A DNA stretch of 61,280 nucleotides, filler included, from Porpidia crustulata (taxonomy: Eukaryota): NCBI GenBank assembly GCA_964255105.1. It is 4 parts of 4 records of this genome, joined end to end, with 100 filler letters (N's around TTAATTAATTAA, not from the genome) between each part and the next. Parts side by side here need not be neighbours in the genome. Positions count along the whole stretch, not along the records: positions 30,716 to 45,954 come from CAXUWE010000328.1; 3 more parts are not named here. One strand, given 5' to 3'. Shown in pieces: positions 1 to 61,280 of this stretch; position 1 is the first letter of the stretch; each line of letters begins with the position of its first letter. The translations under genes were made by a program, and so were the position numbers. A model generated the notes under the pieces. That model saw only the letters and a list, made by a program, of their open reading frames with translations. It was not told where the DNA came from and did not search any database.

Positions 1-354
1 CCCCCGGAAATCCAAATACCCCTCCGCTCATACCACCCCATTGCGGATCTGTATCTCCATCGCCGTTGCCACGGCCTTGAGCGTCACGCCCGCACATGCC
101 ACAAGTGCTTCTAGCAGCATGTCGCCGCTGCACAGCTCGCCCGAGACGGCCGGATCGTCGCCGCCGGCTGCGGGGTGCAGGCCAGCGACTTTGACTTTGG
201 CGGAGGCGATGGCGGGGCCCGAGGACAGGGTGCAGGCGATGGAGGTGGACGAGAGGATGCCGCTGGTTTTGAGGGTGAGCAGGGCGGAGGAGGGGATGGT
301 GCGATATTGGTCTTTGAGGGGCGCCTGTTTGGCGCGAAGGGCGGAGGCGTCCAT
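1..354 (-). CDS. OsmC/Ohr-like protein; in-frame TGA at 28-30, runs off the contig end
   Basis: MDASALRAKQAPLKDQY...AGLHPAAGG...LCSGDMLLEALVACAGVTLKAVA has the two-Cys OsmC-like motif. The frame resumes after the TGA as AEGYLDFRG, resembling the family AEGDLDFRG motif. Confidence 0.8.
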
Positions 355-654
355 GATAGACAATATGGGGTATAAGGGAGGGAAGCTCGGGGGTTGAGAG
401 ACGGGGTTGAGGTGGCGAGCTTCGTGGGTTGTTTGTTGGCAGTTGCAAGCATCCAAATCGTAAGCAACGTTACATATATTGTGTATCACCAATGATGGTT
501 TGTCGACAACTTTTCTTTACCCCGCTTGTTATTTCCCTACCCAGGCTACCTTACTCTAGTAGTTGTCGGATGCGGCGCTGACTAATCCTAATCGCTTGCA
601 TTTCCTCTCTAATTGCTGCTGTGTTTCCTTTCACTTCTTGCTCATTACACCAAA

Positions 655-1843
655 ATGTCTAAACAAAAATCAACAGACGATGGAACGCAAAATCATTTGT
701 CGATGATCGAGTTAGACGAAGAGCAGATAGCAGCGTTAGAGCTCATGAAAGACAATACCCATCCCCACCTACAGTGCCTAGTGCCAATCCTAGATTCGAT
801 ACGGAAAGCCTACAGCGATAAACTTCCACCTCATAGAAGAGCATTACCAGTAACCACCATCGTTTTCCATGATTGGAGAATGTTCCTAATGTTCTGGCAG
901 ACTCGTCCAGCCACCGACTTCAAGCGCACTACCGCTGTAGCGCAAGCCTTAGACATTGATTACAAGGAAGATGACATGTCTTACGTCTTCAAACTCTAGA
1001 CCGAACATTTGGAAGATCCAGGACAGCTATCTGAGCATTTTGGTGAGTGTGCATGAATACATGTAGAATGCTGCGAAAGCTGATATCCACAAAGCTTCGG
1101 TGATCCAAGATCTAAAGACCAGCGACTACGTCAGTGCAAGACACGATGAATCGTTCTGCCGCACTGTGCTTGACCTGATTATCATGGATCGTCTTCGTCA
1201 TCTAAAATATAAAGATACACATCGTCGTCTGCAAGTAGCTGCAGAAGTCTCCATGTCAATTCGTATGACGGACACGTATGGCAACGATGAGATCATCAAG
1301 GGCAGAGCGGATTGGGCATTAGGCTATGGTACCGGAAAGAGTGATACGGGTTCTATTCTTCTTGTCATAGAAGCGAAGCCTTACGAGTCCGCTCCCGTGG
1401 GAATGCCTCAGCTACTAGTATACATGGCTGCCGTGTATGAAGCAAGAAAGGGACAGGATCGGATCAACAACAGTGTCTTTGGTATGGTGTCTGATAGCAA
1501 GGAATTTCGCTTCGCTTTTCTGAATGAAAACAAGAAGTTTTTCACGTCACAGCCATTTACCTGGCTCTTTAACCAATCGACGGTTATCGCCTATATCGAT
1601 ATGATGCTCATCAACGCGATCGAGTCCTCCCTACATACTACACCTCAGAAAAAAGGCAATCAAACCATCCTCAAGTTCCCCGAATTCTTGAAAAGGCAAT
1701 GGAGTTTTGGAATAGAATCGGATGATGAAGGGGCTGAAGATGAAGAGGACGATGATTCTGACATGGTGGACATAATTAATATTGGTGGTCGTGTGGTGTT
1801 AAGGGCTTTAAGGCATCATGGCGGGTCTTACTCTCTAGGGTAG
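655..1843 (+). CDS. Fungal PD-(D/E)xK nuclease-like protein with internal TAG (997-999); possible pseudogene
   Basis: Predicted introns 850-900 (GTAACC..CTAAT..CAG) and 1043-1094 (GTGAGT..CTGAT..AAG) join ORFs 613..999 and 1100..1843 in frame. Motifs GRADWALG, LVIEAK and QLLVYM, plus an acidic tail. Confidence 0.6.
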
Positions 1844-3685
1844 CACAAGGATAGCAGATTTAATTCTAACAAGACTATCATACTAGCGCCTTGGACTAAG
1901 TCTTGTGGATTGGATTGAAACGCCCAGAAGAAGCGACGCGTACCGTCCGCTTACACTACTCTAGATATCACGATGGCAGAACAGATCACCGAGACGCAGG
2001 CGGTAGGAGGTATCAATCCATACACCTTGATAGTATGGTTGATGGATCGTCAAGCACTCCTGAATAGAGTTGAATGCAGGCCCTGCTTATTAGCACGAAA
2101 TTGAAAGAATCCAATAATTGCACTAACAAGAGTAAGAACTGTCGAAAAGATCGTAGTGAATATGAGCACAATAGCCAGAAACGAATGAAGAATTTTGGAA
2201 ACACATCAACGAGAAACCAGGTCCGGATTTCGAAAGCTGCCGTGCACGATGAGATTGAAGATCGCGACTTTACTGAAACTCGAAGCGGAGTTGTCGTACA
2301 ACAGAAGGCAAGAAACCGTGTCGATTCTCATGGTAGATGGAGACTAGGACAACCAGTCAGATCGCTCAGTAACAATGAACAGACAACGACTGAAAAAGTT
2401 GCTTGTTTATCAGAATACCTTTGTCTTTCTTGAAAGCTGAATTTGTATCCTGGATGACATTAGATATTTGCGTGATATCATTATTCGAAGTCTGTTCAAC
2501 TATCTTACGATCGTTTATTTTAATTTGACGTCTTATGCGTCCGTGACGTTAAACCATGTCGGGAGAAACACGTCAAAGCTCTGAAACGGACCGACATCTT
2601 AGAGTATTTAAATGATAAATCTCTGTCTTGTGACTTTAAACAGTCTTTCACGTCTCTCGGTCCCGAAGTATCATTTGTTTTTTTGCCGTCATGACTTGCC
2701 TTGTAAGCTTTGTTCCCAATACCTATTCTGTTAAAGTCTTTCTTCTCTGCTATTGAAGATGCTAGCTTTTACTTTTTCCTTCTAATGCTACTTGCTGTGG
2801 ACCAAAAAAAGTAAGAGCTTTACACGTTGATCAGGAATCAAGCTGTTGACTATTCTCGTAGATAAAGACGACGAACGATATGAGCCATGATATGTTTGCT
2901 ATTATGGGATGTTGTGGGTTGACCGCGTGAATGGGATACTGCGCACACATGACCAGACCCAGATGTACGACAAACACTTTGTGGTAGGTAGATAATCTTT
3001 TGATGAGTGGAAATTTATTTCTGGAATCAGATGCTAAGACTCCTTAAGACATAGACGTAGAATCCTAACATCTTGCAAACTTACTTGAATCATCTCGCTG
3101 CACACTTTATCATCATTAGGTAGTGCTTCTAAGGGTAATTAGGTTTCAAAGGTTTGACATTTTCTGACAATTCAAGTGATGCGTATTTACAACTTCGTCT
3201 CCTTTTTTTTCGAAAATTTAAGACGAGGCTCAGAGCTCGCGCCACGAGATATCAAGACTTGGAAACATTTTAGTAAATAGTGTATAACATGCGAACGCCC
3301 TTGTTCTTTGCTAATCCCCTATGTATATTAAATTCCAATATATAATACGAATATCTATCAATTTCAACCTTTCTATCCATATTGTACGGAAGGTCGTGCA
3401 GTCGAAAGGCCGTGTCTTCAAACGGTCTCCTCACCAGGCTGCAGGAATGTGATACGGAACCGGCGATTTATTTTCCCACGAGCACTTTTGGCTATCGTGG
3501 TCCTGGTGTATCGGCAGGAGCATTTGCGGCCATGAGAATGTTTTTCTTTGCGACACGTCGCCATCTTGAGTGCAATTTTCTAGTGTAGAAACAAACGGAA
3601 TGCCTTTGCTTTCAATGTCCTAGCAGCCGTGGCGTTTTCCAGTTCCGCAAAGCTCTCGTCGCACGACTACAGGGAGGCAAGATTT

Positions 3686-5097
3686 CTAGGGCAAAGCGGC
3701 GAAGCCCAATCGATGGTTACCCTCATCAAAGACCACGAATTCAGCTTGCATGAACATCTGACCAAGGGTCCCACCACCTGTGCCATTAAAGAGAGAACCC
3801 TGACACACTATGGACATATTGCCATCAGCCAAATCTAATTGATCTCAAACAGACAATTCACAACTTACAATTGGGATCGTGCGACACCGCCAGACGCATA
3901 AGATGACCGGGAATAATCGCTGAACCTTGTCCGGCAAGATCGAAATGCAAATCGGGTAATGGGGCTTTGCATGGGTAAATCCAAATACTGTCATTCAGGT
4001 GTGCGCCTGGCACTTGATCCCAATATGCTTTAACGATATCTGCATCAAGGATGTTGTATATGGAGCCGGAGTCTGCGTCATTCAGCCATGCCGATAACAG
4101 ACTGACAAATCAAGCATAAACTCACCGATGAATACGCAGTCGCTATGCTTATATGATTTGCCCTTGATGATCACTTGAAGTCCATCGAAGCCCCAAAATC
4201 GCTGACAGATGTAAGCGTCGCTGAGAGGGACGTAGCTCAAATTCCCGATGTAACGACGAGGATCAAGGATCCCAAAATCCCAGCTGCCGATGCCGGTGTT
4301 GTAGTCCGCGGAATAGGCAAATAGAGGAGCGTTCAAATGTGCCTTGATGTTGTCGAACCATTTGGTTTGTGGTGGGCTGGCTATGTAAGGAAAGTATTAG
4401 CCAAGCCACTTGGAACAGCGGTGGCAGATATTGTGAGTACCGCTACCTGCGGCCCGGCTCAGCCCGATCACACCCACCAGCTGGTTGCCAGCTATGGAGG
4501 GCTTGTCATAAGGTACCAAGCCAAAACTTTGGTTGACCTGCGAATGCCCGATCTGAACGATATCTCTGCCCATTGGGCCATGATGGTTGTAGGCTGGGTT
4601 TACGTATTTGATAGAAAAAGACGACGCAGTGTTGTTGAATGTGCTGCTGTAAGAGGGATTAAAGAGGTGGCCTCCGCCAGAGATGGTGGCTGGATCTGCT
4701 GTCGTAGTGTAGATCCACCTAGGAAATTGAGAGTTATTCAGTACCGATCAGTGTTGAGAAGATATGGGAGGTCTTACATGTCCGGTGAACCTGTGTCGAG
4801 CAGGAGAGACATATTCTGAGGTGCTTTCATGGACCCAATAACGACAGGACTCATGGCAAAACTTATGGGATTAGGAATACGTGCACTCTCGTAGACACCG
4901 CCTTGCGATACCGGAGAATTGATACTGTCAATATGGATGGCGTCGAGATTGGCATCTTTGTTTATGTAGGTGGTGCTAATGCTGAAGGAACTTAAGAAAG
5001 GTGTATCGGCAGCATGAACATGGAAGCCAGAAATATTCGAGATGAGGTGAAGGAACAGATAGAAATTCAGAAACTGTATTGCGACCTTGAGAGCCAT
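3686..5097 (-). CDS. Secreted pepsin-like (A1) aspartic protease, multi-exon
   Basis: Hydrophobic N-terminus; first catalytic motif LLLDTGSPD and second ADSGS; IYPC; C-terminal LGQMFMQAEFVVFDEGNHRLGFA with stop at 3686-3688. Confidence 0.85.
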
Positions 5098-8000
5098 GGT
5101 ATCGAGGATCATTTCAGACAAATGACTGTCAACCGAAAAGTTGGTTCACATAGGTCTTGTTGGACAACATACTAATATGGTCCATGGTGGAAACTTCTAA
5201 GAATCGTGTAAGTAAAACATAGCTCTGACACCTGAAGCCATTAGGGAAAGTCACCCTGGCCGATACCATTGACCAAAACCAGATAAGCCATCCAATGTTC
5301 TCGAGGGCTGCACCTTCTGCGTATCGAAGGCCGCAAGGAGTACCCCACTGCTTTCTCTCCATGCCCTTGTAGACATGACCTTGACCGGTTTGAAGTTGGT
5401 CGGAAATATAAAGATTAGTCCGTCAAAGCGCCACTGCCAAAAATCCCTCCATTATCCCTCCAGTATCTCTAATTATGAGGTTACTTCGGTACGAAGAGGC
5501 TGAGGTATATAGCACTTAAGATCATAGAATAGAAACAAATAAAAAATAGCGAATCAGGTACGATACAAGAAGCATAAGAAGGCTGTTCAAAGCAAGAAGT
5601 GTAGAGGAAATAAGAGAGTCAATAGCAGGCTAAGACTACGCGGCTCTAAGGCATGTGCGGGGAGATTTCAAGGCAAGATAGAGAGCTTCTCCATCGATAT
5701 TCATAATGGGGCGCATAGTGCGTGGAGAGAGACAGTCATCTATCTTTGGTTGGTTTGGTCACAGATCGGTATCGATCCGCAAATATCATAAACCGCGACG
5801 CCGGTAGTTCGAAGGAGCCCTACCAGCCCGTGCTTTGGTTTTGCCCAAGTCAAGGGTATTTCTTTCGATTCCGGAGCAAATATCTCTTGTAAGGTTGCTT
5901 TGGTCATGCGATCGGGTAATTGGTGAAAGTGGGATTGGCCGGGGAATTCAGTGGATTTAATCCGCTGTATTTGCGATATGCGCTACTCCTAGCTATTGTT
6001 AGTTCGAGATACGCCAATTCAGATAGGAAAATTTTCCCGTCGAAGAGTGGCGGACCTACCAATTGATATCAACGTACATGACTTTGATTTTGGAAAACTG
6101 TCGGGAATGGCCACCTGCTATCTAATCATACCAAGCAGTTGGTGTCCACTCCCGGCGTGAATGCTTCAGTACATAGAGTGCATTATAGCTGCCATACATT
6201 TCTAGTTCTGTGCCGACATACCTGCTCAATTCTTCAGAGCCACATTCTGTATGGACGTTTAAAGCAGTGAATGGCCTTTGGATTCAAATGGACGCTGTAG
6301 ACCGTGCTGCAGATTATGCAGATTGAAAAATCCTTGTTGTCGCGGCAGCACAACTTCCTTATTACCGGTCTCATTTGGCGCAGCTACTGAAGGCACGGAG
6401 CATTTCATCCTTGTTCCTGTATATAAGAGCCGTAATGACTCTTTCCATTTGAAGTCTTTCGTGGAGAAACAAGAGATGCCCGCTGTCTTTTGTCCATTGA
6501 ATAAGGCCGTCCAACATCCACCAATAAAGTGAAAATGCTGAGCTTAAACGTGATTATAACAGCGGACGATGATGTGGGACCTGAGAGCATCTCCGCCGGC
6601 GCTGGTTTGGTGCGGAAGTAAGCGGCGAAGATTGCAGTGCCTCCATAGTCCTTCGCGAGCTTTTCTCCGAGTTAAGGCGGGGGCATCACGTCCTTGAATA
6701 GCTCCGAAGAGTGTAGGTTGCGTTCGTTCGCTGGTAATGCAACCTTGGTGGGAGTGCTACGAGTCCTGCTGGTAAATAACACGGCTCGTGGGTGAGGGGA
6801 AAGTCTAGGTATGAAGAGCGCTCGTGTTGCGCCTTTCCTCCTTTGTGTATGTGCATGCGTTGCTATCAAGATTCGGGAACCAGATCCCTTCTCTGAAGAT
6901 ATAGTAGCCGAGGTCGTCAAGCACGTTTTTCCATGCCTGGATATCTCGCGTGATTCATAGATGCTGTCAGGCTGGGGTGTATCGATTCTGAGTGCGTGCC
7001 AAGATCTTCTTCGTCTTCGTGAACTACTTGACGTAGAATGTTGGAAGTATTATTGCCAGCTCACACACCTGTAGCCATAATCTGTCATAGATGGTCGAGT
7101 TGGCAATACCCTGGCGAGCCATCGGCACCGGTCATAAATGGCTTGGCTATTGACCATGATGTGCCTTTGCTGAGACTCAGTAATCCGTGGCTAGAGAAGT
7201 ATAGGTAGAATATGACAGCGACGAGGGACCAAGTAGATACCAGCATGTACTTCAACGAAAATCTGCTTGACACGAGGCAGTAGAGACAAGTGAAAATAAC
7301 GCTGGCGGAGTCCAGCGGATGTTGGCTCGAGAGACGATCCAAGTTCATACAACTTGCTCCCTCCTTATCCGGGTTCAAGCAATAGATTGCTAAAAGACAA
7401 ATGAAGAGGGTCGGCATGTCCTCCATAAGGCTGAAACTGTGGCCGTGCACTGGAGCATACCTTACTCTAAGGGGTATCAGAAGTCATTACACTCGTAAAG
7501 CGCAACGACGCCTGATATTTCGTGCTATGACTTCTGGCAGTCCCAAAGTAGAGTAGTCCTGTAGCACCAATAATCCGACACTATCAAGAAGCAGACTGTG
7601 CATTCGAAAAACATTTAAGATCCCTCCTACTCATGATATGGATAATCCACTCTGCAGGAAGCGGGACACATAACTATGTTGATTGTTCCATTAGGCAGCG
7701 TCAAAATGGCGTCTTGGCTTATATGTTCACTATCTAACCAAGATGCACTCCTCCGCTCACTGAGCGTCAAGGGTCTGGACACATCAGCAACTATTATCCT
7801 CGATCCGTTCTCTCTTTCCGAAATGCTCGTGGATAGTAGAAATTAGGACTTATTCCGCTCTGACCAAAAGGCTTCCGCGGCGAATTGTCATGATCTTTGT
7901 TATCCTCTGATTCCTTACTATGGGAGAAGGCATATTGGTCGGGCTGAATTCCCGGTTTTTGCACGAGTGGCGATCCGAGTATGCAGAAATGCTCATGTGT

Positions 8001-8248
8001 CTACATGCCGAAGAAGCAGATGACAGGCAACAGGATCCCAGCGTCGAAAGGCGACTGGCTCAAAAGATGGAAGCGAGAAAAGCGGAGGATTTTGCTTTTT
8101 CCAATCCCTGCCCTCTCTATGTGAGCGGAGTACAGCGGCATGCCCGGATATGCAGAACAGTCCTTCAGACACCAGGCTCTCACCGCAAATATCTTCTTCC
8201 CAAATTATCTCCACCCTCGAGTGAACAGCACCTAACTTCTAGCTTACC

Positions 8249-9758
8249 ATGGCCTCTCCCAGCCACCAGACGCCTTTAGACATCGCGGTGATAGGAGGTG
8301 GTATAGCAGGTTTGACGCTGGTGATCGGCTTGCTGAAGCATCATATCCAAGTAACTCTGTACGAATCAGCTCACCACTTTGGCGAGATCGGCGCCGGAGT
8401 GGGATTTGGGCCTAATTCAATACGGGCGACAACACTGGTAGATCCAGCCATTAAGAAAGGGGTTGAGAAGGTTGCAACGTCTAATCAGTGGGAGACAAAG
8501 AAACAAGTATGGTTTGACTTTCGCTACGGGGAAGATAAAAGCAAAGAGGCCATGACAGGAGAGCTCTTCCACACGCTCTTGTGCGTGGGCGAGCAATCGA
8601 CGATGCACCGTGCCGACTTTTTGGACGAAATGATCAAACTAATACCACCTGGGATTGCACACTTTGGGAAGCGACTGGTGACAATCGAGGATCTCGGTCG
8701 TTATGGCGTACGCTTGAAGTTCCGTGACGGCACCGAGGCTACACATCACGCAGTCATTGGTTGTGACGGGATCAAGAGCGCGACAAGAGAGTACATCCTT
8801 GGGAGTAACGACCCTGCTGCTCACGCAGTATTTACTGGCAAGTATTGTCACCGAGGTCTGATTCCCATGGATCGGGCGGCTGCGTTGCTTGGGGACGAGC
8901 TGGCCAAGAACAATAACATGTACCTGGGGCATCATGGACATATTCTCACCTTTCCTGTCCAGAAAGGAAAGACTATGAACGGTGAGTCTTGCTTCGACAC
9001 ATTAGTCATGGAGTCACCAAATTTGTTAGCATTTTTGGATGTGACTTCCCTGTTGACTTGGGCTTTCTAAGCAATCCTCGCTATCCGACTTTCATTTCCT
9101 AAAGATAGTATCCTGCTATAACACGTTGTAAATAATCCTTAGTTTTGAACTAACTTGATAGAATGTGTTGATGGGACGGAAACTCGGAAATTGACACTAA
9201 CATCAGTAACCAGTGGTCGCATTTAGCACAAAAAAAACCTGGGACTCCAAAGATTGGGTCATCCCCTCCAGCCATGCAGAAGTCCTGGCAGACTACAAAG
9301 GCTGGGGCGACACCATCCAAAAGCTCATCGGACTCATGCAAGACCCAGACATCTGGGCCCTCTACGACTACCCACCTGCCTCGACATACTGCAAGGGTCC
9401 AGTGTGCATCATCGGCGATGCAGCGCATGCATCCACGCCTCACCAAGGCTCCGGCGCGGGAATGGCCGTCGAAGACGCCTACGTGCTTAGCTTTCTCTTG
9501 GGCGAGATATCGAATGTGCGGCAGATCGAGGGCGTGTTCAAAGCATTCGACGCAGTACGGAGGGAACGAACGCAGAAGCTGGTGGCTACAAGCCGCGAGG
9601 CGGGTCAATTGTGGGAATTCGAGCTCGAAGGTGTCCGGGACGATATTGAGAAGTTTCGCGAGAATGTTAGTAAGAGGATGGATTGGATTTGGAATGAGGA
9701 CTTGCCGGCAGAGGTGGAGGAAGCGAAGAAGATTATGCTTCAGGAGCCTGGGGTGTGA
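8249..9758 (+). CDS. FAD-dependent monooxygenase, salicylate hydroxylase/decarboxylase-like (group A FMO)
   Basis: GGGIAG Rossmann motif, EIGAG, IGCDGIKS and IIGDAAHASTPHQGSGAGMAVEDA. One intron at 8982-9213. Confidence 0.92.
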
Positions 9759-10564
9759 CTTTTGATACTCAGAGTGTTGCACTGATCCATGTTGGGGATG
9801 TTCGCCACTTGATTGCAAGTCAATTAGAACGAAGTCGAAATTGTACTGAAAGTTCCATTTGTTTCTTGGTAGTATCCAGTTACAACGCAGCAATGTTGAT
9901 GCACAAGTTCGAAGACACTGCCTCTCATTCCTCAGTAGCCGATAGCGATCACGCAAACCTGAATAATGTACTACCTGCACGTATCCTCTCTATGAAAGAC
10001 CATCCCGCCTTTTCCAAGGAATACCACATCTCGCAGTAGTTCGAAACAGCTCATAATAGGAGGATCCCATGGATTAATGTCACTATCTCACAAACGCCGA
10101 GCCAGAGACACAAACCGGATATGGGGTGGGAGGTAGAGAATCGTAAAGGACAGGAGGGGAAATGAGCGATGTGGGATTCCGTTCCGGAGGGAAAGATGAA
10201 GACTCGATAGGTTTATCTACTTATTTTGGTTATTTAGATGAGTGCGCGTGCTGCTTTGACAGCACCGGCGGTTGTGACAGCTGTTGTGTTGTCAAAGCTT
10301 CAGGTGTTTGTCTATATACTGTAGGGATAGTGAGGTTCGGATTGGGGTTTCGGCATTGAGAGTCGCCTGTTAAATCCTGTTAGTAGAGTAGCTGACCTTG
10401 AAATAAGTATTATTATTAAATTTTCTGATCTGACTAAATGCGTGCATCTCTACGTAGAGTGCTATGGGGGTCCCCGAACTGCAATGATCCGTTCCAGACC
10501 ATCTTTCCTACCCCACTTCATTTTGTGCAGTGATGCAGTCCTACATACATTCCGCCCCACCTTC

Positions 10565-12740
10565 TTATGCATTGATAACAGGAATATTCCTCTGCTTATA
10601 CCCAAGCCACTGCGGTAGCGTACGCTTGTATGGCGTATCACTGGAAAGTTGCAGATCCTCAATCGCCGACGCCCATTTCACCAGCGCCCCTTCCGACCAC
10701 GCCGTGTTCATGATAGCGAGGCCGTACGGCATGCCGGAGACTTGGTTGACACCTGCAGGAACTGTGATGACGGGGTAGCCTTGGGGGGGTTGGGATCAGT
10801 ATCTGCAATTCAGGGCGATGGAGAAGCTTGCTTACCGGCTTGAGCGGCAATCTGGTAGGTCTGTCCCACATCAGGGGGTACGAGCAGCCCGTCTAGCTTC
10901 TTGCCGTTGTAGGTGAGAGCGGCGTCGATGCCGCCTTCCCGGGTCGTCTGCTGGCAGAATGCGAGTGCTTGGTAGTAAGTCTCGTTCATGATGCCCTTGG
11001 TGTCAAGAGAGGCGAGGAATCCGTCTTGGCCGGATCCGAACGCAGGGTTGATGCCTGGTGTGCCGCCCTCGGAGCCTACGTTGTCGATGTTGTATCTAGA
11101 GTAGCTGCGCGTTAACTTTGAATTGTGTGTGAAGAGTAGGCTTTCATACTGCACAAGGTCTTCCAGCGACTTTATGTCGGTGTTTGTCAATTCCGACAGA
11201 TATGACTTTATGTTGTTATAGAAGTCTACCTTGACAACAGTGTACTCGGACTCATTGGCAAATCCACGTGTCGTGCCATAATCCCTAGAGCATGCATGTT
11301 AGAATAAGTTGATTCCCCAACACAAAATGACCTATACCAATTCCATCCGTTCGGGCTAACGATCGTCTGGTAATCCGGCAACTCAGTACCGTTGATAATC
11401 GTAGCACCAGCGCTCTTGATAAGCTCGAGAAGCTCGACGAGTTGCGCCAATTGAGCGGGATCGGCGAGGGCCCAGAAGCTTTCCCACGGCAGACCAAACG
11501 TTGCATGCTTCAGCGCATTCTTCTTGCTCAGGAAGGGAAGATAACCTGTTGCTGGAGTTTTGCCAACTTGGCCCGAGGTGTAATTATCGCGAGTGTCAAC
11601 GCCATAGATAGCATCGAGCGCCAGTGTCGCATCACGGACAGTACGGCCAAAAGTACCTACTGTGTCTTGATGTGTACTCTCCGGGATGACACTAAGGGAA
11701 GCCCATTAGTCCAAGACCAATCTAATAAAAGTCGCAGTCCGCATAGTAGCATACCCAGCGCGCGAAGTTAGGCCAACTGTAGGTTTGATACCGACAAGGG
11801 CATTTCTCTCAGCTGGGTTAATTACTATGATTCCCCAGCGTGAGCATTCTCTTGCGCTCAATGCGATACTGGACTAGAATTAGACTCACCGCTACCATCA
11901 GTCTCAGTACCTAGTGCAAAGGTGACAATATTGGCTGCGACGGCAATTGCGCTGCCTGAGCTACTCCCTCCAGGGTTGACTGTCAAGTTGTACGCACTCC
12001 TTCCCTGACCTCCCCGCCCCGAGTATCCTTCCGAGTAATTGTTGCTCCGCATATCTGCCCACTCACTCAACGTAGCTTTGCCCATGAGAATAGCGCCAGC
12101 CGCGCGCAGCCTGCTGACGACATGAGCGTCGCGTGGAACAATCGATCCCTGGAGCGCCCAGCTGCCCGCGGTCGTCTCCATTCTATCTTTGGACGCGATG
12201 TTGTCCTTGACGAGGTAAGGAATGCCATGGAGTGGTCCGAGAAGGTGACCATCGCTACGAAGGTCGTCAAGCTTTGTGGCAATTTGCATTAAATCTGGGT
12301 TGAACTCGAGAACCGCACTTCAGAAGACATTAGTAATAATCTGTACGGTGGATCTATGTTTGCTCTTTGAAACATAATTGAAGTTCGGGATTGGAAAATA
12401 TTATTCACCGGACGTAGCCATCAATTTGAGTGTTTCTCTGAATGTAACAAGTGACAAGTTGAACACTGGTCAATTTTCCATTGCGCAGCCACTTTTGCAA
12501 TTGTTCGATTGTGGCTTCCTCGAGCTTTAAGCCATGGCATAGCTGCATAGTGAAGAGGCCACTCCCCGTGTGGGTCTGATCTGGAAAGTCATATGGAAAT
12601 GGATTGGCGAGGACCTGGGAGCTGGCGAGAACAGAACCATCTTGGCCTTTCACCCCCCGACTGAAACTGAAAATAGAAAGTGCAACTAAAATGCCGAGTG
12701 AGAAGGCTACCCTCCGCAGCGCAAAGTGTAACAGCTTCAT
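10565..12740 (-). CDS. Secreted amidase-signature family enzyme, multi-exon
   Basis: Signal-like N-terminus; LHGIPYLVKDNI (catalytic Lys), PGGSSSGSA and LGTETDGS (Ser-cisSer). C-terminus ..QRNIPVINA with stop at 10565-10567. Confidence 0.92.
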
Positions 12741-14006
12741 ATCAGTGGCTGCAGTACAGTCCCGTGACGCGAAAGAAAGGATTGGGTGGAAGTTTTTGAA
12801 ACTCAGTCGAGTCGCGCAGACAGCCGATGTAAATCAGGCCAGTACGTATGTGTGTCTTGCAGCCCAAGGAACGTCACTTAAGGTACCCGCATTGCGCTTG
12901 GGAGCAACCAGGGCATGCCGTTGGAAACCCACAAAAGGAGTCGCTCCAGGCAACCGGGTGCCGGGGAAAAGCTCGCACCAGACTGGATAGATAGGCGTAA
13001 ACGAGACGGCAAAGATAAAATGGACATAATTCCCTTATTTGATTGAGCCCTCCCGTCTCACACGCAGTCTAAGACGCCGTCTAAGACGCCATCAGGCTGC
13101 CGTTCCAATCAGAGCACATGGCTAAGAACTTCATCTTAGATGCCCACTAAACTTAATCACCCACACAGCACATCGTGAACCGTGCGTCCGTGCCTCTTCA
13201 CGTCATAGTACTTGACTGTATTCGCTTCCAGCATTCGTGCATTAGCGATTCCCACCACAGTCTTTATTTCAAACAGTGATCAGATGTAATCGAAAAGCCT
13301 TCTTGCTCGGGTCGCTGTGACTGAGGACCTGGACCCAAGTCTTACCAAGGATTGATGAGGGGGAAAGCAGGACTAGAGCTTGCTAACGGACTGGTGTATC
13401 AATCGCGTGAGGTTGGTCTTGATAAGGGCTGGTTTTGGGGGGTTCCAAATGCAAATGGTCCCGGATTCTTCCTGCCGGTGGGACGGGCCGCCTCCTCCGT
13501 TGAACTCTATGAGCCGTGGATGATAAGGGGCCGCCGCTTCCCTCTGTAAAAATTATACGAATTTCTGTAGACATTGCTCGCATCAGTCGCCTTCGATCAC
13601 CGGTTTGTTAGATATCTTGTATTTTCGTTCCGGGCGTGAGTCTATGTCAATTGAGTGACATATAGAAGTTTAGTGGTGGCTTTTATTTTACTCCCTAGAC
13701 CATATGAGCGTTGCAGGCCGTATCCTTGTCTCACTAGCACTCCATCTATTTAAACGACCCCATCTTTGGCATGGCGTTACCGTGGGGTGACGACTCTGTC
13801 CGAAATTCGACCCCCTTAGTAGATATCATCCTTGTCTACGGTAGATTGGCGAGTGGGAACTATGTGGCTAAAAGCTACACGTTCCCTCTCCTACCTGATG
13901 GAGTTGTCTTGTTTCAGTCGAGAACTCAGTCTTCTGTAATGAGGATTTGCTGCTCAAGCTCAGCCAGTCATCCTCCCTCTGATACCTGTAGCTCCTAAGC
14001 CTCGAT

Positions 14007-15220
14007 ATGGCTATCCCAGCGGACATTCAAGCAGCATACGCTATCCCCGGAAATGTTCCCGCTGATATCACTCCGGAGTACCTCATGGAAAGTAGGGACA
14101 GGGCACCAATCATCGCCATTATCTTCATTGGGTCTTTGGCAATAATTCTCGCTCTTCTGCGTAGCTATGCACGCCTAGTCGTCGTTAAGGAATTTGGCTT
14201 CGATGATGCGCTTGCTCTTCTGACAGTGGTATGTATAGTCCCTGATTCTTTTGTAATCTGAAACAATCCAGCAGCACCACGGAGATTTAGTCTAAACATT
14301 GCTAATGGAAAATCAAGCTCATATATGTGGCCTTCATCGTACTATGCATAATATTAATCGACCTCGGCTCGGGAAGGCATATCGAATATATCCAATACGT
14401 TCTGAACAACGACCAAACAAACTTGACTGAAGTCCTCGACTTCGCCGCCCACCTTATCTATACCACAACACTCTTTGTCTGCCGTCTCTCAGGCCTCGCT
14501 TTCTACTCCCGCATCGTTGGTGTCGGCAGTCGTAAGTTGACCATAATCATCCGGCTCGCTGCTGGCTTCCTTGTCGCAGGCTACCTTCCACAAATGTTCC
14601 TCATTATATTTCACTGTCTTCCGGTGACTGGTCTTTGGCCCTATGCGTGGCAAGCCGAGGTGAACAACTTCAACTGTCTCCAGTGGGGCCTCGTATACTC
14701 CGTCAATTCCAGTGTTTCGTTGATTTGCGATTTGGTCATGTTCATCATCCCTGCTGTCATAATCCATGGGCTGAAGATGAGTGTAAAGCGGAAATTTCTC
14801 TTGTCGCTTATTCTTTTCCCTGGGGTGTTAGTGATCATGTAAGAACGAACCCTTGTCTCTTAGAGGTCGCCACTAAATTGAGTCTCTAGCATCTCATGCG
14901 TCCGCCTCGATCTTGTCATCAAAGGCCAGTGGGAGACCGATCAAGCCTGGTGGTACGATCCAATGCTTGCGGTGGAGAACGCGGAAATTGGAGGTACTCT
15001 AATCGCCCTCTCGGTACCGGCTTTGAAGCCTCTATTCCAGAGATGGCTCTCGAATGTTGAGGTAACATTCTCCAAATCTCGCAACACCGGAGCATCGATC
15101 TCGCTTGGCAGCAAACCCGGCTTTCCATCATCTCACGAGCTCAAGAGTCCTGCCCACTATGAACGTGCTGCATCTGATATCTCAGAGAACGCCTTCAGTG
15201 TAAGAGACAGAGATATGTAA
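14007..15220 (+). CDS. Pth11-like / fungal rhodopsin-domain integral membrane protein without CFEM; 3' end may run into the gap
   Basis: RSYAR...FGFDD, GSGRHI, FHCLPV..W, ICDLVMFIIP and ENAEIG..IALSVPALKPLF are typical 7-TM Pth11-like motifs. Two introns. Confidence 0.85.
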
Positions 15221-15269
15221 CGGTTGTTCTAATAACAACACAAGATATAAACGGAGATAGACTAGAGTA

Positions 15270-15369
15270 NNNNNNNNNNNNNNNNNNNNNNNNNNNNNNN
15301 NNNNNNNNNNNNNTTAATTAATTAANNNNNNNNNNNNNNNNNNNNNNNNNNNNNNNNNNNNNNNNNNNN
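15270..15369. other. Artificial contig spacer (44 N + TTAATTAATTAA + 44 N)
   Basis: The 12-mer has stops in all six frames, and the same spacer occurs three times. Confidence 0.98.
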
Positions 15370-17152
15370 CGGTGTTGGCGAGTGTCAGGGTCAGAGTGTG
15401 GGGGATATAGCCGGCGCGCTCGAGGGAGCGGACGACGCGGGCGGCGAGGTTGGCGGTTTGGCGGTCGTGGCGATGGGAGAGGATGATATCGACGTCGTTG
15501 GAGGAGGGGTTTCCGCGGCGGTAGCCCCCGACTATGAAGCTTTCGATGCTGCTGTGGTCGTCCAAGGGGAGAAGGCAGCGGTTGGCGTGGGTGGTGACGA
15601 CGGAGGCTATGGCTTCGGATTCGGCGCGCGGTATACGGAGCTGGAAGTCGTCGTAGTATTTTAGGCCGATTTGCTGGACGCGGGTGAGGGATTTCCAGCC
15701 GTGGAGGACGACGTCATCGAGGTCGCGCCAGCCTTTGTCGTAGTAGAATTCGCGGGCGAGGACGGCGCCGATGCCCCAGATTCCGTAGAATGTGCGGATG
15801 ACCTGCATTGCTGGGTCGCTTTCGAAGTCTTTGACGGCCTGGAGGGATCCCGTGGTGTGGTATTCGTGGAAGAGGTGGGCGATTTTCTGGTCGCAGCCGG
15901 GGAGCATCAGGATTTCTCGCGTCGAGGTTAGGAGATGGGGGTAGGCTGCTAGCGAGGCGATGCTGGTGCTGTAGGCGCGGACGCCGATTCCGTCAATGAT
16001 GAGGGTCCGGGCCAAGCGGATTTTCTTCAGAAGTTCAATGAAGGCTTCGTTTGGGGAGGGTGCAGGAGCTGATCGCTGGCAGGAGTAGGATTTGTTTTGG
16101 ATGACCCAATCGGGCATGGGTGGGAGAGCATCATTGGAGACTTTGTCATGCTCGGATGTTGTTTGACGCAGTAGACGTGGAGGGCTCGTTTGACCAAAAG
16201 TTCGACTCGCGACCTTGGTGGATGAGGCAAAGCTTCGACCTGCAAAATCTTTTGCTGCAGCGTCCTTGATGCGATTACGACGGTAGGCTTTGGTTTCGGA
16301 CGGTTTGGCTTCAGCTTTTGCACGATCTAAGATTCCTTTGTACATGACTTTTGACGGGACAGATGCCTTAGTCACAAGCGTTGGCGGAACAGTAATTGTC
16401 GTTAGCGCCAGCTTTTGTTTAGGGTCTATGCCGATTCCGATGGATGGGAGAAGCTTCGCTTCGTAAAGTGTATAAGGACCAAATGGCTTGGGTCTACCGG
16501 CTGCTAATGAGTCCTTCAGCCAGTCCAACTTGACCACTTTCACTTTACCAGTGAATGCTGTAGGGGCAAATTGCGGGAGACTGGGTTCATTTACCCCGAT
16601 AGTATCAGGGGAGCCTACTGTAGATGATGGCACCTCTTGTGAGACTGGAATTTGGGACTTGGGCTTTGTCGCTATTGCTATTTCATTATCGGTTATATCT
16701 TGCGTGTCAGAATCAGTGTCAACATCTTCTGTGGCGCCCTCAGTATCCTCTGTCAAAGCTTTCACCCCTTCCTGCGATAGTTTTCTTCGCTTTCTTATTG
16801 GACTTCCATTTCTCGCTGTGCTTGGAGTGTCAAGACGAATATCTCTGTCTTCTTGATCCTCGATGTCCTCAAATCGAACCTTGCCGCACTGGAGTTCAAA
16901 CTTCGCTCGCTTCTGCTTTAATATATTTCCAAACACGATATTCGCTTCTTTGATATCGTAAGTCAATACTGCTCCTCGAGCACAGATTTCGTCTTCTGCT
17001 TCATAAAGCTCAGAGGTCGAGAGGTGCGTAGGGAGTACAAAAACATTGAGGAGACCAGCTAGATCTAGACTCGAAGTCTTAGAACGTTTCTTGGCTTGGC
17101 CATCACAATTGAAAGTTGCGATCGATTGAGCACTGTGCTGGCTATCCGACAT
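15370..17152 (-). CDS. X-family DNA polymerase (Pol4/Pol mu-like) with N-terminal BRCT; 3' end truncated by the contig end
   Basis: Split BRCT (VVKLDWLKDS), YSCQR, lyase/fingers region RAYSTSIASLAAYP..LPGCDQKIA, QQIGLKYYDDF, and palm VGGYRRG..NDVDII. Confidence 0.92.
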
Positions 17153-18663
17153 TTTGCTTCAAGATCGCAACGCCGCCAACAAGATCATAATACAGCCAAA
17201 TTCGATAAGGAAGTAAAACATTAAATGCAATCTTCATTATGAGAAATTACAATCTGAACCGAACTGCCAACACAGCAAATGACAGCTATCAGCAGAGCAG
17301 AAAGACTATGTACAAAGCGCAGAAGGCAGGATGCTGGTGTAATTACATTCTCATGTCATCGAATGAAACAGATTAAAGCATTGATAAGATGTTATAGGAT
17401 CGATAGAAGAAGCATCACCAAAGCAGAGCAATTGCCGACCTGAGATAATGGAAGAGATTTACTATTTCCGGATAGGGTTGCGTTATAGCCGTCTAGTTTC
17501 TAATACACGGCTAGTGCATGTACTGTATTACCTGGATACCGACGCTTTGCCCCATTCGACTTTAGTTTCATCTCAACGACGACCGCCGATCTACTTGGAG
17601 ATTCCTGGCTACTTCGACCATCCAACTAAGTAGACTCCAAATCAGAGAACTTGACAACATCTCCAAAGTATGAATGTACCAATTGCGTTCTCCGAGTCTT
17701 ATGCGCTGTATTTCTATTTCAGAACCCAGAAGAAACCAATCCTGGTGCTGTAAGAAGCAACCAAGGTTGTTCTCCGGGGTCCTCTATCGTCCTATCAGTT
17801 TTAAGACAATGGATGACTACATCTTTGTGCAGTGTCAACTTAGTGGGCATAATTTGGAGGATCTTGCATCGAGTACAATCCATGACGAGAACTTCCTCAT
17901 GAATACGTATCAGTCATTATCAAATGATCGCCCACAACAAGTCGTCTCAATACAGAATCATTGACATAGTGACAGCCCAGCGCAGCCTCTCATGGCCAGC
18001 TCGAAAATTTGACGACCTCAATTCAGTAATTGTTGTCGAGATCAGACAAGTAAACCCGAACGAACCCTTGAATAGAATGGCATCGATCAATACATTGCGT
18101 TTGCCAACAAGGCGGCGAACGAAATCGAAAGGAGAATGGTGCTACCAATGTATGCTGACCCAACAAATACCTCTACGTCCTAACGGCAGAGTATCAACAT
18201 AGTAGGGGATCCATGCAGCGCTCCGTTATGACGAGAGTGAATAACTCGATGGCTGCCTTTATAACATGTTCAGCTTCATTCACTATGCTATTGTACATTT
18301 GCCAGCTGCAAGATCCAACTTATTGTTGAAGTCTTTCCAATATCTTTGATTCAGCTATGTAGCGTCAACACATGAAATCAAAGGTCAATCTTTGTGCATC
18401 GCTAATTACTCTAATACTCACCACTGTATGACAATGCTTAGTGACAAGCTGGCCCACTTGACGCGTTACAACAATCAACATTCCTTTTTGTCAGTACTTG
18501 CTGCGCAACTCTTACTTTGTAACTTGTATTTTTTCGATCGTCGTGCAGGAAGGTTCGGCATGTCGTTATTTTATTGTGGTGCATAACCTGCAGCCTTTTG
18601 AAGAGTATCACGGACTGCTTTGTGTGTGCTCGACTGCTCAAACTCTTCCACACCAGCTTAGCA

Positions 18664-20782
18664 ATGTCACAAGAATCTTCAGCAAAATTAACGCTACTGG
18701 ATAACATACCCCGGAAAAACATCGTGCCTGGCCCTAATTCTTGGGCATTGGCAGCAACACAGTGCGACCCCAAGAAACTTCCACAGCCGGCACCACTCAC
18801 TAACCGAGACAAATATGAAAACAAAGCAATGCCTCCTACACCAGGTAAGGTTCACCATAATCAGCGAATAGTTGTACCAAAGCAACGTCAATCCATTCTG
18901 CCAGCTGCACCCTTGCTGTCTACAGGTCAAAAACCTGAGCTGAAGCATCGTGCTGCCACGGATCCTGTAGTACCACAGCCACTCTTTGCGGGTAAACTTG
19001 GTGGCATCGTTCAACTCGGCATGAAAGTACCAATTCCCAAGATCTACGGCGATCTGGTCAAGGAAGATGCACCAGCCCATCCTCTGTCCGAAAACGAATC
19101 AAAGGACTCAGAGTCAACTCCCACGCGAGACAATAGTCGCAACGCGCCTCCGTCCTTCGCACCCCTTTCAACTCACACGCCAAGTGGGCAATCGGCACCA
19201 TCCACGAGCCAATCTGCAGAGCCCGTCAAGCCCATCAAGTCGACTCCATTGCCTACGCGTCGTTATTTGAAGGAGAACAATCTTCAAGCTCATGAACTCG
19301 GGCAGTCTCCTCTTACGACTACCCCTGAAACTCTTGAGCATACGGACGGTGATTCGCAGACAGCGAAAGGCCTAGAAGCTGGCACGGACGATCTCGGAAT
19401 ATCCAATTCCGCCCGCACAGGAACCTTTGATAGAACTGGTGGCATTGAATATGTGGTCGGGCATGAAAGCCAACGCGTTGAGAGCCATGCCGGCGTGATC
19501 GAGGAGGTTGAACCTGCGGATCGGAATAGTCTAGCACGGTACTCGAATGAATCTCGAGAACAAGACTCTGGTTCAGTATTACCGCCAATGGTATACTCGC
19601 CCAGCAATTACGGTGGAGTTTGGGAGAACGATCCTCATGTGGTAAGTAAGAGTCAGATTTATGTCAAATAATGTACTAATCGTATCAAAGGGTTACTCGC
19701 TTCCTCCGTTTACTCCGTCGCGACCAAAGCATGCTCAAGGGCCGGAAAACCAAACGCGAGACTCGTCTCAGGGGTCTGGTGTCACTGTTCCGGTAGTACT
19801 GCGCGATTACCATTTACCTCCAAGCCGTCTGTCTACCCATCAAAACTCTCTGTCACCTGTCGGTAACTGGGCACCCAACTCCCATGTTTCTCTAGGAAAC
19901 TCTTTCGCAGCTCCAGATTCTCCACTGACCGGGAGCACGCATTCTCAATTTTCTCAGCAAGGCGTGAGCAATGCCGCTCCAACGCCTCCACGCTCACACC
20001 CTGAATTTCAACCTTCAGGGCCATTGCCTGCGGAATTGGCACATCTAGAGATGAACTTACATTACCATCTTGATAGCTGCTTTGCGAGCTTGGGGCGGCT
20101 TGTGACTGAAAAACATGACCGGACTCTTGATCAGGTTATTCGAAGATTGGAAAATCTAGAGGAATCGGTAAAGAAGGGGCAAAAGTATGGCAAAGGAGAA
20201 ACTAGAGATATAAGGAAGGAGCTTAGCAGTCTAAAGGAAGAATTCAAGACCGTTGTTGAAGGCAGCCGTGGAATCGAAAATCTTATCAAGGCATTGACTG
20301 AGAAAGTAGGAAATATTGAGCCAAAGGTTGGGCATGGTAACCCTGCTGCTGCAAATAGCGCCGGGATAAATGGAACAGGATATCCAAACACCCATCATGG
20401 GCATCGACGTATTGGAAGCGCGCACACTTCAGGCAACTTTGAGCAGCGTGAGCAACACCTCAGCGGAGCTAGCCATTCGAATAGTACGCGTCATCAAAGC
20501 AGTAATAGCAGCAACGGCCGCGACCCTAACACTCTGAGCGGAGGACGCCCAGGCAGTGCTACTGGGGTCTCACGACGGCATTATTTTACTGAGTTGGGTG
20601 CTGTCAGAGGTCCTGCGCCAGATTTGAGAGATCATCCAGCCTACTCTGGCTCGAACCGAGGATGTAGCCAGGCTCTCGATGCAAGCAGCCTACCGGTGGG
20701 TATTGGAAGTTCCGACGCCGAGGCATTCCAAGCGCCATCTTTCAGCGAGAGTTGGTACGCACGAGCTTATGGGCATCAGTGA
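18664..20782 (+). CDS. Hypothetical Pro/Ser-rich protein with coiled-coil segment
   Basis: Two long ORFs are joined in frame by intron 19642-19690 (GTAAGT..CTAAT..AAG). Conserved-looking blocks YSPSNYGGVWENDPHVG and MNLHYHLDSCF; heptad-like region. Upstream exons are possible. Confidence 0.7.
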
Positions 20783-21096
20783 GATAAGATTTCCATCATG
20801 AGCTCAAATCTACCAATGTAGATAGTCCGCTTGATGTCGAGCCTGATCAGTGTTCAGATGAAAATTAGAGAATTTTATTTTTCATCGACCGAAAGGACTT
20901 ACATGAATGATAATCATTTATTTACATAAATGCAGTCCAGTCGTTCGATTTACGTACTAAACGTAACATAAATAGGTTGTATCGTAAAATTCACAGTCCC
21001 ATTTCTCTTCCCTACACGACTTGTAGAATGTGTTTGTAAGTGTGAGATCATCGCGCTCACGTGAATTGTTCAATTGAAATTTTTTTGCTGGCGGAA

Positions 21097-22641
21097 ATGG
21101 CTCTACCATCGCAGCACATTACAATCAAGAGGAGACGTGACGAAGAGCCTGTGGAAACTCTTTGTGTGCATCCGTAGCGCTAGCGGTTTTAATAGTTCAC
21201 TGATCTCATGTCTAGACTTGCAGCAGAAGAGACATAAATCAGACATTAGAGACATTCGCTGGCATCTTGTCGTCGATTGCCCGGCACCAGAAGACCCTGC
21301 ATTACTGCAGTCGCCAGAAGATGCTGCACATGGTACTCCCTTCACGCCTCAGGTACCCACAGTACGGACTACTTGCCCCGAGGAGGATCTATTGAGCATA
21401 CACGACTCCAATATTGGAGCGAAGAAGGACCCACCAAACGAGACATTGAGCTGCCTGCCGAGTGCTAACCATCCAAATTACCCTGATCTCACACGCCTGA
21501 GCAGACCCAGCCAGGAACACCCAAACGTTTTAAGTGTCAACGGTGGATTGAGAAGGTTTCACTTTATCAAGAACACTTCGGTTTCACCTTCAACAAAGTT
21601 TAACCCCGCGACAGGGGCTCAAAGGCACAAGAAGAGCCGGAGATGTGGCCTGCCAGTCTTCATTGAGAATACAAAGTCTATTCTTCGACCGAAGGGCTCC
21701 AGAACGATTCCTTCGAAAATCGCCAACGCGTCAACTGAGAACCATGTCGGTAGCCTACTGAGCACTCTGCCAAACGAGGAGAGGACAAGGAGGAAACCCT
21801 TGGCTAGTACGGCTGAACGGAAATGGAGGGATGAGAACTGGAACAGATCGGTCAGAACAGATGACGAAGTCAAAGGAGGAGGAAAAGTTGCAAAAAGTAT
21901 TGATGAGCCGTCAAGCCAATGGGATCCTAGTTCCGAGTTGCTTGCAGAACAGCTACAGCAGTTCCCGCTCCGAAATCTAAATTCCATCCCAACCAGTACG
22001 AAGAGCATTAGGAACCCATCGCACCTGAAAGTCCAGCCTCAACCTCCTAAGCCCCGTCAAACAGCCGTCGAGTCATATGTCGAGGTATCTAGTGAAGACG
22101 AGTCAATGAAAAATGCGATAGATCTTGATGAAGACAATGATAACTATGTTTATGATACATATGTTCGTTCGATAGGACAACAAGCTGACGCTTCCGTTAT
22201 ATCTTTGGAGGGCATCGATGCTGGTCACCAGAAGATAGACCTCAGCAAGACTGGTGTTTTGATTATAGCAGAAGAAGACCATGAAGAATGGGAAACATTT
22301 GCTGAAATTGATCGGGAGAGTGACAAGGATTGGAACAGTGAAGAAGAAGATGAAAATGGTTTGTTCTCCAGTGAATGATGATACTGCCTCCGCAATTTTT
22401 ACTGATGTAAATAGGGGAGGATTATTATGGGAACGATTACCCAGAGGATGAAGTAGAATCGGAGGACGAATTCAACAAAGGCACTTACAGGTATCGAACA
22501 GGCGCATCGGACGAAGAGGAATTCGATCATGATTCTGAGAGTTGGTCCGATGAGGATGAGGCACTATACCCGTGGAAGTACAATGGAGGAAACGTCCAAC
22601 TGCGAGGCGACAATGACGGTGACCGAGATATGGAAACCTGA
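21097..22641 (+). CDS. IWR1: Iwr1/SLC7A6OS-family RNA polymerase II nuclear import factor
   Basis: N-terminal IKRRRDEEPVETL, YVYDTY, and DWNSEEEDENGEDYYGNDYPEDE spanning the second intron; acidic tail. Confidence 0.85.
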
Positions 22642-23037
22642 TAAAGCTGACTAGATGTAGCGTCTGTCACGAGCAAGGCTATTAATCCAACGATGAAATT
22701 CAATGTCAGATCAAGCTTAGGAAAGAAGGTGGCTGGTGTGAAAAACAATTATCCTATCCAACATGATGAATCGTTGCCTGGAGCAAAGAACCCTACCGAT
22801 GGCTCCGACAACAGGGTATCAACAGTTCGATGCATCTCGAATGCAATACGTATGAGATCCCATCAAATGCACCCAGACTCGCCGCTTCAATTTCATACTT
22901 AACGCATACTAAGCAACATTGTACAAAGATTCAAAACCGAAAGAAGGCTTCCTGGCGGAGTGATGGTCGAATCCTGATCTCATCAGCTAATGTTTCATAA
23001 CCTGATACCGTTTCAACGTACACGGAGACCCATGTAT

Positions 23038-23649
23038 CTACTTCTTCATCCACGGATACCGAAGCCCGGTCGTTTTCCGCATCCCGTAAGCTCCCGCTGG
23101 AGAATTCGACCGGTCACGGTTCCTCACCCTCGGAATATTGTACGCATCACGTAACCGGTAGTACTTGCACTGGATGCCTCCAAAGCCTTCACGCTGTCTC
23201 TGAGGAAATTGAGCGTTGTAAGCGCGAGTGATGTCACTCCATTCGTAACCCAAGTCGATGCGGTGATACCAAATGAAGTGTATCTCTTCATCGGAGTAGG
23301 GCGGCCGAAATTGACGGGGCGCTCTTGCCATTGGGGTTCTTGACGATGTTGGAAAGGTACGGTGGCGGCCATGGCTTGAATGATTCGGACTTGGACGGCG
23401 GGAACTTCCTAGCGACTCGGGTGATCTGCTCATTTGGCGGTCTTCGTCGCTGTCGACTTGGGCGGACTGATTCCGAGGAGCAGTGGAGCTTTCGCCTTCG
23501 GGAGGATTGAGCATATCGTGGATTGCCATGCTTCGACGACGGGGAGGGTCATGCTGTGGGCGAGAATCATAGCTCCCGCGGGAGTCTCTATCAGCGTCTC
23601 TAACGCCGCCATGCGTTCTGCCCGCGCCAGGATCGTTTTGACGAGACAT
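23038..23649 (-). CDS. Small putative transcription regulator with C-terminal Myb/HTH-like domain
   Basis: RPPYSDEEIHFIWYHRIDLGYEWSDITRAYNAQFP..R..GGIQCKYYR, with a disordered N-terminus containing MAIHDMLNP. Confidence 0.7.
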   Translation of the reverse strand: MSRQNDPGAGRTHGGVRDADRDSRGSYDSRPQHDPPRRRSMAIHDMLNPPEGESSTAPRNQSAQVDSDEDRQMSRSPESLGSSRRPSPNHSSHGRHRTFPTSSRTPMARAPRQFRPPYSDEEIHFIWYHRIDLGYEWSDITRAYNAQFPQRQREGFGGIQCKYYRLRDAYNIPRVRNRDRSNSPAGAYGMRKTTGLRYPWMKK

Positions 23650-26600
23650 GATGCTATGTTTGAGGATATCGATCAGAATGTGAAGGGAAGTATTGTGTTG
23701 AATGTGTGCCTTATGTGTGGAATCTGGGAATTGCATGATGTACTCAGTAGGCACTCCAGAAGCCTGATAAAAGGAAAACGACCCAGAGCAGAGCATCGCA
23801 GAGGCAGAGCAGAAGGTCTACCTAAAAGCCGAGCACCATGGCACACAGCGGTTCCGCAGTCACAAACGCCGCCTGCGCCGGGATGTGCCCCGGGACTGCA
23901 GGCAGGTTGCAGCAGCTTACCTGAAGCTGTCACTAGAGAAGGGCTTTGCAGATGTGACTTACAAATGACAACAATAGATAATGCCTAGGTGCGTCAGGTC
24001 AGTTAGGCTGTCTGGGATTGAGGATGGGGGTGGGTATTTTGCGGGAAGGGTTTGTTCACAGCACCTTGGCTAGGATCAGTGGAAGCTAGCTGAAACTCTG
24101 CACTGTCCGCTCTGAATACCCGCCTCTCAAGTGCCCTGTCAAGGATGGCGGTTTGGAATGCCCGAATATCAAACACCACAACCGTCAGTCAATGTTCACC
24201 TTGGCTATCCAGATCACGTAACGTGGGCGATGGCGGTGGTGATGGCGATGGTGGCGGTGTTCATCATCACCCACGGGTCTTATTCTTAGGAAGGAGGAAG
24301 GAGGAAGGATGAAGTGGGATTACAAATTCCTGGAGTGTTTCGGGATTTCCTAGTAATACCTAGGAGCGAAATGGATGACAATTATTGACCACCTTCCAAA
24401 ATGCAACGCAATTCCACGGCGGTCCGGATGGGAGCAAATTGGGTATCCGGTGCGTTGGGTCGATCGCTGCGCCTGAACGCTCACCGTTCGTGCCGTGTGG
24501 AGATCACAGCGTCTACCCTCCCTATCAAGGATCAATTGGTTGCTCCGTTCTATATTGACCTATATCGATATGTCGAAGCGGCTGTTGAACAGGTGAGCTT
24601 GTGGTGTTCGCTAAATAGCAGATACCTACCCACGCTCCCGTCTTATAACCTCCCTTTGTCGGCTGGATAGCAACACGCTTGACTTATCTTTCCGACCTAC
24701 CACACTTACCGCCTTACTTGACCTCCGGGCACTAAATCAGACGAAAACGAACGGAAGAGCGTTGGACGCAACGGGCGAAAGATGAGCCGTCCGGCAGCGT
24801 GGGGGAAGCTGACTAAACGCGTATTTCATGGCATCTGATTGGGCTGGCCGATCGTCATCTCGATGCCCTATGGCCCTGCCGACCTACCCACCCGGTCTCT
24901 CTCTGGCACTGCCAGTATTCACTCTGCCCTGATACTCGATTTGCCAGAACAAGTTAGTCCAGAATCCAGCCCTCCATCACAATTTATGCAGCAAGGGTTA
25001 CTAGCGTCTGGGATCACCGCTACTCGCACTAGCAAAAATGCTAAAATCTTAGTGCAATCAGTCCGAGGATGCGCTTATTGGGGCTGATGGTGGGCACAAC
25101 CAATCAAAAGCCACCATATCGAGGCTAAGCCACAATCGGCCTGCCGCGCGACTTCACCCAGACATCATCTCCTGATAGGTCCAGTACTCTAGTCTAGGCC
25201 TCTTACTCCTGCATCACAATCAAGACCAGAGGCTTCGGTACTTCGAAGCTCCAAATGTACGGACCAGACTGCATGCCGCATCATCGCATGAGATTTCAAT
25301 CACGTGCTGCCGTCAATTATCTTCAATCCTTTTCAACCTCTTTGCTCATACGATGGCAATTCAGCAAAATCGGTGTGATGAGCATTGGCCTTGACAGAGG
25401 AAGGCACTAACCCTTGACCATTACACAGCTTTCTTCCTTCTACGCATCAAACCATCGCAACAGGAGGGTTGGTCCACCCAGCAGGATTCACGAAGCCCCC
25501 TTTATCGTGTCGACTGGGATCATGGCAGAGAGATCGACGCCGGGCATTGCGCACTCCTTCATCCTTGCGGGAAAGGAAGTAGGTGATTACTTGAACAGGT
25601 AAGTGAGCCATGCCGATGGCGAAACCAACGGTACCGTGCCGCGAAAGCACTCAGATGGCACAGGCGCGGAGGCTCGCCGCCATTGAAACCCCCTATTACG
25701 CGCCTCCCTGGATCGTCTCCTGCGAGCTTATCAAGCACACATGAACAAAATTGAGACGGTTGGGGTGCTGTGGGAACGTGTGATTGGCCGCATCAAATCG
25801 CTACTAGGTTGTTTCACTGCCGGTCACCCTGTTGCAGCATGCACCTGGCTTCCATGTCAAGCTACAGTCTGACAGTGCGGTCCGGCCATCGTTCCTGTGC
25901 GGAAAGTCTACACGCAGATGACTGCTTCTACACAGCAACGGCGCTACTCCCAAGGATTGTATTGAGGATCATCCATTCAGCACTTGCAATCCCGCCCTCC
26001 CGAACGGTTATACTGCATACGTACCCTACGTCGTTGATGAGAAATGCAAAGGCTTACCTAGGTACCACAACCAGCTGGATGCGCAGACGAGGCGTACACT
26101 GACCCTGCAATACATCTTCCACAGGCCTTCTCCACGTGTACTTTGATGTCGCACCATGCAGGGTAGCCGCGCGTTTGCTCAAGATAGTTGTGCAAGCGAT
26201 TTCAGGCAAAGAGATCATTGGTGTGCCGATAACTTAGTGCTCAAGATCTTGGACTGAGGAACACGGTCGCCAATGTGACCTAAGGCAACCTTGCACCCTA
26301 ATGTAGTTTCGCTACGAGCATAAAAGCGTTACAGCCTCACCGTGTTAAGGCTACCGATCTCTCAGGTACCTACTATGTCCCCGGCTTTACGAGATTCTGC
26401 TTGCGGAGGATAGATGCATTCCGCAAGTGATTCCAGGACACGGAGATCCCTTCGTTATGGCTGTCATTGATCGGATACTCGGAGCCTTGTCTGCGGAGAT
26501 CCGGACTACCTAGTCGACCTCAGTACTCTCGAGAAGGCATGTTGTCGTTGGCAATGGTGACCTTCAACACCATCCATGCAGATCAAATCTACCGTCATCT

Positions 26601-29600
26601 CTTATGAAGCGATGCGGAGTACGCGGATAATGTCTGCAAGCTACGCAGGGCAACTACCTTAAGGTGCTAAGGTAGGTACCTAGGTCGGTACGTACGTAGG
26701 CTAATTATCCCGAACTAAGCGAAACGCATGCAAGTTGAGCTCAATGCAGAAGGATCAGCGTCGACTTTCGACGGACTGGCATTGAGTGTGACACTGAATC
26801 CTTCGAAACCCCATGTAATTAATGATTACACCGAGTATGAAATGTGGCCAGCCAGAAAATTGATTCTTCAAACCCTAGCAGAGCTGCATCTATCGACGCG
26901 CATCATCCACACTCGTTCTCTTCAATCACAATTGCGTGCAATCACATTCGGACTTGGCTTAGTCACAGAGTGCATCCGTCCATCAGTCCCGTTCATTTCT
27001 TCTCTCATGTCCCAAATGATGCAAAGTGAGACTGGAGGGCTTACCGTCGAGGCACTGAAACATTGGCAAGCCACTGATGACGCTGCGTAGAGTCGATTGA
27101 CTCGATGGTTGGGAATTGGACGGAAATGCCATCAAGGGGGCAAATGACAACCGGATGTGTGGAATTTGGCCAAATTGAAGTATTGAGTCTCAGAATTCCA
27201 ATCGAATTGTGACATGAGGGGTGACATAAGGGATCGCCACAGTAATCAGACAATGGGTACTGTTGATGGTACATTCCCGGTAAGGCACGACACGTAAAGT
27301 CGGGTGCATCGAGGCTGGTCTGGCTACTGCATTCTGATGTCACTCGATCCCCGATTCTGGGGACAACAGTAATTGCTCATGAATATGAAATCTCGGTGGG
27401 TATTCCATATTGTAATAGACTGCTATATCACGGGACAACTTCTGAGAAAACGTACGCGTTCTCTAGACCAATGGAATCTCTCGAGCACCCTTTCTTTGAT
27501 ACGTAGCATCGGATTCTCACTTACGTCTTGGAAGTTCTCCAGCACTAACCAACGACGTAAACCCTCCGTTCTACAGCCCTACAATCGTACAATTACCTAA
27601 GTGGTCTTGAATGAATATAGAGACAAAGAATAGCAATAGAGCTAGCTGGTACATAGCCGCGAGAGGTATACGAGAAGCAACCGGAGAAACCATCCTTCCC
27701 GCTACAAGTCTCTAAGTCGTGCTCCTTCTGTTCAGGCCCTTTAACAGTGTCTTTCTGTTGTTTCCACATGTATCCCTACTCATCTTGCTGGAAGCAGCCA
27801 TTGCTTGCATGCAATCATCACGCCTCAGTCCATCACCTTCTAGCCAGCTTCTTGAGGGACGATAAGGTGGAAGATGGAGGAGACAGCGGGCATAAATGGT
27901 GGCAGCGTGTGAAGCATACTGACATTTTCCAGAAGATTTAGCTAATAAACATATTCTGGAGGGAAGGTGAACTAGTACAATCAACAGCTGTGCGCCAACG
28001 CGTGGATTCTAGACTGCCTTCGAATAGGTACGGCGTGGAATCAAGGGCACATACTCGGACGACCTTGAAGGCCTACGCCTAAGTCCACGATTAGGTTCAA
28101 CAGCTTGACGCTAATTGGTGACTGTCAGGAATCATCTTTTCCGATTATTCCTTTACACCAGCAGCTCTGAAACGACCAGATCCTATCGCACAGCCAGAAA
28201 TCTTGTGCCGCAAGAACTACGTACTTCTCACATGCTAATAGCACACACCTCCCAAGGCCTATCGGAGTAGGAGTGGTAAATCCGAAGCCGCAGTTGCGCG
28301 TAAAAGCTGTGGAGGGCGGTCTTCGATGTCTCGTTGCTAATCCTCTTCTTTAACAGCCTTCGACGACTCAATATTGATCTTGAAGCGCCAGTCTCGCCGC
28401 AAGTCATCTACCTCCTTGGTTTCCCTGGACCACAATCTCCGCCACGATCAACCCCCCGGTCCGTAGCCTATCCTGTAGCCTACCCAGCTATGAAGACATC
28501 ATCCCTGTCTATCAGGCAGAATTCTAGCAGTGCACATGCAATAGCGGCGGTAGAACCGATCCCCAACCGCTTGTCTGTACAACATCCAGATCCAAACTCC
28601 AGCCAGGATCTCCCTGTCACAACATTGATCTTGCTACGAATCTTACAACGGATGTAGCCAACCACACCGTGTTCCCTTTACAACCATTTTATAGGCTTGA
28701 CGGATCACAATCGAGGCCCCAGCTTTACCTAAGCTTGGGTCAATGCGAAGTTTGGTCCCGTCCTGCACATCATCACCTCAAACGAGAATCACAGTTATGG
28801 CTACCATCTCAACGGCAGCAACGCATTCCTGAGCATCGACTAGGAGAACCAAGTCAGCTTATGAACGCGCCTCCGTTGCAGATCCTTGAAACATACCTAT
28901 CAAGTTGTCCAAACGCCCTCATGAGTCAATTGATTGGACCTAACTTGGCATTTTGACTCGTTGTCTACAGGAACTCGGTCCAACGAAGCCAACACTTCAT
29001 TTAAACATACGTACAAGCATGTCTCAAATCACAGTGCCGTCTGGCGTCTCTGTTGCCGTGATTACAGCACATCTAGTTGCCAGCCTTCATGATTTCCTTT
29101 CATTCCACACCCACACCGAATATGAAGCTGTGTAATTGCAAATGCACCGGCTTTGAATCCGTGCCGCCACTTCCACCAAGATCGCCGATCTCTTTACTTT
29201 CAATACGGGTCATGGGTAGCCTATGAGGTAGAAGCAGGAAGGATGACTGATTCATTACATTGGTCATCGTAGTATTACGAATGTTGACCAAAGGCATCAG
29301 CCTCATTTCCGGTGTAGCCCTCAGTATTCTGCCAAATTCCCTTCAGTAGTATATCAAATAGGCGGTCACTGTCTAAAAGAATCTTATACTAGCCCGAAGA
29401 TCAGTTTACGATATCGCGTATGTGGGAAGACTCTGTAAAATCCAAGGCGGTCAGTCATAAAAACATCTGGATTGCTTCGACCTACGACTGGATTGACGAT
29501 GCTTTCAGTATCAGAAGAAATTGCCCACCCATTTTAAAGCACGAGAATGAAAATCCACAGACAGCGCAGTCCTTGCTATCAGCTCTTGAGTAAACTCCAT

Positions 29601-30615
29601 CTCTCCCAACCATGGATAAGCAAAGTCGTACACAATATCTATTTTTCGCCTTGTACACCTATTGCTACCAAGCTGACCTCAATACAATCATAGGGCAAAC
29701 CTCCTGTCGCCTTTTTTCCTTCAAAACCACCGTAAATATACCATTACAGGCGCAAGTTTTACGGAACAGACCAGATGCTCTTAGTCCCTACGCTCCAGAA
29801 CAAGAAGCAGAAGAACAGCTTCGCGCAAAGGCAACGACGACAAAGCCGAGAAGAGAATCTTTACGTGTCACTGAGATTGTAGAATGAATGATGTCAGGTC
29901 TGCATAACGCAAAGCGCTGGTCCCTTCAATCCATGGCTATGTGGATGGACTGTATTGCAAACATTTGCTGACAAGGGGCAACTCCCAACCAGGAGGTATG
30001 GGTTCCAGCTTTCCAAAGTCTCATCCTAGCCGTTGTCTCGCACCCCATTGCATCATCACTAGAGAAAAGAAGCATCCAATTCCGGGACCTGGTAGTGTGT
30101 GTGGCTATTAGGTTTCCTCTTGTCATCTCTTCTACAACGCTGTGGTCTTTTTGTTTGTCCTCCGTACTCCCTTTTTTCTTCTAAGTTCTATATTTAAATC
30201 ACGAGATAGTCGGAGATCCTGCTAACTAAACCCTTTCATCCTCTCCCCGTTCCTCCTTTCACTTCTCCGTCAGTCTCACCTAAAGCCCTGACCCTCGACC
30301 CCGATCCTCCAAGACCACGATTCCAGTCCAAGAAGAACCATCAAGGACTCCAGCTCGGCGCTTTGGACTTCTCCCTTCTCCCAGCCAAGCCTGGTAAATT
30401 TTCTGCTCTCCGCTAAGATGTCACCCTGGGTTACCCAAAAAAGAAGGGGAAAAAAAGACGCAGTCGCCAGGGGCAGCCGAAACCGCCGAAAATCCAAACC
30501 CAGAACATCACCATCCTTGCGAATTCCATTCGAAACGGGCGTTGCACCTGATAAACCTTTACAAACCCAACATGTTTCCGTCTGCTTGTCATTCCTTGGC
30601 GCAATCCATCTAAAC

Positions 30616-30715
30616 NNNNNNNNNNNNNNNNNNNNNNNNNNNNNNNNNNNNNNNNNNNNTTAATTAATTAANNNNNNNNNNNNNNNNNNNNNNNNNNNNN
30701 NNNNNNNNNNNNNNN
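30616..30715. other. Artificial contig spacer
   Basis: 44 N + TTAATTAATTAA + 44 N. Confidence 0.98.
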
Positions 30716-32016
30716 GTCTGCTGGGGGTTAGTTGTTTGATGGGGTATGAATGCGGGGATGGGAGGCTTACGCCTCCGGGGAGCCATTCGCCGGCGACGGT
30801 GTCTCCGCCTGGGGGAACGGTACGGGGGTGGCCCCAGGGAACTGCGGCACTGACTCGGAGACCTTCGGAGATGACGGCGTTCAGGTACGGGAGTTTCTCG
30901 CAGGATGAATATGTGATTTCGGATTCGGTTTGGAAGGAGCCTCGGACTTCCGTGACGAGCTGCTTCAGGACATCCGGTTCCTGCAGGAGGCCGAGGGTTA
31001 GACCGACTAAGCTGGTAGCTGTAGTCTCGCTGCCAGCGATGAGAATTAACGGGAAGCTGGACTCGATCTCCGGGATCGACATTCCTTTTTCATTGTTATA
31101 TCGTAGCACGGCCTTCATGAAGTCGGGCGTATCAACTGTGGAATTGAGACGTTGATGGACTTTGGCCTGGGCTTTCTTGAAGATCTGAGCACGGCGGTAA
31201 AGGGCTTTTTTCGGCGTCATCATCCGCATGAAGCGGTCCAGCCAGGGAAAGTATCGACAAGATGTGCTGAGCGTGGTGTATAGAAATTGCCCTACCAGCA
31301 TTTCACACCAGGGACGTTCTGTTTCATCTCTCAACGTTGCAAATGACTGACTGAATGCAAGGTAGCCAACAATATCGAATGTTAGCCAATGAAACCATTG
31401 AGTCATGTCGAAGACATCCGCTTTCGAGGCAATTTTGGCACGCATTTGTTCAATGAAGAGATCGACTTGCGTACGAACGAGATATTCTTGTTCCCGCATC
31501 ATCTTGTCCGAGAAGGAATTGTTCAGAAGCTTCTTGATCCGGGCATGATCTTCATCATTGGCACTGAAGATTGAGTCCACCCCATTCATAGTCTTGTTGA
31601 GCCAAAGGGAGTTCTTTTGAAAGGTCTGATGACCTTGTCGATGAAGATAGATATCTCTCCAGGCGGCTCCGTCCGTGAAAGACAGCTCATCAGGTGCGAG
31701 TCGGACAATATGGCTTCCATAATATTCATGATACTCTTTGCTCAGCTGGACAATTCGACCTCTGCGCATAGCAAGTACATAGGGGATCCGGGAGGCTCTC
31801 CAAAGCCATGGTCCTGGAAAACGTGCAAGCGGATGGAAATAGACGTTGTAGATAAGAGAGCCGATATAGTATATCAGGAACTTGGACAGCCATCAGCGGC
31901 GTCAACACAACCTCAAAGAGCTTCTATCCTACCAGACCAAGAGATAACCCAGAGAGAATTTTGGTATTCTGTATAGTGACCCAGGTAGCAGCAATGGTGG
32001 GATCGAGGATGGCCAT
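30716..32016 (-). CDS. Cytochrome P450 (CYP65-like, secondary-metabolism type); heme-Cys exon lost at the contig end
   Basis: YNVYFHPLARFPGP, IVRLAPDELSF, I-helix AGSETT, ExxR (EGLR) and PRTVPPGG. Confidence 0.92.
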
Positions 32017-33240
32017 AACGATGATCGGATAAGACACTTGACTCTGAAATGGAGCGAGAAATGAAGTAGGAACACGAGGAGATGAGTGGAAAGTAGCTAG
32101 CTACAAGACAAAGCTCAAATTCAAGAGACACGGGGATCCTCTCTTGAGGCGGGGAACAGGTTCAGTATCAAACACGCCCGTGGTGTTATCGCACAGTACA
32201 GACGGCTTATTGTGGGGAATCCTTCTTCGTCTGTGGGGGCGTTGGGAGTCTTGGCTTTATTACGATAGCTTATGCTCTTCACCTATCTCCTAATCTATGG
32301 TTTCAATCGTTAGCCTTGAGCCGGCACTACTTTGTATAGCATGGCTGTTACTAGAAATAATCTGATAACATCCGGCGCACTTGGAAGTAACGACATAGAG
32401 GTGGTCCGGCCGCGTGGCATTGGTTGCATGTAGTGAGGCACAGTCTGTATGCACTCGTCGAGGTTGCATATGCAGTTGGAATCTCCGGACCTACTAGCTG
32501 CTTCTCGCACAGTAAGTCGTCAATCGTGATGGATGGCATAAGTGGGACAGAATGCGGTGAACGCAATCAACCGATGAGGTTGAGATTGGTTTATTACCAA
32601 TGATATGACATAATATCTTACCTGCATGTCTTTCCACCGTTGCATGATGACTTTGATGGTTGCGCGTACTTTAGACACGGTATTGGCATTGGTGGTAGCC
32701 GAGCGTATTATCTTGATCGTTCGCATACACACTCGTGTCTAGTCGTCCTTACGAGGCTCAAATTCGTCTGACCCGAGCCCGGCTCCCAAATACATATCGA
32801 GTCGTACTGCAGACGGTTCCGTACTTTGGTGCCTTGTGCACTGGAATACCTCCGTGCCTGATAAATCTAGCCTATCAAGAACTTGCCAGCGCTCACTTGG
32901 TCCGATACCCTGCGCATTACGGTGCATGAAACGGGCCCTGCTTTGATAGCCGGTTTCCTCTAACTCTCTCACTCCATCCTGTAATCCACCGCGGGTCCGG
33001 TCGTGCGCGGACTATTACTCGAACTGTAGAGTAGATAATCCTCCTCTCCACGTGGCTGCAGATCGGTCGACTTGTACAATCCGCTAAAGAAGCGTCTAGC
33101 ATTTAAGCCCCCAATGCCAATCTTTCTCTTAGTGGTATTTGGGTTCTTGTATATTACCGCCGTATCATATCTCCCTCCAACGTCTATAATCTGACTTCTC
33201 TCATGTCATCCATGCCAACTCTATCTTGTCTATGCGATTT

Positions 33241-34367
33241 TCACATGTAACGCTTCAAAACTATCGATCTCAAGCCCGCTAAATGCACAACCTGGGCACA
33301 GTTGACAAGGATATGAAAGATCTGATGGCTGGCACCCTGATTTGATCAGACCATTTAAATTCCACACCGGTCGTCGGCATAGTGGCATGGGAGACTTACC
33401 CAGATGTCAAATACTCCTGGCCACAGCTTTTCTGGTGTCCTGGTGACGTAGAAAGTAGTTCCTGTTAGGTAAAGTAAAGATGATAGATTAATGTAGCTTA
33501 TCGGAAAGCTATCGAAACCTGCGAATCCATACTGGATGAAGGCATGAATGATAGGTGCAAAACCACTACATCCTAACGCAATAAACACCACGGCCCTGGT
33601 CCTCATGTTAGAGAGTAGGACTTGACATCTCCTCTTTGGCTTACCTTAGGAATGCACCACTGTTCCCGTCGATATGAGGGTCCAGCACAACCCAGAACGT
33701 AGCGATACCGCAGGCGATGATGAGAGAGATATAGAACGTCTGCAGGAATTCGTTATCGTAGAGTCCAAAGTAGGTGGAAGATATGCAGGTCGATGTAATA
33801 TTGAGAACGATTCCCAGATAGTCCAGTTTGAGATGACGGCGGGCGACTTCTTGAGAGTGACAGCTAGTGCAATGGAAAAAGGCCTCGAGAATTGTCAGAT
33901 GTTGTTCGAAGCACGCCGGATTAAACAGTCCTAGGAAAATTGAACTCAACATTCATACTGACCGAGAAAAAGAGGCAACCAGTTGCGCCGGCGAGGTATG
34001 ACTGCACAGCCCAAGTATCCGAGGACGAGATTTTGGGGCAGTCATGAAGTATAGAATAGTCAGTGGCGAGCAACAACGACACAAAGAAGAGGCCAACAAG
34101 TAGATGCGACCATATATTGACAGTCTCATTATGCAGATAGAACAGCGACTTGTAGCATCTGCCGAAAGAGTTCAACTGCTTTCGATATCCACCGCGAATG
34201 AATGGGTCGATTTGCATCCACTCCGGTAGGTCCTCGAATGACACGACATGTTGCAGCGCTTCCAAGGTTTGGTCCTTCAGGTGTATGGCTTGGTCCTTGA
34301 GTTCGGCAATCTCGTCAACTACATCCGTCACACTCTCTCCAACGGTCACGATGTTGTTTCTCATCAT
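33241..34367 (-). CDS. PAQR / hemolysin-III (AdipoR/Izh-like, CREST superfamily) membrane protein
   Basis: LPEWMQ..FIRGGYR, HNETVNIWSH, S-AFFH, LDYLGI, PEKLWPGVFDIW and GASHQIFH. Three introns. Confidence 0.92.
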
Positions 34368-35182
34368 CGTTGCTGCCAGCGTGCACGCTATGCTGACGCT
34401 GTAATGAGTGAAAATAACGAGAACAGTGTTTCATTTCGGGTCTCCATATTTTAGGGTATGATCCAATCCGAGTAGTTGTTCGAGTGGCTTTCTTTTCGCT
34501 CACTTTTGTGGGCCTAGACGGATTGAACTCCGAAAATCCCATTGCTTGGAAGAAGCTAGCAGTGAGTAAGCGCTGTTTCACTAGCCATCCGTTCAATGCA
34601 ACGATATCGATGCATAAGACATGAGGTTAGCCCGCTGTACAGCGGAAGCGTAAAGCGATACAAGTGGCTTGTAATAAACCACCGTGCCACCGCGCGGGAA
34701 CGCAACTTAGTTGATCCTCGGCCGGGGCTTAGAGCGGGAGAAAGAACCCTATTTCTAATTCTACCACATTTTGCATGATTACCGGCACGGTATGTGTTGG
34801 GCGATCCTGGCTGATCTCCTCCTTAATTCCGATTATGACGGTAATTTTGACCGATTGTAAAACACCGGAAATCCTTATCGAGTCTGTGGTTTTTGGGCTT
34901 GCATATGGCGTCCTCTACCGCTTACTTACGTGACAGATTCCCCTTGATTAGGTGTGCTTTTAGAAAAGTATATTACTCTCAATCCATGATCCATGGATAC
35001 TTGAATGTCAGCCAAAAAGAAGCCTCGGCTCAAGATCGGACCACTCGGCGGGATCTTTCCGCTCCCGAGAGCCCCGCGGAACGTGGAATTATTCCGTGTT
35101 CGCCATTGTTCGTTCTTCCAACAACCCTCGAGCTCTTGAGTCTTGCGTTCAAACAGTGACATCCGACAACCACCTTGCCATC

Positions 35183-35899
35183 ATGCCTTCACCCAAGAAC
35201 CAGGCGATTGATCCAGTCGTCGCATCTTCTTACTTCCATCCCGATGGCGGTGAGTTCTATAAGAATTCACGGCAAAAGGTCGTCGCGCAAGCTACGGCAA
35301 TGGGCTACGATGCACCAACTTTCAGAGAGCACGGTGTGGACTGGGCCAATGACCAGGATCCGTTTGGCCACGTAGGCGGTGCGACCTATTCACGTCTGGT
35401 GTATTCCTGTAATTTCCGTCTCTTCGAAAGTTTTGCCAAAACTCTGAAAGACAAATACGAGGATCTTTATCGCGCTCGCGGAGTTGGCGTGCTGACCAAG
35501 TCGTACTCGATGGATTTGAAGCGCCAAGTCACGTATCCGGACTCCGTAAGTAGATCTGTGATCCTGTGCAAGGGTCCGAAACAATGTCTGGCGGCAGGAG
35601 TTTGCTGACTACTAATCGTACAGCTAATGACGGCCGCTCGTATCACGGAGGTCAAGCCCGATCGTTACTTTTGTGTCACCTCCATCTGGAGTTATCAACA
35701 ACAAGCCATTGTGGCAGAAAGCAGTGGATACGTCGTCTTCTTTGACTATCGGAAGGGCCAGGTTGCCAATTTGGTTGAATATGGGGGTGTATACGCCGAC
35801 TTGCATGCAGATTTGACCGAGCGTTCGAAGAAGGCAAACGAGCTGAACGCAAGGTGGATCGTTGATAATCCAAGGAAGAGCAAGGGACCGAAGCTTTGA
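35183..35899 (+). CDS. Hotdog-fold thioesterase (4HBT-like)
   Basis: VDWANDQDPFGHV motif, GVLTKS..DLKRQVTYPD and VFFDYRKG. Intron 35546-35623. Confidence 0.8.
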
Positions 35900-36126
35900 T
35901 GTTTCTCAGAATGGTGCTATCTTAATTGTTACCTATTGATTCCGGATGGCATATCAAGTCCACAAATATCACTTCTCCTGTGGCGCACAATTTGTAGTCT
36001 TCGATACAGTGCCTGCAAATCGACATCACTCAGTCATGTGATTTTAGATATTTCAAAATTCCGTGATAGAGAATAATGGAAATTAATTCATAAAGGGCAT
36101 TTGATTCAGGCAAATCGAGGGAAATT

Positions 36127-37310
36127 TCAGATCCTCTCACAAGGTCTTTCGTATCGGGCAACCATGGGTTCAACGTCTAGACCATCACCATCACCTGGTG
36201 GGTATGGTCTCTGGATTTGGAAGCCGATATGGTGGCTCATACGATCAATCAAGTGATTTGCCTCTGCAGACCAGTACTATTTAGAGAGTTAGTGTGAACC
36301 CCGTACAATCGCCCCGTACAATCGGTGGAGGATGATTCATACCGGCAATTCTCTGCGCATGTACGCTGTTGGCAGATCCTCATCAACATAGAAGCGACGT
36401 ACATCTTCTACGTAAAGCGTACTGAGCCCATGCTTGCCCAAGCGTCCCAGCACGCCTACGAGATTGGTGTATTGTGCACTAGATATCATTAGCTGGTAAA
36501 TACAGCAGGGCAACAATAAATCATACAGTGAACATATCGCTCCCCTGTTACCGAAGCGAAAATTGGGATTCTCTTGAACGCTTTGGTTGTGACGTAGGTG
36601 ATGATGCTCGGCAAGATCCTCAAGGCTCAGAGTCTCGTTGTCTTTGGAAAATCTCAACAAGGATTCAAGTAGGGTCATATTGATATTGACATTTTCGCCA
36701 ATACCGCGGTCATTGCGAGTGGGTGCTGCTGGGCAATTGATGATATATTGGACCTGATCATCCTACTACTTGTTTAGCAATTTCTCCCAAGTTATTACCA
36801 GCACACCTTACATTGAAGAAGTCAAGATCAATTTGGGCGGGCCAACCGTGAGCTTGGAAGGTAGGCTCAATCACAAGCATGCTCTGGATTCGTCAACTAA
36901 GAATGAATCAATTTTCTGCTGGGCTGGCTTACATTATCCTCCCCAAAATTATAGACGTCTCTAACAGCCCGATATAGACTTTCATAGGTGATGTTCCGGC
37001 CAGATCGGTTTATGTAGCCTCTATTGGCTAACATATTGATAGCAGGACAGGAAGAACGTCTGTAATATCCATCGTCTGATCCATTATGAAGCTGCTTGAA
37101 CCAATTGACATGTTCATCAATAGGTAAAGGTTTCTTGTAGGGAACTGGGTTTGCTGGGTCAGGATACCACGGCTTGTTGTGAACTCTACCTGAGCTCTCT
37201 GCGAGTGGTTTCTGCGGAGAGCGCAAAGAGAATCCATATCCCACGGAAGAAGATGCCAATCCCAAAATGAGTACAAGGAGTGAATATGTTCGAAGACTAT
37301 GCAGCTCCAT
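36127..37310 (-). CDS. Secreted heme-thiolate peroxidase/peroxygenase-fold protein (Peroxidase_2) with atypical active site
   Basis: Signal peptide; RSSCPAINMLANRGYINRSG (canonical RxPCPxLNxLANHG); R...S..ENPNFRF; FYVDEDLP. Five exons can be assembled with canonical splice sites. Confidence 0.85.
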
Positions 37311-38465
37311 GATCCGAAGAGCATGAGAAGAGAGCAGAGATATCGCAAGACTTAGCCTCCTTAGAGACCCCGATATACTTTGGCAAAGTAGACCAATATG
37401 TTCGCGGGAATGATTGGCTCTCTGATAGATCAAGGTAGAGAATGAACGTAATATGTCGTTCTGCTGCTGCTATCGATAAGGATCCTCTTAGCGGGCAAGG
37501 TAAAGGACGAGTGCTTGGTTCATCAAGAGTCCAATTACAAATGCTGTATGCTGGAAGTCCGCTGTAATATATGATTTGAAAAATACAAAGTTGTAATACA
37601 ATACAATGCAATGTTACGGGCGCCGGCCAACAAAGCAAAAACTCCACAAAGACCATTGACGAGCGAGCATCACCTTAATCTCCGGGTAGGCTGGAGGACA
37701 AATAACACAGTGTGGGGGCTCTAGCTAGAATGATTTGTGGAGTCTTAGGCTGATACGCTGCATGCGCACCAAGCTTACCGTCGATGGGGCGATTTTCCTT
37801 GCTGACCACCATAAGCACATCATTATAGCTCGTGCAAAAGGCGAACGCCCAGCATTTCGTGTCTCCGTTCTTGCATACAGAGACCCGCTCATTGCTTAGC
37901 ACTGCAGTTCTTATCTTCCAGACCGCAAATTCTCGCTATGGAAGGTCGGAAAAGTACAGGAATATCCCTTATGAAGCACTCGGCGGCCCACGGCAGGAAG
38001 CCAATGAACTTGAGACATGAGACATGGGACACGCCAGTAATGTTGTCGACTTAGCTGAGATCGAAAAACCCTAGAAATTCAATAGGATTCTTGCTCATGA
38101 TTCGGAGTCTTGTCCGATTGTGTGGTTTAATTCTTAGCAGACCATGCACCGAATCACAGGGGTCCAAACTTTCCGAAGAGGCGTAGTCTGCGTGATGCTT
38201 GTTCTCACGTGTGTTTAGAGAAATCGGGTAGATAGGTCTCTGATACCTGCTTTGCAATATGAGAGACTCTTTTGCTCCTCTGGGCGAGGATCGACTTGGT
38301 AGTCTCACTGGAGTAAATTTGATGCTCAATTTCTGCGGTCATCCACGACACTTAAATCCTTCTGTTGCTTCTGATACTTCAGTATTTCTTCAGACAGTCT
38401 TGACGCTTGACCGTATTCTTCAATAGAATATATCCTATCTGTATACGTTCTCATTTTGCTTCCAA

Positions 38466-40406
38466 ATGATGAGAGTCTCATGTTTGTGGTACTTCGTAGC
38501 TTGTCCAGTGGTATTGGCAACGGTCCTCCCCCAATCTTATCATCGAATAGAACAGCAGTACCTCTTTCCGAAGCAAGGGGACTTTGAAGATGGCCGGAGA
38601 AAGTACGTGCTTCCTGTGTTCGATGCTACACCTTCGGAACGAGCAGACCAGATTGAGCGCAATCGAGAAGGGTATCTATATGGCGCTTCTCGGCTAGGAA
38701 ATACTTCGTATTTTCCCACCGGTCTGCTGGGAGATGCAATGGTTAAAAGAGACGTTGACCGCTGGTACGAGGATGCAGCATGGGTTTCAGTGAACGTGGA
38801 GAAGGAGAGTCAATTAGCTGCCGCCGCAGTGGCTAGAGTAAGAAACATCCCATCGATCGAATACACATGGACACTTACTGTACCAGGGTGGAGGCTTGCA
38901 AGATCTTTCGAGCTTCGACCGACTGTATGATGATCAGTGGGAGCTCACCTTGCCCAGCGGGGTTGCACCTGGAGCCCAAACGAATTACACTCAGGATCTG
39001 TTCTTCTCCATGGAGCGACTTTCCGTAAATCCATATGTTGTAGAACGGATACATCCCCAGACTAAGGGACTTCCATTTGCGATTGAAGACTCTGTCGTTT
39101 CTCGCATAGCTGCTGGGATGACTCTGGAAGCCTTACATGCAGCCGGTCGACTGTTCTTGGCTGATCATTCTTACCAAGCCAGATATCCCAAGACCCAGGG
39201 TAAGTACTCGGCAGCCTGCAGTGCATACTTCTATATACACCCCCAAACAGGTGATTTCCTTCCATTGGCAATCAAAACAAATGTGGGGAGCGACTTGATC
39301 TATACACCGCTTGATGACGAGAACGATTGGTTGTTGGCCAAGATGATGTTTAACATGAACGATCTATTTCACGGCCAAATATTTCATCTTGCCAATTCAC
39401 ACGCGGTGTCCGAGGCTGTGCATCAAGCCGCATTACGTACACTCAGCGAGATGCATCCCATCAGAGCTTTCTTGGACCGTAGTAAGTTTTTTTCTGTCGT
39501 CCCTTATAGAGTCTTAGATTGATTTTTGCCACTATAGTCATGTACCAGGCATACGCTATTCGACCTGTGGGTGAGCAAGTGTTGTTTAACCCCGGCGGCT
39601 TTTTCGATCAATCGTTCTGTCTGAATAATGAAGCTGTCCGCCAATTTGCGACCGAGTATTATCCTACGGCTGCAGGGCCCTTTCAAGCCAATTATCTTGA
39701 AGAAGATTTGATTTCTCGTGGTCTTGTTCACTGCCCATATGGTCCAGCTCTCAAAACCTTCCCATTTTATGAAGATGCAAGACCCATATTTGCCGCGTTG
39801 CGCCGGTTCACCGATGCTTATCTCCGCGTTTACTATCCTTCGGAAGACTTTCTCACACCCGACCATGAATTGCAGTCATGGATCGTGGAGGCAAACGCCG
39901 CAGCTGGGGTCATAGACTTCCCCGACTCGCCGCTCGTCGCACGAGATGTACTCACATCGATCCTCAGTCACGTCGCCTACCTTAACGGTGTCAGTCACCA
40001 CGCACTCAACAGTGGTACACCGGCTTCAACTTCTGGAGTGCTGCCCTTCCACCCAGCAGCCTTCTATGCGCGGCTGCCTACTGCAAAGGGAGTCGTTAAC
40101 TCCCTGATGCCATTCCTTCCCAACATGACCGATGCCCTCGGCCAGATAACGCTTTTGATCCGGTTCAACCGGCCGAAGCTTGAAGAATCAGGTGAAAATC
40201 TTGTCCATATGTTTTCAAGCCCCAATTTTATAGGGTACGGCTCTGCTGCTGTGGTCAGTGCTGCGAAAGTTTTCGAAATTGAGATGCAAGATATTAGCGA
40301 CAGGATAATGAGCAAGGTCTTCGATGACACAGGTCTTGCGCAGGGGATGCCATTCATCTGGCGTTCGCTGGATCCAAGGAAAATACCATTCTTTCTAAGC
40401 GTTTAG
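38466..40406 (+). CDS. Secreted fungal lipoxygenase, manganese-LOX-like (about 611 aa, no PLAT domain)
   Basis: Signal peptide; [19 protein letters not shown], metal ligands FHLANSH and SHHALN, and C-terminal IPFFLSV. Introns 38838-38886 and 39482-39537. Confidence 0.93.
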
Positions 40407-41106
40407 GTCGATTGCTGTTCTCTGGGTTTGATGGGGAAATGAAGGCGTTCGAGACCAGGAAAAAGCAAGGCAATGCATTGGTTTTCAGATGAGTTTATGA
40501 GTTTCGGAGTTCTCTTTAAATATTCAATGAGAAACGAAGATCGCAGTGTTATTCCTGTAGAGCGACGACAAAGTGGTTTTAGACGAAGCGGGCTGGTATA
40601 AAAATCATGGATAACTTCTTCCACAGGGGAAACTGATATGATAAATATCGAGCGTTACGGTGTAATAAGACCAGCGTGACCCCACTCTTCTGACCGGAGA
40701 GCTCCATAGAATAGAAGAAGAATTCTCTATAGGATCTAGTACAGATTGTAGGAGACTCTATTGCAGCAAGGGCATGATATATAGTTTACGCAAGAATATT
40801 GATTTGGATGCTTTGAGTTCCACCATCAGGGTTCGCGGACACACATACACACATTTTAACGTTCCGAACAAATGAAGATACTTCCAATCATCATAAACAA
40901 CGATGCATAGCATGCAGACTCAGTGTCCGAGACAGTATAGAGATGCGAAAGTGATGAGAAAGCTGATGCAATTCATCAATTAGTGTGTCTCTGCATGGCC
41001 ATCCACCCAATAATGCATTTTGCTGCATTCTGCAGACTGCATTCAAGTAGGGATAGGTAAGAGAAGGAAGTATCTATGATCAGCGAGCCGCGGAGGTGGA
41101 TGAGTG

Positions 41107-41412
41107 CGGAATGAAGTCGATAGCTAGCCGTGGTGTAGTGCAGCCTCCAACTAAGTAAATTTCGAGACGCGGAATGGTAGCGCCCTTGTTGGCGATTCCG
41201 TCCGAGACCGTACACAGCAAGCGCGGAACGAAGACGGAATGAGGGCGGAACAACGACGGAACGATGCGACATGATGGGCTGTCTCACTACCCGATATAGT
41301 TAGATAGTTGACGGGCGTCAGGGATGTCGTACCAGCTGTATGATACGGAATTATCTGGATCTAGCATAATGCGGCAGGCAGGCATACCTAGACACCACTG
41401 CAGACTGCGGAA
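41107..41412. promoter_or_regulatory. Array of CGGAA half-sites upstream of the MFS gene; putative Zn2Cys6 binding sites
   Basis: CGGAA at 41107, 41170, 41224, 41235, 41246, 41257, 41346 and 41408, plus TTCCG at 41196. Confidence 0.55.
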
Positions 41413-41829
41413 TACACCTACCTACTATGAGACTTGCTCCGCCGGCAGGCAATAATACTTGAGCCGTCACACCATATCTACTTACCTTGATACACAGAGA
41501 GTTGTGCGAAGACCATGAAAGCCCGGGGTTCAGAGCCAGCTTGCTATGAAGCAGAAAGCAACAGCAGGAGCAGGCCCACCTGCGACTGTACAACACATCG
41601 TTGTTGCCTCCCTCTCTGATTTCTGGTCTGATCAACACACGCCCAAATATACTGCTATGGGGCTCTTGCTTTCATAGGCTCACATTGACTTCTGCAATTT
41701 CTATCCCTGCATGCTTTCCTGCATGAGTTCACCTCCGCTTATCCTCTTATTCCTCGGCTGATATCCCCCGATTTCTTTCGTTTTATTTGATCTTGGCTTC
41801 CCCAAACGTTGCTCACCAAGGTCATCAAA

Positions 41830-43625
41830 ATGACTTCGACAGACACGCTGGTGAGAAGGGTACGTTTTGAGGATGATGGATCTTGTACGAAGCAGAGGAC
41901 TTATCCATCCTGTAGGGCGCCGCCCCAGATCAGGCCCCTGCCCAGTCCTTCGAGATGACCCCTTCCCCATCTCTGGAAGGGGGGCATAGCAGCACCAAAG
42001 TCGACGATGTCAAGTCGCCGTTGACGGCGTTACAGGACTGGGATGGCCCAGATGATCCAGGGAATCCACGAAATTGGAGTCTAGGCACCAAGATCTATGC
42101 AACTGCCATTCCGGCCATGTATGCATTCGCAGTGTTTGTGTTTTCTCTTCGCGCCGCCTGTCCATGTGTTGATAAGGTGCAGAACTTTTGGCACCTCTGT
42201 ATACACTCCAGGTATCCCTCAGATTATGGAGCGCTTCCATGTGAGCCAGACTGTTGCAATACTTGGGCTGTCTCTCTATTCGGAAGGCATAGGTATACGG
42301 TGTCATGTAAGCTATACATCCGGTAAGAGCTGATCAGTGAACGTAGCACTCGGGCCTATGATCGGCGCTCCAATCTCAGAAACCTTTGGACGGAAAATGG
42401 TCTACGTCGCCACCATGCCCGTCTCTCTCCTCTTTACGATGGCTACAGGCCTCGCTCAAAACATCACCACCATTCTTGTTTGTAGATTCTTCTCCAGTAC
42501 ATTCGGCGCTCCAGCTGTGGCGGTAGGAGCAGGCACCATCTCAGATATCTGGGATTTGCAACATGGAGGTGGCCTTGCCACGGCACTGTTTATCCTTGCA
42601 CCATTCGTCGGCTCGTCCATTGCTCCACTGGTTGGCGGCTACACAATGGAGGCGAGGAACGATTGGCGCTGGCTGATGTGGGTTATGCTACTCGTTGGAG
42701 GAGCCGTTTGGATCATGGCATTTTTCTTTGGGGAGACATCAAAGAAGGAATTACTTCGACGTCGAGCGATAGAACGTGGAGTGCCCTCGCCCCCGAAACC
42801 CCCAGCCAACGCAGCCCTCAAAGCCCTGTTCACGGTCATTTTATTCCGACCACTTCGAATGCTGCTCGTAGAGCCTATTGTAGGGTCGATTACTCTATAT
42901 GTCTCGTTTGCTTTCGGGGTCTTGTTCGCCTTTTTCGATGCATACCCATATGTTTTTGTGCGCGTCTACAAATTCAGCCCTGGGGAAGTAGGTCTCGCAT
43001 TCCTTGGCATCATAGTCGGGATATGCTTCGCAGTCATCACTTTCATTATAGTTGATAAAACCATCTACGCGAAAGCCAAAGCGAGGGCAGCAAAGGGTAA
43101 AATGCCTCCACCCGAAGAGCGATTATATATTTCCATGCTGGGGTCGCTTGGTATCCCAATTTCGTTATTTTGGTGAGTTTTGCCTTCCTCTCTCTCATTT
43201 GTATACAGAATTCATATCAAATTCCAGGTTCGCTTGGACAGCCCGAGCATCCATCCATTGGATTGTACCCGTTCTCGCTGGTATCCCATTTGGATGGGGG
43301 ACAGTTTGTTTGTTCGTAAGTAATTCCCGTGCTAATAGTTTCATTTTACTCACGGGCTATGCAGCTCGGAACAATGGCTTACCTTATCGACGCGTATCAC
43401 GCCTTGAATGCTGCATCAGCAGTTGCTGCAAACGGTCTGCTCCGATACAGCTTTGGGGCCATCTTCCCTCTATTCACCATTCAGATGTATGACAGGCTTG
43501 GAATAGCCTGGGCTGGTAGTCTCTTGGGTTTTATTAGCATCCTGTTACTTCCCATTCCATGGGTTTTATACAAATGGGGCCCGTACCTGCGCAGCAAGAG
43601 CTCGTATGAGATGGGAAATTTCTAG
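41830..43625 (+). CDS. MFS multidrug/H+ antiporter (DHA1 family)
   Basis: DWDGPDDPGNPRNWS, GPMIGAPISETFGRK, GAGTISDIW, PEERL and YLIDAY..AASAVAAN. The start exon is approximate. Confidence 0.92.
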
Positions 43626-44580
43626 TGAAATTCTTGACGAATTCATCCAGAATGGTTACTAAGGGTATTGGAGGAAGCATTAGGACAAGGGATACTTGGA
43701 CCAACCAGTATTGGCAGCTGGGAAAAGGATCGGTGGTGGTGATTAGTTTGGAGTTTGAGCGAGCATACCCCTTCGTGATTGCTATGCAATGCCATGACAT
43801 CTGCATTCTTAAGATTATTATTTCGATCTCCCACTCCACATATAAAACTTCCAACATCCTTTTTAATTCGCCCAGGTATCCCAAATTCTCCCAATAGATG
43901 GTTTCCAAACCGGCAATATGACGATCCAACTCTGAGCATCATGCACATCGACTCAATCCAAGCCCACCACTCTCACACTTGACACAAGCCTCATCGGCAG
44001 TCAACCTCCCACGGCGATAGGAATGCACGCAGCCACCAGATCCCACCGGTGCCGCAGCGGCTGCAACCCGTTCGGCTCAACAAGGTGCGGCACAGCGCCA
44101 AACCATCCCTCCATCTCCATGCCCGACGTATGAGCATTGTTTGCACGTCTCCAAACCATGAACAGTGACGAATGCAAAGGAGGAAGGCAGATTCTCATAG
44201 ATTCGCACGAGTCATGAGGCCAGGCTTGATATAAGGCGAGCTAGAATGGTGGGTCCACAAGCCCTTGTGTTTATCCAGTTCCAACAGCATCGATTTATCT
44301 AGTGCGTCCGGATGAGCCTAGAATAATGACTATAATCCTTTGCATCTACGGGGAGATTTCCTTTCAGAGACGTCCACGCCGAGACTTCCGGAATCCAGAT
44401 GAATGAAATTCACCGATTGTGCATGCCTAAGGGCAACCACCAGCGCCGCCTCCACTGGTCCACACTCAATCTCTGGGGGTACGCAGGGTGACAGGCGGCT
44501 ATTCTAGAGTAGCCACTCCATCTATGCGCTCAAACGGACCGTGGGAGACAGATCAACTGAAACCTCGCAGAATAGCCCAA

Positions 44581-45381
44581 ATGGCCAACCTCAGGTACAA
44601 TGCCATGACCATCCCTTCCCCAACGCTGCCCTCGCTTACCGAATCCAGCACCGACGACTTCATCGCCGCTATCATCAAAGCCCACGGCGGCGCAGATCGT
44701 TGGTCGAAAGTCCACTCTATTGAAGTGACCTTTCAGTTTTCCGGAGCCCTCCTCGACCTCAAAGGCTACCCGGGCCACCATACCCCAACCGTCCACATCG
44801 ACACTCAGACCCCGAAAGCTATCATCCAGCGCCTAGGCGGGAACCCCGATGACCGCTGGATCTATACCCCGGAACGTTGCTGGATTGAGCGCAAGGATGG
44901 GAAGGTGCTCCAGATGCTGGACAGCCCGCGAGACTCTTTCAAAGGGATGACGAGAAGTAGTCCGTTGTCGGATCTGCAACTCACCTACTTCCTCGGCTAC
45001 GCCATGTGGAACTACCTCATTGCGCCGTTCTTCCTCATCCGCCCGGGCTTCTCCGTCAACGAACTCGGCACGCACACCGAGTACGACGAAGTCTGGCGCG
45101 TTCTGGAAATCACATGGCCTGATGACATTCCCGCGCACCACCGGACGCAAAAGTATTACTTCGACACCGAGACGTTCATGTTAAGGCGGTTCGATTATGT
45201 TGCCGATGTATTTCAGGCACATGCGAGTCACTATTGCTTCGATCCCAAGACATTTGCCGGGATTGTGGTACCGACGATGCGGAGGGTTGTCAGGAGGGAC
45301 CCGGAGACTGGCAGGGTGTTCTTTCACGGGCCGACATCATTCCTATTAGATTACACCGACGTGATTGTGCGGGAGGATTGA
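44581..45381 (+). CDS. Intronless conserved hypothetical protein resembling a bacterial/fungal AHGGxxRW family
   Basis: IKAHGGADRW, YFLGYAMWNYL..PF, WRVLEITWP..I..H...QKYYFD, LRRFDY..DV and GIVVPTMRRV. Strong C/G third-position bias. The start may be 44581 or 44605. Confidence 0.8.
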   Translation: MANLRYNAMTIPSPTLPSLTESSTDDFIAAIIKAHGGADRWSKVHSIEVTFQFSGALLDLKGYPGHHTPTVHIDTQTPKAIIQRLGGNPDDRWIYTPERCWIERKDGKVLQMLDSPRDSFKGMTRSSPLSDLQLTYFLGYAMWNYLIAPFFLIRPGFSVNELGTHTEYDEVWRVLEITWPDDIPAHHRTQKYYFDTETFMLRRFDYVADVFQAHASHYCFDPKTFAGIVVPTMRRVVRRDPETGRVFFHGPTSFLLDYTDVIVRED

Positions 45382-45954
45382 ATGCGATGGGACTTGCTAC
45401 CTTGTCTGGCACGATAGAGAAGAAGATTTGCATCTTGATGCTGTGGATCATCACGCCCGGAACAATTACACGTACAAGGACAGCCGGCGATTACCAGGCA
45501 AGCACGACTGCAAAAATAGGTTTCAAATTGGCCGCAGCAGGATCAATGACCAATACCAAGGCCCAAAAACTCGGAAATCCCTCCCTACTAATCACTACCA
45601 ATAGCGAGCCAGAGAAACAATACCATACAGTCAGCACCCAAGATTATACCAATTCGCCCCCTTCTTAAGCCTCGATTCTAAAACCCTCATACAGTTTCCC
45701 CTGTCAATTGTCCTTTTCTGATCTATCACTTGACATCCCGGATAATCTCTATAAGTGCCCACGCATCGCGCAGCGCGCAACCGATCCATCTTTCACTTTA
45801 TTAATACATCCCTTTACTATCTTTATCTCTCTACCGCATACCTCTTATGTGGTCTTGTTCGTTTTATCACTAGAAACAAATTTCCGGTTTCTTTCATCTC
45901 ATCACGTCACCCTGTTACATGCCCCTCATCAATCCCTCATCGCCCTCCCACCAT

Positions 45955-46054
45955 NNNNNNNNNNNNNNNNNNNNNNNNNNNNNNNNNNNNNNNNNNNNTT
46001 AATTAATTAANNNNNNNNNNNNNNNNNNNNNNNNNNNNNNNNNNNNNNNNNNNN
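45955..46054. other. Artificial contig spacer
   Basis: 44 N + TTAATTAATTAA + 44 N. Confidence 0.98.
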
Positions 46055-46567
46055 CCTCCAAAAGAGTATAGCGCCACCTAGGGATGCGGCTCAGGGGTGT
46101 CTGTTGCATTTGCCGCCTAGGCGGGACTTCTTGAAAACGTCCTTGCCAAAACTAGATCGACGAGCTGAATCAATATAGTTATTTAGAAAATTGTAATTAA
46201 GATCATGAATTGCATTTACTATTCTGCGCAAAGAAAGTTCTTGAAATCGTAATTTCAAACGTTGAAGTCGGATCTGACACACGCACTAACCTAGGTAACG
46301 ACTGGCTAGGACGTCGACAGCGAGCTGTGTTTATTCCCCTAAGGATTTTGCCTAACTGGAAAATCTCGAACTTGACCCGCTTGGGTTGGTTTCAATCAGT
46401 GACGCACCGATGTAAGAAACAAATAAATAATGAATGTGCAAGTACCGAGAGCGTAAGGAACAGACGTAAAAGTTGAAAATATTGCCCATTCTTGACATGA
46501 TATATCGTAGACCGCACCGTGGTCGTGATAATGATCTGTTAAGAAAAAGGATTAAGTTCTCTAAAGA

Positions 46568-49500
46568 TCAATGACCAGCAGCATACATATTATCATAGGT
46601 ATTGCCGCTGCTATATCCAGATCCTCGTGATCGTTTTCTCAGATTAGCTAAATAGCATCGGAATCGTGCTGTTTTGGAACTTTTCCTTTCGTCTGTAGCT
46701 GAAGTCGCAGTATTCTTGTCTGATCGAGTCTCTGCCAATTCGGATCCTTTGTGGAGGTTGAGTTGCCATGAGGTTACCGATGCTGGCACTGTTGGAGATG
46801 CTGATGAAATGTCTCGATCAAGGGCTCCTCGAGCGCCTACAGTAATATGCTTTTCCATGGTTGTTGTGGTGGACGATGCGTTTGCTTGTTCATGCGTGCC
46901 TGCTTGCTTAGGGGAACCCTCTTTGAGCTCTGTTAAAGGCTGTTTGACTATCTCTTGGGCGGGTTCGTGCATTTTTATCCGTGCAGAGTCCCCGATATGC
47001 TGTGCCATTATTTTGTCAAGAATGAGTTCGTGAATCGTTCTCTGTTCTTCACTCATCTTCTCAGCCGGCTCGAAGTCAAGTTCTTCAATACTGGCGCTAG
47101 AGTCGAGGAGTAGCTTCACTGCTGATAGGTTATTGGTAGCTACTGCTGCTTGCAATGGATTTCTAAAGATTCCAGCACGCAGATTGACTTTTGCTTTGCG
47201 ATCTATGAATAAAGCCACCAGGTCTTTCTGACCGGTAAATGATGCCTGCTGAAGCGGACTTCCAAAAAGACCGTCCTCAGCATCAACATTCGCACCCACA
47301 TCTAGCAGTCGCACCACGATGCTTTGTTGTTTCGTAGCTATGGCCATCTCTAGAGATGTACTCAATATCTCTTCGCTAAAGTTCGAGCAGCGGCCATTAT
47401 TTAAGAGAATATCTAGAATACTAGTCTGTCGATGAAGTATGGCTGCTCGCATTGCATTGCCAAAGATCCCTCCTGTTATATTGATGCCAGCATTGCGGCT
47501 CAAGAGCAGCTTCACTGTGGCCTCTTGGCCAGCTGACGCGGCAGCTTGTAAGGCAGTGCCGTAAAATCTACCCCGAGCATTGACTAATGCACCTGCACTA
47601 TTTGTGTCAAGAATGATTCGGACTGTCTCAATTTGACCACTTGAAGCTGCTTCGCGGAGTGCACGTGCGCTGGAAGCTGCATTTATTTCTTTATCACGTA
47701 GACTGGTTCGAATTTGATTGACATCTCCTGTAATGGCAGCATTAATCAATCTATCTTCTGTAACCTTAGTGAAAGGTGAACTTATATGTTCGCCTATCTG
47801 GACATCATCCTTCGGGCCTGGCCATGATCTGAAGTTCAGGTATTCAAGCCAAATTATTGGTTTTTCTGACCCAAGCTCAGACTTCTCGGGATTTCGCAAG
47901 GCCTCGACGTTTTTTAGCAATTGCCAAGTCCGTATTGTAGAAGGGTTGTCATCTCCAAGAATCCTCTTTTGCTCTCGGTGCGCAAGGCTCAGTAATTCTT
48001 CGGCATCTTTGACGTAACCTTGTAGAGCATAGACACGCCCTAGGCTGCTCATGGTCAATAAAGTGTCTGGATGACTGGCCCCTGGCGTTCTTTTTTGGGC
48101 CTCAAAGATGTCGTGAAGTTGCACGGCCGCATCGTTATCATGACCGGGGCCGCAAATATAGTCAGTGAGTCTCTGAGATATACGCAAAAAATCTGGATGA
48201 TTTCTGCCAAGAGCTTGGCCCAAAGCGCGAAGAGCGTGACGGGTTATAACTTCAGCAGCTGGAAGATCATTCTTTCTCGCCATGATCATGGCAAGATCTG
48301 ACATGCGGTTGAGAGTGAATGGATGCCCTTTTCCGTACACGGATATGGACATCCGTACGACGTCACAAGCGATTGATTGCGCAATGTCATACTTTCCACA
48401 ACCTAAGAACAATTTTGCCATCACGTCCATGAATTTCACCTGTGGAACTAGTTCCGGATCATTAGAACAATCAGAAGCTGAGCCTTCGAGCGCGTCACGC
48501 AAGAGACTATAGGCGGTCTTTCTCTCTCCTTGGTAGATCATAGTCAGGGCGAGATTACCGCAGCTAAGTAGTGTGGCAAAACTCCGCTTCCCAGAAACTT
48601 CTATCCGAAGATTCAATACCTCGTTCCCAAGATCGTGAGCAGCTTTGTAGTTGCCGCGATCTCGAAGTAAGAGCGCCCGTTTGTCACGACAAAATAAGGT
48701 TAGATGGTGCGTCGCCCCGAGGGAATCTTCATATAGCTTAGCAGCACCAGTATACTGATCCAGTGCTTTGTCGTAATAGCCTTGATCTTCAAGCATCAAA
48801 GCAAGCCGGCCAGAAGTCCTGGCCTCGGGGCTACCCTCGCTTGAAGCGACAAGTTCTTCACAGCCATCCGGGGTGGTAGGGAGATTCCTCAAGCGGCCAT
48901 CGAGGGGGCCTGACAGAGAGCGTCTCATGAGAACTTTGCTATCTTCTGCTAGAAAACACATCATTCTCAGGCTCTGTATCACAGTTTGATATCGCATATC
49001 TGATGGCGTTGAATATTTAGTCATATCCATATGGTTTACCTCAAGAGCAGTAGCATCGCATCCGGGTATGACTGCGTGCTGTTTCTCCACAAGCTATATC
49101 TGTTTGTCAGGAGAAGAAACTTGATTATGATCAAAGAATCGAGAGGACATACAATACCAACCTCGTCAGTCGGTAGTGTTTCGTAGAAGCACACGATTCT
49201 TTGGGCAAAGGATTGTTCAGGTATCCATTTAGTGAAATCAGAATTGATAATCCCAAGCTGGCGAGTATTGCCGATACCGCTAAGGGTTGACGGTGTCATC
49301 GGATTCAATGTCTTGTCGATCGCACCCAAAAATTGCGTCCAATTCTTCTCACCAACGCCAAATTGTGGCAGTCCAAGGAAAATGATACCACATACGGAGG
49401 TACGTAAACGGTCATTAGCTCTCTGCAGCGCATCCTGAAGGATGACGCCCCCAAGACTGTGTGCAATAAAGATGACAGGACGTCCGGAATTTTCTCTTTG

Positions 49501-49779
49501 CTTTTCGACGGTGCAAAGAAGTGACTGTACCCGAGACTTGATTTGATCGTGATGCAAGTAAGTTCTCACATCAAATCCGCAGGTCCAGATCTGAGCATTG
49601 GGAATATCCTTGGGTAAAAAGTCCTGTAGCCATGAACGCGAGGATTGCGGTTGATTACCCCAGGTAGTCTGCCAGCTGTGATTGAGACCATGAATGGCAA
49701 TTACATCGAATCGTACTTCACCAGCAGCAGGTTCAACCACAGACTCAAGTTTATCCAGGTCCCCGAAATTCAGAGCCAT
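46568..49779 (-). CDS. SesB-like alpha/beta hydrolase + TPR repeats + ankyrin repeats; NLR-like but no NACHT/NB-ARC
   Basis: IAIHGL, WLQDFLP, FIAHSLGG, CFYETLPT and NHMDMTKY; intron 49094-49152. Kinesin-light-chain-type TPRs (LGxxHPxTL) and ANK repeats (YGTALQAAA, FGSPLQQAS, FRNPLQAAV). Confidence 0.85.
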
Positions 49780-50457
49780 TACATGGATAGGAAGACAGCC
49801 CGAACACCGCTGGGTAGCAGATCCGTTTTTTATTGTCAAGCAGATACCTCAAACAGCCCAGAGAAAGGGCGCTTATTGGAATGCAACGTTCATATTCAAT
49901 TTGGAATTTTGGATTCCCGGTGATAGAGGATGTGCATCGCTCTTAAGACCCAAGCCGAGACGTCAGACTCGACCATGATGGGTGCCGTCAGCTTCAAGAA
50001 CGTGACTGTAACATAAAATCAGAAGTGGTGTAACCGCGGGTGGTTGGTGGTGTGGTGTGGTGCGGAATTACTCGTGGGCACCTAATGCCCACGATTAGGT
50101 GGTTGGTCAACGTCGTCGTAAAGTAGCCTCGGTAGCGTAAGTTGCACAAGGAGGCACGGCGTAGACGTAGAGACGTTCCAAGTCATCCTTATCCTCAAAA
50201 GGGTCTTGTTGAGCCTTGGAGTGTGCCATCCACCTCGTACGAATGCCTAATCAGTTGCTACAAAGTAATCCAAGGCGGGGTGGGTGGGTGAAAATCTTCG
50301 CGCCGAAGCAACTTATTCTAATCCAGTATCTACACTCCCACAGTGTGCGGCGGGCGTCAACATGGCAATCAACGAGGCTGCGAGCGACGGAAGATGCTGG
50401 GATTTGTCCCATGTACATAAGTATACTGCTTGAATCCTCCGTTGGACAGTGGATATC

Positions 50458-50503
50458 AACCAAACTGACTGCACCTTTCCAACCAAATTGACTGCACCTT
50501 TCC
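50458..50503 (+). repeat. 23-bp tandem duplication (1 mismatch) just upstream of the HET gene
   Basis: AACCAAACTGACTGCACCTTTCC followed by AACCAAATTGACTGCACCTTTCC. Confidence 0.9.
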
Positions 50504-50560
50504 TAGTCATGTTCTCCTGACCCGACGTGAGCCCCAGTAGTGGGTTCTGCAGCCTTTTTG

Positions 50561-53044
50561 ATGGAGCATTTGAGTGATGGGAATAATGCTTTTGTTTTCG
50601 AACACAAGGTTCGTTGCTGTTGCTACTCACAACTACCCGACGACGATTATGCGCGGAGTCGCGCATTGACATTGGAAGATTTTTGGAAGCTGCCAAATAC
50701 CCTTGGATGGTCAATTGATGAGAACGGAGAAGCGCAGTCCGAAGAGCAGCGTTGTTCACTGGACCAGGTGACACAGCGCTGGCTTTGGTTTGAAGTTCTT
50801 GCGCAGGTTTTTGGTGATCTTCCTCAATTTCGATGGAATGATTTTATCTATTACGACCCTGATGGTGACAGGTTCCTCAACACCAAAAAACTGCCCCAGT
50901 ATGTTGCAGCATGGTTGGATAAGGAGAAATCGAGTCCTGATAAGCAGAGGACGTGGAGTTTGATACGAATCCAGCAGGTATTAAATAGGGCAAAACACTT
51001 CGTATCGAAATATTGTGCGGTCGAACAGCGCACTGGATTCCCGCATTGGCCACTCGATCCCTTACTCTCGCTCTCATACATGGTTCTAGGGGAAACCTTG
51101 ATGCACGCCCAGACCAAAATTCTAAAGGCAGTAGACGGGCGGATACTTGGTTGGTATAGCCAAGACTCCCCAAACGATGGTTGGGGTTATAGCGGATGGG
51201 TACTTGAAAAGCTCAAGATGGATTTATGGTGTGCCAAAGCAGTCTTTATGCTTCAAGCCTTACTCAAAGGCAACAGTATTGGGCTATTATATCTGCGCAC
51301 AATCAGAGATTGCGAAGCGACAAGAGGGCCGGCCCACCAAAGTTGCACACTAGGCGAGTGTCGTACAAAAGCTATCAAGCCAGAGGCCTTTCATTACTGT
51401 ACTTTTGCAAGCCAATCGCCTTGCCTAGGATATAAGAACGTTGATACTGCAAAGCTTGCACAAGTTGTTAGGAAAGGAAACATTCCAGTGTTCCAGTGGG
51501 ACGGACAGCAGAATGAGCTGCGCCAGGTCGAGATGAATGCCTCTTTCGATAAACGTTACGTGATCTTCTCACATGTTTGGGTGGACGGGTTCGGAAGCTG
51601 TGACAAGGAAAATCGGCTTAATACATGCGTACTGGACATGTTCTCCGACCAGTTCGATAAGATTAACCAGGACAGGAACCCGACTCCGAAGACGAGCAAG
51701 TCCGAAATGTTTTGGATTGACACGCTGTCGATTCCAGCAGGAGACAGTTATCAAAAAGAGCGTACTCAAGCCATTAGGCAAATGCACAAGATCTACACTC
51801 ATGCCCAGTACACAATTGTCTTAGACAAGAGTTTGATGAACATGTATAAAGGATCTGGCTATTCTGGACCAGCTATGAAGATCCTCATGAGTCGGTGGAT
51901 GACCCGCATGTGGACTTTGCAGGAGGCTGTCTTGAGCAGGCAGATCTATTTCAAGTTCAAGGACCAGATATACTCCATAGACCAGCTTGAAAACCTGTAT
52001 ATACGAGAAGCTGCTGCATTGCACACCTGCGTGCCGAAACTATCTCAATTGTACTATCACGGCATCCTCGGAGAGAAGCGGGACCGCGTCCATAAAAAGA
52101 CGTTGAGCGATGAGCGGTGGAAACCAAAAGCTTTGTTCATTGCGATGGTATGGAAGGCAGCGCAATGGAGGTCAACTGAACACCGTCATCACGAGACTCT
52201 GTCGTTGGCAACACTGCTAAATGTAGAGGCAAGCGAATTCGCGAAGCCCGTCGAAGCCGCAGAAGGAACCCCCGAATATGAGAACGATTGCGATCAAAGG
52301 ATGCACAAACTCTTGTTCCTCCTTTCGGACATCGTACCATGTCCCCTGCCGCCAGGAATGATTTTCCTCCCTGGACCACGACTCACCCAACGAGGGTATG
52401 GATGGGCGCCAAAAACTTGGCTATCGTCCTGCGAAATTGATGCCCCCGATCCACTCTCGGCTACTGGAAAAAATGAAGGCACAAGATTCGACAAGTATCG
52501 AGGTCTCGAAGTTGACTTCCCTGGCTTTCTCTTGCACCACCTCACAGTGGATAGAAACAGCCTACGCGGCAGTAGGACGTTTCAATTCCCCACTGATTCA
52601 AACCTCCTGGAATGGTATTCGGTGGCAATCGCCGATGCCGATGACCATTTTCCGAGCGAGTCTGATCTCCGGGAACGACCCATGGCTATTCTTGCGTCTC
52701 GCATACAAAATTCACAGCCGAAATATATCGCCTTGCTGGTCGTGATCCAAGAGACCCATAGCGAGAGATACTACGTCGGAATCCTCAATCGAGTCTGGCT
52801 ATCCCGGGAGAAGAGCCAGGCAAATCTCACGAATTGGAGCCGCATGTTTCGAGAGGGCTCGACCGAGTCCATTTGTGCAGGGGAGAGGCTACCTGCAACC
52901 CAAAAATGGTGTGTCGATGGATTCAACCGTCAGGATCATGATACGTTGAGAAAGCTGTCGATGCTGCCCCCACCGGCAGCGCCTTCCCAAAAATCAGAGC
53001 AGTACAGCCACAAGATCCTTAGGGCCTTAACCTGGAAGAACTAA
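50561..53044 (+). CDS. HET-domain (heterokaryon-incompatibility, TIR-like) protein, intronless
   Basis: YVIFSHVWVDG, FWIDTLSIP, AIRQMHKIYTHA..TIVLD and SRWMTRMWTLQE. Cys/His cluster (HQSC..GEC..HYC..C) upstream and GYGWAP downstream. Confidence 0.9.
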   Translation: MEHLSDGNNAFVFEHKVRCCCYSQLPDDDYARSRALTLEDFWKLPNTLGWSIDENGEAQSEEQRCSLDQVTQRWLWFEVLAQVFGDLPQFRWNDFIYYDPDGDRFLNTKKLPQYVAAWLDKEKSSPDKQRTWSLIRIQQVLNRAKHFVSKYCAVEQRTGFPHWPLDPLLSLSYMVLGETLMHAQTKILKAVDGRILGWYSQDSPNDGWGYSGWVLEKLKMDLWCAKAVFMLQALLKGNSIGLLYLRTIRDCEATRGPAHQSCTLGECRTKAIKPEAFHYCTFASQSPCLGYKNVDTAKLAQVVRKGNIPVFQWDGQQNELRQVEMNASFDKRYVIFSHVWVDGFGSCDKENRLNTCVLDMFSDQFDKINQDRNPTPKTSKSEMFWIDTLSIPAGDSYQKERTQAIRQMHKIYTHAQYTIVLDKSLMNMYKGSGYSGPAMKILMSRWMTRMWTLQEAVLSRQIYFKFKDQIYSIDQLENLYIREAAALHTCVPKLSQLYYHGILGEKRDRVHKKTLSDERWKPKALFIAMVWKAAQWRSTEHRHHETLSLATLLNVEASEFAKPVEAAEGTPEYENDCDQRMHKLLFLLSDIVPCPLPPGMIFLPGPRLTQRGYGWAPKTWLSSCEIDAPDPLSATGKNEGTRFDKYRGLEVDFPGFLLHHLTVDRNSLRGSRTFQFPTDSNLLEWYSVAIADADDHFPSESDLRERPMAILASRIQNSQPKYIALLVVIQETHSERYYVGILNRVWLSREKSQANLTNWSRMFREGSTESICAGERLPATQKWCVDGFNRQDHDTLRKLSMLPPPAAPSQKSEQYSHKILRALTWKN

Positions 53045-53494
53045 TATTCAGTCAGCTGAGTAAATAAAAGGCAGTGTATTAGACCGCGAGTCTAGATGAT
53101 CATTAGTAATAACAATAACAGATCATTATGCTCACAGCGATCTTAGATGTCATGATTGGGGTTGTTATTATGAACGATATATGTATATATAGAGGTTGAG
53201 GTAAGTAATAGCTTAGGACAATTACCTTGAGGAGTGAAAATAGATTAAAATCACCACATCACTATGTCAGCGTCAATAGAAGTCGAACCTGCTAAAATTA
53301 GATACTCAATGGCAAATACGATCCTCTATCACACATCTGCGCTCCGCAGACGAAGTGTCATCGATTCCTACTCATACGCAAATGAGCCGTAGCTGAGATT
53401 CGAATCCCGAATCTCTTCTCATAGACGCCTTGAACTGAAAACAGACATAGACGCTACCGTAACAGCGTATCTCGCTTACGACCCCTACTCTTCA

Positions 53495-53572
53495 TCACCC
53501 CTCAACGGACCACCGGCATAGGGTTAGGGTTATATTTACTAGATTTGGTGAGAGCGGTCCGTTGAGGGGTGA
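53495..53572. repeat. Perfect 17-bp inverted repeat enclosing a telomere-like TAGGGTTAGGGTTA
   Basis: TCACCCCTCAACGGACC (53495-53511) is the reverse complement of GGTCCGTTGAGGGGTGA (53556-53572). Confidence 0.9.
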
Positions 53573-53882
53573 GAACAATAACTCCGTAAAACCCGCCGGT
53601 AACTAGACCACCCCGCTTGGTCGATACAGCCTCTGCTACTTACGGGTATAGGGTTGAAGACAGGGCATTCTATGAAATCCTTGTATACATCAAAGACCAA
53701 ACCCTTTCCTACATGTAGAGAAGATCTTTGCCGGCCTACGAAGAAACCCAGGACGGATGAACAACACTGCTTTGCTGCCTTTTCCCCAGACCATGCAAGT
53801 GTCCGATTAGGGTAAACTACAGTCCCGTCACTCCCACCTCTGTATCAACCCTCCAATCACCTCGAGCAAAAAAAACATCATC

Positions 53883-55010
53883 ATGCCCAGGGATCTTTTC
53901 GCGTCGCCAGCTGCAGAAGATACCGCGCAATTGACCACGAGCCCATCACCCCAGACCCCGCAATTTGGAGGCGGCTCAACGGACACCGACGAAGGCGGTC
54001 AGAATGAGTTTATTATCCTGGGGAGTGGATCATCGCGGTCGAATGTTCAGCTTCGGGACCGAAGAGGAAGAAATAATGAGAATAGCGACATACATCCGTA
54101 TGTGCAGACCTTGTCGCGGTCGAATGTAGATGGTTGCGTAGCACTGGAAGACTCTGTTTTCCCGGAAAATGAAAGATGCTCGAAAGAAAAGGTGAGGTCA
54201 AGATCTCTTCTCTGTCTAAGACCAGCCGTATATTACGTGTTATAACCTCGAAGTACTGTACATTTTTTCATAGAAAAATCGGTATTCGAAATTGAACCAT
54301 GTCATGCATAATCAATGATTCTATAATTTTTAATATACAATTTGTTGTTCGTGTCTGTTATTTCATCCTTGGCTTTGATACTTCGCCAGCTCACATATTC
54401 CATAGTTCACCTATCGCCTCTTCACCTGCCCCGAACTTTCTCTCGGCCTCTTCTCTACCGCCGATACCTCCGCCCCTGCCTCGTCCGCGCCTACCTATCC
54501 TTCAGCCCATGCACCCGACTCGTTTGCTCCAAGTAGAAAGGGGGTCCTTATCGCCCAAGTAATAGCGACAAAATGTACGTCCCACTTTGTCACGGATGAG
54601 TCAATGGACCTGCCAAAGACCCCGCAGTCTGGCCCCGCGTTTGCCAACACGCCTGGTCATCACGAGAATGGCCGCACTATCGCCGTACATTCCCTTGCCG
54701 TGCTGCCCGCGTACCAAGGGAGGGGATTGGGAAAGACTGTGATGAAAAGCTACGTCCAGAGGATGGAGACTTCGGGAATCGCGGATCGGATATCTTTGCT
54801 CGCGCATGAAGGGCTGATCAAGTTCTACCAGAGTTTGGGTTTTGATGACAAGGGGCCGAGTGATGTGACGTTTGGGGGCGGTGGATGGACTAATATGGTA
54901 TATAACATGCTTTCCTCTGGTTTTTCCTCCCTGACCCGAATTGATATTTCTCACTAAAGGCGTTGTAGGTCTATGACTTCAAAGACCATCTAATAGGAAC
55001 ATCCATCTGA
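53883..55010 (+). CDS. GNAT acetyltransferase, Paa1/AANAT-like (polyamine/arylalkylamine)
   Basis: HPYVQTLS...CVALE..FPENERCSKEK|FTYRL..CPELSLGLF, IAVHSLAVLPAYQGRGLG, and FYQSLGF..GGGWTNM. Two introns. Confidence 0.88.
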
Positions 55011-58000
55011 ATTCGCCATTGCTCTGTGAAAACCACGTCGCCTGGGCCGTATGTACTACTAAGTTCCATCGTAGAATTAATTGGGCATCGATGGATCCAT
55101 TTGCACATCTCCAAATCATTCTGTCGAACCGTCCCGCTACTTCCCTACGAGTTCGGATTACATCCACGATCTATGGTACAACCCTCACCCATCAAGTCCC
55201 TTCCACAACAACATCAATTTCGTTTATGATCACAGCGATTTTACTCTTTTCTATCATCAGATCACTAGTGTTTCCTCTTCGCTCCAATCTAGCCCTTCTC
55301 ACCACGTCTCCTAAGTATTCCTCTTGTTACGTGCAACCCACCTCGCACCATTATCCCAAGTAATCCTTCGTCGCCCCATCCATCTCTTCAATCCTTGAAT
55401 GCCATCCAAAGCACCAATCACCACGCATCAATATCAAGACATCACCGTCCGCCTCTGCGCCAGACAACCAGGAAGGAATAAACATCTCACAATCACCCCC
55501 ATAAAACCGCAAACGAAGCTGACTTTATACAACAATAAAGCACACCCGCGCCAGCCGCGAATGTTGTTACTGATTAATGTAGACAATGAATACGAAGAGT
55601 CCATTAATTTGTCGCGGTACAATCAAGTAGCATACAAAATAATCATTTGAGGATCTTAAATTTGGTTGGAAAAGTACCGTGGATCAGACAGATCATCCAG
55701 GACTTTCTGTACTCCGACTCTTCTTTGAACTCTCTTGAATCCCAAACAAAGTTCTGGATAATATTAGCTTAATCGGGTCAGTAGAAACCGTCTTTGATAG
55801 GATCTTTCAGTCTCTCAATATCTCTACGTAAAATACTATCTATTTTCCTAGTAAATTCACCAAAATCGAGTTCAGAATTTTGAATCCTGCGATACATAAA
55901 CTCCGCAGTAAATGCGTTTGCTAATGATTTTCTTACGTGCCCACCTATTATAATCCATCAAAGCTTAAGAAACTCCATTATGGTCTAATGATCTACAGCA
56001 ATGACGAGTCCTTTCCATGGTTCGACATTCTTTCCGAATGCTCAGCCTGATCTCAAGCGTTTCGATAGCATTATCATCGAGCTATTCAACAACAAGAAAT
56101 ATTCAACCTTCACCTTTCAACTGCAGGTAATTGCAAAAGCTCTTTTCCGTAAGTCATCTTGGATGTTATGAATGGAGGTATGGGGTCTAGCATTTTTCAA
56201 ACCCTCCTAGACTAATCTCCGACAAGTGAGCAATGGGTTCAGTGACCTTGCGCTTACGCTTTTCCCCGTAGCCTTCATCGAAGACGAAAACTTTCAGCGT
56301 CATAGAAGATTGTGATGGAGCTGCTGATGTCACGTGGAATATTGTAAGTGGATATCTATTAGGATTCAAAGAACTCGTAGCTGATTACTTCTAGTTAAGA
56401 TCACACCAGCTTGTAAGTGAGATGCTACCATGTATCAACTACTAGACCCTTCAAATCCTCCACTCTCCATCAAATCGCTCACACAACCATCAGGCTTTTG
56501 CGGAACAATCGCTAGTTCTTTGCCACAAACCTACACCACTGAACCATAATTTCACAAGGCCAAGCAATCCCAACCATGTCTAGACCAGCAAATACTAGTA
56601 CCTCTTTGTCACAAGCTACCCTTGTGACAATACAACATCTCATCGGGGAGCGGACCGACATCACGAGCATCTCACAGTCTATGATTATGATGATGGAGTC
56701 GAGGTTAGAGCCAAAAGCAAGCAAAACTGCACTCGGATGCTGCATTGCTATGTATCACTTATTGGCGGGACACTGGCTGGCCGAAGAATTCTTTATGGCA
56801 CGGGGCCAGTATTGGACAAAATGCGAACGCACCTCTCTTTTGCTAACCCCCTATATATATTAATTTCCAACAGCCAGCTCATGGCGGGAATATTTCCAAG
56901 ATGGTCATTGATATTGGACCCTGGGATTATCATCAGTTTGGTCTTGTTCTTCTCATTCCAACTGTCTACGCTCTGGGATCGGAATTTCCCAAGGGAATCC
57001 ATGAAATTCAAATGACTCGAAAAGTAAGTACAATGCCAAAACCTTCACTCTAACCAAAAGGTATATCTATTAATGACCCTAAGCAGATTAGAGCTGCGGA
57101 ACGGCTGAAAAAGCTAAGAGTCCTATTTACAACAACTACGATGAAACTAACCTTCTTATACAATCTACCAGCCTTTTAAAAGGCTATTCAAGAGCATCCA
57201 GCGACTTTGTGGAAGTCTTCCCGTACGGTCTTTGCCCAAGAAGAAGGGAGGCAACAACTTGAGATGTTCAACCTGGCGCCAAATGATATATCTATATCTT
57301 CAATCAACGATATCGAGCATATCACATCCAGTTCCATACCTACATCAACATTCCTTTTCCATCCTCGTGACTGCCAGTCCTTGTATCCTCAATCCATCAA
57401 CCTCATCCTCATCCTCGCAATCTTCCAAGCCTTCATTTCTGCCCAGACCGCTTGCCTACCCGTGCGCCTCACTCGGAGCGCTCGAATTGCGGAGACCCAT
57501 AGACATCACCCACCAACAACATCAACATCAACCTTATAGCTCCCTCTCTCTTTTTCAAAAGGGAACCCATACATCATAATCCCATACATAAGTTAAAGCC
57601 ACCATCAACCTCTAGTTCAATTTTCTAATTCAGATAGTCCTTTGTTAAGATATATATACTTCCTGCATCGAACGCTTCATTTTGCGGTACGAAACGCAGA
57701 GTAGATGATAAGTGTAAAGTTCTAGTGTCTCTTTCTTGACAGAAAGAATTCTTTAATTCCTTAATCGGGTTGTCAGACACACAGATCTTTCATATACATT
57801 TTCTTTTCAAAAATCCTGTTCTCAACCAATATCATTACTTATTCCTCCTTTCTTTCTCTTGCAGCACACAAACCCCCGTAGCTACCTACACCATAGTGCC
57901 CGTTTGCCATCTGATCTTTCTGTATGCAATACGCTATAAAGACCCTCGATTTAGGCGGCTGGCACGGACGTACGTACCCCTTTTGATCGTAGTTGAAAGG

Positions 58001-58899
58001 GCGATACTCATTTCTTTCTCTAGACCTTAAGTCCGTCCTGATAACACGCTCAACCCACTAATCAGATAACAGAACGTTTCTAGATCAGAAGATGGCCATA
58101 TCCTTCTTATCTAGGATCCATGTCCCAAAGCCATCAAAAAGCCTCCATTGCCGATGATCATTGTCTTTTGTCTCGGAGCATTTTCCTTTTTTCGGAGAGA
58201 ACTATTTCACTTTCTTTTTCTTTTCAACATCTGATATCTGTAGGTTCGGAAGTGGAGTTTGGAAGTAGTTCCGGCAGTACTGTGTATGTTTAGTAGTAGA
58301 TCTAGGAGCAGTAAGGGGGGGAACAACGGGTGGAGCCTTGGGCTTGATTGTGTTGCCTGGCGGAAGTTATCATGGGGGAAGGATGAAATACCGATGCGGT
58401 TGATTGATATGTTTAAGTGATCTAAAGTGATTAACCTCGTCACTTGAGATGAACTAAATCCAAGTATGAGACGGACAACTGATATAGTGATTATTATTAA
58501 TAGATGTCTGATTAAATGCCAAAGTTCAAGGATGAAACATAGTCGATCTGGCGGGTTTTAAGGAGGCGAGCGATCAAGTCCAGATATGATTTAATTGACA
58601 ACACACCACTTCGCACAGCCAAGTGAGCTGATGCAGCTAGCCACGTACCTCTTTCTCCTAGCCAGAAGAATCATTACTTTAATTTGTCCAGTAGGATTTC
58701 GGATGAGAAATGTCCGGCCTGGTCATGGGTTTCTCGTAGAATTGGATTGCCTTCGGACTTTATGATGCATGGTATGCAATATTCCTCTGTTTGATGGCAA
58801 GTAGCTTAGTGTGTATAATTTAATGTTCTTTGCTATCCTCGGTAAGGTTCCCTTGGACTTGAATTTCGTTGGCCTGGTCATGAGCTTAGGGGTTATTCG

Positions 58900-60700
58900 A
58901 TATTGTTTATATTAGTGGTTTCGATTCGGTGAAGATTCTTCATCACTGAACATGAGCTTCTGCAGATGCGGAAATGCCGTCCTCGGACGTACTTGAATCA
59001 TCCACGACCTATCATGTCAAAATCAATACATAAAACTTGAGATGAGGATGAGAATGATAAATGCTTATCTTCTTCATCAGAAGCGACATCTCTGACTGTC
59101 TTCAAATCAAGTCATGATCAGTCAATCTCCGTAATTGATGTCGCAGAGTCATCTTTATGTTCCTTGTGTTCTATGTCGAGACTCATCAATATGATATCGC
59201 TGTTAATAGAGTGGATTGAAATGTTGCAGTTGAATTTAGCTAAGGAATTTGAGTACTCATGCAGTTCTAGTAAGTCGTTGTTAAACAGCATTCTGATCGA
59301 AGTGAAAGTAGTGTACATTGCGTCCCATCCTGCATTGTGAGCATACTTTGCGACAATCTTGAGGGGCCCACGCTTAGGTTTCATCAAGTGCTGTTCGATA
59401 TTGTAATAACGAAAGACTAAACTGCTAAGACTTTCACCATAGCTAGTATTAAAGCTCTGGTTTAAGTCGCAGACTGTAGATTTTGAATTCTGTAAGTTTC
59501 AGCGAGGTAGGATCTAGATGCTTGATTCGTGATCGAGGAAGACCATTATTGTTTTCGCTGTGTAAGCTCAATAGAAGACCAAGATAATAATCCGATTCCA
59601 AGGATTCCGAGAGTCGCAGATAGCGGGTTAGAAAGACCACAATCATCTTGTTGTCCATAGTACGTAGCCGGGTGTGGATATCCATCTTCTTCATTTCGTT
59701 CCTCACCCACCCATATCTCAATGTTGCATTATAATTTCGCTCTCGTCGAAACAAATCTTATCCTAGATCTAGATCTCCTGATCTCGTAATTTGTTCATCT
59801 TGGACTTTAGCTATGGCTTCGTGTTGGACTTCGTGTTAGACTTGGTAATTCTTAGCGCTTTTTGATCAACCGATCTGTTGAAAAAGGCTGAGGTGGTTGA
59901 AGTTATGTTGTATGGTTCTGCGGGTTTACGATGCGGAATTTTTTGATTTGGCAGTCGGGTGCGTAATATCATGGTTCCTTCGTAGACAAAGTTATCGAAT
60001 TTTTGGATTTCGCTAAAGAAATAGGGGTTCAGCGAATAAATCTTCCGTCATCATGTTGTAACCAACATCGATGAACGACGATTTCTCCACGTTATGGTCT
60101 ATTAATGCGGCGCTTCTACCTCGCAGCGCGCACAACGCTGATGCAATGCAGATATTTGGAGAGAGGTTTGACCGATTCTCAGTGTTCCTTCTCACGGAGA
60201 CAGATAACGATGGAATTAGTGTATTACAGAATCGATACAAGGTCTTGAAATGATGCGTCTACTTAATTAACCTTGATGTTTGTGGAGTTTCGGCAGATTC
60301 TGCAGGGTATGGAGGGTTTTATAAACGAGCCGTTGTGCTTTTAGCAGATTTTCGCGCGTTCTCTTGTGATATATGAAGACGTAGCAATCATTATTCTTTG
60401 ATTCGAATCGTCGGTTCATCTGCTGAACATAGTTCAACTTCGAATTTAACGAACCATAATAGAGACGACGTAAGATTATGCAATTGAAACGATTCTGTGC
60501 GATCTCGACGTTTGTTTCGATTCTTTTCTTGAATCTGTTCATAACCTTTGTGATAAAACGAACTCTAAATACTTGTCATTTTGAAATCAATTACATTAAT
60601 TCGATAGAACGATATGTTTGCTTCGATACGCATCTTGATGTCACTCTTTTCCACAAAGTCGATGTTAGGGGTCTCCGGATATGCTTGTAGAAACGATTGG
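58900..60700 (-). pseudogene. Probable decayed gene of unknown type
   Basis: A chain of short, codirectional, protein-like minus-strand ORFs (60267..60542, 59118..59387 and others) broken by stops in AT-rich DNA. No recognisable domain. Confidence 0.3.
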
Positions 60701-61280
60701 TGTGTGATAAAAGGGACGAGATCCAACTATCAATATATGGAGCTATTTTGAACGGAATATTAGGCGAAAAAATATGGAACCAACGTAACTTCTGATGGAG
60801 AGCTGATTGATCGTAAGTTTGATGCTACCAATTGTTATGATGGGTCTCCGGTCATGCTTGTGGCACGGTTTTTGGGGTGTAAATGAGATGCCTTCCTAAT
60901 TAAGTACTATGGGGCTGTTTATGCTCAGACCCAGGCAGATGCTCAGGAATAGGCCAATACATATGGTGTAACAAATTATGCTCAGTAGTATACCCAGGAA
61001 CAGGTCTGGGCATGTGGCGTAACACGATAAAATCGCTCGAAGGATTGAGGTCCTTCGACAGTGCCGGTAAGAATAAATGTCGCGTTAACCATCTCAATCC
61101 TAAATTAATAATTATCGTTGTATACTTAAATCAATTTTAATAGATTCTTCTCAGTACTGAATGGAAAAAAGCAATTTACGTAATTGTACTTGCTTCTTTG
61201 AAGTGCTCGATAAATTATCTCTTCTTTGTGTTAGGGGCCTCCTAACTACCTAGCTATGGGGGTAAATCAACGAAGAAATA

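Follow-up and report, generated by a model that had tools for sequence, protein, structure and literature searches.

A candidate oxylipin module of lipoxygenase, haem-thiolate protein and PAQR genes on a contig of Porpidia crustulata

Do the seven genes found together on a 15,239-bp contig of Porpidia crustulata make up a single biosynthetic cluster, as proposed in a first-pass annotation, or is a smaller set of them kept together across fungi? The window, i.e. the whole stretch of DNA analysed (61,280 nucleotides), consists of four pieces of 15269, 15246, 15239 and 15226 bases separated by N spacers, and the descending order of these lengths suggests that they are real contigs of a fragmented assembly. 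The seven genes lie on the third piece (30716-45954), which breaks off within a P450 gene.

Gene content of the contig

A Pfam search of the 111 stop-to-stop ORFs of this piece, each of at least 60 aa, together with gene modelling, rendered the following features:

30716..32016, minus strand: cytochrome P450, 3' end missing; ATG at 32016, intron 31932-31881, long exon to 30770, second intron ~30769-30721, and the first 5 bases of a further exon up to the contig end; Pfam P450 match 30717-31892 (E 1.2e-34), truncated by the contig end
33241..34367, minus strand: PAQR (HlyIII family, AdipoR-like), four exons, introns 33950-33884, 33644-33596 and 33399-33337; Pfam HlyIII/PAQR match 33358-34430 in three exons
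34368..35182, no strand: PAQR/thioesterase-like divergent intergenic region, 815 bp, bounded by gene models
35183..35899, plus strand: hotdog (4HBT_2-like) thioesterase-like gene, two exons, intron 35546-35623; 4HBT_2 match 34964-35605 (E 1.2e-3), 19.7 bits and so below the 25.5-bit cut-off
36127..37310, minus strand: haem-thiolate protein (HTP) of Peroxidase_2 fold, 'SCP...NCP' subfamily, 323 aa, five exons, introns 36932-36884, 36811-36763, 36526-36479 (in frame) and 36342-36277; Pfam Peroxidase_2 match 36340-37469 in two exons
37311..38465, no strand: HTP/LOX divergent intergenic region, 1155 bp, bounded by gene models
38466..40406, plus strand: Val-type manganese-lipoxygenase (LOX) homologue, 611 aa, three exons, introns 38838-38886 and 39482-39537; Pfam Lipoxygenase match 38842-40403
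41955..43625, plus strand: MFS transporter (MFS_1), ~480 aa, draft model; Pfam MFS_1 match 42334-43173 (E 3.1e-21)
44581..45381, plus strand: protein of predicted LolA/LolB-like fold (the 'hypothetical gene', HYP), single exon, 266 aa; ORF without Pfam family at 44431-45378

All seven genes of the first-pass annotation are thus present where it had placed them. The strand series (- - + - + + +) confirms its two divergent pairs, PAQR/thioesterase-like and HTP/LOX, and the break inside the P450 is borne out by a match that covers positions 21-347 of the 462 in the profile. Nucleotide conservation of 75-80% with a relative locus, L009, coincides with the seven genes and not with intergenic DNA. 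No ORF conserved in L009 was found in the PAQR/thioesterase-like intergenic region, and the HTP/LOX region contains two blocks conserved in L009 (~37714-37864 and ~38070-38224), detected as tblastx HSPs outside the gene models. A k-mer search rendered no common promoter word, the best word occurring in 6 of 17 regions.

The P450, with an AGSETT I-helix, is the most conserved of the seven (90.6% identity to L009 over 384 aa); its L009 counterpart has a further exon bearing the FxxGxRxCxG haem-cysteine motif, and the missing portion did not turn up in the rest of the window (three contigs). The name 'thioesterase' is only weakly indicated, by the 4HBT_2 match below cut-off and by an Atlas feature score of 0.90 to 4HBT_2 clusters; the protein had no PDB sequence match, and both exons are 82-87% identical in L007-L009. 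The main exons of the MFS gene are 86-91% identical in L002-L009, and a brute-force splice search for its 5' exons gave no clean solution. The HYP protein does lack a Pfam family, but 'hypothetical' undersells it: there are 1669 representatives at E<=1e-3, in fungi and Bradyrhizobium, named only as hypothetical, and the AF2 model (pLDDT 94.2) has as its best Foldseek match the LolA-superfamily entry 3buu (E 1.3e-9, TM 0.59), so that HYP is placed in a large family, as yet without a name, for which a LolA-like lipid-binding fold is predicted. Judged by sequence, the P450, thioesterase-like, LolA-like and MFS genes would form an accessory set of the lichen lineage with a lipid flavour.

Lipoxygenase, haem-thiolate protein and PAQR

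Members of the LOX family convert linoleic or linolenic acid to hydroperoxides, and A. fumigatus LoxB reportedly produces 13-HPODE. The window LOX aligns over its full length with the Mn-LOX of Magnaporthe oryzae (5FNO; E 1.7e-82 and 8.3e-76), the 13R-MnLOX of Gaeumannomyces (5FX8; E 6.4e-77 and 1.1e-68) and LoxB (Afu4g02770), identity to the Mn-LOX structures being ~55-60% in the exon 2 and 3 alignments; Xylographa proteins are 69-70% identical to it. Like fungal Mn-LOXs, it is of ~611 aa and ends in Val (...FLSV), and its motif His and Asn are at the same positions as in 5FNO and 5FX8; its N-terminus resembles a signal peptide. By this likeness it is predicted to be a Val-type manganese LOX. 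In the literature searched, the M. oryzae, Gaeumannomyces and A. fumigatus enzymes were not found described as members of gene clusters. The consulted portion of a Penicillium study reports that the neighbours of a Mn-LOX were examined and no cluster was found (PMC8464941), and that of an A. fumigatus study identifies loxB as Afu4g02770 and attributes to LoxB an influence on the timing of spore germination, a signalling-type phenotype (PMC5422543).

The HTP, modelled on X. bjoerkii P0029, also has a signal-peptide-like N-terminus, and its PDB matches are short peroxygenases (UPOs). With MroUPO (5FUJ), CviUPO (7ZCL) and CPO (1CPO) it has in common the Pfam family Peroxidase_2 and the cysteine-ligand helix xCPxxNxLANxG, so that by its motif the cysteine haem ligand is retained. 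It differs from them in having SCP for PCP and NCP for EHD, in lacking an acidic residue aligned with the catalytic Glu, and in an additional conserved C-terminal segment of ~60-70 residues. In a profile alignment with MroUPO, on which the reading of motif loss between these distant proteins depends, NCP aligns with EHD, and the SES stretch, which bears the catalytic Glu, with LAQY. Alignment A2 has SCP in 19/19 rows and NCP in 16/19 (NSP 1, NGP 1, gap 1), and the motifs RRSSCPAxNxLANRG and QYxxNCPAAPTRND occur in the HTPs of L005, L009, L010, L011 and L012. The AF2 model is poor (pLDDT 61.7), with short UPOs as its best fold matches (TM 0.60-0.65). Since the canonical motif set that defines UPOs is, in the section of the source consulted, PCP-EHD-E (PMC6417270), a protein with NCP for EHD and no acidic residue at the Glu position falls outside this definition and is, as judged by its motifs, not a canonical peroxygenase.

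The PAQR was modelled on its Xylographa orthologue P0060, which matches AdipoR1/2 with E 1.5e-29. The window protein keeps the motifs ExxNxxxH, FH...KLD and HxxxH, whose residues bind zinc in AdipoR, a protein with ceramidase activity; HlyIII and these three motifs are common to AdipoR1/2 and the fungal Izh proteins (class I PAQR). Among the matches listed, other fungal PAQRs are only ~31-43% identical to this subfamily. No report tying a PAQR to a lipoxygenase locus was found in the literature searched. A plasma-membrane PAQR beside an extracellular LOX and HTP would fit sensing and substrate release about equally.

Linkage in other fungi

Linkage of LOX and HTP genes, with order and orientation rearranged, extends over three ascomycete classes and no fewer than nine lineages: among Lecanoromycetes it occurs in Xylographa and relatives from metagenomes, among Pleosporales in Periconia, PMI808 and three lineages from metagenomes, and it occurs in A. 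fumigatus too. In X. bjoerkii the pair is MMC18_001013 and MMC18_001012 (MCJ1388168 and MCJ1388167), on one 300,895-bp contig. The Periconia (CAI6332244 and CAI6332246) and PMI808 (KAH8722840 and KAH8722836) pairs are each on one contig, their nearness being judged from accession numbers and not coordinates. In A. fumigatus, the 90% cluster of the HTP homologue P0052 includes AFUA_4G02780, which, going by locus numbers and not coordinates in the source portions consulted, adjoins loxB. Among the 41 metagenome loci screened, those named as HTP-linked are L004-L009, L033, L010, L011 and L012, counted as four lineages, and the HTP lay within 10 kb of the LOX in all 12 loci having a LOX at least 53% identical and a usable upstream flank. 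The two genes may be adjacent and divergent, separated by one gene or by three, or inverted, and this differing gene order among lineages argues against simply inherited synteny. Moreover, their clades are congruent, clade B and the Pleosporales proteins being 61-69% identical in LOX and 60-69% in HTP.

The PAQR accompanies the pair in 6/6 lineages where it was sought and the flank sufficed, a count that omits Periconia, PMI808 and A. fumigatus, and also L011, where only 8 bases of contig follow the HTP match. L010, L012, the window itself and the 80% group all have the PAQR, as do X. carneopallida (PAQR MMC34_000254, HTP MMC34_000256) and X. trunciseda (PAQR MMC11_008644, LOX MMC11_008641). 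Loci around paralogous LOX clades (40-49% identical), 156 kb in all, served as controls and gave no HTP or PAQR match, and the other 45 kb of the window contained no Peroxidase_2 or HlyIII among ORFs of at least 110 aa. Counting against the module, the LOX lineage L015-L024 and L037 (48-49% identical) had no HTP linkage. A paper on a LOX-HTP-PAQR module was not found in the literature searched.

These results lead us to read the contig, with about an even chance of being right, as a conserved three-gene oxylipin module (LOX, HTP and PAQR, acting as proposed below) amid lineage-specific accessory genes. Of the LOX-centred set in the first-pass view, LOX-HTP(-PAQR) is found in distant fungi, and the other four genes are common only to close relatives (LOX 66-83% identical).

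Alternative readings and the proposed module

A reading that appears unlikely is that of a single seven-gene cluster, in which a linear route would lead from acyl release by the thioesterase through dioxygenation by the LOX, conversion of the hydroperoxide by the HTP and further oxidation by the P450 to export by the MFS, with the PAQR sensing or hydrolysing. All seven have the same order and strands in L004-L009 and L033, LOX-MFS-HYP is kept in L002 and L003, and the Xylographa locus tags leave space for a thioesterase-like gene between PAQR and HTP; the restriction of conservation to the genes, the strong conservation of the P450 and the lipid flavour of the hotdog-like and LolA-like proteins point the same way. 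However, this conservation is confined to close relatives, where plain synteny is expected anyway, and in the Pleosporales-like loci L010 and L012 the accessory genes are replaced by an amidase, a DUF829 gene and an unrelated P450 and MFS (no tblastn match to those of the window even at E<=1), so the seven are not one conserved unit. The thioesterase step starts from a match below the Pfam cut-off. The route itself was pure inference and is topologically awkward, since secretion is apparent for LOX and HTP but not for the P450 and thioesterase-like proteins, and a microsomal P450 acts on the cytosolic face.

To a similarly small extent we credit an extracellular system for attacking or scavenging lipids in place of a route to a defined signal; here the secreted LOX and HTP would peroxidise and break down foreign lipids, be they of a partner alga, a host or a substrate, and the PAQR and transporters would handle the products. 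The signal-peptide-like N-termini are consistent with it, as are the hydrolase (amidase, DUF829, thioesterase-like) and MFS genes recurring around the trio, and AFUA_4G02780, the A. fumigatus HTP, is listed among SignalP-positive proteins of conidial-wall extracts in Table 1, the part consulted, of PMC7389560. The present data fit lipid attack and signal synthesis alike, but bulk degradation accounts less well than a specific ligand or substrate for one particular PAQR subfamily being so tightly conserved, and the germination phenotype of LoxB, in the portion consulted (PMC5422543), is of the signalling type.

Still less probable is a larger PKS, NRPS or FAS cluster with its core past the broken P450, of which the genes seen here would be the tailoring edge. 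The contig does end inside this gene, the L004 contig ends less than 300 bases from the same place, and the AGSETT I-helix is canonical and typical of monooxygenases. Nevertheless, ORFs of at least 75-80 aa gave no PKS/NRPS or other synthase domain (KS, A) in the scanned parts of L009 (1-3600, 10900-12300 and 14000-20864, reaching 5.2 kb past HYP), nor in the 20.9 kb of L010 and the 10.5 kb of L012; the three remaining contigs of the window gave none either, at an ORF length of 110 aa or more, and the trio recurs in quite different surroundings. The first-pass statement that a PKS/NRPS core is lacking thus holds for the visible neighbourhood and the scanned parts of the relatives. Very improbable is a chance or inherited proximity devoid of functional link, for which the lack of a common promoter word and the absence of the partners from some LOX lineages may be invoked, but which is opposed by the finding, in three classes, of one HTP subfamily no more than 10 kb from one LOX clade even though genes have been inverted or inserted, and by the control loci and the rest of the window, free of HTP or PAQR matches within the scopes given above.

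In the three-gene module that we favour, a secreted Val-type Mn-lipoxygenase would turn linoleic or linolenic acid into a hydroperoxide, as known for the family. A secreted Peroxidase_2-fold HTP, with its Cys ligand kept and the EHD and Glu acid-base/Mg site lost, would consume this hydroperoxide directly, rearranging or reducing it like CYP74 or catalase-type allene oxide synthases (AOS), in whose chemistry a H2O2-activating acid-base pair is unnecessary; we infer this conversion from the LOX linkage and the motif loss. The third part, a PAQR membrane protein of AdipoR type in which the zinc-site motifs are all intact, may free the fatty-acid substrate by AdipoR-like amide hydrolysis or sense the product.

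Fungal secondary-metabolite clusters, as recognised by core-enzyme rules, likewise co-localise P450, MFS, hydrolase and oxidoreductase genes with divergent promoters, but the window has no visible PKS, NRPS or terpene synthase core or cluster transcription factor, and its conserved part is only three genes. Closer in logic are the plant LOX/CYP74 system and the coral catalase-type AOS-LOX fusion (3DY5), well-established cases in which LOX and haem enzyme are linked genetically; our LOX matches include the coral fusion. As in CYP74 and coral AOS, the haem enzyme of the window lacks the usual O2- or H2O2-activating residues. It would differ from them in that the HTP represents a third, unrelated haem fold (Peroxidase_2), that the genes are separate and not fused, that a PAQR belongs to the set, and that its chemistry is putative. 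The trio probably makes, or makes and senses, oxidised-lipid signals.

Gene content and borders of the locus

The window consists of four pieces of 15269, 15246, 15239 and 15226 bases, the third of which (30716-45954) holds the locus. Their lengths fall from first to last, which suggests that they are distinct contigs from a fragmented assembly ordered by size. The joins between them (15270-15369, 30616-30715 and 45955-46054) are made of N's on either side of a short ttaattaattaa linker, and no feature is readable across them. A Pfam scan of the third piece, covering the translation of every stop-to-stop ORF of 60 aa or more (111 in all), gave family matches for six of the seven genes at the places where the first-pass annotation had put them, the match of the thioesterase-like gene being below the cut-off.

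Genes and domain matches on the third piece of the window
30717-31892, minus strand: P450 (Pfam, profile positions 21-347 of 462)
33358-34430, minus strand: HlyIII/PAQR, three exons (Pfam)
34964-35605, plus strand: 4HBT_2, weak match (Pfam, E = 1.2e-3, below cut-off); thioesterase-like gene
36340-37469, minus strand: Peroxidase_2 (Pfam); haem-thiolate protein (HTP)
38842-40403, plus strand: lipoxygenase (LOX; Pfam)
42334-43173, plus strand: MFS_1 (Pfam)
44431-45378, plus strand: HYP, the "hypothetical" gene, a 316-codon frame without a Pfam match

Nucleotide similarity to L009, a metagenomic relative that carries all seven genes, amounts to 75-80% and covers exactly these seven, which indicates that all of them are real and that there is no eighth gene. 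The Pfam matches and this conservation confirm the gene set that had been described, and the strand series (- - + - + + +) bears out its two divergent pairs. The closest matches of the LOX, the HTP and the PAQR are Xylographa proteins (63-70% identity), which makes a lichen-forming Lecanoromycete the most likely origin of the contig. Gene models were built from splice consensus and orthologues, and for spliced genes single exons or database orthologues were used as queries in sequence searches and folding. In the divergent HTP/LOX spacer, two blocks (37714-37864 and 38070-38224) are conserved in L009, the remainder of the spacer not being so; these blocks could be promoter or 5'-UTR elements. 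In a search for shared promoter words, the best 8-mer was present in 6 of 17 upstream regions, a raw count on which no claim is built.

The P450 has an ordinary I-helix (AGSETT) and, since its profile match covers positions 21-347 of 462, is cut by the contig end; in L009, the exon that is missing from the window carries the haem-cysteine motif. The thioesterase label is drawn solely from the sub-threshold match to PF13279 (4HBT_2; 19.7 bits against a cut-off of 25.5) and from an Atlas comparison with 4HBT_2 clusters (feature score 0.90, 155-163 shared features); a search of PDB sequences with the exon of this gene gave no match. The MFS gene, a putative DHA1 drug:H+ antiporter, matches MFS_1 with E = 3.1e-21, and a brute-force GT-AG search for its 5' exons gave no model that retained the conserved ALGP stretch. 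HYP, encoded by one exon (266 aa), is part of a large family without a name, with 1669 representatives at E<=1e-3; "hypothetical" is the only label given to those of Trichoderma, Aspergillus, Phialocephala, Zasmidium and Bradyrhizobium. Searching PDB sequences with HYP gave no meaningful match. Its AF2 model (pLDDT 94.2) is a LolA/LolB-like half-barrel for which Foldseek found 62 PDB matches at E<=1e-3 (best 3buu, E = 1.3e-9, TM 0.59), the best-ranked being mostly LolA, LolB, RseB or LppX. HYP is therefore predicted from the model to have a LolA/LolB-like fold, with putative lipid binding. A homologue from Zasmidium cellare (P0095, 543 aa) is fused to a domain that UniRef names AB hydrolase-1.

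The contig of the window (30716-30770) and that of the relative L004 (L004:1-292) both end within the 3' part of the P450. Their end points differ by no more than a few hundred bases, which hints at hard-to-assemble sequence beyond. As an unlikely alternative, the seven genes could be the tailoring edge of a cluster whose PKS, NRPS or FAS core lies past the P450. As for the observation that the locus lacks a PKS/NRPS core, it held wherever we searched: by Pfam, there is no core synthase (PKS, NRPS or terpene synthase) on the third piece up to the break in the P450, and no synthase domain in the scanned parts of L009, including 5.2 kb past the last gene, in two more distant loci of metagenomic origin (L010 and L012), or, for ORFs of 110 aa and longer, on the other three contigs of the window. 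These three contigs hold ordinary fungal genes, with neither a synthase nor the missing P450 exon among them. The two large ORFs of the fourth contig are NLR-like or heterokaryon-incompatibility-type genes.

Features on the other contigs of the window
4400-4747, minus strand: aspartyl protease
9210-9755, plus strand: FAD_binding_3 monooxygenase
11229-12319, minus strand: amidase
14306-14839, plus strand: fungal-rhodopsin-domain protein
21065-22375, plus strand: Iwr1
46571-49093, minus strand: 841-aa ORF with TPR and ankyrin repeats (fourth contig)
50531-53041, plus strand: 837-aa ORF with HET domain (fourth contig)
54406-54954, plus strand: GNAT acetyltransferase

Lipoxygenase, haem-thiolate protein and PAQR

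The LOX matches PF00305 on two exons, and its exons 2 and 3 match two solved fungal Mn-LOX, 5FNO (E = 1.7e-82 and 8.3e-76) and 5FX8 (E = 6.4e-77 and 1.1e-68). The motifs FHGQIFH...H and SHHALN occupy the same positions as in both structures, and include the His residues of HxxxxH and HxxxN that we take to be metal ligands. The N-terminus is hydrophobic and, judged by eye, signal-peptide-like, and the protein ends in ...FLSV, with Val as the last residue. The LOX of the window is, on its sequence, a Val-type manganese lipoxygenase whose metal is predicted, "Val-LOX" being a term used in PMC5422543. The same source describes A. fumigatus LoxB as containing Mn and forming 13-HPODE, and reports a germination phenotype for it.

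The HTP matches PF01328 (Peroxidase_2) with E = 2.2e-14 and 2.9e-9, and in PDB sequence searches it resembles short unspecific peroxygenases (UPOs) around the cysteine-ligand helix. We aligned the two exons of the window HTP with 18 homologues (alignment A2) and counted motifs over the 19 rows. The proximal Cys is kept, in the context SCP instead of PCP in 19 of 19 rows, and the profile of A2 matches UPOs of the PDB with E = 4e-16. In the profile alignment, INCPAAPTRND of the HTP family stands opposite IEHDASLSRED of Marasmius peroxygenases, so that NCP falls at the EHD of MroUPO; at this position 16 of the 19 rows have NCP, with NSP in one, NGP in one and a gap in one. Opposite the catalytic-Glu stretch "SES" of MroUPO, where the accuracy of the alignment is limited, the HTP has (L)AQY and no Asp or Glu nearby. 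In the classification of PMC6417270, PCP-EHD-E is the motif set of the CPO/MroUPO type and PCP-EGD-R-E that of the AaeUPO type, and many "UPO-like" sequences are reported there to carry neither. The AF2 model of the Xylographa bjoerkii HTP orthologue (20-row alignment) was poor (pLDDT 61.7) and was used for fold class only; its top fold matches in Foldseek were all UPOs. Of the "UPO-fold" that had been proposed, the Peroxidase_2 fold and the Cys ligand thus stand, and the EHD motif is absent, with NCP in its place, so that the protein is not a canonical peroxygenase. Lacking EHD and, as far as the alignment goes, an acidic residue at the Glu stretch, it is best described as a Peroxidase_2-fold haem-thiolate protein.

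The N-terminus of the HTP is signal-peptide-like, and its A. fumigatus counterpart AFUA_4G02780 is among the SignalP-positive conidial-wall proteins listed in Table 1 of PMC7389560. Two introns of the window gene (minus strand) deserve mention: that at 36479-36526 is of 48 nt and in frame, and the last one (36277-36342), if left unspliced, would end the protein prematurely after "...ELPV". In X. parallela, the public HTP model (P0031, 276 aa) stops at this same point, so that its last exon is probably missing.

The PAQR matches PF03006 on three exons and, by way of its Xylographa orthologue P0060, AdipoR1/2 with E = 1.5e-29. The motifs ExxNxxxH, FH...KLD and HxxxH, whose residues are presumably zinc-binding, are all kept. 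By its HlyIII domain and these metal-site motifs, the protein is predicted to be a class I (AdipoR/Izh-like) PAQR. Two Xylographa PAQR models (P0061, 502 aa, and P0062, 574 aa) run to roughly double the length expected, perhaps through merging of models, and an Ostreococcus protein (P0066) is among the PAQR matches.

Conservation of the neighbourhood

Conservation was followed by two routes. The first relied on named homologues, whose adjacency was read from the numbering conventions of locus tags and accessions and not from coordinates. The LOX and the HTP of X. bjoerkii (MMC18_001013, MCJ1388168, and MMC18_001012, MCJ1388167) lie on one 300,895-bp contig and those of Phaeosphaeriaceae sp. 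PMI808 (KAH8722840 and KAH8722836) on one 348,134-bp contig, and in Periconia digitata they are numbered CAI6332244 and CAI6332246. In X. carneopallida, PAQR and HTP are MMC34_000254 and MMC34_000256, and in X. trunciseda LOX and PAQR are MMC11_008641 and MMC11_008644. In A. fumigatus, the 90% cluster of the HTP homologue P0052 includes AFUA_4G02780, annotated as "toxin biosynthesis peroxidase, putative", and loxB, a Val-type Mn-LOX, is Afu4g02770 (PMC5422543).

The second route was a metagenome scan with the LOX alignment, which rendered 41 loci that were searched, with flanks of 10 kb, by Pfam and with translations of the window exons (tblastn, E<=1e-5). Seven near-identical loci (L004-L009 and L033, LOX 80% identical) have all seven genes in the order and on the strands of the window, and two others (L002 and L003, LOX 81-83% identical) keep LOX-MFS-HYP up to the contig ends. 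Three further lineages (L010-L012), mutually about 70% identical, have a LOX 53-55% identical to that of the window and 61-69% identical to Pleosporales proteins.

Gene order in the three Pleosporales-like loci
L010, 5350-19621: P450 (-), LOX (+), DUF829 (-), MFS (+), CN_hydrolase (+), HTP (+), PAQR (+)
L012, 1022-10472: PAQR (-), HTP (-), CN_hydrolase (-), LOX (+), DUF829 (-)
L011: HTP (-), LOX (+), DUF829 (-), then contig end

The HTPs of these three loci have the SCP and NCP motifs of the window HTP. L010 and L012 represent a second version of the locus, on Pleosporales-like contigs. Their CN_hydrolase is amidase-like; the window has neither a CN_hydrolase nor a DUF829, and the P450 and MFS of the L010-L012 group gave no match with those of the window even at E<=1. 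DUF829 adjoins the LOX in L011 and L028 as well. Around two other LOX lineages that occur in several of the same metagenome assemblies, one 48-49% identical (L015-L024 and L037) and one 40% identical (L031-L032), 12 loci covering 156 kb gave no HTP or PAQR match.

By sequence comparison, what is conserved is the pairing of the LOX with an HTP of the NCP type, which recurs across at least nine lineages from three classes even though genes have been inverted or inserted. The PAQR was found in all six lineages in which it was sought with enough flank, namely L010, L012, the window, the 80% group and two species of Xylographa. The P450, the thioesterase-like gene, the MFS and HYP are conserved no further than among relatives in which synteny alone would be expected to preserve them. 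The conserved co-localisation expected by the first-pass annotation thus extends beyond close relatives for LOX, HTP and PAQR, and does not for the other four, so that its interpretation is supported in part: the conserved LOX-centred module is a trio and not a septet, and the seven-gene picture drawn from one contig overstates what is conserved. The module is apparently undescribed. A full-text literature search, with most subscription journals outside its reach, gave no paper in which a LOX of fungi is tied to either a Peroxidase_2 gene or a PAQR, and an inspection of two genes on either side of Penicillium Mn-LOX genes, in the account of PMC8464941, yielded no cluster.

Proposed chemistry and meaning of the trio

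Enzyme families, motif states and linkage are what the analysis provides, and from them we infer the chemistry. The LOX would form a fatty-acid hydroperoxide, which the HTP, with a predicted thiolate haem and apparently devoid of the residues for splitting H2O2, might take directly. The same logic is seen in plant CYP74 enzymes and in the coral fusion of a catalase-type allene oxide synthase (AOS) with a LOX. AdipoR is a ceramidase, and the PAQR could either hydrolyse an amide to liberate a free fatty acid or serve as a sensor of the product, the data favouring neither.

Both accessory sets include hydrolases, a P450 and an MFS: in the lichen lineage, the P450 and the MFS are accompanied by the hotdog-like and LolA-like genes, and in the other version by the amidase and DUF829. 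The two sets fit a lipid theme and prove nothing. Beyond the steps proposed for LOX, HTP and PAQR, the linear seven-step route once suggested for the locus is unsupported, and it would have two apparently secreted enzymes followed by a P450 that faces the cytosol.

Tentatively, and as a reading that we consider somewhat improbable, the trio may represent a widespread, unrecognised oxylipin pathway of ascomycetes. In such a pathway, the HTP, which retains the Cys ligand and has NCP for EHD and no distal acid, would be the fungal counterpart of the CYP74 and catalase-type allene oxide synthases, its direct substrate being the hydroperoxide from the Val-type Mn-LOX encoded next to it, and a dedicated AdipoR-type PAQR of the same locus would be the product receptor or a substrate-supplying hydrolase.

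Loci of this kind will escape cluster finders that look for a PKS or NRPS core. If the proposal is true, it would provide a natural function for a branch of thousands of "UPO-like" proteins, as well as the first lipid ligand or substrate for a fungal PAQR. The trio bears on the fate of fungal LOX products, on the natural roles of "UPO-like" HTPs and on the roles of fungal PAQRs, three questions that a LOX-HTP-PAQR locus spanning from lichen fungi to Aspergillus fumigatus joins into one.

Follow-up and report, generated by a model that had tools for sequence, protein, structure and literature searches.

The window analysed here, a stretch of 61,280 nucleotides of Porpidia crustulata DNA (filler included), holds a lipoxygenase (LOX) gene and a gene for a UPO-fold heme-thiolate protein, which form an anciently co-inherited, divergently transcribed pair. 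We see an even chance that the locus encodes a secreted Mn-type LOX together with a heme-thiolate partner that converts the LOX hydroperoxides. The role of this heme-thiolate clade in such a conversion is predicted and well supported by context; heme binding, substrate, mode of O-O scission and product are likewise predictions. The clade may be an unrecognised enzyme processing LOX lipid hydroperoxides, and it is probably a real and new member of the heme enzymes of LOX pathways.

The Val-ended, Mn-type LOX gene (38466..40406, plus strand) was modelled with three exons (38466-38837, 38887-39481 and 39538-40406) separated by introns of 49 and 56 nt, and its 611-aa product matches PF00305 in exon 2 (9.3e-9) and exon 3 (1.4e-13). 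Among solved structures the best match is the M. oryzae Mn-LOX 5fno (1.7e-82 and 6.2e-76), followed by 5fx8 of G. graminis (6.4e-77 and 8.6e-69), with the next LOX at 2.4e-10 and 1.4e-18. Val-type Mn-LOXs are described by a WL-L/F-AK motif, a C-terminal Val and an N-terminal signal sequence (PMC5422543, in excerpt). The window LOX carries WLLAK, ends in Val (...FFLSV and stop) and has a hydrophobic core at its N-terminus, a heuristic reading of a secretion signal; the metal ligands of 5fno and 5fx8 (His, His, His, Asn and the C-terminal carboxylate) have their aligned counterparts in HGQIFH, HHALN and the terminal V. Judged by relationship and motifs, it is a fungal Val-type LOX of the Mn type.

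The two start codons are 1155 bp apart, ATG to ATG, and the intergenic region (37311..38465, no strand assigned) is presumed to act as a bidirectional promoter. The preliminary description had two signal-peptide genes diverging from about 1.15 kb, and this arrangement stands, with hydrophobic N-termini on both products under the same heuristic reading. Loci L001 and L003 share a single 89-bp block of the region (38120-38206) at 75% conservation, and no other conserved block emerged in the comparison with L001, L003, L011, L013 and L014. Convergent with the heme-thiolate gene lies a hotdog-fold thioesterase-like gene (35183..35899, plus strand; gene model with exons 35183-35545 and 35624-35899, 212 aa), which has homologues at the equivalent position in L001-L004, L007, L013 and L014. 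The L013 homologue matches PF13279 4HBT_2 (5.2e-8); the window exons gave no Pfam match at 1e-4. The next neighbour encodes an HlyIII/PAQR-family membrane protein (33358..34430, minus strand; PF03006 on three ORF pieces, at least three exons, approximate borders), and a homologue also stands beside the heme-thiolate gene in L001-L004, L007, L011, L012 and L013.

The heme-thiolate gene itself (36127..37310, minus strand) was resolved by a splice model into five exons (37310-36933, 36883-36812, 36762-36527, 36478-36343 and 36276-36127) and introns of 49, 49, 48 and 66 nt, all four GT..AG, and the borders in annotated homologues agree with every exon border of the model. Its 323-aa product matches PF01328 (Peroxidase_2) in exon 1 (1.3e-14, 55.6 bits) and exon 3 (2.9e-9, 38.1 bits), both above the curated cut-off of 26.9 bits, and has no p450 Pfam match, the fold being that of UPO/CPO and not of P450. 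The N-terminus shows the hydrophobic core SLLVLILGLA, again a heuristic sign of secretion, and the protein contains six N-x-S/T sequons and four cysteines, at positions 88, 160, 227 and 320. RSSCP, ANRG, NCPAAPTRND and NPNFRFGNRGAICSLAQ are all read in it as earlier quoted.

Cys88 (codon 37047..37049, minus strand), within RSSCPAINMLANRGY, aligns with the PCP cysteine of MroUPO and is the candidate proximal heme ligand. It is invariant in 13/13 subfamily sequences and across the 85-sequence alignment, and the whole series R85, S86, S87, C88, P89, A90, N92, A95, N96, R97, G98 and Y99 is invariant in the same 13. A profile of these members against PDB sequences placed SCP, NRG and NCPAAPTRND on the PCP, NHG and EHDASLSRED of MroUPO, which bears out the earlier claim that RSSCP has S for the P of PCP and that NRG replaces NHG. 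SCP is found in the window protein and in 54/63 clade rows having the position, and PCP in 9/63.

The distal side is changed as well. The EHD/EGD triad, which forms the cation site and contains the distal His of short UPOs, is absent from the window protein, and Asn159-Cys160-Pro161 (codons AAT TGC CCA, 36730..36738, minus strand) stand there instead, as judged from the sequence read and column equivalence; by the same reasoning Gln231 (codon CAA, 36472..36474, minus strand) takes the place of the missing acid-base Glu on the distal helix. MAFFT with 72 representatives put the Q in the Glu column, and hmmalign found it there in 36 of the 40 sequences of the subfamily set; of the canonical rows, 63 read EHD, and E occupies the Glu column in 62 of the 82 that have a residue there. 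Finally, hhalign of 13 subfamily against 20 canonical sequences (probability 99.9) paired N159/C160/P161 with E103/H104/D105 and Q231 with E175, a residue invariant in the 20 canonical sequences. The by-eye proposal of a catalytic Glu changed to Gln is thus confirmed by MAFFT, hmmalign and hhalign, as is the placement of NCPAAPTRND at the EHDASLxRxD position by the profile, MAFFT and hhalign. The cysteine that entered the triad position appears to have a partner in Cys227 (codon 36532..36534, minus strand, in AICSLAQ): both are Cys in 29/35 rows having the two positions (hmmalign), and the three clade members lacking Cys160 (P0004, P0021 and P0058) all lack Cys227 as well. From this co-variation, Cys227 is likely the disulfide partner of Cys160.

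That neither the acid-base pair nor the cation site survives would fit a peroxygenase descendant without catalytic function, such as a wall protein binding heme or lipid, or a LOX chaperone/stabiliser. We regard this as very improbable, given that the loop with the Cys ligand and many residues of the pocket region do not vary between classes, a pattern usually seen in functioning active sites.

Taken together, the SCP/NCP/Gln proteins are, by alignment scores and phylogeny, a separate, tight and long-stemmed clade of Pezizomycotina. The full-length subfamily representatives (n=2) scored 475 and 378 bits, against 102 for the best full-length canonical protein among 1.84 billion representatives. 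In the tree, 15/15 subfamily members were monophyletic (support 0.999 to 1.0), and the subfamily stem of 1.04 is the longest internal branch, the median being 0.13. In the protein atlas, P0020 is annotated as Peroxidase_2.

The structure was predicted for P0001, the Xylographa bjoerkii orthologue, standing in for the window protein, to which it is 63% identical over exon 1 and with which it shares the motifs. The AF2 model, built from 85 sequences, reached pLDDT 85.1 and pTM 0.82, and VIA-align superposed it on MroUPO 5fuk_A with Z 24.1 and an rmsd of 2.6 A, 225/234 residues being aligned. Z was 23.5 for CviUPO 7zcl, 22.4 for HspUPO 7o1r, 21.3 for CPO 1cpo and 20.3 for AaeUPO, and 2.9 for the next unrelated chain. 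The modelling against MroUPO, CPO and AaeUPO proposed at the outset thus returns a UPO fold for P0001, and in this model the clade retains that fold complete. A clade-specific C-terminal extension after about residue 270 was considered and dropped, as the model aligns with MroUPO up to residue 310. A predicted complex of LOX P0030 (22-607), P0001 (26-325), heme and Mn obtained a score of 0.29 (mark 0.34), which is uninformative either way.

A complete fold is also what an ordinary H2O2-using heme-thiolate enzyme with an altered pocket would present, the LOX then being co-regulated as a fellow wall or spore-surface protein with no common substrate. Along the same lines, hmmalign puts Gln at the Glu column in 12/82 other family representatives, and the His-rich helix AEHHHLRHN, invariant in the subfamily at E202, H204, H205, R207 and H208, could be one candidate source of another acidic or His residue over the heme and so provide other catalytic groups. 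What makes this explanation improbable is the genomic context of the clade.

In X. bjoerkii the two genes carry consecutive locus tags (MMC18_001012 and MMC18_001013), and in A. felis they are CNMCM5623_009450 and CNMCM5623_009449 on one 111,023-bp contig; adjacency in named genomes was judged from locus tags and from the sizes of the contigs bearing each protein. Equal-sized contigs bear the heme protein and the LOX in Periconia digitata, Phaeosphaeriaceae PMI808 and Xylariaceae FL0255. Among the metagenome loci taken as informative -those with at least 3.9 kb upstream of the heme-thiolate gene- a divergent LOX was present in 7/9. The pairing recurs in Lecanoromycetes, Eurotiomycetes and three distinct groups of metagenome contigs, with co-occurrence on the same contig in Dothideomycetes and Xylariaceae. 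Adjacency that persists across Pezizomycotina classes with one shared divergent orientation would be difficult to account for if the two genes had no functional connection, and it argues against an H2O2 enzyme that merely keeps company with a LOX. The two remaining informative loci, L006 (10 kb on each side) and L009, have a clade member and no LOX, which suits such an enzyme; however, both have a phospholipase-like neighbour (PF09994, 8.6e-69 and 7.7e-71), again a lipid context.

The preliminary description would have been weakened by homologues not linked to LOX genes. This objection mostly fails, as the linkage recurs across classes, and it keeps its force for the two LOX-less loci. None of the 28 heme-protein matches listed is a partner from Magnaporthales or Fusarium, whose Mn-LOXs are among the LOX matches. 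In the literature searched, a body that most subscription journals lie outside, we found no paper that connects heme-thiolate peroxidases or peroxygenases, as genes or as domains, with a lipoxygenase.

A physical link between the two families is seen in P0113 and P0126, natural Peroxidase_2-LOX fusions that are 44-47% identical over their full length and whose LOX part is nearest coral 8R-LOX (2.7e-63); P0113 falls in LOX clusters of the protein atlas. No relative of theirs turned up in scans across genome contigs of bacteria and archaea. The existence of such a fusion in another lineage further disfavours an ordinary H2O2 enzyme. The fused Peroxidase_2 domains keep PCP, EHD and Glu; a LOX association therefore does not depend on losing the acid-base pair, and these domains may work heterolytically. 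The idea that they are the sister of the NCP clade was rejected, since the tree sets them in a separate clade.

The fusions, with their full PCP/EHD/Glu set suited to heterolytic O-O cleavage, also agree with a peroxygenase or peroxidase that depends on hydroperoxide and resembles plant caleosin peroxygenase in function. Here the LOX product would be the oxidant, reduced to a hydroxy fatty acid while a second substrate is epoxidised or oxidised, and the linkage to LOX fits equally well. Compound I formation from ROOH in CPO and UPO normally profits, however, from the acid-base pair, which the Pezizomycotina clade has lost, and the neighbouring genes suggest no second substrate. On balance we find this use of the hydroperoxide unlikely.

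A. fumigatus probably has the same kind of gene pair. There, loxB (Afu4g02770) encodes a Mn, Val-type LOX with a signal peptide that localises to the cell wall (PMC5422543, in excerpt), and AFUA_4G02780 is a 324-aa signal-peptide protein named 'toxin biosynthesis peroxidase, putative' and detected by MS in conidial extracts (PMC7389560). We infer clade membership of AFUA_4G02780 from its agreement in name and length with P0011 of A. fischeri. Its presence in a conidial wall extract is in line with a non-catalytic wall protein. On overexpression of loxB alone, the excerpted account reports 13-HODE in the supernatant and not an isomerised product (PMC5422543), and accumulation of this reduced species is a point in favour of the hydroperoxide serving as oxidant and against its rearrangement by the partner.

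Mechanistically, the reading we prefer is direct conversion of the hydroperoxide by the heme-thiolate partner. The LOX would make 9-, 11- or 13-HPODE/HPOTE extracellularly or in the cell wall, and the fatty-acid hydroperoxide would bind directly to the ferric heme-thiolate iron. The O-O bond would then be split without an acid-base 'pull', with help from the thiolate and the distal amides of Gln231 and Asn159, in the manner of CYP74 and prostacyclin synthase, and the lipid would be rearranged to an epoxy alcohol, an allene oxide or cleavage products. A wider proposal, tentative and to our minds somewhat short of an even chance, is that peroxygenase-fold proteins are a third LOX-pathway scaffold beside CYP74/DOX-CYP and catalase-related AOS, coupled to LOX at least twice: once in the ancient Pezizomycotina Mn-LOX pair, with a pocket remodelled to Gln/Asn for direct hydroperoxide conversion and maybe part of an extracellular oxylipin module with the PAQR-type protein and the hotdog thioesterase, and once in the Peroxidase_2-LOX fusion of another eukaryotic lineage.

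Little is understood of what becomes of Mn-LOX products in fungi or of what most heme-thiolate peroxidase genes do in nature, and a review of Agaricomycete development likewise calls the biological roles of HTPs poorly known (PMC10282164). If the clade does convert LOX hydroperoxides, it would supply the downstream step still lacking in a secreted fungal route to oxylipins, including that of A. fumigatus LoxB, which affects spore germination, and the few folds known among hydroperoxide isomerases, lyases and synthases would gain one more. Such a function would also explain why motif-based UPO mining discards clade sequences -one such study explicitly dropped sequences without catalytic motifs (PMC6417270)- and would offer a natural experiment on a heme-thiolate pocket switching from H2O2 heterolysis to lipid hydroperoxide chemistry.

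Compared with known systems, the window LOX is 46-47% identical to the Mn-LOXs 5fx8 (G. graminis 13R-MnLOX) and 5fno (M. oryzae), with the same metal ligands, WLLAK and C-terminal Val, whereas a heme-thiolate partner from the taxa of these two enzymes is absent among the matches listed. Like LoxB of A. fumigatus, as far as the excerpted source describes it, the window LOX is a Val-ended Mn-type protein with a hydrophobic N-terminus; we found no paper that studies the neighbouring AFUA_4G02780 or ties it to LoxB. The heme-thiolate protein shares fold family and PF01328 with the short UPOs (MroUPO 5fuj/5fuk, HspUPO 7o1r, CviUPO 7zcl) and CPO 1cpo, as well as the proximal Cys loop and helix, the TRxD/GDN and NPxF landmarks and a secreted- and glycosylated-looking character. 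It differs from them by PCP to SCP, NHG to NRG, EHD to NCP and Glu to Gln, by the likely Cys160-Cys227 link, by about 37 more N-terminal residues and by its separate, long-stemmed clade.

As functional analogues we propose CYP74 (allene oxide synthase, hydroperoxide lyase, epoxyalcohol synthase) and the P450 partners in fungal DOX-CYP fusions, heme-thiolate enzymes that take a dioxygenase hydroperoxide as substrate and need no H2O2, O2 or reductase (PMC13049297, in excerpt). According to the same excerpted review, a distal Asn serves self-sufficient heme-thiolate enzymes in hydroperoxide conversion, its amide replacing an acid-base catalyst, and the N321Q variant of plant AOS still makes allene oxide (PMC13049297). 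These enzymes have a P450 fold, whereas the window protein has a UPO fold and no sequence relation to them. In the coral catalase-related allene oxide synthase-8R-LOX fusion (3dy5, 3fg1), a heme enzyme and a LOX are physically joined, but the heme domain of this fusion is catalase-like with a Tyr ligand, while the window has two separate genes and a LOX of the Mn type.

The heme protein, a member of the Peroxidase_2 family (PF01328), is encoded on the minus strand in five exons (37310–36933, 36883–36812, 36762–36527, 36478–36343 and 36276–36127; 323 amino acids). Its introns measure 49, 49, 48 and 66 nt, short GT..AG introns being a feature of this fungal DNA, and all four splice junctions are supported by collinearity with annotated homologues. 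The lipoxygenase gene (LOX, PF00305) occupies 38466–40406 on the plus strand, with three exons and 611 amino acids. A stretch of 1155 bp separates the two start codons, in agreement with the shared region of about 1.15 kb reported in the preliminary description. Both proteins start with a hydrophobic, signal-peptide-like segment, and the heme protein carries six N-x-S/T sequons; on these features both are predicted to be secreted. Among the matches listed, both proteins have their nearest named relatives in Xylographa (Lecanoromycetes). A single intergenic block (38120–38206; 89 bp, 75% identity) is conserved with the metagenome loci L001 and L003, and is a candidate for a shared regulatory element.

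The heme protein falls in a subfamily, here the NCP clade, where SCP, NRG, NCP and Gln mostly stand in place of the canonical PCP, NHG, EHD and Glu. The preliminary description had proposed the Glu-to-Gln change and the loss of EHD from an alignment by eye. All the motifs it quoted were found, and four concordant checks (MAFFT, hmmalign, hhalign and a profile alignment to PDB sequences) uphold both the alignment and the two changes. A 13-member clade profile places RSSCPAxNxLANRG on RGPCPGLNTLANHG of the peroxygenase MroUPO, and NCPAAPTRND on its EHDASLSRED. In a MAFFT alignment that also includes 72 wider-family representatives, the Gln of AICSLAQY falls in the catalytic Glu column. With hmmalign, 36 of the 40 rows in the clade set have Gln in this column and 62 of 82 canonical rows have Glu, EHD is seen in 63 canonical rows, and the His of ANHG becomes Arg (Arg in 62 clade rows, His in 75 canonical rows). 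The four exceptions to Gln are P0004, P0098, P0100 and P0061, the last being a canonical three-domain protein that entered the clade set merely through its high score. Comparison of the clade and canonical profiles by hhalign (probability 99.9, E 1.3e-34) sets N159/C160/P161 opposite E103/H104/D105, and Q231 opposite the invariant E175.

Gln also occupies the catalytic column in 12 of the 82 canonical rows of the hmmalign alignment, and the representatives carrying it outside the clade in the MAFFT alignment include P0117, P0155, P0158, P0184 and P0194. P0155, a weakly supported sister of the NCP clade, has no EHD either. The presence of Gln in other Peroxidase_2 lineages indicates that the acid-base Glu was lost more than once in the family.

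Two clade cysteines, in NCP (Cys160, about 36736–36734) and in ICS (Cys227, 36534–36532), vary together: 29 of the 35 rows having both positions show Cys at each, and P0004, P0021 and P0058, the three clade members that lack the first, lack the second as well. With Cys160 at the His position and Cys227 preceding the Glu position by one helical turn, the two are likely to form a disulfide in place of the His-Glu contact. A fourth conserved cysteine (residue 320, close to the C-terminal end) has no partner. The helix AEHHHLRHN (residues 201–209, approximately 36609–36583) is invariant in 13 of 13 clade members at E202, H204, H205, R207, H208 and N209, and only its Arg is present in the canonical family.

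Structure prediction was carried out on P0001, the Xylographa bjoerkii orthologue, which has the same motifs and stands in for the window protein. A model from 13 sequences was mediocre (pLDDT 68), and Foldseek returned UPOs as its only matches (E 1e-8). The model from 85 sequences reached pLDDT 85.1 and pTM 0.82, with residues 85–320 mostly above 90, and matched MroUPO with Z 24.1 and an rmsd of 2.6 Å over 225 of 234 residues, followed by the chloroperoxidase CPO (Z 21.3) and the peroxygenase AaeUPO (Z 20.3); unrelated chains came next, at Z 2.9. The peroxygenase fold named in the preliminary description is thus borne out. Together with the motif alignments, the model indicates that the entire fold and the cysteine ligand loop are retained, whereas neither the acid-base pair nor the acidic residues of the cation site remain. 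A non-catalytic role for the clade protein, to be weighed between that loss and the retained ligand loop, is in our judgement very improbable.

A search of 1.84 billion representatives yielded 857 matches at E<=1e-3 and 46 at E<=1e-30, many of them exon-sized fragments. Only two were full-length clade representatives (475 and 378 bits), and the top full-length canonical protein scored 102 bits. FastTree phylogenies recover the 15 clade sequences as a monophyletic group (support 0.999 and 1.0), on a stem that is the longest internal branch (1.04 vs a median of 0.13). Named members among the matches listed come from Lecanoromycetes (Xylographa, Circinaria), Bathelium, Eurotiales (Aspergillus fumigatus, fischeri, felis, tanneri, steynii and affinis; Penicillium freii and roqueforti), Pleosporales (Periconia, Phaeosphaeriaceae) and Xylariales.

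Among solved structures, the two large LOX exons match the manganese lipoxygenases of Magnaporthe oryzae (5fno; 1.7e-82 and 6.2e-76) and Gaeumannomyces graminis (5fx8), whereas iron lipoxygenases are far weaker (next best 2.4e-10 and 1.4e-18). The protein contains WLLAK and ends in Val, with HGQIFH and HHALN as its His/His/His/Asn ligand motifs; a WLLAK-type motif, this ligand set and the terminal Val are described as marks of the secreted 'Val-LOX' group (PMC5422543). Identity to the X. bjoerkii LOX is 69% and to that of Aspergillus felis 57%, and the characterised Magnaporthales enzymes are more distant (46–47%). Motifs and matches assign the window LOX to the secreted Val-type, Mn-type group, with manganese as the putative bound metal.

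The proposed association of clade homologues with LOX genes held at most, but not all, of the loci where it could be judged. In X. bjoerkii, heme protein and LOX carry consecutive tags (MMC18_001012 and MMC18_001013) on one 300,895-bp contig, and in A. felis CNMCM5623_009450 and CNMCM5623_009449 share a single 111,023-bp contig. The two proteins come from equal-sized contigs in Periconia digitata (3,687,698 bp), Phaeosphaeriaceae sp. PMI808 (348,134 bp) and Xylariaceae sp. FL0255 (253,108 bp), which is weaker evidence of linkage, above all for the 3.7-Mb contig of P. digitata. The A. fumigatus gene loxB (Afu4g02770) is described as encoding a Val-type LOX that contains Mn, has a signal peptide and localises to the cell wall (PMC5422543). 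The next gene number, AFUA_4G02780, is tabulated as a 324-aa signal-peptide 'toxin biosynthesis peroxidase, putative' found by mass spectrometry in conidial formic-acid extracts (PMC7389560, Table 1); because the A. fischeri clade member P0011 carries the same name, we infer that it belongs to the NCP clade.

A scan of metagenome contigs found 14 loci encoding clade members, none of them with EHD. Nine, with at least 3.9 kb upstream of the clade gene, are informative, the upstream sequence of L005, L007, L008, L010 and L012 being too short to judge LOX presence. A divergent Mn-type LOX lies upstream in seven of the nine (L001–L004, L011, L013 and L014), at a gap of about 1.0–1.2 kb in six; in L011 the gap is 3.3 kb and holds a CN-hydrolase gene. 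Match patterns sort the seven into three distinct groups, with LOXs nearest to different named fungi. A LOX is absent from L006 (10 kb on either side) and from L009. Upstream of the clade gene, on the same strand at about 1.5 kb, both have instead a Tle1-like phospholipase-domain gene (PF09994, 8.6e-69 and 7.7e-71; L006 7105–8445, L009 1349–2440, both +), another lipid-related neighbour. Pezizomycotina classes share little gene order, so the retention of the divergent pair argues for a functional tie. We consider it unlikely that the heme protein is an ordinary H2O2 enzyme, merely co-regulated with the LOX. Heterolytic H2O2 cleavage by UPO and CPO requires the distal Glu, with His or Arg.

Beside the heme-protein gene lie a hotdog-fold (4HBT_2-like) thioesterase-like gene (35183–35899, +) and a HlyIII/PAQR membrane-protein gene (33358–34430, -). 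The former is at the same place in L001–L004, L007, L013 and L014, and the latter recurs in L001–L004, L007, L011, L012 and L013. As both reach distant loci (L011 8145–9452; L013 6326–7042 and 7602–8728), the conserved unit may be larger than the pair, comprising LOX, heme protein, (thioesterase-like protein) and PAQR. A P450 gene (30663–31892, -) and an MFS transporter gene (41916–43489, +) have counterparts only in the closely related L001–L004. Protein identity to these loci is about 90% for the P450, 86% for the transporter, about 74% for heme-protein exon 1 and only about 52% for LOX exon 1 (38466–38837, +); the N-terminal region of the LOX is evolving far more rapidly than the genes around it. 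Downstream of the transporter, a TPR/ankyrin-repeat gene (46571–49848, -) and a HET-domain gene (50531–53041, +), typical fungal non-self-recognition genes, are unrelated to the pairing. Across the whole window, the 144 stop-to-stop ORFs of 90 aa or more include no PKS, NRPS or terpene synthase by Pfam.

The two families are also associated independently, in natural fusions that exist elsewhere. A Pfam scan of 13 long matches from the representative search identified P0113 (1204 aa) and P0126 (1176 aa), each with an N-terminal Peroxidase_2 and a C-terminal Lipoxygenase domain. An annotation merge was rejected, since the two are 44–47% identical over their full length, including a middle part of about 450 aa. 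P0122, P0124 and P0134 share the heme domain and middle part, end before the LOX region, and look like truncated members of this family. No relatives of the fusions appeared in scans of bacterial and archaeal genome contigs. Their LOX part is nearest to the 8R-LOX of coral AOS-LOX (2.7e-63) rather than to the Mn-LOXs. The possibility that the fused heme domains are the sister of the NCP clade was discarded, as the tree places them in a clade of their own (support 0.94). The fusions offer Rosetta-stone evidence, at the level of domain architecture, that the UPO fold functions together with lipoxygenases, and since PCP, EHD and Glu are intact in them, a remodelled pocket is no precondition for the association.

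In the proposed mechanism, Gln231 and Asn159 could hold a fatty-acid hydroperoxide in place at the ferric heme for thiolate-driven O-O scission and rearrangement, and the Arg of ANRG may take over heme-propionate charge compensation from the lost cation. We give an even chance to the clade protein being a putative enzyme that directly converts LOX hydroperoxides. A hydroperoxide-dependent peroxygenase or peroxidase is a possible but clearly less probable role. No paper linking a LOX to a heme-thiolate peroxidase or peroxygenase appeared in the full-text literature searched, where subscription papers are thinly covered and an earlier description is possible. The word 'peroxygenase' is absent from a 2026 review of fungal dioxygenase-CYP systems (PMC13049297), and one UPO mining study removed sequences without the catalytic motifs (PMC6417270). 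We rate the interest of the pair as high because it is directly testable.

Self-sufficient heme-thiolate P450s, such as plant AOS, PGIS, TXS and fungal AOS/LDS/EAS, are described as converting hydro- or endoperoxides without an acid-base pair, often using a distal Asn, and AOS N321Q still yields allene oxide (PMC13049297). It is by analogy with these enzymes that the mechanism is proposed for Gln231 and Asn159 of the NCP clade. We rate the LOX and heme protein as the known type of a dioxygenase with a downstream heme enzyme, with a putative function on a new scaffold.
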